A stretch of DNA of 64,000 nucleotides from Elsinoe ampelina (lineage: Eukaryota), in the NCBI GenBank assembly GCA_010093995.1, contig ML992512.1, forward strand, positions 575,319 to 639,318. The letters are read 5' to 3'. Below, piece by piece: positions 1 to 64,000 of this stretch; the stretch's first letter is position 1, and the number at the start of each line of letters is the position of its first letter. Under the pieces are notes generated by a model, which saw nothing but the letters and a program-made list of their open reading frames with translations, was not told the DNA's origin and did no database searches. A program made the translations under genes and the position numbers.

Positions 1-2793
1 AGATTAGTAGCCTATCTAATAAATAGGACTCTACTTAAGAAGCTTAACTAGAAGACTCCCTTTAAGCTAGTTTATAGATGCCCTCTATTAATCTCCTATC
101 TTAGGCCAATTAGTTGTAAGGCCTATACACTAGATTATTATATTATAAGTAGTAATAAGCTTACACTAAGAGTACACATTAGTTATCTAGTTAGATATAA
201 CTTAACTAACATATTTAGGATCTTTATACTAGCCTTAAAGAAGGTTATTAGAACAAGGGATATTAGATTTAATAAGACTTAGTTCTATAAGCTAGAGGAA
301 CAACCTTAGCCTAGACTAATTAGACTACTTAATCTACTAAGACTTCTATAGGAAGTTAATAAAGCTAAAGGGATAGATAAAGTAAATCCAGTTTAGAATC
401 TAGTTTAGAATCTAGCTTAGAATCTAGTTTAGTAGATTCTAACTAAGGAACTAAATAATTATAGTTTATTATTATAGTTATAGGCTTAATAGGCTCTATT
501 ACTTCCACTAGATAATTATAGTTTACTATTATAGTTATAGACCCTAGAGCTGAACCTAGCTTAGATCTAGGAGGCTATATTACTAGAGTAGTTCTATAAT
601 GCTCTAGCCTCTCTACCCTTAATAGCTGTATAGCCTTTACCTCTATCTAAAGCTAAAACTATAAGGAGTGAGATAGAAGCCCTAGCTAAAGGGGTAACTA
701 AGGAGCCTAAACAGCCTAGAAGAAGGATTGCTATAAGGTTAGCTAACCTATTGCCTAAGTATATCCTTACTACAAGAAGGACTAGGAAACTAAGAAGGTA
801 GGCCTATATTGCTAGTCTTATATAGCCTTAGGAGACTCCTAGATATTATTAAGCTTTTAATGCTTATCTATTAATAAAGCTAATCTAGCTAAAGCTAGAA
901 CTAAGGGATAATCTACCTCTACTACTAGCTAACATTAGGGAGCTATAAGCTTATCCTTATAGGGAGTAATTCTAATAAGCAATAAAGGTAGAATTGCTTA
1001 CCCTCTATTTAAAAGACACTTAGACTATTATGCTTGTATCTTAAGCTATAGGGAAGCTAGTGCTACTAACCTAGGTCTTTATATATAAGACTAATAATAA
1101 AGGAGAAGTTATTAAACATAAGGTAAGGCTTTATATAAGGGGTAATCTTTAATCTATAGAATTAGAGACTTATATAGCTATATTAGCTACTAAGATTTTT
1201 AGAATGCTTATAGCCCTCCTTGCTTACAAGGATATAGAGGCTATCTAGATAGATGTTGTTAATGCTTATATTAATAGTCCTATTAATAAGACAACCTACT
1301 ATACTATTCTACCTAGATTTAAGCTTATACTAGAGGTGCTTATAAAGGACTATCCTAGTATAGTATTATCTAATATAATCCTCCTACTAAAGAAGGCACT
1401 CTATAGCCTTAAACAAGCACTAGCTCTCTAGTATATAGAATTTACTACTACACTAAAGAATCTTAGATTTACTTAGGCCCCTAAGGCTCTATGCCTCTAG
1501 CTAACTCCTAAGGTAATAATCTTCTTCTTTGTAGATAATATTACTATTATATACCTTAAGAAGTATAAGGGCAAGGCTAATACTATTATTATAGCCCTAT
1601 ATGCTAAGTATAAGATAAAGATGCTTAGAGATCTAAGCTAGTTCCTTGCTATCTAAGTTATAAGGGATAGGTCTATAAGGAAGCTATAGCTTAGCTAAGC
1701 CTAGTACTTACAATAGATATATAGCAAGTTTATTATAGAACTAACAAGGCTAGTATTAACACCTCTACTAGTTAAAATACTCTAGCCCTCTAAAGGCTAA
1801 GTATTACTATAGGAGATCTACCTATACTAGTAGAAGGTAGAATCTATTAACTTTATAGCAGTTATTACTAGGCCTAATATTGCCTTTGCTACTTCTAGAT
1901 TGTTAGAGTATCTAATAAATCCTTTACTAACATACTAAAGGCTAGCGAATAGAGTGATCTAGTATCTCTATAAGACTAGAGATCTAGCCCTTACCTTTAA
2001 TAGCTTAATACTACCACTAATCTTCTAAGCCTTATTAGATGCTAGCTTTAGAAGTTACCCTTTAAGGAAGAGCCTTTAAAGGTATCTATTTAAGCTATTC
2101 TAAGGCTCTATAGATTAGAAGGCTATAAAGCAGCTAACTATTACTACTTCTAGCATAGAGGCTAAACTACTTACTCTTATAGAGACTACTAAGTAAGCTA
2201 TATAGTAGAGGAGGCTAATAGCTACTATCTATCCACTAAGGAATATTAGCATTTAGTGTAACAACTAGCAAACTATTAGCCTTGTTACTAGTCTAATTAA
2301 GAAGCTTAATATACGCCTTTACTATGTTAATATCTATTATTACTAGCTAAGACAAGAGATTAATCTAGGAGGCTCTATCTCTATAGACTAGACTCCCTTA
2401 GTAGATATACTAGTAGATAGACTTACTAAGTCACTTCCTCTAGGGAGGTATAAGGCCTTCTTATAATAGCTATCCCTCGAGTTAGTAGTCTACTAACTAG
2501 CTATAATAGACTTATTGCTATTTAGTAAAGGGGTGTGTTAACCTTGGCAAGAGCTATAGTGCTAAGAAGGACCCTGATTTAGTGTACCTAAGGTTGAACT
2601 AAGCACTTATTAACAGTTACACCAATTCATGATCAATTTAGACAGTTATTGTCTTATTCTGTTAAAGCTTAGGAGTTCTATCAATTCAGTTATCTCTTAG
2701 TTTATCAGGTTGAGTATTTATATAGGGAGAATCCACCTAATTTTGGTGGATCAGGCAGTAATCAATCTCTTTCTCTCCCCACACAAGTCAACA
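1..2793 (+). mobile_element. Ty1/copia LTR retrotransposon, 3' portion (RT-RNase H plus 3' LTR), destroyed by RIP
   Basis: AT-rich with TpA excess. Reversing RIP changes gives copia motifs in order: QMDVVNAYIN (~1245), LKKALYGLKQA (~1390), FFFVDDI (~1525), TRPDIAFA (~1870), SDASF (~2040), TTSSTEAEL (~2145), CDNQQTI (~2258), MPADGLTK (~2410). A purine tract at 2527-2533 precedes the LTR. The 5' end lies outside the window. Confidence 0.95.
2536..2793 (+). repeat. 3' LTR of the copia element (~258 bp)
   Basis: Begins TGTTAA (RIP form of TGTTGA) just after the purine tract and ends TCAACA, its inverted complement. Normal GC content resumes immediately afterwards. Confidence 0.8.
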
Positions 2794-5700
2794 CTACATA
2801 CATGTCACGTGCCGTGTCACACAAAACCAGCTCCTTGCATGGTTGTCGGGCGTACCCTGCAAATTCTCGGGACATGCTGGCCAAGACCCCTATCTCGACC
2901 GTCTAGGTGGTCACTCTGCTTATCCGGATCGCCCAATAGCTCCCACAGTCCCGAGAGGATTTCTGGTCTGCATAGGACATCAAACTCCCTATCACGGTGA
3001 CTTGTATTTCCGTATGTGTATCATGCGTCAGTCTAGCTCGCGTGCGGCAGGTCTTGGCCAGAATGTCGTGCCACCTCTCGGAACAATCCAGTAGCCTTTG
3101 CGGCACGAAATGTGGGACAAGCGAGAGGAGCCGTTGCCGTAAGGACGCTGCAGGTGTGAAGTGCTGCAGAAGAGGGTACTGCATGTACCATATCTACCGC
3201 ACCTAACCCGCCTCGTTGCTGTTGATGATCGCACCATTCTGTGCCGTAAATCGCCCTGCCCGCTGTGCAGCACTGTATGTACCAGGCGCTCAGGCCGCCC
3301 GTGGCTGTTTCCAGATCGGAGTAAAGACCGCTGTAAGCAGGCGAGTCGTTACAAAACGGCAAGGTAGCGAGGTATGGGAGCATGTGATGAGCTCCGCGGA
3401 GCTGGGAGCCTGGTTGGACGTGTTCGTTGGGCAGAGGGATAGGGGAGTTGATTTCCGGACTCCTCGGTGGCTTGCCTGGGCGCTGTGGGCCGTCACGGAT
3501 GAGCCTTGGTGCCAAAAGCAAGGTTCCCCTTCTGGGCCTCGCGAGAACCATGTGCATTGTGCAATGACGTGAGTCGGGCGTCGATGCATTGGTCAAGGTC
3601 ATCGCCATGGACCAGGGGAAGCCCATTGGTGCCCTCATGTGGATTGTGCAAGTGACTTTCTCTGCCCTGTTTGAATGTATTATAGTGCGGCGTGGTGCGT
3701 CTAGACCCTTGAATAGCCAGGCCTTCTCATGTTCGTCTGCCCTAAGCATGCTCAACGTGTTGATGAGGTCTGCCGACAGCGAGACGACTGATCTGAACTC
3801 GATGCGTGTCCTGCTACGCCGTGCATTGTACACGAACACTGAGTAAGCGAAGCTTTCCGTCACTGTGCGCAATAATCCCGGAGGAAATACATCTCGTCGT
3901 TACCATACTGAAGTTACGTACCCGTGCCGCCCTGAGACATTCCCGGTCTCACAATTTCCCCGTTGAGTGTTGTTGCTTGTGGCTTTTCAAGCAGTACCCA
4001 CAAGTGACCTGTTACAGTACTCCCAGTGGCGTATTTCCCTCCAAGTTCGGCCAAACGCCGGCACATTGGTGTGTGGTCATTGTTCCATTGCCCGACCATA
4101 ACCATTAACGGTGTAGCGTATCAACGTCTCGTATTGATGCATATGCAGGTCGAGAGCGGCGTCTAATTATTACCGAATGTCTTGACTTTTGGTACACTAA
4201 TCCTAGGGTCCGGGATGGCGAGAACAACCACACGAACGAGAATATGTGATATGTAGCAGGCGTTGAAAAACTCCATGGATGTTATGGAAGCATGATAGAG
4301 TGGGTTATATGACCGAGCCCTATCTGCATGGCGGTGTGTCAACCATGGTTGACACAACTTGACGGTGCGGGTGAACGGTTGAACATGTCACTGTTCCTCC
4401 AGGTCTGGCTTCAAGCATCGCAGGAGAGCTGCAGGCAATGGTGGAGGCCAAGACAACGCATTCGTCTCTTGCCGCAAATTTGAGGTCTTGCTTACAATCT
4501 ACTCATCGACGCAGAGAATCCACGGAGCTCGATGTGACCCTTCAGATGGATCGCAAGGCCGGTGTTGATCATGCTTGCAGTTCCCGAGACGCCACGCAGC
4601 ACATCGATGCCGCCGCTGAAGCCATCTATACGTTGCGGTGTCATTCATGATGTACAGTGAGTTGCATGGCTACATTTTTATCTTGGTGATGCCACCCTGC
4701 GACAGCGATGATCACTAGCGTCCAAAGCTGCACAACAGGTTCAAGGTCCACAGTACTGGAGTTTTAGCGCCGCTGCACTTCTGCAGATCTCCCTCAAATC
4801 CGCTTTGTTGCAGCGGTATCGAAAGACAAATCCAAGCCACGAATGGAAGGCAAGCGGAGAGCCCCGTCGAGATTCTGCGTTGGCATCCGTGAATGATCTG
4901 CTGCTGATCCACGCATATCAGGCGTCCTCGAGGAGCGTTCTCCAGTATCATAGATTTGATAGAGTGCTGCAGCACGATGATCAGTCCCAGCAAGGCATGC
5001 CGGTCATGTTCCTTGTTGTCAGGGCCAGCATGCGGCGTGGGTTCGTGCATGCCGTAGCAGACCAGCCAAGGTCACGCGATGTCAATGTTACTTTTCCATG
5101 AAGCTCCATCGTGGTCGATCGGCAAGCGCTGCCTTGGAGACTCATAGCGTTACAGGATCATCATCAGTTGGACGAGTGTCAAATCAGCAGGATGGCCAAG
5201 ATGGCTGTCCAAATTGATTGCGGGCGTTAAGATTGTGATCATTGATAGGCAAGGCGAAAGCAGCCGAGAGGAAATCAAGGGTAAATTCTGCCTATTTCGC
5301 CGCACTAATTTTCAAGTTGTGAAAAGAGCCGAAACCTTCGCAGGTGGCTTGCGCAGAACGGGGAGTAGGTTTTGAGAGAGTGGGTAGGTCAAGCATGGAA
5401 GAGGCGTGAACTTTGAAGCGGCGGACGTCGTTGGCCGTACGGAACGCGCCGTCGCTGGGGCATGTCAAGCGAGGTCTGCATGGCGCTTTTTGCCCAGAGA
5501 GCGGAACTATGCGCCCCTTTGCCGTGGCGTGGATTGTCGGTGAGGAGCTGGTGGCCTGCGGCATACTCTGTCGCATGTGATACGAGCGTGATGACTTGGT
5601 CTGTCTGAGGTTGTTGACCACCAGGATCAACTGTTAGGAGAGGAAGGGCAGTATCAGATTGTGCCAACCACGTCAAGATCTTCGATGCCGCGACGCTCCG

Positions 5701-7260
5701 AAGAGTCGCAATCTAGCATGCGGTTTCGTTGGGTCAAGGGTGGGCGACAAGGTTTCGGCGGTCGGAATAATCCACACGTGGAGTCCCTCGTTCGGCAAGC
5801 AGATTGAAAGCCTCTTGTGCTTGGGGCTGACCGAGCCGAGAAGGAACGCCCGCCGCGGCGTGACGAGCAGGTGGGTCACTCGGTCTGGCTGGCGAATCAC
5901 TCCTGCAATCAATATTCGGGGTGGTCGGGGTCCTCGAGCGAGACCCCATGTCTATTCCTCCAAGCAAGGACGAGGCTCAAGAACTCTGCATGGCAATTCG
6001 GCAATGATCCCCGCAGTTCCAGAGACAAACCATGCACCTGGTTGTTTTGCGGGAGCCATGTTGGGCCAAGTCGACTGGGCTTGAATGCCGGTCCCACTGA
6101 TTACCCTGCAACGTTGTGTGGTGCGAGATGCAACTTGCCGATGGCCATTCGCAGTCAAGAGAACCAAGAGCAATATCGTCGAGACGACCGTGGCTGACTG
6201 GCGTGGCAAGGGTTGCCTCTGGTTCGACGCAGCTCAAAACCTTGACGAGTCCAGCGTACCCTGTCAGGCCTGAGCATGATCGCGGCAACGTCGCGGAGAT
6301 TGTCTGCTTCTCAAAGTTAGGGTAAAGAATAGGCTGACGTGTATCTCGACAAGACCGATCGCGTTTTTTTTTAAGCGACACGGGAAACTGCCTTGTGATC
6401 GAGATCAAGAAACGACAAGGCAGAAAGGATGTTTGTTCACCTTGCGAAGGGTGTGGCATCCATTTTGGACCCAATCCAGCCGACGCGAAATTTGATACCT
6501 GCGCGGCGTCGGTAGCAGGTACCGAAAAGCAACACGCCACACCAACAAACAGGCCTTGAAGAGTATGGGGAAGATATGGCTGCTGACGGATATGCATCAC
6601 ACGTTTTCTTGCTAGTGTGGTTGCTCGATTGGATTAAGCTCTACTGCAGTGGCTGCCGATCACAACGCTCCGCGGAGCTGAGAACGGGCCGGATCCTCTA
6701 CATGATGATGCGGGATCTGACCGTTACAGGGATGCCAGGAATGAACCCCTCATAATACAATCTACCGATGCTGCATGGCCGCGCGGTATGTACTGTCTCC
6801 AAACAAACGACTGTTGCGCTCACAGGCTATCTGGCCCTGTGCCGACCGTGCTTCGTTGCGTCCCTACAAGTTGTGATGAAATCGCTCACGATGTGGCGCC
6901 TTCTGGACCTCCACACCGTTTCATGGTATATCCGAAAAAGCAGGGAAAAGAGAGTAATTCTATGCGGCTGCCTGGGTTCGTACGACTCGACTCTGCTGTT
7001 CCGAGGAGGTCGGGCAGACCGCGCGTGAATCAAACGTGTGCCTTGAACTGTACAGATCATCGAATGAAGGGAACTGTGCCGTGATCCGAGTTCCATCTCC
7101 TACGGTATGCGTATTGGGCCCGCGGTGGTAAACATGCCCAAGGAACCAATCGTGGGCTTTGAGTGTGACATGTGCACCAGCACAGTTCTGAAACTCGACT
7201 GTCGATCCAGAAAACGTGATGTGCGTTTGCAAGCAAAAGTGCTCAAGTGACGGGTGCGAC

Positions 7261-9952
7261 TCAGCCCCGTAGTGCATGGAGATACTCCTTGGCTTCAACC
7301 CCGTAAATCAGATCGTACTCGGCACCATAAACTTTAAGGAATGGTTCCCTGCAACGCCAACCTTGATCGTCGACAAGAATAATGTTTGGTGGTGGGTGCT
7401 CGTGGTTTTGGAACAATGATTGCAGTTCCGTGAGTCGTTGCTCGACATGGCTTAGCTGGATCTTGGCAAAAGGCCAAACATGGCCGATTGTCTTGATGAT
7501 GGTGAAGCCGTCCATCACAGCAGTCAGAAGCCCTCGGAGATCCCTGAAGAGACCGCCAGCGCTGATCGTATCGATCGCGTTGTAGACTGCTGTGGCAAAG
7601 AAGGGAGAGATCAGATCTTGCAAGGACTGTCCCTCTGGCAGGTTTTGACCGAAGGTGCACAGTGTCTGGGCGAGGTGAAGCAATTGGCGCGCGCTGTGAT
7701 TGGCTTGCTGAATATTCCTTGAAATGGTATTGCGATCCAAAAGTTGATGCCTGGCGTACCGGCACGAGCGCACTACTGCTGTGTGATAGAGAGAAGACAT
7801 TGCGGTGACTATGCCAGTCACTTCGTTCTTCATTGCTTTGTTGAGGCTGATGTCGCTTATGTGGAGATCGGACGGCAGGCCTGCGAACCATCTCCCGAGT
7901 TGCTCTTCTGTGTTTCGGAAAAAGATTTCGTACTCTCGCGCGTATAAAGCCGTTGCCCTGTAAGAGTGTGGGGTGATGAATTGGTCAACATATCCACTAA
8001 TTCGGCAGACGTTGTAGATTTGTGCAGCGGGTGAGGCATTCTCACGCCCGGGACTGCTCATGCCATAAGCAGGTGTGATCGAAGTTTCAAAGAATTGTGC
8101 TCTTGAAGGTGCGCCGTTCTCAAAGTCGTTGTCGGGACAAGGTAGCCGCAAATATATCATATCGTTGGGCATTGAACTGTAGGCGTGCGCATAGACTCCT
8201 GTTTGTCTATCCAGGAGCAGCGCGGACCAGAAAGTCCTTCTCTTGCACTCCGTCAGTTGATCACGATTCATGCCGAAGATGGCGGTCTCCGAGTCAGTCG
8301 CTACACATCCTTCTTCGGTATTCATCCCCGTCACCTTGAGTGTATGCATGGCTCCAGCGTAGAATTCGGAAGCGAGTGTATCCCGTCCCTTGGCATAATG
8401 ATAAATGCATAGCAGCATTCTCGATTGCGCGAGGGCCAGACTGAACTTTCCCAACCGTGTCGCGACACCCAGGGACGCTTTCTCCGCGCAGGTCTGCGCA
8501 AAAGTGGACTTGTCCTTTGAAATAGCGCCGCCGAGCGCCAACATACTGAGCAGCACCATTCGTTCATCACTGCTCTTACGAGTGTTCGTCGTCAACCAAT
8601 TCCGGAAAGTCTGCTTAGGAAAGAGGATGTTGCAAGAATTGATGGACTGTGCAAAGAAGGCCGCGACAAGACGAATTGTGTCCTCCTTGTTAGCCTCGTA
8701 AGGATCCATGTCCCAGCCAGAATCCTCACGGACCCCAGAAGGTGGAAAGCTATCGCTCGATGTATCAGACTCGGTCTTGATCCGTGATATCTCCCTCTGC
8801 ATCTCGCCATTACTGTGAGGGTTGTACCGATGTTCCATGGAAGAATTGCCGAGCTTTGGCCTGACCGAGAAATTCCGAATGGTGTCTTGTGGTGAAGTTG
8901 AGCCCCCCAGCTCATCGGACCTACGTCGCTTCGAGGGATAGTGGTTCCGGCCGAAGTCGGTCGGATTCGATTCAGTTGGAGAATGCCGATTAGGAGCAGG
9001 CGACAGCGCGGGCAGACCGGAAGCATTTGTTGAGGATAAGGGTGTATCCTGGGGTTGCTGACCAGTCGGCCTATGATGCGTCAGTGCTTGTGTGATCGTG
9101 CTCGCCGACAGACATACATGATGCACTCGCGTTTCGACTTCTCGCACTGCAGGCATCGAGGCTGTCGAGGTTCACAGCGAATCTTCTTCTCGCGACAATT
9201 TCTGCAAGTGTCAGTGTTGAATTCATCGCTGATCGTGACAGGAGCCCTACAAGCATGCCTGAGCCAGCCTTTTTCTGGCTTTACCCGCTTTGGTCGTGCC
9301 CCAGAGGGGATTGACGACCTATCAGTCATGTCAGATTGACGAGACCTTCCTCGGAGTCCAAGTCACGTACCTCTCCATCGATGACTGTGGGACAACTATC
9401 ACCATTGCTGAAGACATAGCACAGGCCGCGACCTGGGAAATGTTGCTGGCCAACGCATTCTATGTTGCTGGTCGAGTAAGTGGAATTTGATCTGGCTGAG
9501 TCACGACGCTGTTCCTCAGATCCGTCACCATGGTGGACAGAGAGCGAGCCGCGATAATCCGAGCCGATGGGTATTGAGAGTCGTTGCCCTACCGGAGGAT
9601 AAGTTTGTGGCGGATGCACATTCGGAGGAATTGAATGGTTAGTGTTGATGCCGTAGAAAGCATTGCTCGGGCGTGCTGGGGTTTGCTCAGCCGAGAAGCT
9701 CGGTCGACCTGGTAATGCCTGGGAATGGCCAGGTTGCCATGATTGTGGAGGAGGTGGAGGAGCAAAGGTCGTGGGTGATTGATAGCTGCCCGGATGTGAA
9801 CGACCCAAGGTGTTAGACAGAGATGGAAATCTGCCAGGCGCAGAGTTGTCGTGCCTCAGACTCGGGGACAACAATTCGTGAAGACCAGGCAGCGTCCTGT
9901 TGGATGTGTCCTTTCCGTTGACCGGATGGGACGCTGCTGATGTTGTGGACAT
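7261..9952 (-). CDS. Zn(II)2Cys6 transcription factor with fungal TF middle-homology region, 4 exons
   Basis: Splicing 9952-9371, 9318-9251, ~9202-9119 and ~9070-7261 at GT..CTGAC..YAG introns gives CPTVIDGE/VVNPLWGTTKAGKARKRLAQACL/NCREKKIRCEPRQPRCLQCEKSKREC, and later ECKRRTFWSALLLDR. Confidence 0.93.
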
Positions 9953-12900
9953 GTGCAGCGATTGGAGCTAGCACTTCGGATGTGATTCTCGTACAAGTCG
10001 TTGGATAAAAAGTCAATTATGTGTCGAAGCTGGAAGGAGGAGAGATGACAGTGCCGGAACATGCGCAGCTAGTTCGGGCGAAAGTCGAGCATAGAGCTGT
10101 GACTGCAGGAGCGAGGTGACAGGCGATGGGCATGCCTTACCCGCAGTGCAGCACGGGCGACGTTCCCTAGTTCTACTGTGGTTGACGGAGAGGAAAGAAG
10201 CAACAAAGCTTGCCAACCAGGAACCCAAGGAATGCCAAACGGCTACCCGACGGAGTCCCACCAGCAAGTGCAGCGACGTTGAAGAGTAGGCGAGCTGGAC
10301 GGCAACTCAAATTGACATCCGAGCTTAGTTGCATGTAGCGGCTCGTCAGCTGAAAGCTGTTTTGTTGGCGCAGAACGGGCACAGGAATGGTGTGTTTGTC
10401 CGAGATGCGGCGCAGTGGTGGGTCCCCGGTAACAAGAGGATGAGGTGTGAGTGGGTGTCTGGCACGCAGTTGGGAGGTACAGTACTTAGTATAGTACTTG
10501 TGCAAAACGTACGGGACGGCAAGGAGAGTGAAGGGGGAGGGTGCCTTGCGATCTTTGGTGTAAAGATCGATTCGAACGAGGAGGCGAGTAAGCAGGGTCA
10601 GGTGCCCGTGACCTATTGACGATGGAGTCGCAGCCGAAAGAGGATCTTGTTCCGCGGTGGTTGACGATTGGGAAGCAATGACACGCGCCGAACTGTGGAT
10701 GGGCACGGCAGGTATGTGAACCGGTGTGATGGGGCTAGTGTTGTGGAAGGACGGAGAGAAGGGAAGAAGACGAAGATCGAGTCCGTATCGAGGGCACAAA
10801 GATGGCAGATGATAGCCCCGCGGACGTGACAACCATCAGGTACGGAGCACGACTACCGCAAGTGATGGTCCGCGGTGGCCAGGAGCCAGGGAGCCAGGGA
10901 GGCAGCCAGGGGTGCCGAAGAGGTGTGGCTGCGGGTTTTGACAGGCGAGAGCTTTTTTCTCCAACAGGCACAAGAAAACCAATTTGATGGAAATAACAAT
11001 TTAGAAAAATAGGGTCGGCAAGCCGGCCTTGCTTTGGCATATGCCGCGGAAACGGAGACCACCTCCTTCGACAGCGTCCCCACAGGCCGCGCAGATCGAC
11101 CAGCTGCACGCTACTGCACAAGGTGAAGTGTATGCGTGTAATGGGGTCCAAAGTTTGGAGCCTCTTAGAGTGCTTCTGCGTGGGAAAAGGGACTTTCCGG
11201 CCCGCCTCTTTCGTACCGAGAGCGATCCATTGTCCATGTCTGGCCTAGTGAGGTACGAAACGCACCTTTTCCGTCCTGCATCAACTCTGCCGATGCTGCA
11301 ACGGCACTGCTTGACGACGGGCGGAGATGAGCAATCCCAGAGTCTGTATTTCAAACTCGTACAGCTTCCGACAAGCACCTGTAAGGCCCTGCCCATCCCG
11401 CTGATCATTGATCTCGGCTCGTCCGTCCGAGGAGTAGCACCTTGCTCTGTCTCCCAAGAGCAAGATCCCAGCCGTGCCGTGCTAGTGGTGTCATGAGAGG
11501 CTCCCTTGTGGATGGGCGGCATCGTCGATAATTTACCAAAGGCGGGTCACGCCCCGCGGTGCAGGGCATGGCAGTGATGGCATGGCACCCGGTGCGCCTC
11601 ATGTTCACTCGCCCAAGGCTAAGGGACCGCCGTGTCGATCTCCTGTCATTCCCATTCCTCGCCACTCTTTGGCTTTTGACCGGTCCATGCGCGACTCGCT
11701 ACGCCCGACTTGACGCACATTCTGCCGTGAGCTTAAACCAAATAATTGACAGAAGCCGAGACAGCTTCGGGATCTAATCTGATCAGCGCCCTGGTCAAGC
11801 AAATCGTTTCCTCGATCCCTTGCTCGACGCCGGACGGTCGATAATTGCTCCGCTTGCTGCTTATCATGCAACCTTCTCCGCATGAGCACTCGTGGTTCAG
11901 ACGGGTCAGCCACGTGTTGGTTCACGCCGCGCAGAGCCAGCGCAGGACATGTCGCTTGTCGGCGCCCTGACTCGCCAGCCTCGGTCTTAGCGAGACAAAG
12001 TCTTGTCGACCTCGATGCCGATTGAGATGGCTGTGGGGTTCTCCGAATAACTTAGGCTCAACGTCGGTTGGAGCCCGTAGGCTACCGTGCCACTAAAATG
12101 CATAACGGAAATTGAGGGGCGTGGCCTTTATCACGGCCTTGTCCTCTAATAATTCGATTAGACTCTTGAACGCATTCAACTGACGTTGCGTAATCCTCAG
12201 AGGTTGTTGCTGTCTCGCTGCTGCAAGGTTTGATCCGTCGGAAAATCCTCCTACAGTATCTGCCCGGGTATTACCCTGACAAAGCCGGAAGTCGTGTCTC
12301 TGCTGTGTGCAGAAGCTCATGATTGCCATACAAGCTTTGTGGCAAGCTCGTGCATGGCAGACACTCTTGCTTGTCATCCTCGCAAGATCGGCCGAGGCCG
12401 CATGACAGGGACATGGCTTTGAAAGATACAGAGCTGTCAGAGGTCCATGTTCCTTTTAGACATTGTCGCAAGGGTCTCCTAGCTCAGCTTCGATTGGTGG
12501 ACACCTGCTCAATTTGCCCCAGTGTTCCCACTCAGGCAGTTCCTCGCAAGGAGCCCTGCATGCATCTCTCGGAGACATGTCGACCGAGTGAGGGCCGATG
12601 TGATCTTCAAGACCGCTCGACGCTCGCCTCACCGATCATGAGTTACTTTAGGGTGGACCTGCGCCAATGGGACCGAGCATTCGAAAGTAGCCGAAGCCCA
12701 GCCCCAGTGATCGTGCGGGAAAGCAAACTGACTACCGACATTATCCACCAGGTCATTCCCGCCTGTGCCGTTCTGCTCTCTCCGCCGCCGACGACGTGGT
12801 GCGGAATAGCAAGTCGTCCGGGTGTCCTGTTGCATTTGGTAGCGACCGCGGCCTTGACTCCGTCCCACCGAGCCGTGTCGTTGCGTCAGGCCTCTCCCGT

Positions 12901-13369
12901 GTCTCTCGCCTAGAACAGTCACATCGCATTCATGATTCCCCTGAGACGGCCTGGTTGATGAGGTGCCGTTAGTCCGCGGCAGCCACAGTCCACGAACAGC
13001 TAACCCCCTCTCTGAATCCTTATCCGACTGTCACGGCGATTCCGGTCTACAATAGCTCATGCAACGGGAGAGGCATCGACCTGGTTGTCTCCACATGTAC
13101 TGTATACACCGTGCCATGGTGGCGTAATTCCGGCGTCTACCCGCACTTTCCACAATGCTCTTTCGAGTCAGTCTGCATGCAATTCCTCAAGGCGACGCGA
13201 TGTGTCAAGCAAGGCGCTTGTCTGTCGGGCTATTCAAGGCACCATCAACGAGGTGAGAGAGGCCGGTCAACGTCCGCCATGTGCGTGATTAATGGGTTTT
13301 GCCGTGTTGCAGGCGGCAAGGGATGATGACAGTGCAATGGTATCATCCACACTTGATTTAGGTATACCG

Positions 13370-14517
13370 TTATGTCCTTCGCTTCTTTCTCGATCGTCTT
13401 TCCCCATCCGAGTCATCATCGTCTTTGCTACCGCCCACCAATTTCCGCATATCGATCATGCCGTCTTCTTGAGGATCCTCGATATCCTCCACGTCATCCT
13501 CCTCATCGTCGTCCTCAAAGTCATCGTCCGAAAGTTCCGCATTCTCCTGCGCTTGAGCTAAGGCATGGTCAGACGGACCCCTAAGGATTCATGGAGTCGG
13601 CCCGATGCCACTTACTAAAATAACGAATGGCTCCTGGCCAGAGGTCTTCCGCGATTACCGTTGCGAGACTATCTCCATCCTCATGTGCTTCAACCTGACT
13701 TTCTAGCTGATCATCCTCCGGCAGCTCGACCTTGGGGTTTTCTGTGCCGCTTTTGACACGCTCTCGTGTAGCCAGTTCGGCTTTCACCGCTTCTGCAGCC
13801 TCCTCCGCGCTCACCCACCTTCGGGAAGAAACATATGCAAACCATGTGAAGAACGATGTGTTGTCACCGTTCCAGTTCTCTGTGATTTTAGCCATGTGAT
13901 CGAACTCTGCAAGGTCACGCTTGCGCATGTCACCCGCACGTTGTCGGGCCTCCCACAGCTTGATAGCCCCATCCATCAATCCCTTGGTGGGATCCTTGCC
14001 TTTCTTCCAATGCACGCGAACAGGTTCGGAGACCAGACCCGCCCATCCGTCACTGGCCCGACGCCACCAGAACTTCTTTTCCAGCATAGTGTCGTCGAAC
14101 CATTCATTGGGCGAGAACTCGAACTTGATGCTGATACTGCGAGGGTCTCCAGAAGCGCTGCCTTTCGCCTCACTCGACCCACTGTCAAGCTCGAATCGAT
14201 CTACCTCGACGTTGATAAGAGCTTCTGCGAAAATCTCCGAGTCAGAGGGTTGGATGTATCGATCAATTTCTGGCGGCGCTGCTTCAAATACATGTGACCA
14301 GAATTTGAAGATCTTCGAGATCACTGCCTTGCGCTTCATGTAGGCATCCTTGCTCAGGTGATATTGCTTGCGGACTAATCATGATAAGCCTATGTATGAT
14401 CTTGAGCCCAAACAATGACATACTGATTTCCACATCCAAGTCGTCAAACTCTCGTTCGATCTCGGCAAGCTCTTCGTACGTGGCAAGGTCTGCTTCTTCC
14501 GGGTTCGCAGGAGTCAT
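13370..14517 (-). CDS. NAP/SET-family histone chaperone (Vps75-like), 3 exons
   Basis: Motifs FWSHVF, DPRSISIKFEFSPNEWF, LEKKFWW, VHWKKGKDPT, SFFTWF, IAEDLWPGAIRYF. Acidic tail ending RRSRKKRRT* after an intron. Confidence 0.88.
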
Positions 14518-14968
14518 GACTATACGCAATCGCTTGGCCAATCAGTTGGAATCGATGTGTCTGATGTGATTGAACGGCTTGACCTGTTTGTCCTGCCAAA
14601 AATCATGTGTTGTGCCCAAATGGAATGGATCAGAAAATTGACTGGATGAAGATGAAGCGGAGAACGCGGGAGCATGACTTCACCTCCTTGCGCGCACCTT
14701 TATCAAGACTCGCTACCGCGGACTCAATTTTACCGTTCTTCCCGTTCATGTCATAGGGAAACCAGAAGTTGTATAGCCAGTGCCGCGTCACTATGGCAAG
14801 ATGAAGCTTAAGACCGGCTCACGTACTGAATCATGAGCTTCTGCTTGTCATGATTCACACGATGATTCACCTTGACTGGCACATGAGCCAATATTCACGA
14901 AGACACCTGCAGACTCTCATGACACTGTACTCAGCATCATCAATACTACCCTACAAGCTCGCCTGACA

Positions 14969-16174
14969 ATGGGCGGCAACGCCTTCAACTCAGCTGGGTC
15001 CAATGGACAGTCTTCGATAGCTATCTCACGCCTTTCTCCAGCAGAATACAGGCAGCTGAAAGCACACGTCCGCGACGTCTTGCATCAATTCTTCCAGCAG
15101 GTCCAATCACCAGCTGAAGCCCCGGAGAAAGCTGATTATGGTGACCTTGATTTCCTGGTACAGACTCCGCTACCATCGTACCGCCCGGACGCTCTGGAAT
15201 CATCACTATCAGCTAAAGCAGCACGCACCTCTGGTCCAGTGACCAACTTCGCTGTCCCTCTCCAGGCCGAAGACAGCACGCATCTCCTCGCCCAAGTCGA
15301 CGTTCACATCTGCCACGACGGGAACATCGACTGGCTCACTTTCCACCACGCATACGGCGACATATGGCAAATCCTAGGCACCATCATCCGACGCTACGGC
15401 CTCACAGCCAACGACAAAGGTCTCTTCGTCCGCATCCAAGAAGGCGAAGACCGCGACTGGCAGAAATCCATGATCTTCCTCACCCAAGATCCCCAAGCCG
15501 TACTAGCCTTCCTCGGCCTGAACTGGACCACCTACGACGCCGGCTTCACCACCCTGGCCGCCACCTTCCACTGGCTCGCACAATGCCGCCTCCTCGACCC
15601 CTCCGCCTTCAAAGAAGCCGCCACCGAGCACCGCCAACGCAACATCAGAACCAGGCCCATGTTCCGGCGCTTCATCGAGGACTTCATCCCCACCCTCCCA
15701 GAGCCAGAACCATCCTCCCTCCCCAGCCGGAACGACATCCTGCACCAAGCCCTCGACACCTTCAACAAGCAGGACGAATACGACCGGAAACTCACCGCCA
15801 TCCTCGCGGAAAACAGGGAAATCAAAGCCACCTCCCTCCTCGTCGAGACGCTCAAGCCTCAAGGGGAGGAAATGTCCAAGAACCTGAGCAAGAATATCAA
15901 CCTCGTCGTAAGGGCCGTGAAGCGCTGGGCGTACTTGTCGGAGGAGGACAAGGGGTTGCGGTTGCGTGCGGGACCGGAGATGGATGTGGCTAGGCAGATG
16001 AAACTGCGTGATTTGCTTGATGGGGAGGGGGGCATGGATGGGCGGGACAGGGCGTGGGTGAAGGAGCGGTTCGAGGAGTTGAAGGGTTTGGAGAAGCAGA
16101 GGGTGAAGGAGGCGAAGGAAGCGAGGAAGGGGGCAGGGGAGGGGAAGGCGGAGGAGGAGGATGAGGAGGAGTAG
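14969..16174 (+). CDS. Uncharacterised Pol beta/Pol X-superfamily nucleotidyltransferase-like protein (401 aa, intronless)
   Basis: MGGNAF start; KADYGDLDFLV (G-D-x-D); third Asp in QVDVHI; YGD..ILG...RYGLTANDKGLF resembles the Pol X helix M/N-thumb region. Confidence 0.75.
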   Translation: MGGNAFNSAGSNGQSSIAISRLSPAEYRQLKAHVRDVLHQFFQQVQSPAEAPEKADYGDLDFLVQTPLPSYRPDALESSLSAKAARTSGPVTNFAVPLQAEDSTHLLAQVDVHICHDGNIDWLTFHHAYGDIWQILGTIIRRYGLTANDKGLFVRIQEGEDRDWQKSMIFLTQDPQAVLAFLGLNWTTYDAGFTTLAATFHWLAQCRLLDPSAFKEAATEHRQRNIRTRPMFRRFIEDFIPTLPEPEPSSLPSRNDILHQALDTFNKQDEYDRKLTAILAENREIKATSLLVETLKPQGEEMSKNLSKNINLVVRAVKRWAYLSEEDKGLRLRAGPEMDVARQMKLRDLLDGEGGMDGRDRAWVKERFEELKGLEKQRVKEAKEARKGAGEGKAEEEDEEE

Positions 16175-16346
16175 ATGCGGATCGGACCGGAGTCGTTCTG
16201 AAGTGGCAGAGGCGGTCAATACCTCGCTCAGTAACCGGGTGAAATTGGACAGTCATAACATTCGTGTTATATATACACATACCGGAGAGGATATCCTGAT
16301 GCTGCCCTTATCGAACGCCGCATAATAATAGTGAACATGTGCTCGC

Positions 16347-17738
16347 TCAACCCCAGAACCACCCATTCTTCTTCGGCGCGTCGGGCTTCACCTCCTTCGA
16401 GCCCTCTTCAGTCTTGCCGTCGTGTCCCTTCCACGACTCTTCGACACCGCCGGGGTGCGTGGTCGAAACGCTCTCGACCAGCTGCTCGCTGCCGTCGGCG
16501 AAACGCTTCTTCAAGACGACTTTTGTGGTGACGGTGCCATCAGGCAGAGTTGTCTTCTCTGTTGTCGAGAGGGTGGATAGAATCTTGGACTTGCTGACGC
16601 TCTCTTTCTCGGTCTGCTGGGGGGGCGTAGGTTCTCTTCGTGGTATCTGTGGGGCAGGATTGGCAGGTCGTGGAGCAGGGGTATCCGTCCTGCCATTCGC
16701 CTTCCCGAGGAAGTGCTCGTAGGCATCCAACTCTGTCTGAGGCGCAGCAGAGATCTTCTTGTTCGCTTTACATTCGACTGCCCTGAGCTGCTCCTCCCTC
16801 TCATCGCCATCGAACCAGCCTACTTCTCTTACTAGGTTCCAGAAGTCCTTCCTTGCCGGGGCGTATCCCACCTCTTCCTCCCCCTTGACCAGTCCCTTCC
16901 ACACACGATCCATGACACCGCGATCCGGCAGCCTGTACAGTCCTGGCAGAAGTGGAGGTACAACACCCCTGCACATGAGACCGAGCATCCAGTCTCTCCC
17001 AGTCTGTGCCCAAGCGCCATACAGCTGTTGATCTTCCCTCTCTCCTATCCAAGCTTCCCTTGCCCTTTGCTCCTGGCCCATGCTGGCACACATCAGATCC
17101 TCAAATGCAGCCCGCCACATGCTCCCATGCTGGTGCAGATGCGGATCTGTCTCACATTGTAATGGGCTGTACCTGCTCTTCAAGAACCACTCTGGTGACA
17201 GCCACACCGGTCCGTTTGCTTCTTCGTCGAAGTAATCGAATGGGTAAGGCGGTGCAGTCGCGGGGTCGCGGAAGAGCTCGAGGATCTTCCCTGGTGCCAC
17301 TCCGGCTGCAGCTAGTGCATTGCGAGACTGCACGAGTAAGGCGCGAGTATGGGCTATCGCTTCAGGGGAAGCAGGCGTAGGCGGAGACAAGGGAGGCTCA
17401 AAGTGCTGCGACATGAAGGCTAGGGGCTGGGAGGCGCGGTCAGTGAAGGAATCGGAGGACCAGCGCGAGGAGGGAGAGCTGGAACCGCGCTCCTCGAGTG
17501 AGGAGAGCAAGGCGGGGACAGCGGAGAGGCCGTAGGCGAGATGACGGAACTGGTCGTCTGCGAAGCGGCGGAAGGCGATGAAAGGGTTGGACTCGAGTTC
17601 TTCGTCCGAGTCGTCGGTTGACCGATAGGAGGCAGGAGGCGTGTATGCTTTCACGGGGATGGACGAGGCGCCGTGTGTGGAGGATTGGTCTTTCGGAGGC
17701 TGCGGGGTAGATGGGGTCGAGTCGAAGGGCCAGACCAT
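16347..17738 (-). CDS. Conserved fungal hypothetical protein
   Basis: Long ORF; probable start MVWPF at 17738. Protein-like blocks NPFIAFRRFAD, SRYSPL, WRAAFEDL, TELDAYE, ILSTLSTTEKTTLPDGTVTTKVVLKKRFADG and C-terminal GWFWG, which I recall from a Pezizomycotina family of unknown function. Confidence 0.8.
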   Translation of the reverse strand: MVWPFDSTPSTPQPPKDQSSTHGASSIPVKAYTPPASYRSTDDSDEELESNPFIAFRRFADDQFRHLAYGLSAVPALLSSLEERGSSSPSSRWSSDSFTDRASQPLAFMSQHFEPPLSPPTPASPEAIAHTRALLVQSRNALAAAGVAPGKILELFRDPATAPPYPFDYFDEEANGPVWLSPEWFLKSRYSPLQCETDPHLHQHGSMWRAAFEDLMCASMGQEQRAREAWIGEREDQQLYGAWAQTGRDWMLGLMCRGVVPPLLPGLYRLPDRGVMDRVWKGLVKGEEEVGYAPARKDFWNLVREVGWFDGDEREEQLRAVECKANKKISAAPQTELDAYEHFLGKANGRTDTPAPRPANPAPQIPRREPTPPQQTEKESVSKSKILSTLSTTEKTTLPDGTVTTKVVLKKRFADGSEQLVESVSTTHPGGVEESWKGHDGKTEEGSKEVKPDAPKKNGWFWG

Positions 17739-18901
17739 ATTGTCGCTGCGGCTTTTCTTCAGATTTGGTAGGGGCCTTTTATGGGCACAACGTGGTGCTC
17801 GAATAGATAGATACAACGCGTGAAGGGTAGCTGTTGTGATGGAGGCGAAAGATGACTGATGTCTGGAGACCCTCGAGAGTCGACGAGATAGAAGGTCAAG
17901 GGCGGGGATCGGAGTCGTCGGCGCTAAGATCTCGAAGCTATGGCCACTCGCCGCGTTTCATGCTTGTGATTGGACAGCTGCCGATAAGCACGATTCATCT
18001 AAAACTCTCTGCCTCGCAATCGACAGGACAAGGTCATCCAGAAAAAACATCTTCGCCACTGCTACAACCCGACCAGGGGAGGCCATAAGGATCAACGTCG
18101 CGCCATGATTGGTAGGTCGTGTTTGGATGCTAATAGATGTTAAGGGATACAGGCTTTTCACACTCATGGACGGTCTGTTAGACCTACCTCACCTTTCATG
18201 TTTCTCGTGAAAACTTACCAGAGCCAGCACCATGGAGGCATTGCTAGCAACGAGGAGCCTCGGACAACCCAACAGCTCTTTCCATCATGCAAAAGTCTGC
18301 AGAGATGTGCACTCGGCAATAGCTAGCCGCATGAGGTGAGTTCCATTGTTGCGTTGAGAAGGGCTTGGTCCTGGTCCAATTTCGGCTACCCAAAGATTCT
18401 CTCCTTGATGTGGAGAAGTTTTTGGTCAGCTCACTTGTCCGCTGTCAACTTGAAACCCAACCCTGGTCACTGGGAACACAACGTCGCTAATGCATGCAAT
18501 TTTTGGATTCCAATTACATATTCTGCCCTTAGGCCAGACGTCTCCATGCGGCGTCCCCATCATTTGGCGGGTGGCAAGCGCCCAGATCGAGCGGGGTTTA
18601 ATGACCCTCACCATGCCTTAATATCTTCTCTACGTTTCAGTTGCCGCAGGGCAACTTGCAAGCAGTGGCACGCACAGTTCGAGTGAGTATAAGGACACAG
18701 CCAAGTCGCTCGCCATGGCGAACGCCTTAGCTTTTGCTTGTCTTTGCTTGTCTACTGCTTAAGCCCCGGCATCCAGGTGAAGCCATTACGTTCCTTACAG
18801 ACATACGTTCATTACCACACGCTCCTTAGCAGACTCTTCGTCTCTTTCATTCCAGCCAGTTTCCATTGCAAGCCAATAGACCGGACTCGACACCAGTAGC
18901 C

Positions 18902-19576
18902 ATGCATTTCGTCTCAACCCTCATCGCGGCTTTCGCTGCCACCACCGCCCTCGCCGCCCCTCTCGGCCCTATCCTCCCACCTTCAAACCCTTCGGCCAAC
19001 GCCTCTCCCCAGTACTGCCGCACTTGGCAAGCCTGCCTGACCGCCATCAACGCCGCTCGTTCTTCCCAAGAAGGCCTCCCCGCCATCGCCCTCCCCAGCA
19101 ACTGGTGGGACCTCACCTACGCCCAACGCGTCTGGGCCTTCATCAACCTCGAGCGCGTCTCTCGCAACCTCCAACCCTTAGCCACCATGATCAACACCTA
19201 CGACAGCCAAGTCCAGACCGCCGTGACCAACGACGCCGACCCCATCGCCCCTTACGGCGTGGGCAGCTGGGGCTCCATCTGGGCTGGCGGAGAGGGCATG
19301 TTCCCTCTCTCCGCAATCTATTTGTGGATGTATGTCGACGGACCCGGGGGCAACAACCTCGACTGCACCGCATCCAAAACGGATGGCTGCTGGGGTCACC
19401 GTGATATCATCCTTGGGGCGGACTTCAATGCTATTGATAGCTGTGCTGGCAAGGATAGTAGCGGGGCGGATAGTTTTGCTGCGTTGCTGCTTAGCCCCAC
19501 GACGGCTCCGGCTGCTGCGAATACGGTCATGACTTGGGATGCGCAGAAGGCGTTCAGTGCTCAGGGGACGTACTAG
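18902..19576 (+). CDS. Secreted CAP/SCP-like protein (224 aa, intronless)
   Basis: Signal peptide MHFVSTLIAAFAATTALA; CAP-like INLERVSRNLQPL, AIYLWM and GHRDIIL motifs; Cys pairs. Confidence 0.8.
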   Translation: MHFVSTLIAAFAATTALAAPLGPILPPSNPSANASPQYCRTWQACLTAINAARSSQEGLPAIALPSNWWDLTYAQRVWAFINLERVSRNLQPLATMINTYDSQVQTAVTNDADPIAPYGVGSWGSIWAGGEGMFPLSAIYLWMYVDGPGGNNLDCTASKTDGCWGHRDIILGADFNAIDSCAGKDSSGADSFAALLLSPTTAPAAANTVMTWDAQKAFSAQGTY

Positions 19577-19936
19577 GTTTGGATGGGAAGTAGAGGGTGA
19601 GGATGCAGAGGAGATTGAGTGCCAGGTGCCTCTTACATGCTTGTATATACTTGTCGACAGTCACCTCGATATCTTCCCTTCTTGAGATCACATTACGGAA
19701 ATAGAAGTCCGCTTTTAAAGGCAAATTGCTTTGGTATCACAGGTTCTGGCTCCAAATGAAGCACGATGATAAGTGACACCAGTAGGTAGTTCCGATGCGA
19801 GTAATGAGGCGCTGGTGTAAGCATACACAGCCTTTCGGAACCTCTGACAGTCGATCGCAGATCTGTAGAACACAAGTCGAGCAGCGTCTCAAGCTCGATC
19901 TTGGTTGCGCACTCCGCGGAGCTCAGCGGTCAATCT

Positions 19937-20968
19937 TTAGGTCAGCCCTTTCAATTGACCTACTATCCACTCTTTCGCCCTCACAGCCTCGGGTATACCA
20001 TAAAAGCCAGCGGGAGGCAATGTATTTGCTTCTCCCAATGCAACCTAGCACCCGCAACACCTTGTTCCCGAGCCGCATCACGAAACTCCAACGCACTTGG
20101 TGGCAAGATATCCCAGCCGCCCGTCACGCCAATGATCTTCGCTCCCGTCCTCGCCAAGGGTGTCGCATCAGCCATGATGGCAGATATCGAAGGCTGACCG
20201 GGATCCTCCGCTTGGGCCCATGTCCTTGCTCCGCTGTCATGTAACGAGATAGTCAAGACGGGATCTTTGCGCGCAACATCAACGATCGGGCCTTCCTTCC
20301 TCGTTGGTCCTAAGTCGACGGCAGGAGAAACGAGGAGAATGGCGTGTGGCTTAAGCAAATTGGGCCCGTCGATCACGCCCTTCCCGGCCTGGTGCAACGC
20401 CAGACATAGCGCCAAGTTTCAACCCGAGCTATCACCTGCAACTACAGTACCACCCGCTCGTCGGTACTCTCTGCCGCCTGCAAAATGCCATCGAAAAAGC
20501 GGGCCAGCACGGGAATCGTGTCAGCAGCCGGGGAGTTCGGAGCGAGTGGAGCGCCGAGCATCACGCTAAGTCCAGGTACTGTACCTGCCGTGCCAGCTCG
20601 GCACAGAACTTCCAGTGCTGTGAGGACGGGGGGTTTTGCCAGCCGCCGCCGGAGAAATAGTACATGCGCAGCCGCTTGGGCCCTGTCGCTCCCGCATGTG
20701 TTCCAGCTTTGGACAGGGTCAGGTCGTAGACGTACATGTCTCCGTCTTGCCGTTCTGTCACTTTGAGGGAGCGTGTAGCACTTTTGTGAGGTGTGAGCTT
20801 TTGCCATCCTGCGGGGAATGTCTTCTTGGGAGACACAAGGTGAGGTCGGAAAGGTCGCAGGATTGTTTGCAGTACCAGTGAGAAGGTGGACTGTGTATCT
20901 CGATGGTCGATTTCCACGCTGGATTCGTCGTTGCTAAGGGTGCTTCCTAGGAGAGATAAGAGCTTCAA
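19937..20968 (-). pseudogene. Alpha/beta hydrolase (HSL-like, Abhydrolase_3) pseudogene
   Basis: YYFSGGGW, PLAPNSP, VAGDSSG*NLA, SPAVDL, GGWDIL and QIHCLPL are spread over several frames. Lesions are +5 bp at 20577-20583, +5 bp at 20443-20449, a TGA at 20419-20421 and a frameshift near 20000. Confidence 0.9.
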
Positions 20969-21598
20969 GCGCGAACACTGTTTTTTGAATTCTTGTACGG
21001 GGTGTCCTTCAAATGTCGGGATACGCTTTGTGACTCCAACCCTGCAGACTGTGGACGATGGACAAGTGTAGCGACGAAAGCAGAAGCCCCTGCTACTTAC
21101 CGCAAATATCTATACTCAAGGCACATAGACACTGCTGTGAAACCGGAGCAGCACGGGATATGCAGTGGACTGCCAGGATCGTGCAGGCAAAGGCCAAAAT
21201 TGTTAAAGGTAGCCAGCACAAAGAGATGTGGAAGACGGAAGTGGCGTGACGTCATCAGCGGGCAGCAAATGGATGGCGGGCAGTCGAATTCAGATCAACT
21301 CGTGCTATTTCGTGCCTTTCCCACCAGTCATTGATTGAGATCTGGCCAGATCGGATTCGAGTGTAACCATCAACGACCTCACTAATTTCCAAAACGACAG
21401 AATCATCGTCTCAACGCAGAACGTCTGCTCTGTGCGTCTTGACCTGCGACAGACATACCAAATCTCAAAGCTCCACTTTTCCGGGCTCGTTTCATGATCA
21501 CATGTCAACAGGGATCTGGCTTGAGCACGCACTCACACTAGACTCTTCCAACCTCAACACAACTTGGCAACCTCACTTCTTCACCCACACAATCAATC

Positions 21599-22447
21599 AT
21601 GTCGCCAACTACAGCTCCCGACGCATCACCTACAGGCGGCGACAGGAAGCCAAAAGGTGAATCAAGACAGCATGTCTCATGTCGCGCTTGCTCACATTCA
21701 TGCCAGGTATTCTCAAGAACTCTGCTCAGCATGTATCGCCTGAATTGCGCACGTCACCAACAACAGAAGAGACGCCGGTAGCCAGGCCAGACCTCAACCG
21801 CGAGTTGTCAGAGAAGGAAATAGTGCAGATGAACACCAACATTAACGCGGGCGGGCACAGGAGGGGTTCGTCCAACCCACGTGGATCTGTCTCACGCAGA
21901 CAGTCCGGCACGGAAGGACCAGAGGCTGGATCTCCGAGACTGAGATGGGACGAGGCAAACCTCTACCTCAACGAAGGACAGATGGGAGGGAAGATGAAGA
22001 TTGACGAACCAAAGACACCATATGCCGGTCAATACGACCCGGAGGAGGACGACGAAGATATGCCCGCCATTGACCCCTCGGACATTGCAGTCGACGAGCT
22101 GGAGACACACAAGAGGAAGAAGCAGACAAAGACGGACGAGATTCCTGGACTTGACCTTGGTGAGCCTGAAATGGAAGGCCTTGAGCGCCCACCCTCGGAG
22201 GGAGAGAGACGAGTCATCTTGGACCCTGACCATATGGATGTTGACGGTGCTAGGCATGGCGAGGTGCCTGATAGTGTGCCTACCGAAGAAAAAGAGAAGC
22301 ACCGCAAATTCGAAGAAATGCGCAAGAAGCACTACGAGATGAAAAACGTCAAGAATTTACTTGGGTAAGAAGCATTCTTGATTGCTGAGATGCTATGTAC
22401 TGACTAGTTACAGGCATTCCGAAGATGGCAACGAAGATGAGCAGTAG
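21599..22447 (+). CDS. GLC8: Protein phosphatase 1 inhibitor-2 (Glc8/IPP-2), 3 exons
   Basis: KPK/GILKN formed across intron 1; [30 protein letters not shown]. Confidence 0.92.
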
Positions 22448-22693
22448 GGATCTGGTGCCGAACCTTTAATGACTTTATCACGGCCGTGGCTTTATTCCCC
22501 ACCCGGAACCATCATGTGACGGCGTTCACAATCAGAGAGTCGGGCTCATCCAAGACTGGTGAATTGTAGCATCGAGCTCGAAAACCCGGAAGAATACCCA
22601 GAAGTGCTGCATAGAAGAGCACAATCATTACCACGGTGAAGAGTCGAATAAAACTACTTTACTCAGACCGCTTCCGAACACTCTACTAAACTA

Positions 22694-23202
22694 CTAAGCA
22701 GGATTGGCTTTCAAACCAATCTGCACTCTGAGCCTCTCTCGTTTCTCCTCCTCCTTGCCTGTCCTGTCTGCATCGAGCGTGCTAAGTATGGCATCAATGA
22801 CAGTCACTGCCATGATAAGTCCGCATGTCAAAGATCACAAGCACTACTCACCACTAAGCTTGCCGATATCCTGAGGAGTAGCGGGAAACTTGTCGATCGC
22901 CTTGCCCGTCTTGAGGCTCAGCAGAGGGTGGAGCTTCTCATCAGCCGATACCAATTGACTGTTCGCCACGCGGGCAACATTGTTCGCGTTGCTGCAGGAC
23001 TTAGCTTCTCCTTCTTTGCAAATTCCCTACCGGAACGAGTGCTCGTCGGTGCTTACACTGTCTTGGTCTTGATCTCGAGCTTCTTCAGAGCTTCCGCGGG
23101 ATCTTCCTTCGCGGCAGCAGAAGAGCCGGCCACTGATGGTGCCTTGGAGGGTGCCTTGGAAGGTGCTTTTGCAGGGGTTGAGATCTTTGCGGGAGTGGTC
23201 AT
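22694..23202 (-). CDS. Small hypothetical protein, possibly with a Mug135-like C-terminal domain, 3 exons
   Basis: Not in the ORF track. Spliced reading: MTTPAKISTPAKAPSKAPSKAPS...KTKT / ...NNVARVANSQL...LHPLLSLKTGKAIDKFPATPQDIGKLS / ..IDAILSTLD...EKRERLRVQIGLKANPA*. Donors GTAAGC and GTGAGT. Confidence 0.72.
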
Positions 23203-23620
23203 GGTGGATGTATGGTTTTGTATGCTGTGTAGATATGGGAAGGGACAGGGAAGGAAGAAAAGGCATGAAGCCGGAATTGATACTGTCTTTTTTACTTAAA
23301 TGCTTCCTCACATCACCATTGACAGGGATTACAGCTTCCAACTTGCCAGACAGGTCTGACGTCGACTCACTCCTCTGAACCAGGAACAGGAATGGAGGAC
23401 GGCAGACGACCTGGAGAGATTGATTGGATTATGAGGTAATTAGCCACACATGTGGCTGATTCCGCCCAGCCAACGACGAATTTGAAACAATCATAATCTA
23501 CAGCAAAGAGGTTGGAGATGATATCTAAATGCTACATCCTATCTACCAGGTATAGCTCTACTTTTCTGAGGACTTTCGTTCGCTCTGTGCGACTGCTGGT
23601 AGTTCTATTCGGGCTCAAAA

Positions 23621-24406
23621 CTACCACAGTGACGATTCTGAACAACCCGTGCAGGTAGTCCAAAACTTCTTCATCCTTTTCCAGCGTGAGGGCGCATCAA
23701 ACGACTGTGTCCAGCGCAAGTGCTCAGTCAATCTCGCGAGTATTTCCTCGTCTGCCACATCGTCGCAGGGAAATCGTGAAGAACCCCACGGGACCTCAGA
23801 CACGCGTTGCCAGACGAAAGTACTTAGCACCCAAAGTTCTTCACTCTAGCCCGGTAGGCGTATACGTTGAAATCGCGTTGCCCCTTGGGTAAAGCAGGCT
23901 CTGCACTCGAAGGTAAGTTTGGGTGGCTTGACTACGTCCTGGAGTGATGCTATAGGACGTCTTCTCTCGATACTGCGGCGAACCTCTGCCTCTGTAGTAT
24001 CTCTAAGGCGCGTTCTCCCGAGTGCAGTCGGTCCAGTAAATTTATACTCCGATTCGACTTCGTGGGTACATGGCATTAGGGCGCCCTCTTGGGCGCAGTG
24101 CATCTCGTCGAGACGTAGTAAGGCGCTCAGAGTCGTCGCCCAAACATGAGCTTGGCTGTATATAGCGCGCGAAGTGCCATTATTGGTTTGGAGCGAGGTG
24201 ACAAATCCGTAGGGTCGATCGTCTACTACGTTGTAGAGACCTCTGTCTGATAGAATGGTAATGGGTCGCCCGCATGGGTCCAAATAAGCGAGATCCTGAA
24301 TAGTAAAAGCATGGTCGAAGAGCTTCGCTGGTAGAGTCCGGTTGGAGAGAGATGGTGCATGCTGGGTGTAGGGTGGAGGAGGAAGATGATCGAGTCTATT
24401 CTCCAT
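23621..24406 (-). pseudogene. Orphan ORF interrupted by one in-frame TAG (or a 186-aa CDS)
   Basis: ORFs 23846-24406 and 23621-23830 share a frame and are separated only by TAG at 23846-23848. Starts MENRLDHLPPPPY. Confidence 0.4.
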
Positions 24407-25020
24407 GGTGATAAAGGGGTTTCTGTTCTCGTGGTCGGAAAGGATGTTACTAGCGTAGCCAGATATTTATGAAGGGGGAAAGTGATGATAAATGGTCTTT
24501 TCTGACTTGGGACAGTTTTCTTGCTTACAGGAAGAGTCAACTCAAACTTGATAAGAGGGAAGCCAGACACACATTTTCTTTTCCTCTAGAAAGGTAGGAA
24601 TCACGTACGACATCTTCCACGCGAATAGTGAAGCCGATGTGAGTTTACCGGGATCGTCAGCTCAGTCACGCCTCAGAAAGGCCAAAATTGTGGGACTGCT
24701 CCAGCATCTGGTCGGAATGTTTGTGCAATAACTACAGTTGAAACAACAAATCTCAAAGTCTGTCATTCGTACTTCAACTATCAAAACTGACGTTCCTCAG
24801 AGACTGGGTACGTTTCGAGGTGTGACTGTGTGCTGGATTGATCAGTCGGGGTCGAGCTCGAGCTCCCGTCGCCGGCAAACAACATCCGCCGGCCTGGCAA
24901 CCACTGGCAGCTCATTACACCATCTGATGATAGATTGCCCCCTCTTCTTTCTCCACATCCTACCAGCATACATATATCTGACCAGCACAACATCTCTCTC
25001 GCAAATCATCGGTTCATTGA

Positions 25021-26799
25021 ATGTATCCAGACATGGTCAAGAATCTCTCCCGCAAGAGCTCGACGGTCTTCCAGTCAGCGATCCAGGACCCGCTCCCACC
25101 ACTTCCGCCGCAAGCAGCTTCATTGAGATCTGGTTTCCACTTCAACGAGATGCCTACAGAGTCAAGAACACAGGTCAGCCAAGAAGAGTTGGACGACATG
25201 TACGAATACATGCGACGTCGTCTCGAACAGAGCCGCATCAACGACTCGGACCGCGCTGCACCAGCTCCTGTCGAGTACCGGAGACAGCTCGAACTCGCGC
25301 ATCAAAGGAGTCACCGATTCCTCCGTGATGAGCAAGCAAGACTTGACGCTCTACTCGAGGATGTCAAGGCACAGCAGATTACCATCCCTACCACTGGCAG
25401 ACAACGAGCCCGCGTGGCTAGCTCGGACCCAGCAGCTTACACCAAGCCTTTCTGCGACTACCTGACCGACAACCCGACCGTCTTCCATGCAGTAGATGCT
25501 GTAGCCAAGGACCTGGAAGAGAATGGCTTTACTAAGCTTTCCGAGCGCAAAGAGTGGGACATCGAGACCGGTGGAAAATACTATGTTGAGCGCAATGGTA
25601 GCAGCTTGATCGCATTTGTTGTTGGATCCAACTATAAGTCCGGAAACGGGGCTGCCATAATTGCTGGCCACGTGGATGCGTTGACTGCGAAGCTGAAGCC
25701 AGTCAGCAACGTGCCAAACAAGGCCGGCTTCACCCAGCTGGGTGTCGCGCCGTATGCTGGCGCTCTGAACAAGACTTGGTGGGACCGCGATCTGGGTATT
25801 GGCGGTCGTGTACTGGTCAGAGAAGGCTCTAAGATTGTTAGCAAGCTCGTCAGGCTCGACCACCCTATCGCTCGCATCCCGACCCTCGCACCTCACTTTG
25901 GCGCTCCCTCTGCCGGGCCTTTCAACCCTGAGACGCAAATGGTGCCTATTATCGGCCTCGAGTCTGCTGACACCAATGCATCTTCCTCGATCAAGCCTGG
26001 TACATTTGCTGCGACTCAGCCTCCGCGCCTTGTCCGCGCCATCGCTCGTGAGCTCGGCATCAGCGAATCAGAGTACCACAACATCGTCAATTGGGAGCTT
26101 GAGCTTTACGACTACCAGCCAGCGACTGTTGGTGGTCTAGACAAGGAATTGATCTTTGCTGGTCGCATCGATGACAAGCTCTGCTCTTGGGCTGCGTACC
26201 AGGCTCTGCTCAACTCTGCTGATCAGTCGTCGTCTGGGATCATCAAAGTAGTCGGACTCTTTGACGATGAGGAGATTGGCTCATTGCTTCGTCAAGGCGC
26301 TCGTGGCAACTTCCTTCCGGCCACGATTGAGCGTGCGGTATCTTCACTCGCAGACCAAGGTTCTGCTGAGCTCCTCGGACGTACCTTCGCCAACTCGTTC
26401 CTGGTCTCATCCGATGTCACTCACGCAGTCAACCCTAACTTCTTGAATGTCTATCTGGAGAACCATGCGCCTCAGCTCAACGTCGGAGTCACTATTTCTG
26501 CCGACTCGAATGGCCACATGACTACCGATGCTGTCAGCACTGCTCTTTTCGAGGAGTGCGCCAAGCGTGTCGGCGCAAAGACACAATTGTTCCAGATCAG
26601 GAACGACAGCAGAAGTGGCGGTACGGTTGGGCCCATGCTAAGCAGTGCTACCGGTGTCAGGGCCATCGATGTCGGTATCCCGCAGCTGAGCATGCACAGT
26701 ATCAGGGCAACAACTGGTAGCCTCGACCCTGGTCTTGGAGTGAAGGCTTTCCAGGGATTCTTGGATCACTTTGAGAGCGTCGACAAGGAATTTGAGTAG
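25021..26799 (+). CDS. APE1: M18-family vacuolar aspartyl aminopeptidase (Ape1/Lap4-like)
   Basis: NPTVFHAV, GHVDAL, WWDRDLGIGG, RIDDKLCS, FDDEEIGS, SSDVTHAVNPNF, QLSMHSIR; long N-terminal propeptide. Confidence 0.93.
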   Translation: MYPDMVKNLSRKSSTVFQSAIQDPLPPLPPQAASLRSGFHFNEMPTESRTQVSQEELDDMYEYMRRRLEQSRINDSDRAAPAPVEYRRQLELAHQRSHRFLRDEQARLDALLEDVKAQQITIPTTGRQRARVASSDPAAYTKPFCDYLTDNPTVFHAVDAVAKDLEENGFTKLSERKEWDIETGGKYYVERNGSSLIAFVVGSNYKSGNGAAIIAGHVDALTAKLKPVSNVPNKAGFTQLGVAPYAGALNKTWWDRDLGIGGRVLVREGSKIVSKLVRLDHPIARIPTLAPHFGAPSAGPFNPETQMVPIIGLESADTNASSSIKPGTFAATQPPRLVRAIARELGISESEYHNIVNWELELYDYQPATVGGLDKELIFAGRIDDKLCSWAAYQALLNSADQSSSGIIKVVGLFDDEEIGSLLRQGARGNFLPATIERAVSSLADQGSAELLGRTFANSFLVSSDVTHAVNPNFLNVYLENHAPQLNVGVTISADSNGHMTTDAVSTALFEECAKRVGAKTQLFQIRNDSRSGGTVGPMLSSATGVRAIDVGIPQLSMHSIRATTGSLDPGLGVKAFQGFLDHFESVDKEFE

Positions 26800-27270
26800 A
26801 TTGTGCGGTGGGACCATTGTACAGGCATGATAGACGACAGCGGGAAGAAGCGTAGCATAGCGTTGTATGAATGCAAGAGAACACATACCAGATTCGAAAA
26901 AACCGCCGGAACCAGTTCATGCAAGTCCTACGGCAATTGTAGACTAGAAAGATCTCATCATCTTCGTTGTGAGATCTTTTGCGGTCCCATCTGAAATTTC
27001 ACCTCGTATGATCGCGAAATGACGGCCAGGTACAAAATTTCATGCACGACCATGTTATGCCGCATTCTGAAGGGAATCCTCTTGACGGTTGCACCACCCA
27101 ATTTGGCCGCATTTTGTGTGTCGGTTCGTTGCTGCACGCAATGAGCTTTCGGAGCACAGGGAACCGGTTTGTTTTACCCTCCCGACACATCAACGGTTGG
27201 CCGAAGCATCTCTTGTTTTTGCCATGTCTGCAGCGAACACAGCGCCAACAATGTGTCGAATTCAACAAGA

Positions 27271-29097
27271 ATGATCGAGGAAGACAGCGGCAGAAGCAGA
27301 CCCCATTTGCAGGGCGGACAGGAGACCAATCGAGATGCGCGTGGCCCTGAGATGGATCCCCGGGAAAGCCAATCAAGGTCATCACAACAACATGTTTCAC
27401 CTTCTTCATCTCGACATATTTCTGGTGTTCAGGAAGTCCAGGCTATACTACATGCCGGACGGAGGAGTTCTGCGCCAATGACAGAGGACGGTGGCAGTCT
27501 GGTTGAGACTGCCCACGATCACAGCAATGGACAAGACATGGCACCTCCTCCGTTGTCGGCCGCGGATTTGAGGAAGCAGAAGCGGTTTACCTTGACGCTA
27601 CCGATCACGACGAACTTCAACCAGTTTGCACCTTCTGGTCCTTCGTCGCCGACGAGGTCTGTCGCGCCGAGTATTGCCCCCTCGGAAGAAGCGACGAGAC
27701 CCACGACGCCCTCGGAGCCAAACTTCCTCACGGCCCTGGCGGCGCAGGAGCGACGGGTGCTCGAATTGAAGGAAGAGCTAGCAAAAGCAGAGCAGGTACT
27801 GCAGAAACTGAAGAAGGAATGGGCCATACATGAAGTACACAAGAAGAGACAGGATATCCGCGAGACTCGAAGGAGTCGCAACCCCAAACATGGCAACCAA
27901 GCAAGCTCGGCGGCGTCGATCAAGTCTCAAGACAGCGACACGCAGTCAGACATGGCTGCTAGGGAAGCGGAGAAGCGAAGAGCGATGCACTACCAGGCCA
28001 AGACAACGCAGCGAAAGGTCTTCTCCGGATCAAAGCATGCTCGGGCCTTGTCTTTGCTCTCGCCGGATCCCCAAGGAGGCGCCTTTCCGACCAACGTGTC
28101 GAGAGAGATTGACTCGGCTGCCACGGCACCTCTGACAGCGCAGGATGGAATCCAGCATGCCGCACCTCGAGCTGTGCCACATCAACGAGTTGTCAGTGGG
28201 GAGATGCAGAGGTCAAAGTCCAATTATGGACCTGACGGCGAGATCGATATTCCTAGGGAGGTTCTCATGCGAGCTGGACGACAGATGGCATCGGACTTCA
28301 AGGATGGACTGTGGACTTTCTTGGAGGATTTGCGTCAGGTGACGGTGGGAGAGGAAGCAGCTACAGAGGCAGGAATGCGGCCGCAACGACCGGATGTCAA
28401 TGTCAGGATGCCACAAGCCAGAGCTAGTCAGGGTGACAAGCGGACCAAAGCTACGACGTCTTCGCCTGGTCGAGTCCAGAAATCGAAAAGAGCGATGCCG
28501 GCTTCGCGACGTGGCAATGGTCAGGTGGAGCATGCAGATGAAGGGTCGCCTAAGGACAGTGCAGTGGGATTCGACGAGCAAGACAGCAACGGGAAAAGTC
28601 TGGTCGACGTTGAAGTGACTGCTTCACCGACTGCGAAGAGGACGCCTAGGAGACGGTCTGTCACGAAGCCAGAGCTACGGAAGTCACCAATGGGACCCGA
28701 TGATGGAGATGCTTGGGACAACTGGGACTCGCCGCAGACTGTACAGAAGGTGTCACAATCCGAGAAAGTGGCTCAGACACGGAACGATGAGGCGGTATCT
28801 TTTGAGCAGAAGTAAGCGGCTTACTCGTGAAATTCTAACTACTCAGCGCTGACTTGTCACAGCGGATCCGAGTTCAAGGACCTCCTGGACGCCGCTAACC
28901 AGGCCAACGAAAGACGAGAACCAATACCGTGGCCGACAATTACGAAATTACCCAGCAAGTTGACAAGGACAGCGAGCCACTTGATGAGCGAGTGGGAGAA
29001 GTCGCTTTCACCACTTCCGGAAACGAAGCACACGCATCAACCTGAAGATCATTACTTTGATGGCATGACGACTGTGACGGTCAAAAAGACTGACTGA
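27271..29097 (+). CDS. DUF4048/Tda11-like coiled-coil protein, 2 exons
   Basis: FLTALAAQERRVLELKEEL, HARALSLLSP, GRQMASDFKDGLWTFLEDLRQVTVGEE. Intron GTAAGC (28811)..CAG (28862), then IPWP..KLTRTASHLMSEWEKSL. Start codon uncertain. Confidence 0.8.
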
Positions 29098-30141
29098 TTG
29101 ATTTTGCATTCGATATGGCATGAGCATTTCAGCGGCGGGCTACAGCGAGGATGTTTTGGACGATTCTTGTAGATACGGAAGGCATGTCGGACACGAATGT
29201 ATGGATCATGCCCCTGCCAGTCTTGTGACCGCTGTTCACATGCTCCTGCTCCTCTGGATCGCAGTAGTGGGGCACTCCAGATAAGCCAAAGGTGTGATGC
29301 AATTGCCCGCTGTCCTTTATTATTTTGTGCTACGCATGAATTGCCATGGAATTGCGTATATGGTAACACATCGAATGAATGTAGTTGACTATTTCCGACA
29401 CAAAAACAGGCACCTGCTTCGTCTGACAGGCTGTCGTGAGCAATGAAATGCCTTGAGCGTCATCTGGCGCCTTTGCTCCTTCCTACCAAGGGCCATTGGC
29501 CATAGCGGCCAGTGCGTACTCCATGATAGCGGAACTCTAAACGCTTGAACCCTCTCCACATGTCCAGTTCACAGAGCAGTTCACAACTTCCCTTCGACCA
29601 ACAGGACATTCATCGACAGTCTGTACTTTATTATTCATCTGTCGCTCATACCAACTGCCAGCAAGCTCAGAATCAGACGGCTAGTTCGACTACCTACAGA
29701 CTACTATTACCTACCAGAAGGCCGACGCCTGGTAGTACCTCCTCTCTTGCCTCTCGCTCACCATCAATCACTATCACGACGTCCACCTTGCTTTTTTCTG
29801 ACCCTCGAGTCTTCGTACAAGCTCCCATATTGGTTACCAGACCAAGCCCCGACCCGCATCGCGACACAACACGCCGTCCAAGTCTCCGGCCTTGACGGCC
29901 CGGTAGACGCTCCCCGGGCAGGCACACAGCCAGCAGGCTGGCCGACGAGATCCCCTCGTCTTCCCTTCCCCTAGCCACCACCGACACACCTGCCAATACC
30001 ACTACACCACCAACGACCGTAAACCGAGGCACCAAACGCCAACGAACCTCCTACCAGCACAGTAGCTCCCCTTCAACTTCCAGCACCGTCCCCCCCTCTA
30101 AGCGGCAGAGGGGCGGCGACTCGGATCCTGCACAACGTAAT

Positions 30142-32261
30142 ATGCGATTAGAAGGACAGACCACCTCGCCTCACAACAACGGGACTGTCTCCAACGGGAG
30201 TCGGTCGAGCAACGGCACCCCGCACAAGGGCGGCCATACGAATGGCTCATCCACGAATGGGGAGAGCAATGGACATGCTGCTGTTGCGGTGAGACCGACG
30301 GGAGACTTTCACGGGCATGATAGGGAAGAGGTGACACGGATACTAATACAGAGCCTTACGGACTTGGGATATCATGGTGCCGCGGGCATGTTGAGCAGGG
30401 AAAGTGGATTTGAGCTCGAAAATACATCGGTTGCAGCTTTCAGATTGGCTGTGCAGGAGGGAGAGTGGAACGAGGCCGAGGGATTACTGTTCGGAAGAAG
30501 ACCCGAGAGCGACGGCGGTGTGGTGCTGAAGGGCAATGGACACACCGGGGATGATCTGAGCTGGCTACGAAGAGGAGGTGCAGTCGGAGATGGACATCTA
30601 CCCGTGCTACCTCTGGCTGAAGGAGCAGACCAGGAAGAGATGCTGTTCTTGATCAGGCAGCAAAAGTACTTGGAGCTTCTAGAGCAAAGAGATCTGGCAA
30701 CTGCATTGTCGGTTCTGAGAAGAGAGATTACGCCTTTGCACCGGGATACAGCACGGTTGCATACCTTGACGAGGTGAGCAGACGAATGGCCGCAATCACG
30801 ACTGGCTGACTGACCTTTGCTTGCAGTCTCATGATGTGTCCGACAGCAGACGAGTTGCGACAATTAGCGAAGTGGGATGGTGCTCATGGTGATTCGAGGA
30901 ACAACTTGTTATCCGATCTCTCATGTAATTTGCTTGACCCTGGAATTGATGCAATACTAACGTGTCACAGCATCAATAGCACCCTCAGTCATGATACCAG
31001 AACACAGGCTGGCTGTCCTCTTCAAGCACGTTCAGGACAATCAAATCTTCGACTGTTTGTACCACAATACCACATCGGTTCCGAGCCTGTACCACGACCA
31101 CGTCTGCGATCGAGACGACTTCCCACTCGAGCAGCTCACGGAACTGCGAGATCACCATGATGAGGTCTGGTTCATTGCATTCTCACCAAAAGGGACATAT
31201 CTCGCGACAGCATCAGCCGATAGCCACGTCTACATCTACAATACTACCAGTTGGCGAATCGTTCACAGACTCAACGAGACCCACACGAATGGCGAAGTTT
31301 CCGGAATAGTGTCAATATCCTGGTCTCCGGATGAGAAATACCTTCTCTCTTGTTCTCGCGGCAATCAACTTACAGTCTACGATATCCAAGACTCGGGTCG
31401 TCGGGTATCGACATATACCAGCTACACGTACCCAGTGACGGCTGCGGCCTGGCTACCAGACGGTCAGCACTTCGTGGTAGGAAGTCAAGACATTGAACGT
31501 GCGCTGGTCCAATACCGACTCGGTGATCTGAGCCCAATGCACGAATATACTACCAGAGAACAGAAGACGCGCATTCACGATCTGGCAGTAAGTGCTAACG
31601 GCGCTCGCATGGTCTCTATCGCGAACGACAAGCGCATCATGACTTGGGATCTGTCGAAGTCTGGTAGGACTTTGCTGTCAGACACTACCATGGATGACGT
31701 CCCGCAGAGTGTTTCGGTGTCTGCAGACGGCAAGCAGATGCTGGTAGGTATGAAGGGTCACAAGCTGTATCTCATGGACACGGATACCGGAGAGTTTGTG
31801 CAGAGCTACTCCGGGCAGGTCACGGATCAGTATGTCATCAGGGCGAGATTTGGCGGCGCTGGCGAGGGATTTGTAATCAGTGGATCCGAAGATTCACGAG
31901 TCGTCATCTGGCGCAAGGAGAGTGCTGTCCAAGTCGTCTCTCTGGATTGCCACGCTCCTGGGCCTGTCAACGCGGTGGCTTGGCACCCTAAAAACTACCA
32001 GATCTTCGCCACGGCCGGAGATGACAGGCGGGTCAAGATGTAAGTACAATCCCGCTGACCTGCAAGTCCTACCAGGGGTGGCAGGCTGGGAGGACCTACA
32101 CGTCTATTCCTACCAGAAATGGCAAGCTGACTGGTAGTTTTAGCTGGGCTTCCGCCAACTTAGCAAAGGCATACGGTTCCGGCCGAAACCCGGCGGCTTC
32201 GCTTTCCTCTGGACCTAGAGGAATCCTCCGCCATGACTCCGATGATGATATGGGACGGTAG
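30142..32261 (+). CDS. GID7: WDR26/Gid7 LisH-CTLH-WD40 subunit of the GID/CTLH ubiquitin ligase, at least 4 exons
   Basis: GHDREEVTRILIQSLTDLGY (LisH), FLIRQQKYLELLE (CTLH), MIPEHRLAVL, WD40 repeats (DEVWFIAFSP, VISGSED, VNAVAWHP). Introns near 30773, 30925 and 32040. The true start may lie upstream. Confidence 0.9.
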
Positions 32262-32315
32262 AATCAAGTGCATAATACCCTCGCAACAGAAATAGGTACT
32301 ACCAGGAACGAGGAC

Positions 32316-33569
32316 ATGAATGGAAACGATGACTCCTCGATTTCCCAAGTGGACCTAGATGACCCTGACTATGAAGGGAGAGCTCCTCTGTCCAGATCAC
32401 CCGTGACACCCGTAGATGGATCCGATGACGTCCGGACAGGCAGAGACTCGCCGCTTTCATGGACGTTCGATACGCCTGAGCCCTTGAACATGGAAGACGC
32501 ATTCGACTCCACCCGTGGTACGTACGTTCGTATTCTCAATCCGCAGGCGCCGGAGTTCCAGATGCGACCAGGAGCGTACGTAGGCGCTGCGTCTCTGTCC
32601 ACATTCGACGAGACCATTAACCCACGCGCCCAAGTCAACCCATACGACACTGCCAGCCCCTTTGACATCTCCAGGCCAGACCACACAAGAACGACTGACG
32701 GAACATTCATCCACTCTCACCCGCATCCGCCGAACTTCTCACGCCCACTCCGGCCTGCATCCCACTCTATCGACAATAGCGTTCTTGGACCTCACGCCTT
32801 TGTCCCACCCACCGACACCGACCAACACAGTCCCGAAGAATCTCGGCCCGACGATCCGCAGTCTCGCAATGACCGAACGATACCTTCCCCACCCATGCAG
32901 CAACGAATAGGCATGTCCCCGCCGTACCAGGCTCGGTTCGCGCAACTACGGGCTATATCTCCACACCGGACTTTGACGCCCGATCGGGCACGGAATAGGG
33001 CTGTGGGAGGGGAACACTCGCCTGCTTCGTCAGGGTTCAGCTTTGAATTTGGGGGTGATGACTCGCGCCTCGTTCGATACGGGACGCCAGACCCCGTTCG
33101 TGAAGAGGACGGGGGTGCGGGAGATGGTGGTGGAGGAAGGGGTGGAGATGCAGTGCGTGGGAGCCGGGTCGGTAGGGTTAGGGCTGATGGAACTGGAGGT
33201 GGAGAGGACGTGGGAGAAAACCGGGAGAGTCGTCTTGTCGTCGGGGGAATGGTGTTTTCTGCGCCGATGGGGAGGGTGCTGAGGGCGTATCTTGAGGGGA
33301 GGGCGGAGGGGGGGAATCAGCAGCAGGACTACGAAGAGCGTGAGATTGTCCAGAGTGGGGCCGGGGAGGGCGAGGATGGGCGGGAGGAGATTGTGGGGGG
33401 CGAGAGCCAAGGGGATGGGGCCGAAGGGGGACAGGCGAGGGGAGAGGTGCAGGGCGCCCGCCATCCGACGACTTTGACGGTCCGTCTTCGCCATGGGAAT
33501 GTGAGATATCTCAGAGTCCCGGGCGGTGTATCTGCGTATTTCTTTGGGCCGCGTGAGGAGAGGCGATAG
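32316..33569 (+). CDS. Low-complexity hypothetical protein (Pro/Ser-rich then Gly/Glu-rich)
   Basis: Open frame of more than 400 codons from ATG 32316; no recognisable domain. Confidence 0.45.
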   Translation: MNGNDDSSISQVDLDDPDYEGRAPLSRSPVTPVDGSDDVRTGRDSPLSWTFDTPEPLNMEDAFDSTRGTYVRILNPQAPEFQMRPGAYVGAASLSTFDETINPRAQVNPYDTASPFDISRPDHTRTTDGTFIHSHPHPPNFSRPLRPASHSIDNSVLGPHAFVPPTDTDQHSPEESRPDDPQSRNDRTIPSPPMQQRIGMSPPYQARFAQLRAISPHRTLTPDRARNRAVGGEHSPASSGFSFEFGGDDSRLVRYGTPDPVREEDGGAGDGGGGRGGDAVRGSRVGRVRADGTGGGEDVGENRESRLVVGGMVFSAPMGRVLRAYLEGRAEGGNQQQDYEEREIVQSGAGEGEDGREEIVGGESQGDGAEGGQARGEVQGARHPTTLTVRLRHGNVRYLRVPGGVSAYFFGPREERR

Positions 33570-33602
33570 GATCGAGGGAGCGCAAGAGCACATAACGAGA
33601 GG

Positions 33603-34706
33603 ATGCCGTTGAGCGAGATCAATCTGGTTGGAGCCAGGCAAGATCAATGGGAGATGGAGAATGATGCTGAGAATCAGCCACCTGCAGAAGCGCACGGGCT
33701 GAGTCGAAACAGCCACGGACGGACGCTCTCGGAGAGGAGGGAGCAGATCGCGGACTGGGAGCAAAGGATTGACGACCTGCAGAGACGACTCGAAGCGCAC
33801 GCGACACAGGACAGGAGCGGTTTCCCAGCAGCACGATCCAGGGATCTGGCCAGATCTCATCATGACCAGTGGCGTGGTGCAGGCAGGGGTCATGGATCAG
33901 GAGCGCGCCCTCCTCCCCCGACCTTCGACCATATCCCAACCATATCAGGACAAGGACACGGCGCCATCGCTTCCTCATCGAGGCACTCACGTCCCGGGGT
34001 CAGCATGCCAGACCGCCCGCGCAACCCAGCCCGCTTTCCCGCCACCATCCCGATCCGCCATCCTAGTCCTGATCCCACCCTCCTCCTCCCTTCAACTACG
34101 ACACCACGCCCAATCCACCTCCCAATCCCATACCCACTCCCCAATGGCTCAATATTACCCCATCCTTCGTCTCCCATCACAACCTCCCTCCCCCTCACAG
34201 CCATCCGTCCAACCCCTCTCCCCCCGGCCACGGACCCGACCCCTCATCCCTGGACTACGCACCCGACCCCTCATCCCTGGACTGCGGACCCGACTACGGA
34301 CCCGACTACGCACCCGACCACGCACCCGACTACGCACCCAAACCCGGATCCGATCTCAGACCCAGCGACAGAATCAGAAAGTCCAGATCGCCCATCCCCG
34401 ACACGGATCCGCGCATACTTGCACTTCAGACGCCAGGCTCAGCTGCAGGAGCGGGGGACGGCAATGCTCCATCTCGGTGTTCTCCGGGGGGACGGGTCGA
34501 TGAGGACGTCGGGACGTCGGAGCGTGACGGTGCGAGGGTTTGCGGAGGCTGAGGGGGAGGGGTGGTTGGGAGAAGATACAGGGGAGGAAGAGGGTGGAGA
34601 GGATGAAGAGGATGAAGAGGAGGGAGGGGAGGGAGGGAGTGACCGTGAGTGGATCGAGGGAGACGACGCTGGGGGAATTCATGCGGCTGGGTGGAGAGGT
34701 GTCTGA
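33603..34706 (+). CDS. Low-complexity hypothetical protein with short coiled coil, Pro/Thr repeats and acidic tail
   Basis: 367-codon ORF; LSERREQIADWEQRIDDLQRRLE looks coiled-coil; internal repeats keep the frame. Confidence 0.45.
   Translation: MPLSEINLVGARQDQWEMENDAENQPPAEAHGLSRNSHGRTLSERREQIADWEQRIDDLQRRLEAHATQDRSGFPAARSRDLARSHHDQWRGAGRGHGSGARPPPPTFDHIPTISGQGHGAIASSSRHSRPGVSMPDRPRNPARFPATIPIRHPSPDPTLLLPSTTTPRPIHLPIPYPLPNGSILPHPSSPITTSLPLTAIRPTPLPPATDPTPHPWTTHPTPHPWTADPTTDPTTHPTTHPTTHPNPDPISDPATESESPDRPSPTRIRAYLHFRRQAQLQERGTAMLHLGVLRGDGSMRTSGRRSVTVRGFAEAEGEGWLGEDTGEEEGGEDEEDEEEGGEGGSDREWIEGDDAGGIHAAGWRGV
34230..34339 (+). repeat. 27-bp duplication followed by 12-bp tandem repeats (ACGSACCCGACY)
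   Basis: acccgacccctcatccctggact occurs twice, followed by about 4 copies of a 12-mer encoding T(D/H)PT. Confidence 0.85.
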
Positions 34707-34879
34707 CGTTGTCCTGGTGAATGGATGGCAAAGTGCAGTGAGGGAGGGGTCGGGGGGAGGGTTTGCTCGAGCTGTCTGTTGGGTCTGCTGCAGGGGAAAT
34801 CCGTGAGTTGCGCTGGACGAGCCCGAGGGCGTGGCTTTCTCTTTTTTCGACTCTTGGAGTGGTGGTGTCGGGTCGGATG

Positions 34880-34959
34880 CTCTCTCGTTTCATGTGGCTC
34901 TCTCGTTTCATGCGGCTCTCTTGTTTCATGCGGCTCTCTCGTTTCATGCGGCTCTCTCG
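34880..34959. repeat. 18-bp minisatellite CTCTCTCGTTTCATGCGG, about 4.4 copies
   Basis: Directly visible tandem units with single substitutions. Confidence 0.92.
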
Positions 34960-35752
34960 GTTCTATACTCTGGACTTTCTCTGCTGGTGTCCTGGAGTGT
35001 ATCTCATCCGGTCTGGTCTCATCATCCCGATCTTCCGAATTGTCGTCGCTGGCGTTGCGTTACTCTGGCTGGTGCCTTGTTCTATCTTCTCGTCTCTCAA
35101 GGCGGAGCTGGGATGAGAAGGGCGGTATTAATGTGAGATACTCGTTTCAGGTAGCCTGGATGGTTCGAAGCAAGGAGTGGAGTACAAGGCTCTATGCTGG
35201 GGGAGAATCTGCTGTTGACATGCGCGGCTGGAGACGGAGCGCAGGTTCGGCAGGGATGGGATGTCGGGTGGTGGTCACTATCGTTGGCGTCTTTGCTTCT
35301 GGTCATAGATGTAGACATTCATTGATGGGTACGGTTCAGCACGGGAGGGGTGTTGAAGGATCCTTTGTGTGCCGGCCGTTGCCTTAGGCACATCATATAT
35401 CGTTACACGTGTCTACGTATCATCCTCGTTATGCTAACGTGTGTGATCATTGCACCAATGTATCGATGAGGCAAAGAAAGGGCGACATTGTTGACTCGCC
35501 CTGCTTGCCCCTTTCCGCTCGTGGGCAGCTCAACGCCTGCGCCTCCAACAGATCGTCATTTGATCGACATGCGCCTCCTGTCCACAAGCCTGCAGTGGCG
35601 AATCGAATCAACCTTGTCTACCTCCAGAGTAACCCCGCAATGCGCCCTATCCATTCCTGATTCCACGCGTGACAGCTTTACGGTTCTTCGATCCATGTTG
35701 CTGACCGCCCAAAACAGCCTCCTCCAATACAAAAGTTCCCCTCTGAAACCGA

Positions 35753-38131
35753 CTAAGCAAACCACCCCTTCTCCCAGCCTCCCTCCCGAAACGCCTGATA
35801 AGCATCATACCTCCCCCTCGGCTCCTTCCCCTGATTTTCCTCATTCTCCATCCCATCCCTCCCCAAGACCTCCTTCACCCTATGCTCCGCCAACCCAACC
35901 TTCTCCCCCACCTTCTTTACCGCCCCTTTCACCTTCCTGCCCGCTCGCACACCCACCCCTCCTTCCGAGTCCATCGCACCGTCGGAGCTCTCACTCGCGT
36001 CCTCCCTGTTTCGTTCCTGTGCTCGCTCTTTCCCTGCCGGAACGGGAGGCAGGGTCTGGAATTTCAGCCCGGAGAAGCCGATGATGAGGTTGAATGCCCT
36101 GTCGCGGTTGCGGATCATGGAGAGGCGGAGGGTGTGCAGGCGGGCGTCATTCATGAGGTGGGCGTCGACTGTGTCGTGTTTTGCCTGGCATGGGTTGACG
36201 GTGTTGGGGTTTGAATTGTCGTGGTTGGTGGGCGGGGAGATGAGGAGCTCGATCCCTTCTGATGCGATGACTTTGGCGAGGGGGGAGGAGGTGAATTTGC
36301 GTATTTCTCGGAGGGAGGGCCAGGGGATGTAGTGGTATTGTTTCTGGAGGTGGTGGATGGAAGAGGCTTGGCGGAGGGTGAGGCCGGAGGGGTGGATGAG
36401 TAGGCGGCAGCGGATGCCTTTGTAGGTGGTGGAGAAGGACTGGAGAGGTTGTTCTGGGAGGAGGTGTTGGAGGGAGTCGGTCGAGGAGGTGTGCGAGGGA
36501 GGGGTGAGGTAGGCTGAGTCGGAATCGGAGTCAGAGTCGAAACCGACTGGAGTGATGTGCATGTTCGGTGGCTGAGAGTGAGCGTCTGGTATGGCCTGAT
36601 TAATAGCATGAAGGCCGCGCTCAAAGTCTCTTTGCACCTGCTGCTCGATTATGCGTTCTCTGGTCATCTGTGCTTTGCTTCGAAGATACGAGAAACTCCA
36701 CTCTGCGTCTGTGGGGATCTCCCAGAAGATCCACATGAGAGCATTGACAACATGTCTGTACTGGGGATGTCGACTAGCTATAGGTCTGGAGAGGAAAAAA
36801 GCGAGCAGGACAAACATGGATATTATCTTCCAGCTCCAGCCAGTGGGCAACAGGATACCTACTGTAATCGCGCAGGCAAACCAGAATAACGTGGACCATG
36901 TGCGGTAGGGGTCCTTCCAATCATAGAAGTTCGAAAGGATCTCCAAGAAGTCGGCGAGATCAGATAGCTGCATCTGCAATAGCGGACCGGCCTCTTCGAT
37001 CAGTGGTTCAGCCCAGTTTCCAGATCCGTGCCGATTGATGAGCTCATTGAGACGAGTCGCTGTCTGGTAACCATCACCCCACGAGCGTTCCTCGGACTGC
37101 TGCAATGCTTCGGCCCGCTTTGGATAGAACCTGTTCTGAAGTACGATAAAGGCCATCCAGGACAAAACAAAAGTCATGACATAGTCAAAGTACCATATCA
37201 AGAACCAGACAGCGGCCCATCGAGCTGTCTTGATAGGATCGTCCCAGCGGTATATAGCGCGGACTGAGAGGGCCCATGTCTGCCAAGGAGAAGTGGCAAT
37301 CAGCATGCGCTCCAGGTACTTGACACAGACGTCCTTGTTAAACGGCTCCTGTGGTCGGACATCAATGCCACCCATACTGTTGATGGCAAACTTCTTGAGT
37401 CGATGCCGGTTGCCTGCATAGAAGTAGGACTCCCAGTCGAACTTTCGCTTGCCAGTCAGTGTATCCATCGTGTAGTAGTCGTCTGGATTTGGTGGTGGGG
37501 GAGCCTGATTCGCAACGACAGCCACTCGCATGACATGTTTGACAGTCGTCCATGCTACCTTTCTTGCATCTCTAGAGTCTCCAAGCTTGGTGACGTGGTC
37601 TTGCGTCGCCTCGACATCGGCATCGCCGTCCGAATCAGATGTCGCTGCGCCGGAAGAGCGTGCTTTGGACAAGTCGGTATGGGCTTTGATAAATTCGGCA
37701 TCAGCTTGCTGAGATAGATACGGACGATCTTCGATGGCAACCTTTGAGACGGCCTTCTTCTTGAAGGTATTTTTGGGGTTGGCGATAGCTTTACCAGTGG
37801 CTAGAGCAGTACCTAGGACTTTGTCTGCAGTACCACCGACCGTGAGCTTCTGCTTGACCCCTAATCTAGATGGATCGAAAGCGGTGTTGTCAAGCAAATC
37901 TCTCGCCGGGTCGTCTGGATCATCATCGTGAGGAGTATCTCCAGATGTTCGTCGAGGCTTGAGTTTGTGTAGAAGACGTTTCGACTTTTGCTTTGTCTCT
38001 TGTTTCAGATCTGTCAAGACCTCTTTCGTCGATATTCTGGTAGTATGATGGTCTGTCGTATCGTCAAAGTCGTCATCGCTCTCAGGACTTGTCTGTCCGT
38101 CTTCTTCATGTGACGCCGTCAAAATTGTCAT
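35753..38131 (-). CDS. Multi-pass membrane protein (DUF3292/PRT_C-like hairpin region, possible C-terminal PH/GRAM-like domain)
   Basis: 792 codons from ATG 38131; IYRWDDPIKTARWAAVWFLIWYF and FYDWKDPYRTWSTLFWF each precede hydrophobic segments. The family assignment is tentative. Confidence 0.8.
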   Translation of the reverse strand: MTILTASHEEDGQTSPESDDDFDDTTDHHTTRISTKEVLTDLKQETKQKSKRLLHKLKPRRTSGDTPHDDDPDDPARDLLDNTAFDPSRLGVKQKLTVGGTADKVLGTALATGKAIANPKNTFKKKAVSKVAIEDRPYLSQQADAEFIKAHTDLSKARSSGAATSDSDGDADVEATQDHVTKLGDSRDARKVAWTTVKHVMRVAVVANQAPPPPNPDDYYTMDTLTGKRKFDWESYFYAGNRHRLKKFAINSMGGIDVRPQEPFNKDVCVKYLERMLIATSPWQTWALSVRAIYRWDDPIKTARWAAVWFLIWYFDYVMTFVLSWMAFIVLQNRFYPKRAEALQQSEERSWGDGYQTATRLNELINRHGSGNWAEPLIEEAGPLLQMQLSDLADFLEILSNFYDWKDPYRTWSTLFWFACAITVGILLPTGWSWKIISMFVLLAFFLSRPIASRHPQYRHVVNALMWIFWEIPTDAEWSFSYLRSKAQMTRERIIEQQVQRDFERGLHAINQAIPDAHSQPPNMHITPVGFDSDSDSDSAYLTPPSHTSSTDSLQHLLPEQPLQSFSTTYKGIRCRLLIHPSGLTLRQASSIHHLQKQYHYIPWPSLREIRKFTSSPLAKVIASEGIELLISPPTNHDNSNPNTVNPCQAKHDTVDAHLMNDARLHTLRLSMIRNRDRAFNLIIGFSGLKFQTLPPVPAGKERAQERNREDASESSDGAMDSEGGVGVRAGRKVKGAVKKVGEKVGLAEHRVKEVLGRDGMENEENQGKEPRGRYDAYQAFREGGWEKGWFA

Positions 38132-38351
38132 GTTGAACACTACCCAGTCGGTCCAGATCGTGCTCGCTGCGACGCTGACATAGATGACTTATCCATGACA
38201 GGCGGTGGAGAGACACACGACTGACTGGCATGCACTTTGATGAGGATTTCATGACGGCGAAGAAATGGATGTGGTGCCGCAAACAACTGTCGCTCCCGTT
38301 GACCACGTTTTTTGGTGCGCGACCACACGGCAAATCTGACGTCAACGCATA

Positions 38352-38391
38352 CAGTCGTTTTGAGTTCAACCGAGCCACCCCGGGCTTGGCG
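38352..38391 (+). repeat. Left TIR of Tc1-like element
   Basis: Exact reverse complement of 48656-48695. Confidence 0.97.
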
Positions 38392-38829
38392 GTACTCTTC
38401 ACCGACTTCTGCTTACCAAAATTGGCTAGCTAGAGGTCTAGAGAGAATATAGAGTCGAATAGCTTAACAACGCTGTCTATTTGAATGAAATTGAAGCTAA
38501 AAAAAGGTATAATAGACTAGTTAGTATATACTAACGTTACTAAATTATAGCTTATAAGTGTCCTTCTTCTATAACTAACTATTGCTCTAGCTATACGAAG
38601 AAACCTTTAAGGGCAGTATAGGAGGTAATTACGATATCTTCTACTCCTCTATTGTCGCCGCTAGTCTCTTCTTCTTTAAGGCACTTCTTAAGCTTATTAG
38701 AGAAGGTACTAGATAACCTTCGTTATAGTCTAACTATCTAGCTAAAGAGCTATATACTAGCGCTAGCGTAGGTAGCACCTTATCTAGAGGTTACATCCGC
38801 TAACCTAGCTCTTTAGAGGCTTATAGAGT

Positions 38830-40301
38830 AAGCTATAAACTAAGTTATACTACCTTTATAAGCTAGATCTTAGTAGCTGTCTCTTTAATTAAGGTTTCTA
38901 ACACCTATACTAGACTAGCTAAGGCAGTTAATTAAGTCGGATATAGCACTAGAGGAAGAGCTAGATATATAGGTAATAGAGGTGCTATAGTTATTATAAG
39001 TACTAGAGTTACCGGAGACTAATTCTAGTAACTTAGATATGCTCTATCTTAGTTAGATAGTAGAGGTAAAGCTAGTAGTAAAGTTTAGAAGTAAGACTCT
39101 ATACTATAATAAGCGTGTGTTTAGCTAGCTAAGTAATCTATCGTAGTTAGTACTAGCTAATTAAGTAGTAGAGAAGAGTAGTCTTATTACTTAAGCTATA
39201 CTTAAGCTACTTTTACTTAATTACGCTACTACCTATAAGCGTCTTAGTATATAGTAGCTATTTAGAGTAGTAATATTAGAGCTAGCTAAGATATAGAGGC
39301 TAGTTAATAAGCTCGAAGATTAGCTTACTAAGGATTACTAGTAGCTTAGGCTCGGCCTTACTACTAAGATAAAGAAGGTACTAATAGCTATAAACTCTAT
39401 AGCAAATTTAAGAGTTATATAACTACCTTTAACTATGCTAGTTCTAAGCTCTTTAATAGGTCTACTACTGCTACCTTTATAGTAATCCTCCCTTAGATTA
39501 ACGCTAGTAAGGATAGTATAGACTCTAGTAGCTAGTATAATACTACTGTCTTTATAGATAGTATAGCTAGCGCTACTATTATAAGGTCGAGGCTTAGTAA
39601 CGAGCTAATTATATAGTACGCTCGAGGGCGTAAATAGTAATAAGGAGCCTCTATTAGAGTTAGTATAGACTTATACTAATCGTAATTACTATAACTATAA
39701 GAGGTTATACTAGCGTATATTAACTAGTAAGCACTACTAGATTATAACAGAGAATAAGTATACCTAGGCTACTACTATTCGCAATAGTAAAGCTACTATT
39801 AATTGTTCTCCTATAGGTCTTATATCAAGCCTTAATTACTTAAAGGCCTCGAGGAGTGTTAAAAGCGCTCTACTAACACTACCGATACTAACGCCTTTAG
39901 CGTCTTTAGCGCCTTTTATACTCCCTCTAACACCTATTAACTATATTAATATTATAAACTCAATTACTCCTTACTAGCTATAGTAGCGCTTAGGGCCTAT
40001 AAACGACTTAAGATCCTTACCTATTACCTCTAAGGCTAACCCTTATAAAGTTTTAACTAAATTCTTTAAGTAGATAAAGAGAAAGAAAAGCTTTAAAAGG
40101 GATATTTAGGTGCTAGATTAGGTTAAATTTAAGCTAAAGAAGGAGAATTATAACCTCGATAGTATAAGAGATATACGCTTAGATAGGTAAAGGGATATCT
40201 AGGCCTTTAATAAAGGCTTTCTATACTAGATTTAAAGCTAAATTAGCCCTTTTAAGCGCTAGTATTACTCTAAGATAGTTACACGAGCTAGATTAAATTA
40301 A
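38830..40301 (+). pseudogene. RIP-mutated second ORF of the Tc1-like element (function unknown)
   Basis: One frame reads as protein from at least 38949 to ~40300 if TAA/TAG are restored to CAA/CAG/TGG. C-terminus approximately RSSPITSEADPxEVLTEFFEWM...LKEENYDLDG. Boundaries approximate. Confidence 0.6.
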
Positions 40302-40315
40302 GTAAGTTAGATACC

Positions 40316-40628
40316 TATTACGAACTAGTAGAACAGCTAGAATATAGGGACGTTAGGACTAATTAAGCTACCGAGATTATTACGTGACCTAGCCCGACGT
40401 TTACTTAGTTCTCTATCTTCTCTAGCGGCTCTACCTCTAAAACTATAGAGTACGTAGGTTACTAGCGGACGTGTACTCTATGTTGCTCTCGACTCTCGCT
40501 ATAGAGTACATAGAGTATATAGAGAACACAATAGAGAATATATATATATAGGAATAGTCCTTACCTTATATAAGTACTATAGTTAACCTTATCTAGATAG
40601 TAAACACTAGTATTGCTAAGGCTAGCCT
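40316..40628 (+). repeat. 5' LTR of gypsy element (runs into assembly gap)
   Basis: Colinear with 46784-47096, differing only by transitions. Confidence 0.93.
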
Positions 40629-40738
40629 NNNNNNNNNNNNNNNNNNNNNNNNNNNNNNNNNNNNNNNNNNNNNNNNNNNNNNNNNNNNNNNNNNNNNNNN
40701 NNNNNNNNNNNNNNNNNNNNNNNNNNNNNNNNNNNNNN
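40629..40738. other. Assembly gap
   Basis: N run. Confidence 1.
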
Positions 40739-42725
40739 CTTACTATAGTATAGCACGCTATAAGGTTAATAAGTAACTCTTGCTCTAAGTTACTATTAGT
40801 ATCTTCGATCGCTAGTAAGCTAGAAAAGCTTACTATTAACAATATGTCTACTACTAGTTTAACCTTAGGCAAACATAGAAGGTCTTTTAGTATAGAAGGA
40901 TAGAGCAGGCCTAAGTTAGAGGTAGAACTCTTCTACGGGGACTACGCCTACTTAAGGCGCTTTCTTATTTAACTTAAAGCCTTCTTCGCTCTAGAGGGAG
41001 ATAAGTATAGTAACAACGCAGCAAAGGTCCTCTATGCTAGGATATACCTTAAGAGCGCCGCCTTCGAGTAGTTTAAGCCTTATATAAGTAGCTACCTAGA
41101 TAGATAACTAGGCCTAGATATAAAGGCTATCTTTAAGAGCTTTAGTATCTTCTAGGCAAAGATTAAGTAAGTCTTTAACGTATCTAACAAGGAACGCGTT
41201 ACTATAACAAAGATTTAACAATTATAACAACGTAGGTCTATAGCCTAGTACTATTCCTAGTTCTAATAACTCGTAATACACCTAGACTAGGATAATAGTA
41301 CTAAACACTTAGTATTCTATTAAGGACTAAGTAACTTAGTTAAAGACTAAATAATACCTAAGCTGCCTAATAGCCTTTAGGAACTAGTAGACACTATAAT
41401 TACTATTAATAACAGACTTTACAAACGACGTATAGAACGTTATAGGAGATATAAGGTAAATACTAAATATATACGTTCCTCTCAAAACTATAGAGACTCT
41501 ATAGAACTTAATACTATATACGAAGGCTGCCTCTTATAGGTATAAGGCTACGGTCGTAGAGGAAAGTACCTTAGTAGAAAAGAGAGAGAGAAGTATAGAC
41601 AAGATAATCTATATTTTAAGTATAAAAGACCTAGGCATTAAGCTAGAGACTACTAACAAGAGGCGCTAGCCGATAGATTATATATAATAGTTGCCGGGCT
41701 AGTAGAAAAAAAGGCCGACACTACTATAGAAGACCTAACAACCTTTAGCGTAGGCAAGGAAATATAGAAGGGGTCTATAACGACTTAAGAGGTAATAGAA
41801 TTCTCTTTGGATGTTATACTTAATATCTCCACGACTAATAGCAAATAACAAAGCTAACACACAACGCTATTATAGATAGTATATTATAATAACTCTTGTT
41901 ATATTTACTTATTAGACAAGTAGAGATCTAGTTAGTTCCTATATAAGCTATCTAAGTATAGGCAACTAATAAAATAGCTAGACTAGAAGCTTAACCTAGA
42001 AAGGCTTTCTATAATTAGTAGTAACATTAACTAACCTTAGAAGATAGTTAGCAATAATTACTAATATACGATTATTAAGACAAAGTATTAAGACGTAAGT
42101 GCTATATAATAATATAGTAGTCTTACCTTTAGCTCTTATAGCGAACTATAAGGAAAGGCGTATTATATATTACTCTAGAAATATATAAATCTAGATTGCG
42201 AATAGTACTATACTATCTACTTATACAATATGCTTAAAGAAGATACTATTAGTCTTAAATATACTATAGACTTCTCGGTAATCGAGATAGATAGTACTAT
42301 TCCCTATAGCTAAGTAAAAGAATATACTTAGTGTAGTCTTACTAACTATAACTATACTAGGGGCAGTAGCGATAAAGAGGAATATAACGAAGAATACACT
42401 AAACAACTACGATGTAATAACATAAATAAGAACTTATTCGACAACGACGACGACGATATACTACTATCAGGCAGACGACTTAAAGTATACCTTATAGAGA
42501 TATAGAGGAATTATATAATAATATATACCTACTACTAGAATAGGACGCGATAAGATAAATCTACATAACTTGTTTTTGTCTTTAATACTAACGCCTAGCT
42601 ATACCTAGAAGAAATAGTTATACCTATATAGGTGTATAACACTACTTAGTACAACTAGTAGGGAATTATCGGACTTTATAGTTACTAAGGGACTTAGGCG
42701 CTAGAAGTTTACCTTACTATATTAA

Positions 42726-43485
42726 NNNNNNNNNNNNNNNNNNNNNNNNNNNNNNNNNNNNNNNNNNNNNNNNNNNNNNNNNNNNNNNNNNNNNNNNNNN
42801 NNNNNNNNNNNNNNNNNNNNNNNNNNNNNNNNNNNNNNNNNNNNNNNNNNNNNNNNNNNNNNNNNNNNNNNNNNNNNNNNNNNNNNNNNNNNNNNNNNNN
42901 NNNNNNNNNNNNNNNNNNNNNNNNNNNNNNNNNNNNNNNNNNNNNNNNNNNNNNNNNNNNNNNNNNNNNNNNNNNNNNNNNNNNNNNNNNNNNNNNNNNN
43001 NNNNNNNNNNNNNNNNNNNNNNNNNNNNNNNNNNNNNNNNNNNNNNNNNNNNNNNNNNNNNNNNNNNNNNNNNNNNNNNNNNNNNNNNNNNNNNNNNNNN
43101 NNNNNNNNNNNNNNNNNNNNNNNNNNNNNNNNNNNNNNNNNNNNNNNNNNNNNNNNNNNNNNNNNNNNNNNNNNNNNNNNNNNNNNNNNNNNNNNNNNNN
43201 NNNNNNNNNNNNNNNNNNNNNNNNNNNNNNNNNNNNNNNNNNNNNNNNNNNNNNNNNNNNNNNNNNNNNNNNNNNNNNNNNNNNNNNNNNNNNNNNNNNN
43301 NNNNNNNNNNNNNNNNNNNNNNNNNNNNNNNNNNNNNNNNNNNNNNNNNNNNNNNNNNNNNNNNNNNNNNNNNNNNNNNNNNNNNNNNNNNNNNNNNNNN
43401 NNNNNNNNNNNNNNNNNNNNNNNNNNNNNNNNNNNNNNNNNNNNNNNNNNNNNNNNNNNNNNNNNNNNNNNNNNNNNNNNNNNNN
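42726..43485. other. Assembly gap (probably hides the protease and start of RT)
   Basis: N run. Confidence 1.
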
Positions 43486-46179
43486 CTTAAGAACTATATC
43501 GATAAGTACTTACTTAAAGGATTTATACAACTATTAAAATTACCTATTGCGCACGAAGTGCTTTTTATACTAAAAAAGGATAAGATATTACAAATATACA
43601 TTAATTACTAGAAACTTAATACACTTACTAGGAAGAATCGCTATCCCTTACTAAGGATCGATAAACTTTAAGACCGACTACTTAGAGCTAAATAGTTTAC
43701 TATAATTAACATTAGGGATGCCTATTATTAAGTATAAATAAAGAAGGGCAAGGAGTAGAAGACAGCTTTTAGGACGTAATAGAGTCTATATAAGTACCTC
43801 GTTATACTCTTTAGGTTAACTAACGCTCCTATAACCTTCTAAGAGTTAATTAATAACACTCTATAAGAATACCTTAACGATTTTATCTTAGCATATTTAG
43901 ACAATATTATTATCTTCTTAAAGATATATAATAAACACGTAGGACATGTTTATAAAGTGCTATAGAAACTAAAAGAAAAAGACCTACTAGTAAAACTCTC
44001 TAAGCATAAGTTCTATAAATATAAGATATAATTTCTAAGCTATGTTATATCTACTAATAGCATCGGACCTAATCTAAAGAAGATCGAGTTAGTAAACAAC
44101 TAGCTAGAACCTACGACAGTTAAGGAGGTTTAAGCGCTACTAGAGTTCTTTAACTACTACTATAAGTTTGTTAAAGGATTCTCTAAGGTAGCTACGCTAA
44201 TATCTAACCTTACGAAAAAGAAAACTAGCTTTATCTTCGACAAGAGGTGTAGGTAGGCCTTTAAGAAGCTAAAGCTTAGACTTACGATAGTACCTGTCCT
44301 AGTACTCTTCGACCTAGACTAATAAGTACTACTAGAAACAAATGCCTTGGACTTTGTAATAGAAGCGTATCTAGCGTAGAAGAGCGTAGAAGGACGACGC
44401 TACTCGATTGTATACTACTTACGAAAAATAACCGGACCTAAACTTAACTACGACATATACGACAAGGAATTACTCGCGATTATAGAAGTGTTCTACGAAT
44501 AGAGAGTATACCTAGAAGGGATAACCTTACTCGTATAAGTCTATACCGACTATAAGAACCTTCTATATTAGACAACAACTAAGGTTCTTAATAGATAATA
44601 GGTTCGATAGTTAGAAATACTTATAAGCTATAACTTCTAGATCTACTATATTAAGGGATTAGAGAACAGCGAAGTAGATGCTTTTAGCCGCTAGCCGGAT
44701 TACTTAAAAAACATAACAATAATAGAGGCCTCTATACTAAAGTAGTAGAACAGCGCTCTAGTCTATAAGCACCCGAAGGTAGAGTAGTTATATAGCCTTA
44801 CCTAGGAGCTTACGTAAGAACGAAAGAAAGAAGTTATTTAAATACACTATAATAACTTAACGGCGGGACATAGTAGGATTAATAAGACTATCGAACTTAT
44901 TACACGAAACTACCTCTAGAAAGAACTCTAAAACGATATTAAGACGTATATTGCTACCTGCGATATATGCTATAAGTCTAAGCACTCTCGATATAGACTA
45001 TATAGCCTACTATAACTCTTGCCACTACTAGACAAACTATAGTAATTAGTTATAATAGACTTTATAGGACCTCTACTGCTATTAGAAGAACCTCTTATAG
45101 GTGTAAAGTATAATAGCATTCTAGTTCTAGTAGATAGGTTTACGAAGTATTACTACTTTGTCTTATATAAGACAATAGTAACTGCCGAGGATATAGCCTT
45201 TACTTTCCTTTAAATAATTGTTTTACGACATAGAGTACTATAAGACCTAATAACTAATAGAGATAAGCTATTTACGTTATAATTCTAGCAATTATTTATA
45301 GACCTACTAGAAGTTAAATATAAGCTATTAACCTTCTTTTACTTATAAACGGACAGATAAACTAAACGGGCAAATTAAGTACTAGAGTAGTACCTACGAT
45401 ACTACCTAAACTATAAGTAAGACTTATAGGCGACGCTATTACTGCTCGTAGAGCTTGCTATTAATAACAGAAAGTTAGCAAATAGAATTTTACTATTCTA
45501 TATAAACTATAGAATACACTCGGATCTATACTACGACATACTTAGAATTAAGCTAGTATCTAAGGATACTAATACACTAGTAGCTAACATTAAGAAACTA
45601 CACGACTAGCTATACTATAATATAGCATTTATATTATAAAGAATAGTAGAGTTTACTAACCGAAAGAGAATTACAGGACTAATTCTATAGGAGAAAGAGA
45701 AAGTTTACCTCCTTAGTAAAAATATTAAAACGAAACAACTAAGTAAGAAACTTAACTACACTAAACTAGGACCCTTTAAGATCCTAGAAAAGAAAAATAA
45801 GAACGTATATAAACTAGAACTACTAAGACATATAAGGATTTATCTAGTCTTTTATATATTACTACTAGAGAAAGTACTATAGAATACTATACCTAGATCT
45901 ATCGAACTAGAGAAAGAAATATAGGAGCTATAGTATAAGATAGAAAGAGTTTTACGTTATAAACTTATAAAAGGAAAACGCTACTATCTTATTTACTAGA
46001 AGGGACATTAGTATAGTAAAGTAATATAGGAACTAGAGAAGTACCTTACCTTATAAGTAATCCTAGATTACTAGATTAAGAACCTATCCTAAGTAAACCG
46101 ACTAGACAGACCTAGTACTCTAAATACTAAACAAAAACGAGAATGTCTAAGGAAGATTACTTAACTAATAGAAGTACCT

Positions 46180-46709
46180 TAATCGTTGCTAAGTAAGGAA
46201 CTCTAATCGAAGTTAGGTATAAATAACTACTAGTCCTATAGTAGGACGGGATTCACTGATAATAGTATTTCCTCCTACTCTAAGACTTAAATATAAGTCT
46301 CTTCTAGAGAGATTACTTTCTCTACCTTGTCCTTTAACTTTTATATCTCTTTACGTAGGCGAAGCTTATTACCTATAGCTCTTTAACAAGCCTCTTTTGC
46401 CTTTTTATAAGCTTCTTTAGCTTTCCTTCTAGTAGCCTTAGCTATAACTAATTCCTTTCGTAAATAAATATACTTAGACTAAAGACGCTACTATTCCGAT
46501 TTTATTACCTAAATATTATAACTTAAGTAGTTACTTACGACATACTAGCTATAGATACCCGACCGAATATAGACCTTATAGTCTAGCCCCTTCGATTTGT
46601 AATAAGAATAAGCCTATAGCATATTAGTTCCGAATAGTTCAATAAACTCTAAGAGATTCTTTCGTGCGGATGTACTAGATTTGCTATACCTTTAATAACT
46701 AGGAGGCAT
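46180..46709 (-). pseudogene. Antisense accessory ORF in the gypsy 3' region: six-Cys zinc-binding motif plus coiled coil (RIP-mutated)
   Basis: ATG at 46709. TAT/TAC codons restored to TGT/TGC give Cx2Cx5Cx8Cx2Cx6C, followed by an E/K/R/A-rich heptad region. 3' end approximate. Confidence 0.65.
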
Positions 46710-46783
46710 ATTTAGTATATAGCGTATAAGGATAAGGAAGAATACTTACTTGTTAGGACAACTTAATTAAAGGAGGAGAGTAA

Positions 46784-47246
46784 TATTACGAACTAGTAGG
46801 ACAGCTAGAATGTAGGGACGTTAGAACTAATTAAGCTACCGAGATTATTACGTAACCTAGCCTAACGTTTACCTAGTTCTCTGTCTTCTCTAGTAGCTCT
46901 ACCTCTAAAACTATAGAGTACGTAGGTTACTAGCGGACGTGTACTCTATGTTGCCCTCGACTCTCGCTACGGAGTATATAAAGTATATAGAGAACACAAT
47001 AGAGAATATATATATATAGGAATAGTCCTTACCTTATATAAGTACTATAGTTAATCTTGTCTAGATAGCGAACACTAGTATTGCTAAGGCTAGCCTTTGT
47101 AATACTATCTAATTGTACTTTATTATCTATAAGATATACCTTCTCCGACTCTTACCTTAGTGCTATACTACTATAGAAGTAGAACTACCTCGTTCCTAGC
47201 TTAGCTTAGACTACTAGTGTAGGCTATGTTTAGACAGTTCGTAACA
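46784..47246 (+). repeat. 3' LTR of gypsy element (463 bp)
   Basis: Follows the PPT, ends GTTCGTAACA, then the TSD. Confidence 0.95.
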
Positions 47247-47522
47247 ATACCTTACTATCTCGGCAGTCGAAATAGACACTTTTATCTAGTTTATAGCAGC
47301 TAATATAGATACTAATTTACGTAGCGTAATAGACAATTTAACTAGCTCGGCAGCCGAGATAGATATTAATCTAGTTTAGCTACTAAACTAGACTTAGTTT
47401 ATCTAACTCGAAGTAGTACACGTATAGTATAGAGTAGTTATAGTAGTAGTAAAGAGTTTTTACTAGGTCTTAGTATTAAACTTATTTAATATAAGTAATT
47501 TCTTACGTACTAAATAGATCCC

Positions 47523-48536
47523 CTATAATCTTACGCTATATCTATAGCTCTTAAAGTGCGCCTTAGCGTATAGTCTACTATACGAGTAGATAGCTAGCTC
47601 TAAGAAATTAGCGTATTTCTCGTACCTAGTAACTAAATTATAGTATTACTTTACCTACGCCTTTAGTACTAAGAAGAATTACTTAATAGGATTAAAATCT
47701 AGCGAATAGAGCAGTAGGTATTTAAGGTAACTTCTATACTCTTATACTAGCTCCTTTACCTTATTACTCTAGTAAATTAAAGTATTATCTATAACAAAGA
47801 TTATACTAGCTAGAAGCTCTAGTATTATTATATCTATTAGCTAGCTAATAAAGATCTTACTAGTGATTAATCTATAATAGATTAAGGTACTAGGGAGATA
47901 GCTATTAACAGTAATAGCTAGTAATACGCTCTACCTCTTACTATGCTACTTTAGCTAAATATCTATATACTTCTTACTAACGGGCGCCTACCTATACCTC
48001 CTTTACACTATATGCTTATTATAAGCTAACTTATTAACATAAACGATTCTATTAACTAGCTAAAGTATATACCTTTAAGTCTAATTTGCCCTAAGTATTA
48101 TATCTCTTTTAGCTACTACCTTCTTAGCTACCTTTCGAGACTACTACTAGTACTAGATTATATACTAGATTATACTTAAGTACACCTAGTAATTATATAC
48201 CTCCCTTAAGAAGGCTTAAACTTCGTTAAGATAAGTAGTAGAAATGTTATTTAGGTAGGCTATTACCTCCTTAGATAGGTTAGTATAGAAAGAGCTTAGC
48301 TATAAAGGACTTATATCTTCTAAGAAAGAGGTAAAAGTATAAGGGCGTAGTATATAAGCTTTAATAGAAGGATAAGGAGTACTAAAGAACTTAAGGGATA
48401 GTTAAATTTGACAGATTATAGCTCTAGCTACCTTAGTAGTAGCATAAATAGCATAATTAGTATACCCTTTAGCAAGTAAGAACTATATGTCTACTAGTTT
48501 TAATTTGGCTATCTAATAATTAACTATAACAGTCAT
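47523..48536 (-). pseudogene. DD34E Tc1-like transposase (~337 codons), RIP-mutated
   Basis: Single frame from ATG 48536. De-RIPed IVYVDESA, FVMDNASIH, YLPPYSPDFNPIE; 34 codons counted between the second D and the E. Confidence 0.92.
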
Positions 48537-48655
48537 AACCTAATTAGAGTAGTATAGCAACTATTATACCTTTTTTTAGCTTTAATTTATCAGTATTCTC
48601 TATAGACTTCTAGCTAGCCAAATTTGATAACGAGAGGTCGACGCGGAGTACAACA

Positions 48656-48695
48656 CGCCAAGCCCGGGGTGGCTCGGTTGAACTCAAAACGACTG
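48656..48695 (-). repeat. Right TIR of Tc1-like element
   Basis: Exact reverse complement of 38352-38391, followed by TA. Confidence 0.97.
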
Positions 48696-48893
48696 TATAA
48701 CAAAAAGTGGTCAAGGATTGGATATTTTGGCCCAAATGCAGCATCACAGGATCTGCCGGCGCATCATGCTGCTCGTGATGATCACAGGTCCATTCGAGTC
48801 ATGTATCTATCTTCATTGCCCTCAATCGCTACGCTCATGTCATGCCATCTCATTACCTTCCTGTATACTCTGCAAAGCTTGTCTCGGCACTTC

Positions 48894-51800
48894 CTACGCG
48901 CGAAGATAGTCGGCTGCTTCCTTTTGCGACAATCCCAAGACGTTCATAAAGTAGTCCAGCCTAGAATCATTAGTAATGGATACGACTTCACCGAAAGTTA
49001 CACGTACATGACATCGTACTTGACCTTGCGACGGAATTGGTCAAGTTCGGTCTGCGTCTTTTCCCGGACTACTTGCTGTCGTTTGGGATCGATACTTTTG
49101 ACTCGCATTCGAAAGTGTGCAGAGACAGGTCGGTGATCACTTGTGTGCACTTCCCATCGTCGGTAATCGTCACATTTGATACGGCCCAGTCCTCTGAACA
49201 AAACACGATCACACCAGGCGGGCGATCTTTTCTTGTCAGAGGTGTCGTATCTGGTCATGCCGACATCGTACTTGTAAGTGGGTGCAAATGTGATGGGCAT
49301 CTCCTGGAAGAGTCGCAAGCGGAACGCAGGGTTGCGCTTCTTGGAGAGAATGAGCTGGTCTCGCTCCAGCAGTCGTGACAAGTCGTTCTTCTCGACTGCT
49401 CGAACGACCGAGTCTCTTGTCATGGCGTCTATCCGGTAATTAAGATCGCCGTTGAGGATACAGATTTCGTGATCCAGAATCATAGACCCGTCGCCACCAC
49501 CAACGAAGATGTCTGGTGAAGCAACGGATGGTGGTAGATTCTCGCTCTCCATGATACCCGCCACATCGTTGTTGCGATGCATTGTCTGGGTCTGTCCGGC
49601 TGCAAGATGACAATTGATCAAGCAAATTGAGGTGTCATCCAGGATCATGCGAAGTATTAGTGCTCCTTTGTTGCCATGCAGACCACCCATGCCTCGCTTG
49701 ACTTCGGCACCGTTGAATTGTTTGACTCTTGGTCGAAGTGATGTTTTGATGAATACGCAGCTGAAAAGTCCCACCAGATTCGCTGTTTGTAAAAGGGTAT
49801 AAGTAGAAGATGCGGGCATAAATTCGTCAATGCATCGTACGAGGTGGTCCCGCCACGCTCGATATTGATGGCTCATCTTGTCATGATCAGATGAGTCTTT
49901 CTTTTTACTTTTGAAAAAGCTCTTTGCAGTAACTTTCTTGTCTTCGAGGTCTACCAGCTCTTGGAAACCAAAGACCAGAATGTCAGGCGGCGAGTGCAAG
50001 CTCAGATACTCTCGGAAGAAGTTTTCGTCTTCCTGGCTGTTGCGCAGTGCCGTTGGCTTTGATGCTCCGGCATTCCAGGTCAGCACGGAAGCTGAGATTT
50101 CTTCAAAATTGCAGTACTCTTCATCTTTCTTCTGCATGCGGTCTTCGAGCCAGTCTTGTTCCAGCATTCCGTCCCAGATACGCAGGATATTGTCCATGCC
50201 CAGTGTGACCACATTGAATCGATCTAGCTTCCAGATGCTGCTCTGGTCTGCAATGATACCGCATATTGGCTCGCTGTGTGCCCGCCAGTCTTTCTTGACG
50301 GTCCACGGCGTCGTGCTGGTGTCGTACACGAACGCCATCCCAGTGCTGTAACCGGCCCACAGCAAGTTGCCCACGCCAGTCATTGCGTTGATCTTGTACA
50401 CACTGACGTTGAAGACGCCAATGAGAGAATAGTCTTTCTTGTTGTACACTGAAACTTTCCCGTCCGTGTGACCAAAGTAGACTGCATTTGGCTGACTGCT
50501 GATCTTGGCTGCGCAGGTAATGTCACCTGTGCCTTCCTGGAACAGTGGTCGAGTGAGTACCGAGAAGCCGCTGTCGGAGCTTGCAACAAGATTGTACACG
50601 TAGATGTATTTTCCTACCGCCATCCACAGGCAGTTCCCGACTACGATAGACGCCGAGTGGCCTCGAGTGACTCTAAACGCCTGAGGCGTGACATCTAGGC
50701 TCGCGACACTGTCCGGCGAATTGTTCTTCCAGTTCAGCAATTTCCCGTCATCGTCCAGAGACCACAAAGCTGAAGCGTGCCTGAAGATACTCACAATCTC
50801 ACCTCTGGCATGTGCTGCATGTCTGGTATTCACTATGTGACGGCTTGGAATGTCAAACTGATGAATGTCTCCCATGTTGGTGCCGAGCCACAGTCGCTGA
50901 CCTTCACCAAGTGGATTTTTCGCTGGGATCCAGGCCATCGACGTAACCTTGATGCCTTCCCCGAGAGCTTGGGTCGTAATTGATTCGCCGGTCTTGATGC
51001 TCCATATGCGTATGTGATATCCGCCGGTGCAAATGTATTCACCGCAAGCAGTGAACAGTTTGGTGTCATAGCCCACGCCAAGCTCCCACGGACGGTGCTG
51101 ATACCTTGGTGGTCGACGGTTGGCTTGCGAAGCGTCTGGAAAATCTGACAGCCCAGCAGTACCTGTACTAGGCAAATCCTCGACATCATCTGCACGAATG
51201 CCAGATGCTCCTTCGGCTCCTAGTATTCTCTGTTGGCGGTCCATTGAAGGCCTCTCGAGTGATCTTCTGGTCTCCATGGAGCGTCTTGGAGCGGGGACTG
51301 CAGGTGGTGCTGACTTGCCAATTGCTGCGTCGGGCTGAAGCCTGACTGTCACAGCCACCGCACCATTCGTCCGATGAGCACTCTTTGGTTGTGCTGGAGC
51401 TGACTCGGATCTCGTTGCTGTCTCATCAATTGACGTCCGAGCTGGTATGCGTTGCAACTTGGACGGACTATTTCGGCCGGACAGTGTCTGACGGAATCCA
51501 TGACTGGAACTTGCACGCTTGTCTTGAGCTCCGTCATGACTCATGTTCTCGTCTAGCTTGTCAGCTGGTAAAGACGGTGTCCTTTCGAATTTTCGTGGTG
51601 GCTGCAGATCAAATTGGCGTTGTGCTGGTCCATCTGACCTTGCCAGCGGCACAAAATATGATCGAGCAGCTGCAAACGCCGGGACAGTCGACCGTGCCTT
51701 TCTGTGGTCTTCTAATCTGGTCGGTGAGCCTTGCTCGTGTGGCGTACTCTCGGAACTACTAGGCGGGGTACTGAACGGCGAGATTGCTTTATCTGACTTC

Positions 51801-52477
51801 AGGTCCAGAGTCATCGGCTCGGCTTGGGGCGTGCTGCCGGTAGATGAGCTTGGAATGTTTGGCTTCCCGGCGCGATTGACAGGTGGCGGACCGCTGGCGC
51901 CAAATTTTGGACTTCTTTGTACAGTAGGAGAGAGCATTGGAGCGTGAAGGTTCTCGGCAGAAGTGGCGGCACTCGAAATGGATCCGCGGGCAGGGAGAGG
52001 CGGTTGGAACGTATGCACAATCGTCTTTGGAGACACATTCTGCTGCGTTCGCTGTGTTTGCTGGATGGTATGTATAGACCGAGTTGGACTTTGCGATCCA
52101 GTCGACGTGGCTTGCCCCTTTGGTGGAGATTTTGGAGAATTGACTGTAACTCGAGGAGGGGATACCTGGCGGGAGGGAAGTTGGCCTATCGAAAGTGGTC
52201 GCTGCTGTCGTGTTGGTGTGTGTCGAGGTTCTGCGATACTCCCGTCGCTGATCCCTAGACCATTTGAGGCCTGAAAGGCTGGCCGCGGCAAGTCCAAGGA
52301 CATGCGAACAGGTCCTCCTGCTGGAACATCGCGAATTTGTGGAGGAAGCGGAGATTTGACGGTGGATGGAGTCTGTGACGGTTTGCGCTGGTGGCCGAGA
52401 TTCTCAAACTTGGAGCGAAGAGACGAGACGGGCTTGATGGAGCTGTCGTCTGTCCCTTTGCCCTGCTCCTCGACCAT
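48894..52477 (-). CDS. Inositol polyphosphate 5-phosphatase with Pro/Ser-rich N-terminus and WD40-like propeller, 2 exons
   Basis: TWNAG, FGFQELVDL, GNKGA, NCHLAAG, GDLNYRI, PTYKYD, PAWCDRVL, SDHRPV. Terminal intron (~49008-48961), then LDYFMNVLGL..*. Confidence 0.94.
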
Positions 52478-53069
52478 GATGGTCAACAAGTGCGGCGGGA
52501 CTACCTCCGCGTGTGTCTGGCCTCTGACTCGGGGCGCCTTTGTTCCATTCCACGATTCTTTCACGTCCTAGGATCAGATGATAGGTAGAGAGGGGATTGT
52601 CGAGGTAGAATCAAGGTAGGAAGCGAGCGACTGGATATTTGCAGGACCGAGGGCGCTGCAAGACTTGGGTGACGACTGCGGTGCGTGCTTGGAGGGGTTG
52701 CGCGTCAAGTTGAGCGTCTCGTGTAGAGAGAGTAACCAGGGCTGCAGGATCGATGACAGGACATGTGAAGGTTGATGTTGAGGCTATGCTTGATTGTCGC
52801 GTTGCCGATCTCAGAGGGCAGCTGTGACCACATAAACAAATGTCAAACTATTACTACCCCACGAGTGCCTGGCGGCGTCGTCTTTTCTCGGCATGCATGA
52901 TTCTCACCTGCATATCGCGAACTTCGGGCCATCTTGCCGAAAATCGCTGAAACAGAATTGGTCTTGGCACAGGGCACGCCGCACGCGGCTGATCGCATCT
53001 CTTGCTCTCCACTTTCCAACGAACGCGTTTGGGAGGGGCCTTCAGATTCACACAACTTTGCTACGCACA

Positions 53070-53488
53070 ATGTGGTGAGTCCCCATCTCGAAATACTATC
53101 AGGGAAGTCGCTCACGATACCCAGCAAACACGTCCTCAATGCTCAGGTGGCTATTCGCAGCCCCTGCTGCCGTAAATGGTTCGACTGTGCGGAATGTCAC
53201 GCGGAGCAAGAGACGCACATGCTCAAGCAGACCATGGAAATGACTTTCGCCTGCAAGAAGTGCAAGAAGGCCTTCCGCAAGGACATGAACGAGTTCGAAG
53301 ACAGCGACGAGTATTGCCCGCACTGCGACAATCATTTTGTTCTGGAAGCGGTAGAGCCACAAGCGAGACTGGAGGTCGAGGGAGAGGATGTGAGGAAGGA
53401 CGCTCGCATGCTCAAGGACGATCGTGTGAAGGGCGAAGAAAGACAGAACATCTGGAATTTGAAGGAGGCCAGCGAGCGTCTAGGTTGA
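53070..53488 (+). CDS. CHY-type zinc finger protein, 2 exons
   Basis: ATGTG|GTGAGT..CAG|C gives MCKHVLNAQVAIRSPCCRKWFDCAECH...CKKC...CPHC. Confidence 0.92.
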
Positions 53489-53661
53489 GCACGGGAAACA
53501 TCACGACATAACGAGCAACGAGGAGAATTGGTTGGGTGCAATGGGGTGAGAGAGAGCTCAGGCTGCCTCTATCGTAGCTGTTAGCAAGGCCGATCGCTTC
53601 GGACACACCACAGCGCGGGATGCGCACTCCCATGCAAGCTTCCTCGAATCCGCCATCCACT

Positions 53662-54605
53662 CTACTCCGGCGGCGCTCCTGAACCTTCACCAGCAGGACG
53701 TGCTGCCAATACTGCCTCCGCTCCCGGCGCCGAAGCACCAGCCGTGCCTGGCTGGCCTGCCCTGCGTCCCGGTCTCTTGGTCTCCTCTTCCTGCTTTTCA
53801 CTGTTGATGCTCTCCACGAACTTCTCGATATCCTCAACCTTGAGCATCTCCAATGACTTGCCGGGCTCCATGACCGCGATCTCAATGTTCTTGGCTCCAG
53901 TCTGCACCACCTCCAGAAGCGATTTGATGGTCAGCTTGATAGTCTCGTCGCGATCCATGTCTGGCTTGTGGTTTCTCTCCAGGAATTCGCGGACCGTCTT
54001 GGAGGATCGACCGATGGCATTCGCTTTCCTGAACTATGTGTTAGCGAGATTCTCCGACAGCAAGTCGAAGAGCTTACCAAGCTTGATAGATACCGCTGGG
54101 CTCGGTTTGGTAGAGTCGCGCCTCCTTCGTACCAGGGTCGAATCCAATGACCAGTGTGCTGATGCCAAATGGTCGTACTCCTCCAGCTTGTGTGTATCTT
54201 TGCTGTACTCCTGCAATGTACTTTGTGATGTACTCAATCGTGACCGGATCCTCCACAGTCAGACGATGACTCTGCGCCTCAAGTCGTGCCTTGTCCACTA
54301 ATATCCGGGCGTCCGCGTTGAGTCCCGCAAAGGCGAGGCATGCGTGCGTATCGACGAGTGAGATCTTTGATGGAGTGATGCGGGTATCTTGGAGCTTCAT
54401 GGCCGACTTCTTCTCGCAGCCCAAAACGACAATCTCATGACCCTTGACGCCGACTGCGCAGGTACCACGCTTCACCGCCTCCAATGCATATTCGACCTGG
54501 AAGACGTGTCCATCGGGACTGAAGACTGTATACGAGTTAGAGCTTGGCTGGATATGTTGATGAATGTCAAGTACCAGAAAGGGCACGGTCGTAGCCGCTC
54601 GCCAT
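53662..54605 (-). CDS. PRE6: 20S proteasome subunit alpha 4, 3 exons
   Basis: [74 protein letters not shown]. Confidence 0.96.
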
Positions 54606-54957
54606 GGTGAAGGAAGCTCCTGCTCGATGAAGAAATTTGAAGGGCTGTCAATGTGAAATGTCTGTCACGGAAATGAAACGTGCAGTCGAAAGTAAGATAG
54701 GGAAGAGTTGAGGTGATGGAGTTGACAGGTACAAAGTATAGAGCTCCAGCTCCAGGCGCAAAGTGAACGCGCAGTTCGACAAGCCATGCGGCTCTGCTGG
54801 ATGTGGCTCTGTTCGCTGAATCCCGAGATCGCTCCAACCTGTTTCTTCGACATCATTTCTCCCCCGTCTTCTCCTCTTTCACTCAATTGCATTGTAATCG
54901 CTGGTCTCGCATTCTGTACGAGTCTGTCATATACGCTTGGTACCTTTTAACATCATC

Positions 54958-56680
54958 ATGCAGCCACTTCGCCGCACGGCGCCATTCTTACGACGATTCC
55001 GTTCATCTCGCCCTTCCACATTTTGCCCCACATCACGGATAGCACATTCACGATCACAGTCGACACAAGCAGCAACAACGTCAGCAACCTCGGAACCTTT
55101 CCAGCCAGATCCAGATTCAGGAGTCAAGGGATCAGGAGCAGAAGCGCCCAAGATCAAATACACCGTCGACTCATATCCAAAGCTCAAGCGGGACTCTCGA
55201 TTCAAGCAATTAGATGCCGAGGATGTCAATTACTTCCGGGACTTACTAGGGTCCGAACAAGCAGTGCTGGACGGCGTGACGAAAGAGAATGCGGATCTTG
55301 AAGGCTATAATGCAGACTGGATGCGGAAGTTCCGTGGCAAGTCGCAACTCGTCCTCTCCCCGAACAGCACAGAGCAAGTGAGCAAGATCCTCAAATACTG
55401 CAACCAGAAACTCCTCGCAGTCGTACCACAGGGCGGCAACACAGGCTTGGTGGGCGGCTCCGTCCCCGTCTTCGACGAGATCGTCCTCTCTCTCAACCGC
55501 ATGAACAAGATCCGCTCCTTCGACGACATCTCCGGAATCTTCGTGTGCGACGCCGGCGTCATCCTTGAGAACGCCGACAACTTCCTCCGCGAGAAAGGCA
55601 ACATCTTCCCCCTCGACCTCGGCGCCAAAGGCTCCTGCCACGTAGGAGGCAATGTCGCCACCAACGCCGGCGGCCTTCGCCTCCTCCGCTACGGCTCCCT
55701 CCACGGCAACGTCCTCGGCATCGAAGCCGTCCTTCCCGACGGCACCATCGTCGACGACCTCTCCAAGCTCCGCAAAAACAACACCGGCTACGACCTCAAA
55801 CACCTCTTCATCGGCGGCGAAGGCACCATCGGCGTCATCACCGCCATCTCCATCCTCTGCCCCCAACGCAGCGAAGCCATCAACGTCGCCTACTTCGGCC
55901 TCTCCTCGTACGACAAAGTCCAACGCGCCTTCCGCGAAGCCAAGAAAAAACTCGGCGAGATCCTCTCCGCCTTCGAACTCATGGACGGCTCAAGCCAACG
56001 CCTGTTCAGTACCGTGTCGGGCACCAAACTCCCGCTCGAAGGCGAACACCCCTTTTACGTCCTCATCGAAACCGCGGGCTCCAACGGCGAGCACGACAGC
56101 GAAAAACTCGAAGCCTTCCTCGAGCACGTCATGAGCGAAGCAATCGTCGACGACGGCGTAGTCGCGCAGGACGGCGCACAGCAAGGCCAACTCTGGCGCT
56201 GCAGGGAAGGCGTCACGGAAACCCTCGGCCACTGGGGCGGGGTCTACAAGTACGATCTCTCCATCCCGATCGCGCAACTCTACGATCTGGTCACGGAGAT
56301 GAAGCAGCGGATGGCAGACCGCGATCTGATCGGCGAGGGGAAACCGGTCGTCGACGTGGTGGGGTACGGCCATATGGGAGACGGGAATCTGCATCTGAAT
56401 ATCGCGACGCGCAAGTGGGATAAGGAGGTGGAGAAGGTGATTGAGCCGTTTGTGTATGAGTGGGTGGGCGAGCGGAATGGGAGTATCAGTGCGGAACATG
56501 GGTTGGGGTTGGCGAAGAAGGATTATGTCGGGTATAGTAAGAGTGGGACTATGCTCAGGTTGATCAAGCAGTTGAAGGATTTGTATGATCCGGTGAGTTG
56601 TCCATCATTTATCATTGGAGGGTATGGGGATGTGCTGACAGGGATAGAATGGGATTATGAATCCGTACAAGTATATCTAG
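54958..56680 (+). CDS. DLD2: Mitochondrial FAD-linked D-lactate/D-2-hydroxyglutarate dehydrogenase, 2 exons
   Basis: Arg/Ser-rich presequence; PQGGNTGLVGGSVP, KLRKNNTGYDLK, GHMGDGNLH, SAEHGLG. Intron 56593-56647, then NGIMNPYKYI*. Confidence 0.94.
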
Positions 56681-56893
56681 ACGGCGATCAAGGAGGGGAA
56701 TGAAGGGAGACGTGGACGCCTATGGAGGACTGTACATAGGTTGTATATATGAACGGACATGATAGCAAGGCACATTGACGAGGGCAAATGCCAAAAGGTT
56801 ACAAAGTCTATCGAGGAGACAGGTACTGCTCTATCTGTTATACTAGGACCGATATTACGCTATGCTGAAGAGAATGATTTCTGCGGTCCATGC

Positions 56894-59800
56894 TCACAGA
56901 ACGCAGAGGCCCAAAGCGTCGATCCTCCCTGCGCAGCTCGTGGTTGATGTCGTGGTGGAGCTGCTCCGCGTGCTTGAGAAGGACGTGACTAATGTGCTTG
57001 AGGACAATGTCGTGAGAGTGTTCGAGGATGATGTTGCCGAAGCGGTTGAGGAGGTCGGACGGCTGCTTGAGGTTGTAGAAGGGGGTGATGACGACGATGA
57101 AGAGGTCGATGTAGTCGTTGTAGTGGCTGTCGTCAAAGTCGTTGAAGTGAGAGGAATTGTGGATGATAACGTTGACGAGAAGCTGGATGAGCTTGTTGTA
57201 GTCGTTGTTGTCGTGGCCGTGGTAGGTGGGATAGAGAAAGAGGAGGGTGAGGAGGTAGTCGAGGTGGTCGTGGTTATTGCCAAGGTCGTCGAGACCGAGA
57301 GAGGTAAAGATGCTGATGTCGAAGAGAGGCTAGGTGGGCTTGTTGTAGTCGTTGTTGTTGTTGTTGTTGTTGTCGTAGTAGGTGGAATAGGGGCAGAGGA
57401 GGAAGACGAGGAAGACGAAGATGAAACAGATGAAAAGGATGAAGAGGTGGTCGAGGTGGTTGTGGTTGTGGTCGTTGTTAAGGTCGTCGAGACAGAAAGA
57501 GGTAAGGACGCTAATGTGGAGGAGGGACTGGTTGTGCTTGTTGCACTTGTTGTGGTTGTGGTTGTGGTTGTGGTAGGTGAGACTGGGGAAGATGAAGAAG
57601 ATGAGGTGGTTGATGTGGTCGTAGTGGTCGTGGTCGTCAAGGTCGTCAAGATAGGGCTTGAAAGGGTTGAGGAAGAAGATGAGCTTGTTATGGTTGTTGT
57701 AGTGGTTGTAGTGGGCGGAAGCGATGGAGAGGGGGAGGAAGAAGTGGATGTACTGGAAGAAAAGGAACCAGATGAAAACGTCGAAATGACAGATGACGAG
57801 CTTAATAAGGTTATGGTTGTTGTCGTTGTCAAGGCTAATGAGTTGGGGGCCGAAGAAGTTGAGGAAGTCGGTGTGCTTAGCGTGGCAGTTGTAGTGGTTG
57901 TAGTCAGCGAGTTTGACGGAGGGAAGGAGGAAGGGGAGCCGGAAAACGAAGTCGAAGTGATGGATGATGAGATTAAAGTAGTTGTAGTTGTTGTAGTCTC
58001 TGATAGTGTTGAGACAGGAGGCAAAGAATTCGAGAAAGTTGGGGGACTTGTCACGGTTGTTGTAGTTGCCGTAGCTAGCGAGGGTAGGGACGAGGAAGTA
58101 GAGGAGATTCCAGACGAGGAGGAAGACGATGACGAAGTCAAAAGAACGGATGAGGAAATCGAAGTGCTCGAGGTTGTAGAAGTTGTCAAGATAGTCGAGG
58201 CAGGTGGCGAAGAGTTTGAGGAAGTCGACGAAGAGGAAGATGTGCTTGCTGCACTTGTCTCGGTGATTGATGGTATGGAGAGCGAGAGAGACGAAGAGGA
58301 TGGAGTTGTCAAGATAGGAGCTGGACTACCCGAGGATATTGTCGTACTCGTTGTGGTTGTCGTCGTGGTTGTAGCAGATGAGGACGAGAGTATAAGGGTT
58401 GGAAAGGACGAGCTAGAAGATGACGATGTGCTCGGTATGGTTGTGCTTGACGATACACTTGAAGATGTGCTTGAAGATGTGCTTGAAGATGTGCTNNNNN
58501 NNNNNNNNNNNNNNNNNNNNNNNNNNNNNNNNNNNNNNNNNNNNNNNNNNNNNNNNNNNNNNNNNNNNNNNNNNNNNNNNNNNNNNNNNNNNNNNNNNNN
58601 NNNNNNNNNNNNNNNNNNNNCTTGAAGATGTGCTTGAAGATGTGCTTGAAGATGTGCTCGTGGTCGTCGGACTAGTGTTTGTGATGGGCGGCAAAGAAGA
58701 CGATAAGGATGAGATCGAGGATAGAGAGGGAGAGATCGAAACCGAGATCGAAGAGGTAGATGTAGAAAGAGAGGATAGGGATGAGAGAGAAGAGTCGGTT
58801 GAAGATGAAAGGACCGATAGAGATGACGTGGTGACTGAGGTCGTTAGACTAGTCAAGGTGGCGCTCGACGATGAAGCAGAGATGGAGGCCAATATGGAAG
58901 TGCTTAAGCTTGAAGTAGACATAGATGGCGTTTCTGTGGAAGAGGAAAGTAAGGTAGACGGTGAGGAAGCAGCCGCAGAGCTCGTTGCGGTGGCGGTCGT
59001 AGTTTTCGTCTCATCTGTGAAGGTCGAAGAGAACGACGGACTTTGTGCGCCCATAGAAGCGCTCGAAGAACTGCTCGAGTCACTACTGAAGGGGACGCTC
59101 GAAGTTCTGCTGGAGAGGCTGCTAGAGATAGTGCTGAACAAAGGCGTCGAAGTAGTGCGAGAGATACTGCTCGAAGCACTACCTGCTGTGCTGGCGGAGG
59201 TATCGCTGCTCAACACATCACTGCTTGAGGAACTGCTGCTCGATTGACTGCTGCTTGATGAACTGCTGCTCGATGGACGGTCACTTGACAAACTGCTGCT
59301 CGGGGGAGCGCTGCCTGACAGAGTGCTTGAGAGAGCATTGCTGGGCGATTCGCTAGTTGAAGGGTGGCTGCTTGAAAGATCGTTGGCCGATAGACTGCTG
59401 CTAGACAGATTGCTGCTCGACAACACGTCACTGGGCGAGACACCGCTCGACAGAATGCTGCTTAATGGACCGCTGCTTGAATTACTGCTACTTGATTGAC
59501 TGCTGGTAGAGGGACGGACGCTGGCCGAACTGCTGCTCCAAGTACCTTCACTCGAAGTACTGCTGCTCGAAGGACTGCTAGTCAACGGACTGTTGCTTGA
59601 CAGACTACTGCTCGAAGTGCTGCTGCTTGACTGATCGCTTGGAAAGCCGTTCGAACAGGCGGACGTGCTTGAGGTAGTTGCGGTCGTTGTTCCAGGAGAT
59701 GGCGATAGAGAGGTGAATGAAGGTACGGACGGATCCAATGCTGCTGTTGAGATCGTAGTCTTCAAAGACGCCAAGGTCGAAGAGGTAGGAGGACTTGATG

Positions 59801-62800
59801 AGGAGCTAGACAACAAACTAGATGCACTTGTCGTGGTTGTTGTCGTCATCGTTGGGGAGAAGGAAATGGTTGAAGCCGAGGAGGATGTTACATAGCTTAA
59901 AGGTGTTGGTACAGCCTCTACCGTAGAGCTACTCGAGATCTCGAGAGACGATGAAACAGACAACGCGATAATTGTGCTCGTAGTCGATTTGCTTGCTGTT
60001 GTCGAAACCTCCAGCAGCGATGAGGAAGAATTAACACTTGTGTTAGTTGTGCTTGTCAGTGCAGACATGGTCGTCGAGATCGCGGGCGTTACCGAGGAAG
60101 AGGAATTCGGTAATGAGCTGAAGGTGCTCATTGTACTTGCGCTTGTTACAGTCGTTTCTGGTTCAAATGACAAGGAACTGCCCATAAAACTCGATGTGGT
60201 AGTGCTCTTTGTCAAGGTCGTCGAAGATAAAATCGAGGCCATAGAGCTCACTGGGCTTGATATAGAGATCAGGCTTGCTGATGTTGGCAACGTAGATGCA
60301 GGTAATGAGCCTGATACGCTCGAAGAGGTTTTGGATATGGTGGGGAGATCTGTAGAAACTGGAGAGAATGGAATACTTGACGAGGAGCTGAACGGAGTAC
60401 TGAATGAATTCGTCGTAGTGGTGGAAGTTGCAATATCAGATTCGGAAGAGGGGAGGATGCTGCTTGTTGTGCCAGAGGCGATGAGATCTGTGATCGTCGG
60501 CTGCAGACTTTGGTCCAAGCTGCTCGTTATGCTGAGATCAGCAGCAGAACCTGATGAAGACATAGATGTGATTGACATTGAACTGCTTGCTTCGGTTGTG
60601 CTAGGAGATGCCTCTGAGAGAAGAGGTGACGAAGTTGGACTGCTTTGATATGATGTGGTGAGGGCAGATGTTGATGTCATCGTTGGAGGAAGGGAACTGC
60701 TGCCAATCGTCGCCATCGTGGTTATCAGAGAGAGAGCGAAGCTGCCAGATGTGCTGGGTGAATCCATGCTGCTCGATGGTAGAATTGTAGTGAAAAAGAG
60801 CGAAGAGGACAGGTTCGTCAGACTTGGGGCGGCGTCGGTCGGACTTGATAGGAGGTCGGAGGAGCTGGTCGTGCTTGTAGTGGCGCTTGTAGAGGAGAAA
60901 GCGCCCGTTGGGATCGTACTGCCAGAAGTCGTGAGTAGTGCATTTGACACGCCATCGCTTGTGCTCTCCAGGGTCGGGCTAGTGGCAAAGCCCTCGGATG
61001 TAGAAGCGTCCAAACCCACTGTGAGCATTGCCATGGAGGATATTGCTGAAGTTGATAAGCTGCTCGAAGTGAAGCTTGTGGTATCCAGAGATAAATCTTG
61101 GCGGCTCGTGGTCAATAGCTGACTTGAGCTGCTCGTAGCTGTTCCCGACAGTAGCGAAGACGAGATACCAGAGCTGCTAGTCTCCGCGATCGAGGATGCA
61201 AGGGCCGTAGATGAGGCCTGGTCGCCAGACGGATCTGTACTGCCGATTCTACTGGACGATGGCGATGTCGAACCGAGGCTGCTGGCTGTGCTCGAAGATG
61301 ATGGGAGGGAATTCAGATCACTTGTGTCCGCCGCTGATGACACCTGATTGTCAATCGTGGTCGTAGACAACGGCCATGAGCTACTTTGCGAGCTCATGAG
61401 ATTAGTTGCACTTGCGGTCAAGTCTGACAAGGCTAAGCTACTTGACAACGTGGACCATGGATTGGACGCGGCGTCCGTAGAAGGTATTGACGGCGATGCA
61501 GAAGTCGATGAGCTGATAAAATAGCTGTATGCGCTGGAGATAGAAGCGGCGGAGATCGTGAGACTCTGATCTGACGATGTGGAGCCGCTCAAGACGCCAG
61601 ACGGATTGTTCATTGAGCCACCGGAGGATTCGCCTTTCGGACTGCTGTACAAAACTACGGTTGAGCTAGCAGGCGAGCTTACTGCTGAATCATCAGGAGT
61701 ACTGGCAAATGGACCATCAGACGAGCTACTAGAATGTAAGTTGAGCGTGATACTGGGCACGTTGCTAGGCTGGTTGTCGGATGAGCTGCCAGATATGGTG
61801 TCAGTTGGAAGAAGAGTAGACGAAGGGTATGGTAAAGACTCAATCGGCTCGCTAGTGGACGATAAGGTGGAAAGTGCGGTGATCGTCATGGACAGTGATG
61901 AGCTCGATAGGATAGGCGGAAAGGCGGTCGTGTCAGTCGTAGAGGGCGTGCTTCTGGATTGTGAGGCCGGTATGGCAAGTGTGTTGCTGCTGATCAAATC
62001 GATTACGGTCCGGGTCGATGTCTCCGATGTGGTGAATGATGAGATGTCCGAGACAGATGTCGGTGTCGATTCTGTTTCCGCCATGAAAGTCTCGGTAGAA
62101 GCAGAGCTGCTCACTAAATCCTCGGACAGCGAGCTCAACATGCTCATGCCACTGGATGGCATGCTGGTAGAAGCGTCTGTCGAGCTATCGTTGGAGCTGT
62201 CAGACACCCTACTGGAGACGTCGCTCAGGTAGATACTGGCGGGGGTACTTGATGAGTCCATAAAAGTCACGATGAATACATCGCTAGAGATCATCTCCCA
62301 AGTCCCCGTCGTGGGGCTCGGTAGACTGCTGATGGAGGTGGGGACGAGGCTGGGCTCTGTTGTTCCAGGGAATGTTGCAAGCGAGAAAGCACTCGGGGTT
62401 GCCTTTGTGAATGTCATGCTTGCCGGGGTAAGCATCGAAGGGCCAGACGCAGTATTAGAGAATCTGTCGTCGGAGCTGCCAGGCAGAGAGGGTGATGTAA
62501 GCGTTGCAGGAGGCGAGACAGTGTCAGACATGCTATAAGAAGCGAGCGTGATGGTCGCCGAGAGAAGATCGGTAGAGGATGAGACCTCAGTCACTGTCTC
62601 GAGTGAAGGTACTGGAGATAGCAATGAAAAAGAACTTTGGGCGAGAGATGAAAGATCTCGAGAAGAGAATGGCACTGTCGTAGTCGTGCTGGTCGTGCCA
62701 ATGAAGGAAGGTAGTACCGATGTATCGGTACTACTGGCAAGATAGCCAGATCGAGGGCCTGATGTTATGATAACAGGTACGCTGATGTCGCTGTTGGACT

Positions 62801-64000
62801 CACTCGTCGAGGTTGACTCAACGGATGAGGTCGCCCTTACTATGGCGCTTGCAGTCACGGACACTGGAAGCGGGTCGTAGGCAGACGAACCGGAACCGGG
62901 CGAGGTGGACCCCAGGTCCATTATAGAAGTCGATTGATTAGCCAGCGACGAATTCAGACTAGAAGAAGAATTGTTCGACGAGACCGTCAGAGACTGGTAG
63001 AGGAACGGATCCTTTGAAGAAGTAGAAGCCGAGCTCCGGGACGAGCTGGGAGATGTACTATTATATATGTTCGTCAGAAGACCAGGTGAAGAAACAGCTG
63101 CATCCATGGATGACAACAAGAATATCGAGCTTGCCAGTGAGCTAGACGCTGAGCTTATGCTGGAGCCTGGGGTTGCACTCTCGATACTCGACGACAATGA
63201 CGAGCTACCGAAGAATGGATCTGCCACGCTTGATGAACTCGACGGAAAGAACTCCTCGCTAGACGCAGGAGTGCTCGGCAAAGAGCTGTTGGTATCTGGC
63301 GTTTCAATCCCCGAAGATGTTGCCGTATCAAGCGGTGATGCGTATGGCAAGCCCGAGAATATGACAGCGCTGGACGAATCCAAGGACAACGAGGAAGATG
63401 AGGCAATGGAGTACTCGGTTCCTGGCAGCGCTGTGGCAGTGATCGTTGGTGGGAGCGAAGTCGAAGAAGTCATCAAGCGAGATGATTCTAGAGTGGTCCT
63501 TGGTGCTATTGTCGACGCAGGGCTTGTCGACGCCAGGCTAGTGGTGGTGAATGATAAATCCGACGACGTGGTCAATTGCGTGTCCGATTCCAAAGGAAGC
63601 GGTCCAGAAGATGGGTTTGGAGACGAGAGTGATGATGAGTAGAGACTCCTCGGAGACAGTATCGATTTACTTTGACTGCTTCCATCGCGGGCTGCTGTAG
63701 AGGTCAAATTGGAGAGGAGACCTTCGGAGGTTGGGCTCATTTCTGAACGAGATGGAGAATTCGAGACAGACATGGATTGGATTCTGCTAGTCACTGGCGT
63801 AGCAGGTTGGGCGGACTGACTATTGCCGGGAGTTTCTTGAACGTTGCTGCTTGCCACAGAAATGGACTCCGAGGGAGCTGGCAGAAGTACCGGTATCTCT
63901 GTGGTCGAGATGGGCTGCAAAATCGTTGGCGTCATCGGGGCAAGTGAAACGGTTTGAGGTTCATCGAGCAAGGGAGTCGAGGACGATGAGCTGGTGGGTG
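56894..64000 (-). CDS. Giant Ser/Thr-rich mucin-like protein (>2300 aa, 5' end outside window)
   Basis: Continuous S/T/P-rich frames on both sides of the gap at 58496-58620, which lies in a 12-bp STSS tandem repeat. Ends SCAGRIDALGLCVL*. Confidence 0.8.
58458..58658. repeat. 12-bp tandem repeat CTTGAAGATGTG spanning an assembly gap
   Basis: About 3 copies on each side of the N run 58496-58620. Confidence 0.9.

Follow-up and report, generated by a model that had tools for sequence, protein, structure and literature searches.

Does a gene that has lost its reading frame at two short heptamers record the visits of a transposon that has since left? This question is raised by a hydrolase gene of Elsinoe ampelina in a stretch of 64,000 nucleotides (contig ML992512.1 of assembly GCA_010093995.1, positions 575,319 to 639,318 of the forward strand), which we call the window and whose numbering is used throughout. 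An earlier reading made from the letters alone, here called the sequence-only reading, had taken the gene to be broken by two excision footprints of a Tc1-like element, TACTGTA and TACAGTA. Both heptamers are indeed present, 134 nt apart from start to start (Table 1). On the evidence set out below, the locus is very probably a dead alpha/beta-hydrolase-fold-3 esterase gene of Elsinoe in which two of the three frameshifts are canonical Tc1-like excision footprints.

Table 1 Features of the esterase locus and of the neighbouring transposon in the window.
Feature	Coordinates	Strand	Description
Abhydrolase_3 (hormone-sensitive-lipase type) pseudogene	19937..20917	-	From GTG (ATG in the orthologues) to the stop after ...QLKGLT
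Lost start codon, GTG	20915..20917	-	Met in three orthologues; VEIDHRDTQS versus MEIDHRQSQS
Putative footprint 1	20577..20583	gene on -	TACTGTA on the plus strand, TACAGTA on the coding strand; +5 frameshift between ...AELARQ and VPGLSV...
Putative footprint 2	20443..20449	gene on -	TACAGTA on the plus strand, TACTGTA on the coding strand; +5 frameshift between ...ERVV and VAGDSSG
In-frame TGA	20419..20421	-	In homologues, the residue after the nucleophile motif (GDSSG-G/A-N)
Third frameshift, without TACWGTA	19996..20004	-	...PLAFM versus YGIPEAVRAK... in another frame; tblastn HSPs stop at 19999 and restart in the other frame
'Intron' of the public E. ampelina model P0139	20389..20584	-	196 nt, GT...AG; removes both putative footprints, GDSSG and the TGA
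Tc1-like DNA transposon	38350..48697	-	TA duplications at 38350-51 and 48696-97; CAG...CTG ends at 38352 and 48695
DDE_3 (Tc1/mariner-type) transposase remnant	47646..48005	-	PF13358, 37.8 bits against a cut-off of 28.6, E 2.2e-9
Nested Ty3/Gypsy-type LTR retrotransposon	40316..47096	+	LTRs at 40316-40628 and 46784-47096
Neighbouring gene	49001..52567	-	Protein identity to Elsinoe batatas 96%, E. fawcettii 86%, E. australis 80%, Sphaceloma murrayae 76%

Identity and relatives of the broken hydrolase gene

The best full-length relatives of the hydrolase are the proteins P0001-P0003 from E. australis, E. fawcettii and S. murrayae, and in tblastn searches three frames were needed for these orthologues to span the pseudogene. 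Frame A begins with VEIDHRDTQS..., continues through ...RMYYFSGGGWQNPPSSQHWKFCAELARQ and closes in ...FCAELARQ, with its last base at 20585. Frame B (20579-20448) reads VPGLSVMLGAPLAPNSPAADTIPVLARFFDGILQAAESTDERVV, opening with VPGLSVMLGAPLAPNSP and closing with ...STDERVV, and frame C (20442-20422) reads VAGDSSG up to the in-frame TGA, beyond which it resumes with NLALCLALHQAGKGVIDG...HCLPLAFM. A Pfam profile search matched the C-terminal piece to PF07859, Abhydrolase_3 (32.1 bits against a cut-off of 25, E 1.2e-7); the N-terminal and middle pieces, searched singly against Pfam, gave no match. The conceptual reading carries a GDSSG nucleophile motif and a FSGGGW oxyanion GGG motif, and the GxSxG nucleophile together with the oxyanion GGG motif is what we take to define the Abhydrolase_3 or HSL-type esterases.

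The pseudogene thus resembles this family in the Pfam match of its C-terminal piece, in the GGGW motif of the oxyanion loop and in the GDSSG nucleophile elbow, and it is 50-64% identical to Elsinoe and Sphaceloma proteins that NCBI names 'hormone-sensitive lipase'. It differs from the family in lacking an ATG and in having three frameshifts and one in-frame stop. The residues ahead of GGG are F-S in the pseudogene and F-A in the orthologues, whereas an H is usual in the family. The locus has no reading frame left from which the enzyme could be made, given the GTG start, the two +5 frameshifts, the TGA and the third frameshift, and upstream of the GTG no in-frame ATG was found before the stop at about 21110.

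With X placed at the breaks, the pseudogene is 63-64% identical to the E. australis and E. fawcettii orthologues. These two intact Elsinoe orthologues are 65% identical to each other, and the gene evolves fast. Since even intact orthologues are only 65% identical, the divergence of the pseudogene is not evidence of great age. Two protein-model searches gave no match to a hydrolase model in E. batatas, which is the nearest relative when judged by the neighbouring gene (Table 1), and no orthologue protein model above 64% identity. The orthologues of the hydrolase and of the neighbouring gene lie on contigs of equal size within each of three species, which is consistent with synteny.

Among the ORFs neighbouring the pseudogene, the only Pfam match was to IPP-2, at 21661-22365. 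The ORF that adjoins the pseudogene on the plus strand (18902-19573) opens with a signal-peptide-like stretch (MHFVSTLIAAFAATTALAAP...); it belongs to no Pfam family and may encode a small secreted protein.

Position and size of the two insertions

Frames A and B are 5 nt apart (20584-20580), as are frames B and C (20447-20443), and the frames come together again, as the sequence-only reading had claimed, when 5 nt are removed from each heptamer. The resulting reading, AELARQ/VPGLSV at the first junction and ERVV/VAGDSSG at the second, is collinear with the Elsinoe orthologues. The E. fawcettii protein P0002 reads ...FCAELVRK/VPGLSVTLVSPPLAP...AGERVV/VAGDSSGGNLALCLALH, and the pseudogene ...FCAELARQ/VPGLSVML-GAPLAP...TDERVV/VAGDSSG(stop)NLALCLALH, and both junctions are residue-exact against P0002 after the removal (P0002: AELVRK/VPGLSV and ERVV/VAGDSSG). 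At the same junctions the Logan protein P0140 reads AELVRQ/VPGLTV and ERVV/LAGDSSGG. Comparison with these two proteins at the protein level bore out the expectation that the 5-nt insertions would fall exactly at both heptamers. Once the 5 nt are taken out, one TA is left at each site inside a GTA valine codon, and valine is found here in the closest orthologues by protein comparison. Relative to the unoccupied state, the net gain appears to be exactly 5 bp at each site, a size that rests on protein collinearity at 50-64% identity.

The spacing of conserved motifs gives the same size. The interval from GGGx to PLAP spans 33 residues in 18/18 homologues and 101 nt in the pseudogene, or 99 + 5 - 3, so that the fit of footprint 1 to this invariant spacing requires a separate loss of one codon (3 nt) nearby, at VML-GA. 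The next interval, PLAP to GDSxG, spans 36 residues in P0001-P0003, in P0004 and P0011 and, by hand count, in P0140, within a range of 32-42 over the 18 homologues; the pseudogene has 113 nt, or 108 + 5. A net +2 insertion at footprint 1 was also considered, as it would spare the 3-nt deletion, and was rejected because VPGLSV, a match of six residues, would then be displaced by one position in the comparison with every one of the homologues.

Between the two heptamers lies homologous coding sequence (52% identity to P0002 over 46 residues, E 7.5e-9). On either strand the heptamers read TA-CAG-TA ... TA-CTG-TA and so mimic the ends of a 137-nt element (20443-20583), an arrangement with a 1 in 4 chance if the central base resolves randomly. 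An insertion of 137 nt was rejected as an explanation, the interior being coding sequence collinear with the orthologues.

Sequencing support for the insertions

The locus was compared with Logan contigs of sequencing runs. The contigs of runs X1 and X3, at depths of 215 and 810, match positions 19700-21300 over 1601 bases with 0 other letters and 0 gaps, and thus both runs that reach the heptamers carry them. X1 and X3 come from different samples and studies; X1 is possibly the source of the window itself, and hence perhaps not independent. Runs X4, labelled as another organism, and X5, from another sample, gave short, low-depth contigs that are identical to the window at 19928-20384 only and stop short of the heptamers. 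The agreement of X1 and X3 rules out an assembly slip at the heptamers, and the reads support the insertions, as the sequence-only reading had required.

A suspicion of sequencing or assembly errors could be founded on the three N runs in the window, which mark the assembly as unfinished. Contigs that were assembled separately for two samples and studies, one of them maybe the source, nevertheless match all 1601 bases without gaps, and a five-base insertion outside a homopolymer is an unusual kind of sequencing error. That the 5-nt insertions are such errors is therefore vanishingly improbable.

The public gene model

The damage had been expected to escape annotation, and the public E. ampelina model P0139 shows how, as it hides both heptamers inside what is very probably a false intron. 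With 100% identity, this protein of 186 residues falls on the locus in two blocks, 20737-20585 for residues 1-51 and 20391-19984 for residues 51-186. The model takes an internal Met (MYVYD) as its start, 60 codons downstream of where the orthologues begin, and fuses ELARQ straight to AGKGVIDG across the 196-nt gap. Its C-terminus is in the wrong frame (FMVYPRL), and the conserved YGIPEAV...QLK tail is missing.

If P0139 were right, 20584-20389 would be a real intron, the product would be a shortened protein of 186 residues, and the frameshifts would have no effect on it. The perfect mapping with a frame-keeping GT...AG gap speaks for such an intron, but in three frames the sequence inside the gap aligns collinearly with coding sequence of the orthologues, the GDSSG nucleophile among it, and 0/18 homologues lack the segment. 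The internal start and the wrong-frame end without its tail likewise argue against the model, and we regard it as highly improbable that P0139 is correct. Even if 20584-20389 were spliced, the product would lack the catalytic serine. A shorter GT...AG intron, 20584-20436, was rejected as well, since it leaves GDSSG out of frame and would cut away conserved coding sequence. The intron of P0139 appears to be invented and to hide the two footprints and the loss of the catalytic serine; the locus should be annotated as a pseudogene.

Chance expectation and replication slippage

The heptamer alone is not enriched: TACWGTA occurs 8 times in the window against 7.52 +/- 2.64 times in shuffles. Of the other six sites, four (10478, 12252, 36860 and 51920) fall within long ORFs that show no interruption, and the sequence around the remaining two (4013 and 13098) has no convincing coding frames; none of the six could be called a footprint. 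The signal above chance is the coincidence of heptamers with the two +5 frameshifts, not the number of heptamers. When 5 nt were inserted at random into the coding sequence of the pseudogene, TACWGTA arose in 1030/2,000,000 trials (5e-4), or about 3e-7 for both sites jointly.

A second null model addressed the main alternative, by which both insertions are replication-slippage duplications (of GTACC and GTAGT units), each altered by one later substitution, and the likeness to footprints is accidental. Both sites fall short of a perfect 5-nt tandem duplication; by inspection, the best register on the coding strand matches a 5-nt tandem repeat at 4/5 positions at both sites (GTACA/GTACC and GTACT/GTAGT). 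This similarity, the third frameshift of the same gene, which looks like slippage by loss of one TATG unit, and the fact that a decaying pseudogene locus gathers substitutions all lend slippage some plausibility. It requires two events per site, however, both ending on one 7-nt signature, and TACWGTA results from only 95/27,120 combinations of a 5-nt tandem duplication with one substitution (3.5e-3), so that even granting the substitutions the joint figure for both sites is about 1e-5. If they are excision footprints, a single insertion-excision cycle per site predicts both sequences exactly, and slippage is, in our judgement, a clearly improbable origin of the two insertions.

Further lesions and the order of events

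Besides the two putative footprints, the pseudogene carries three disabling lesions, which brings the total to five: the lost ATG, the in-frame TGA and the third frameshift (Table 1). The position taken by the TGA is G or A in 18/18 homologues. On the protein alignment, the third frameshift is most simply read as the loss of one unit of TATG-TATG (-4), that is, as an ordinary slippage deletion.

Since three other disabling lesions are present, the footprints need not have inactivated the gene. The statement of the sequence-only reading that the gene is broken by the two footprints holds insofar as both coincide with exact +5 frameshifts, and it has to be qualified in that the lost ATG, the TGA and the third frameshift are also there. 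In the same way, with five lesions present, the proposed hit-and-run inactivation is one possible order of events among others. A footprint, rather than the lost ATG, the TGA or the -4 frameshift, may have killed the gene.

A Tc1-like element near the pseudogene

The sequence-only reading had also named a Tc1-like element with TA/CAG...CTG/TA ends in the vicinity, and this element was recovered 17.8 kb from the pseudogene (Table 1). It was detected by reading positions 37600-41200 and then by blastn with the left end, and one copy, that within the window, was examined; a scan without gaps for TACAG...CTGTA pairs whose ends match gave nothing convincing, and a generic inverted-repeat scan missed the element. 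Its left end reads TA/CAGTCG... (38350/38352) and its right end ...CGACTG/TA (48695/48697), and its inverted repeat is perfect over 40 nt and traceable with indels to about 165 nt. The DDE_3 remnant covers profile positions 15-135 of 146 and is full of stops. A TA duplication, terminal inverted repeats and a DDE_3 match above the cut-off place the element in the Tc1/mariner group, its transposase not being intact.

Over 39001-49000 the GC content is 15-36% per 1-kb window, a low value typical of RIP degradation of the element. The outer ~100-165 nt (38352-38520 and 48530-48695) have normal GC and are identical or near-identical, in contrast to the heavily AT-rich interior; the ends seem to have escaped RIP. 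The nested retrotransposon, whose LTRs are 94% identical over 313 nt, has Pfam matches to RVT_1, RT_RNaseH, Integrase_H2C2, SH3_Tf2-1 and Retrotrans_gag and holds N runs at 40629-40738 and 42726-43485.

The sequence-only reading had ascribed the footprints to the family of this element or to another with the same ends. The CAG...CTG ends do match, but three bases cannot name a source. CAG/CTG ends are common to most Tc1-like elements, and the element at 38350-48697 therefore cannot be named as the donor. Its family, rather than another one with CAG ends, may have made the footprints, and the two visits may have been linked, for instance by a local hop.

Elsewhere in the window, a second AT-rich block (1-3000, 32-39% GC) lies at the left edge and has no blastn similarity to the 38-49 kb block. 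GC skew is very strong at 57001-59000 (0.63 and 0.51 per kb), and a minus-strand frame at 58413-63998, with an N run at 58496-58620, stays open for 1861 codons up to and beyond the edge of the window and matched no Pfam family.

Discussion

In the excision of Tc1-like elements with CAG ends, the alternative between A and T in the footprint stems from the central mismatch that forms when two CAG overhangs pair. Applied to the Elsinoe gene, the established mechanism would begin with an element inserting at TA and duplicating it. On excision the transposase would cleave the non-transferred strand at a point 3 nt into the element at either end, which would leave each flank with TA and a 3' CAG overhang. 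End-joining would then pair the overhangs with a central A:A mismatch, to be resolved to A or T, and the product would be TA-C(A/T)G-TA with a net gain of 5 nt, after a single insertion-excision cycle per site. Both sites carry this form, which is the canonical Tc1 excision form of the Sleeping Beauty type.

According to section 19 of PMC6943129, the cut that Tc1/mariner transposases make in the non-transferred strand lies a few nucleotides within the element, end-joining leaves the first or last 2-4 transposon bases, and Sleeping Beauty canonically leaves 'either 5'-TACAGTA-3' or 5'-TACTGTA-3'' as its footprint. The statement of the sequence-only reading that Tc1/mariner elements with CAG...CTG ends leave TA-CAG-TA or TA-CTG-TA on excision agrees with these canonical footprints (PMC6943129, same section). 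The Elsinoe scars share with the footprints of Sleeping Beauty and CAG-ended Tc1-like elements the 7-bp sequence TACAGTA or TACTGTA, with three terminal bases between two TA, as produced in Sleeping Beauty by a 3-nt staggered cut and end-joining (PMC6943129, same section). Sleeping Beauty footprints are experimental and have a known donor, whereas those of Elsinoe are natural fungal scars whose donor is inferred.

The scars may also be set beside those of other members of the superfamily. Impala and Fot1 of Fusarium oxysporum (Tc1/pogo-type) are likewise active fungal elements of the Tc1/mariner superfamily that insert at TA and excise with short scars, as in the nitrate reductase gene, and these scars typically consist of TA and three end bases. 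The scars of impala and Fot1 differ in their setting. They were obtained as laboratory revertants, whereas the Elsinoe scars are fixed lesions in a wild pseudogene. Tc1 of Caenorhabditis elegans, whose footprints were reportedly described by Plasterk in 1991, belongs to the same superfamily, targets TA and also leaves end bases behind after excision. Tc1 and Tc3 cut 2 nt inside the element and typically leave shorter scars, whereas the Elsinoe scars fit the 3-nt stagger of the Sleeping Beauty type. In the literature covered, which took in few subscription journals, we found no report of natural Tc1-type footprints disabling fungal genes or of Tc1 in Elsinoe.

PMC2874221 names Fot1 and impala among the naturally active elements and documents local hopping as a habit of Sleeping Beauty. 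That local hopping took place at the Elsinoe locus, or that the gene is a hotspot, as the sequence-only reading had put forward, would be conjecture. We consider it rather unlikely that the whole of a wider picture holds, in which the Tc1-like elements of Elsinoe act as hit-and-run mutagens. In that picture the neighbouring donor would have hopped locally into the gene twice, one of the footprints being the first inactivating lesion, and 5-bp scars of this kind would be a recurrent, genome-wide source of pseudogenes, unseen by repeat masking, RIP indices and annotation, and outlasting the copies destroyed by RIP.

The mechanism itself is textbook knowledge, and the locus is a clean natural example of it and a warning to annotation rather than new biology. 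A cut-and-paste transposon can leave gene-breaking damage that is invisible to repeat finders, RIP indices and gene predictors. In RIP-active fungi, 5-bp scars may be the sole dated trace of former DNA-transposon activity, and a genome-wide survey of +5 frameshifts with TACWGTA would be a cheap and testable gauge of such activity in the past.
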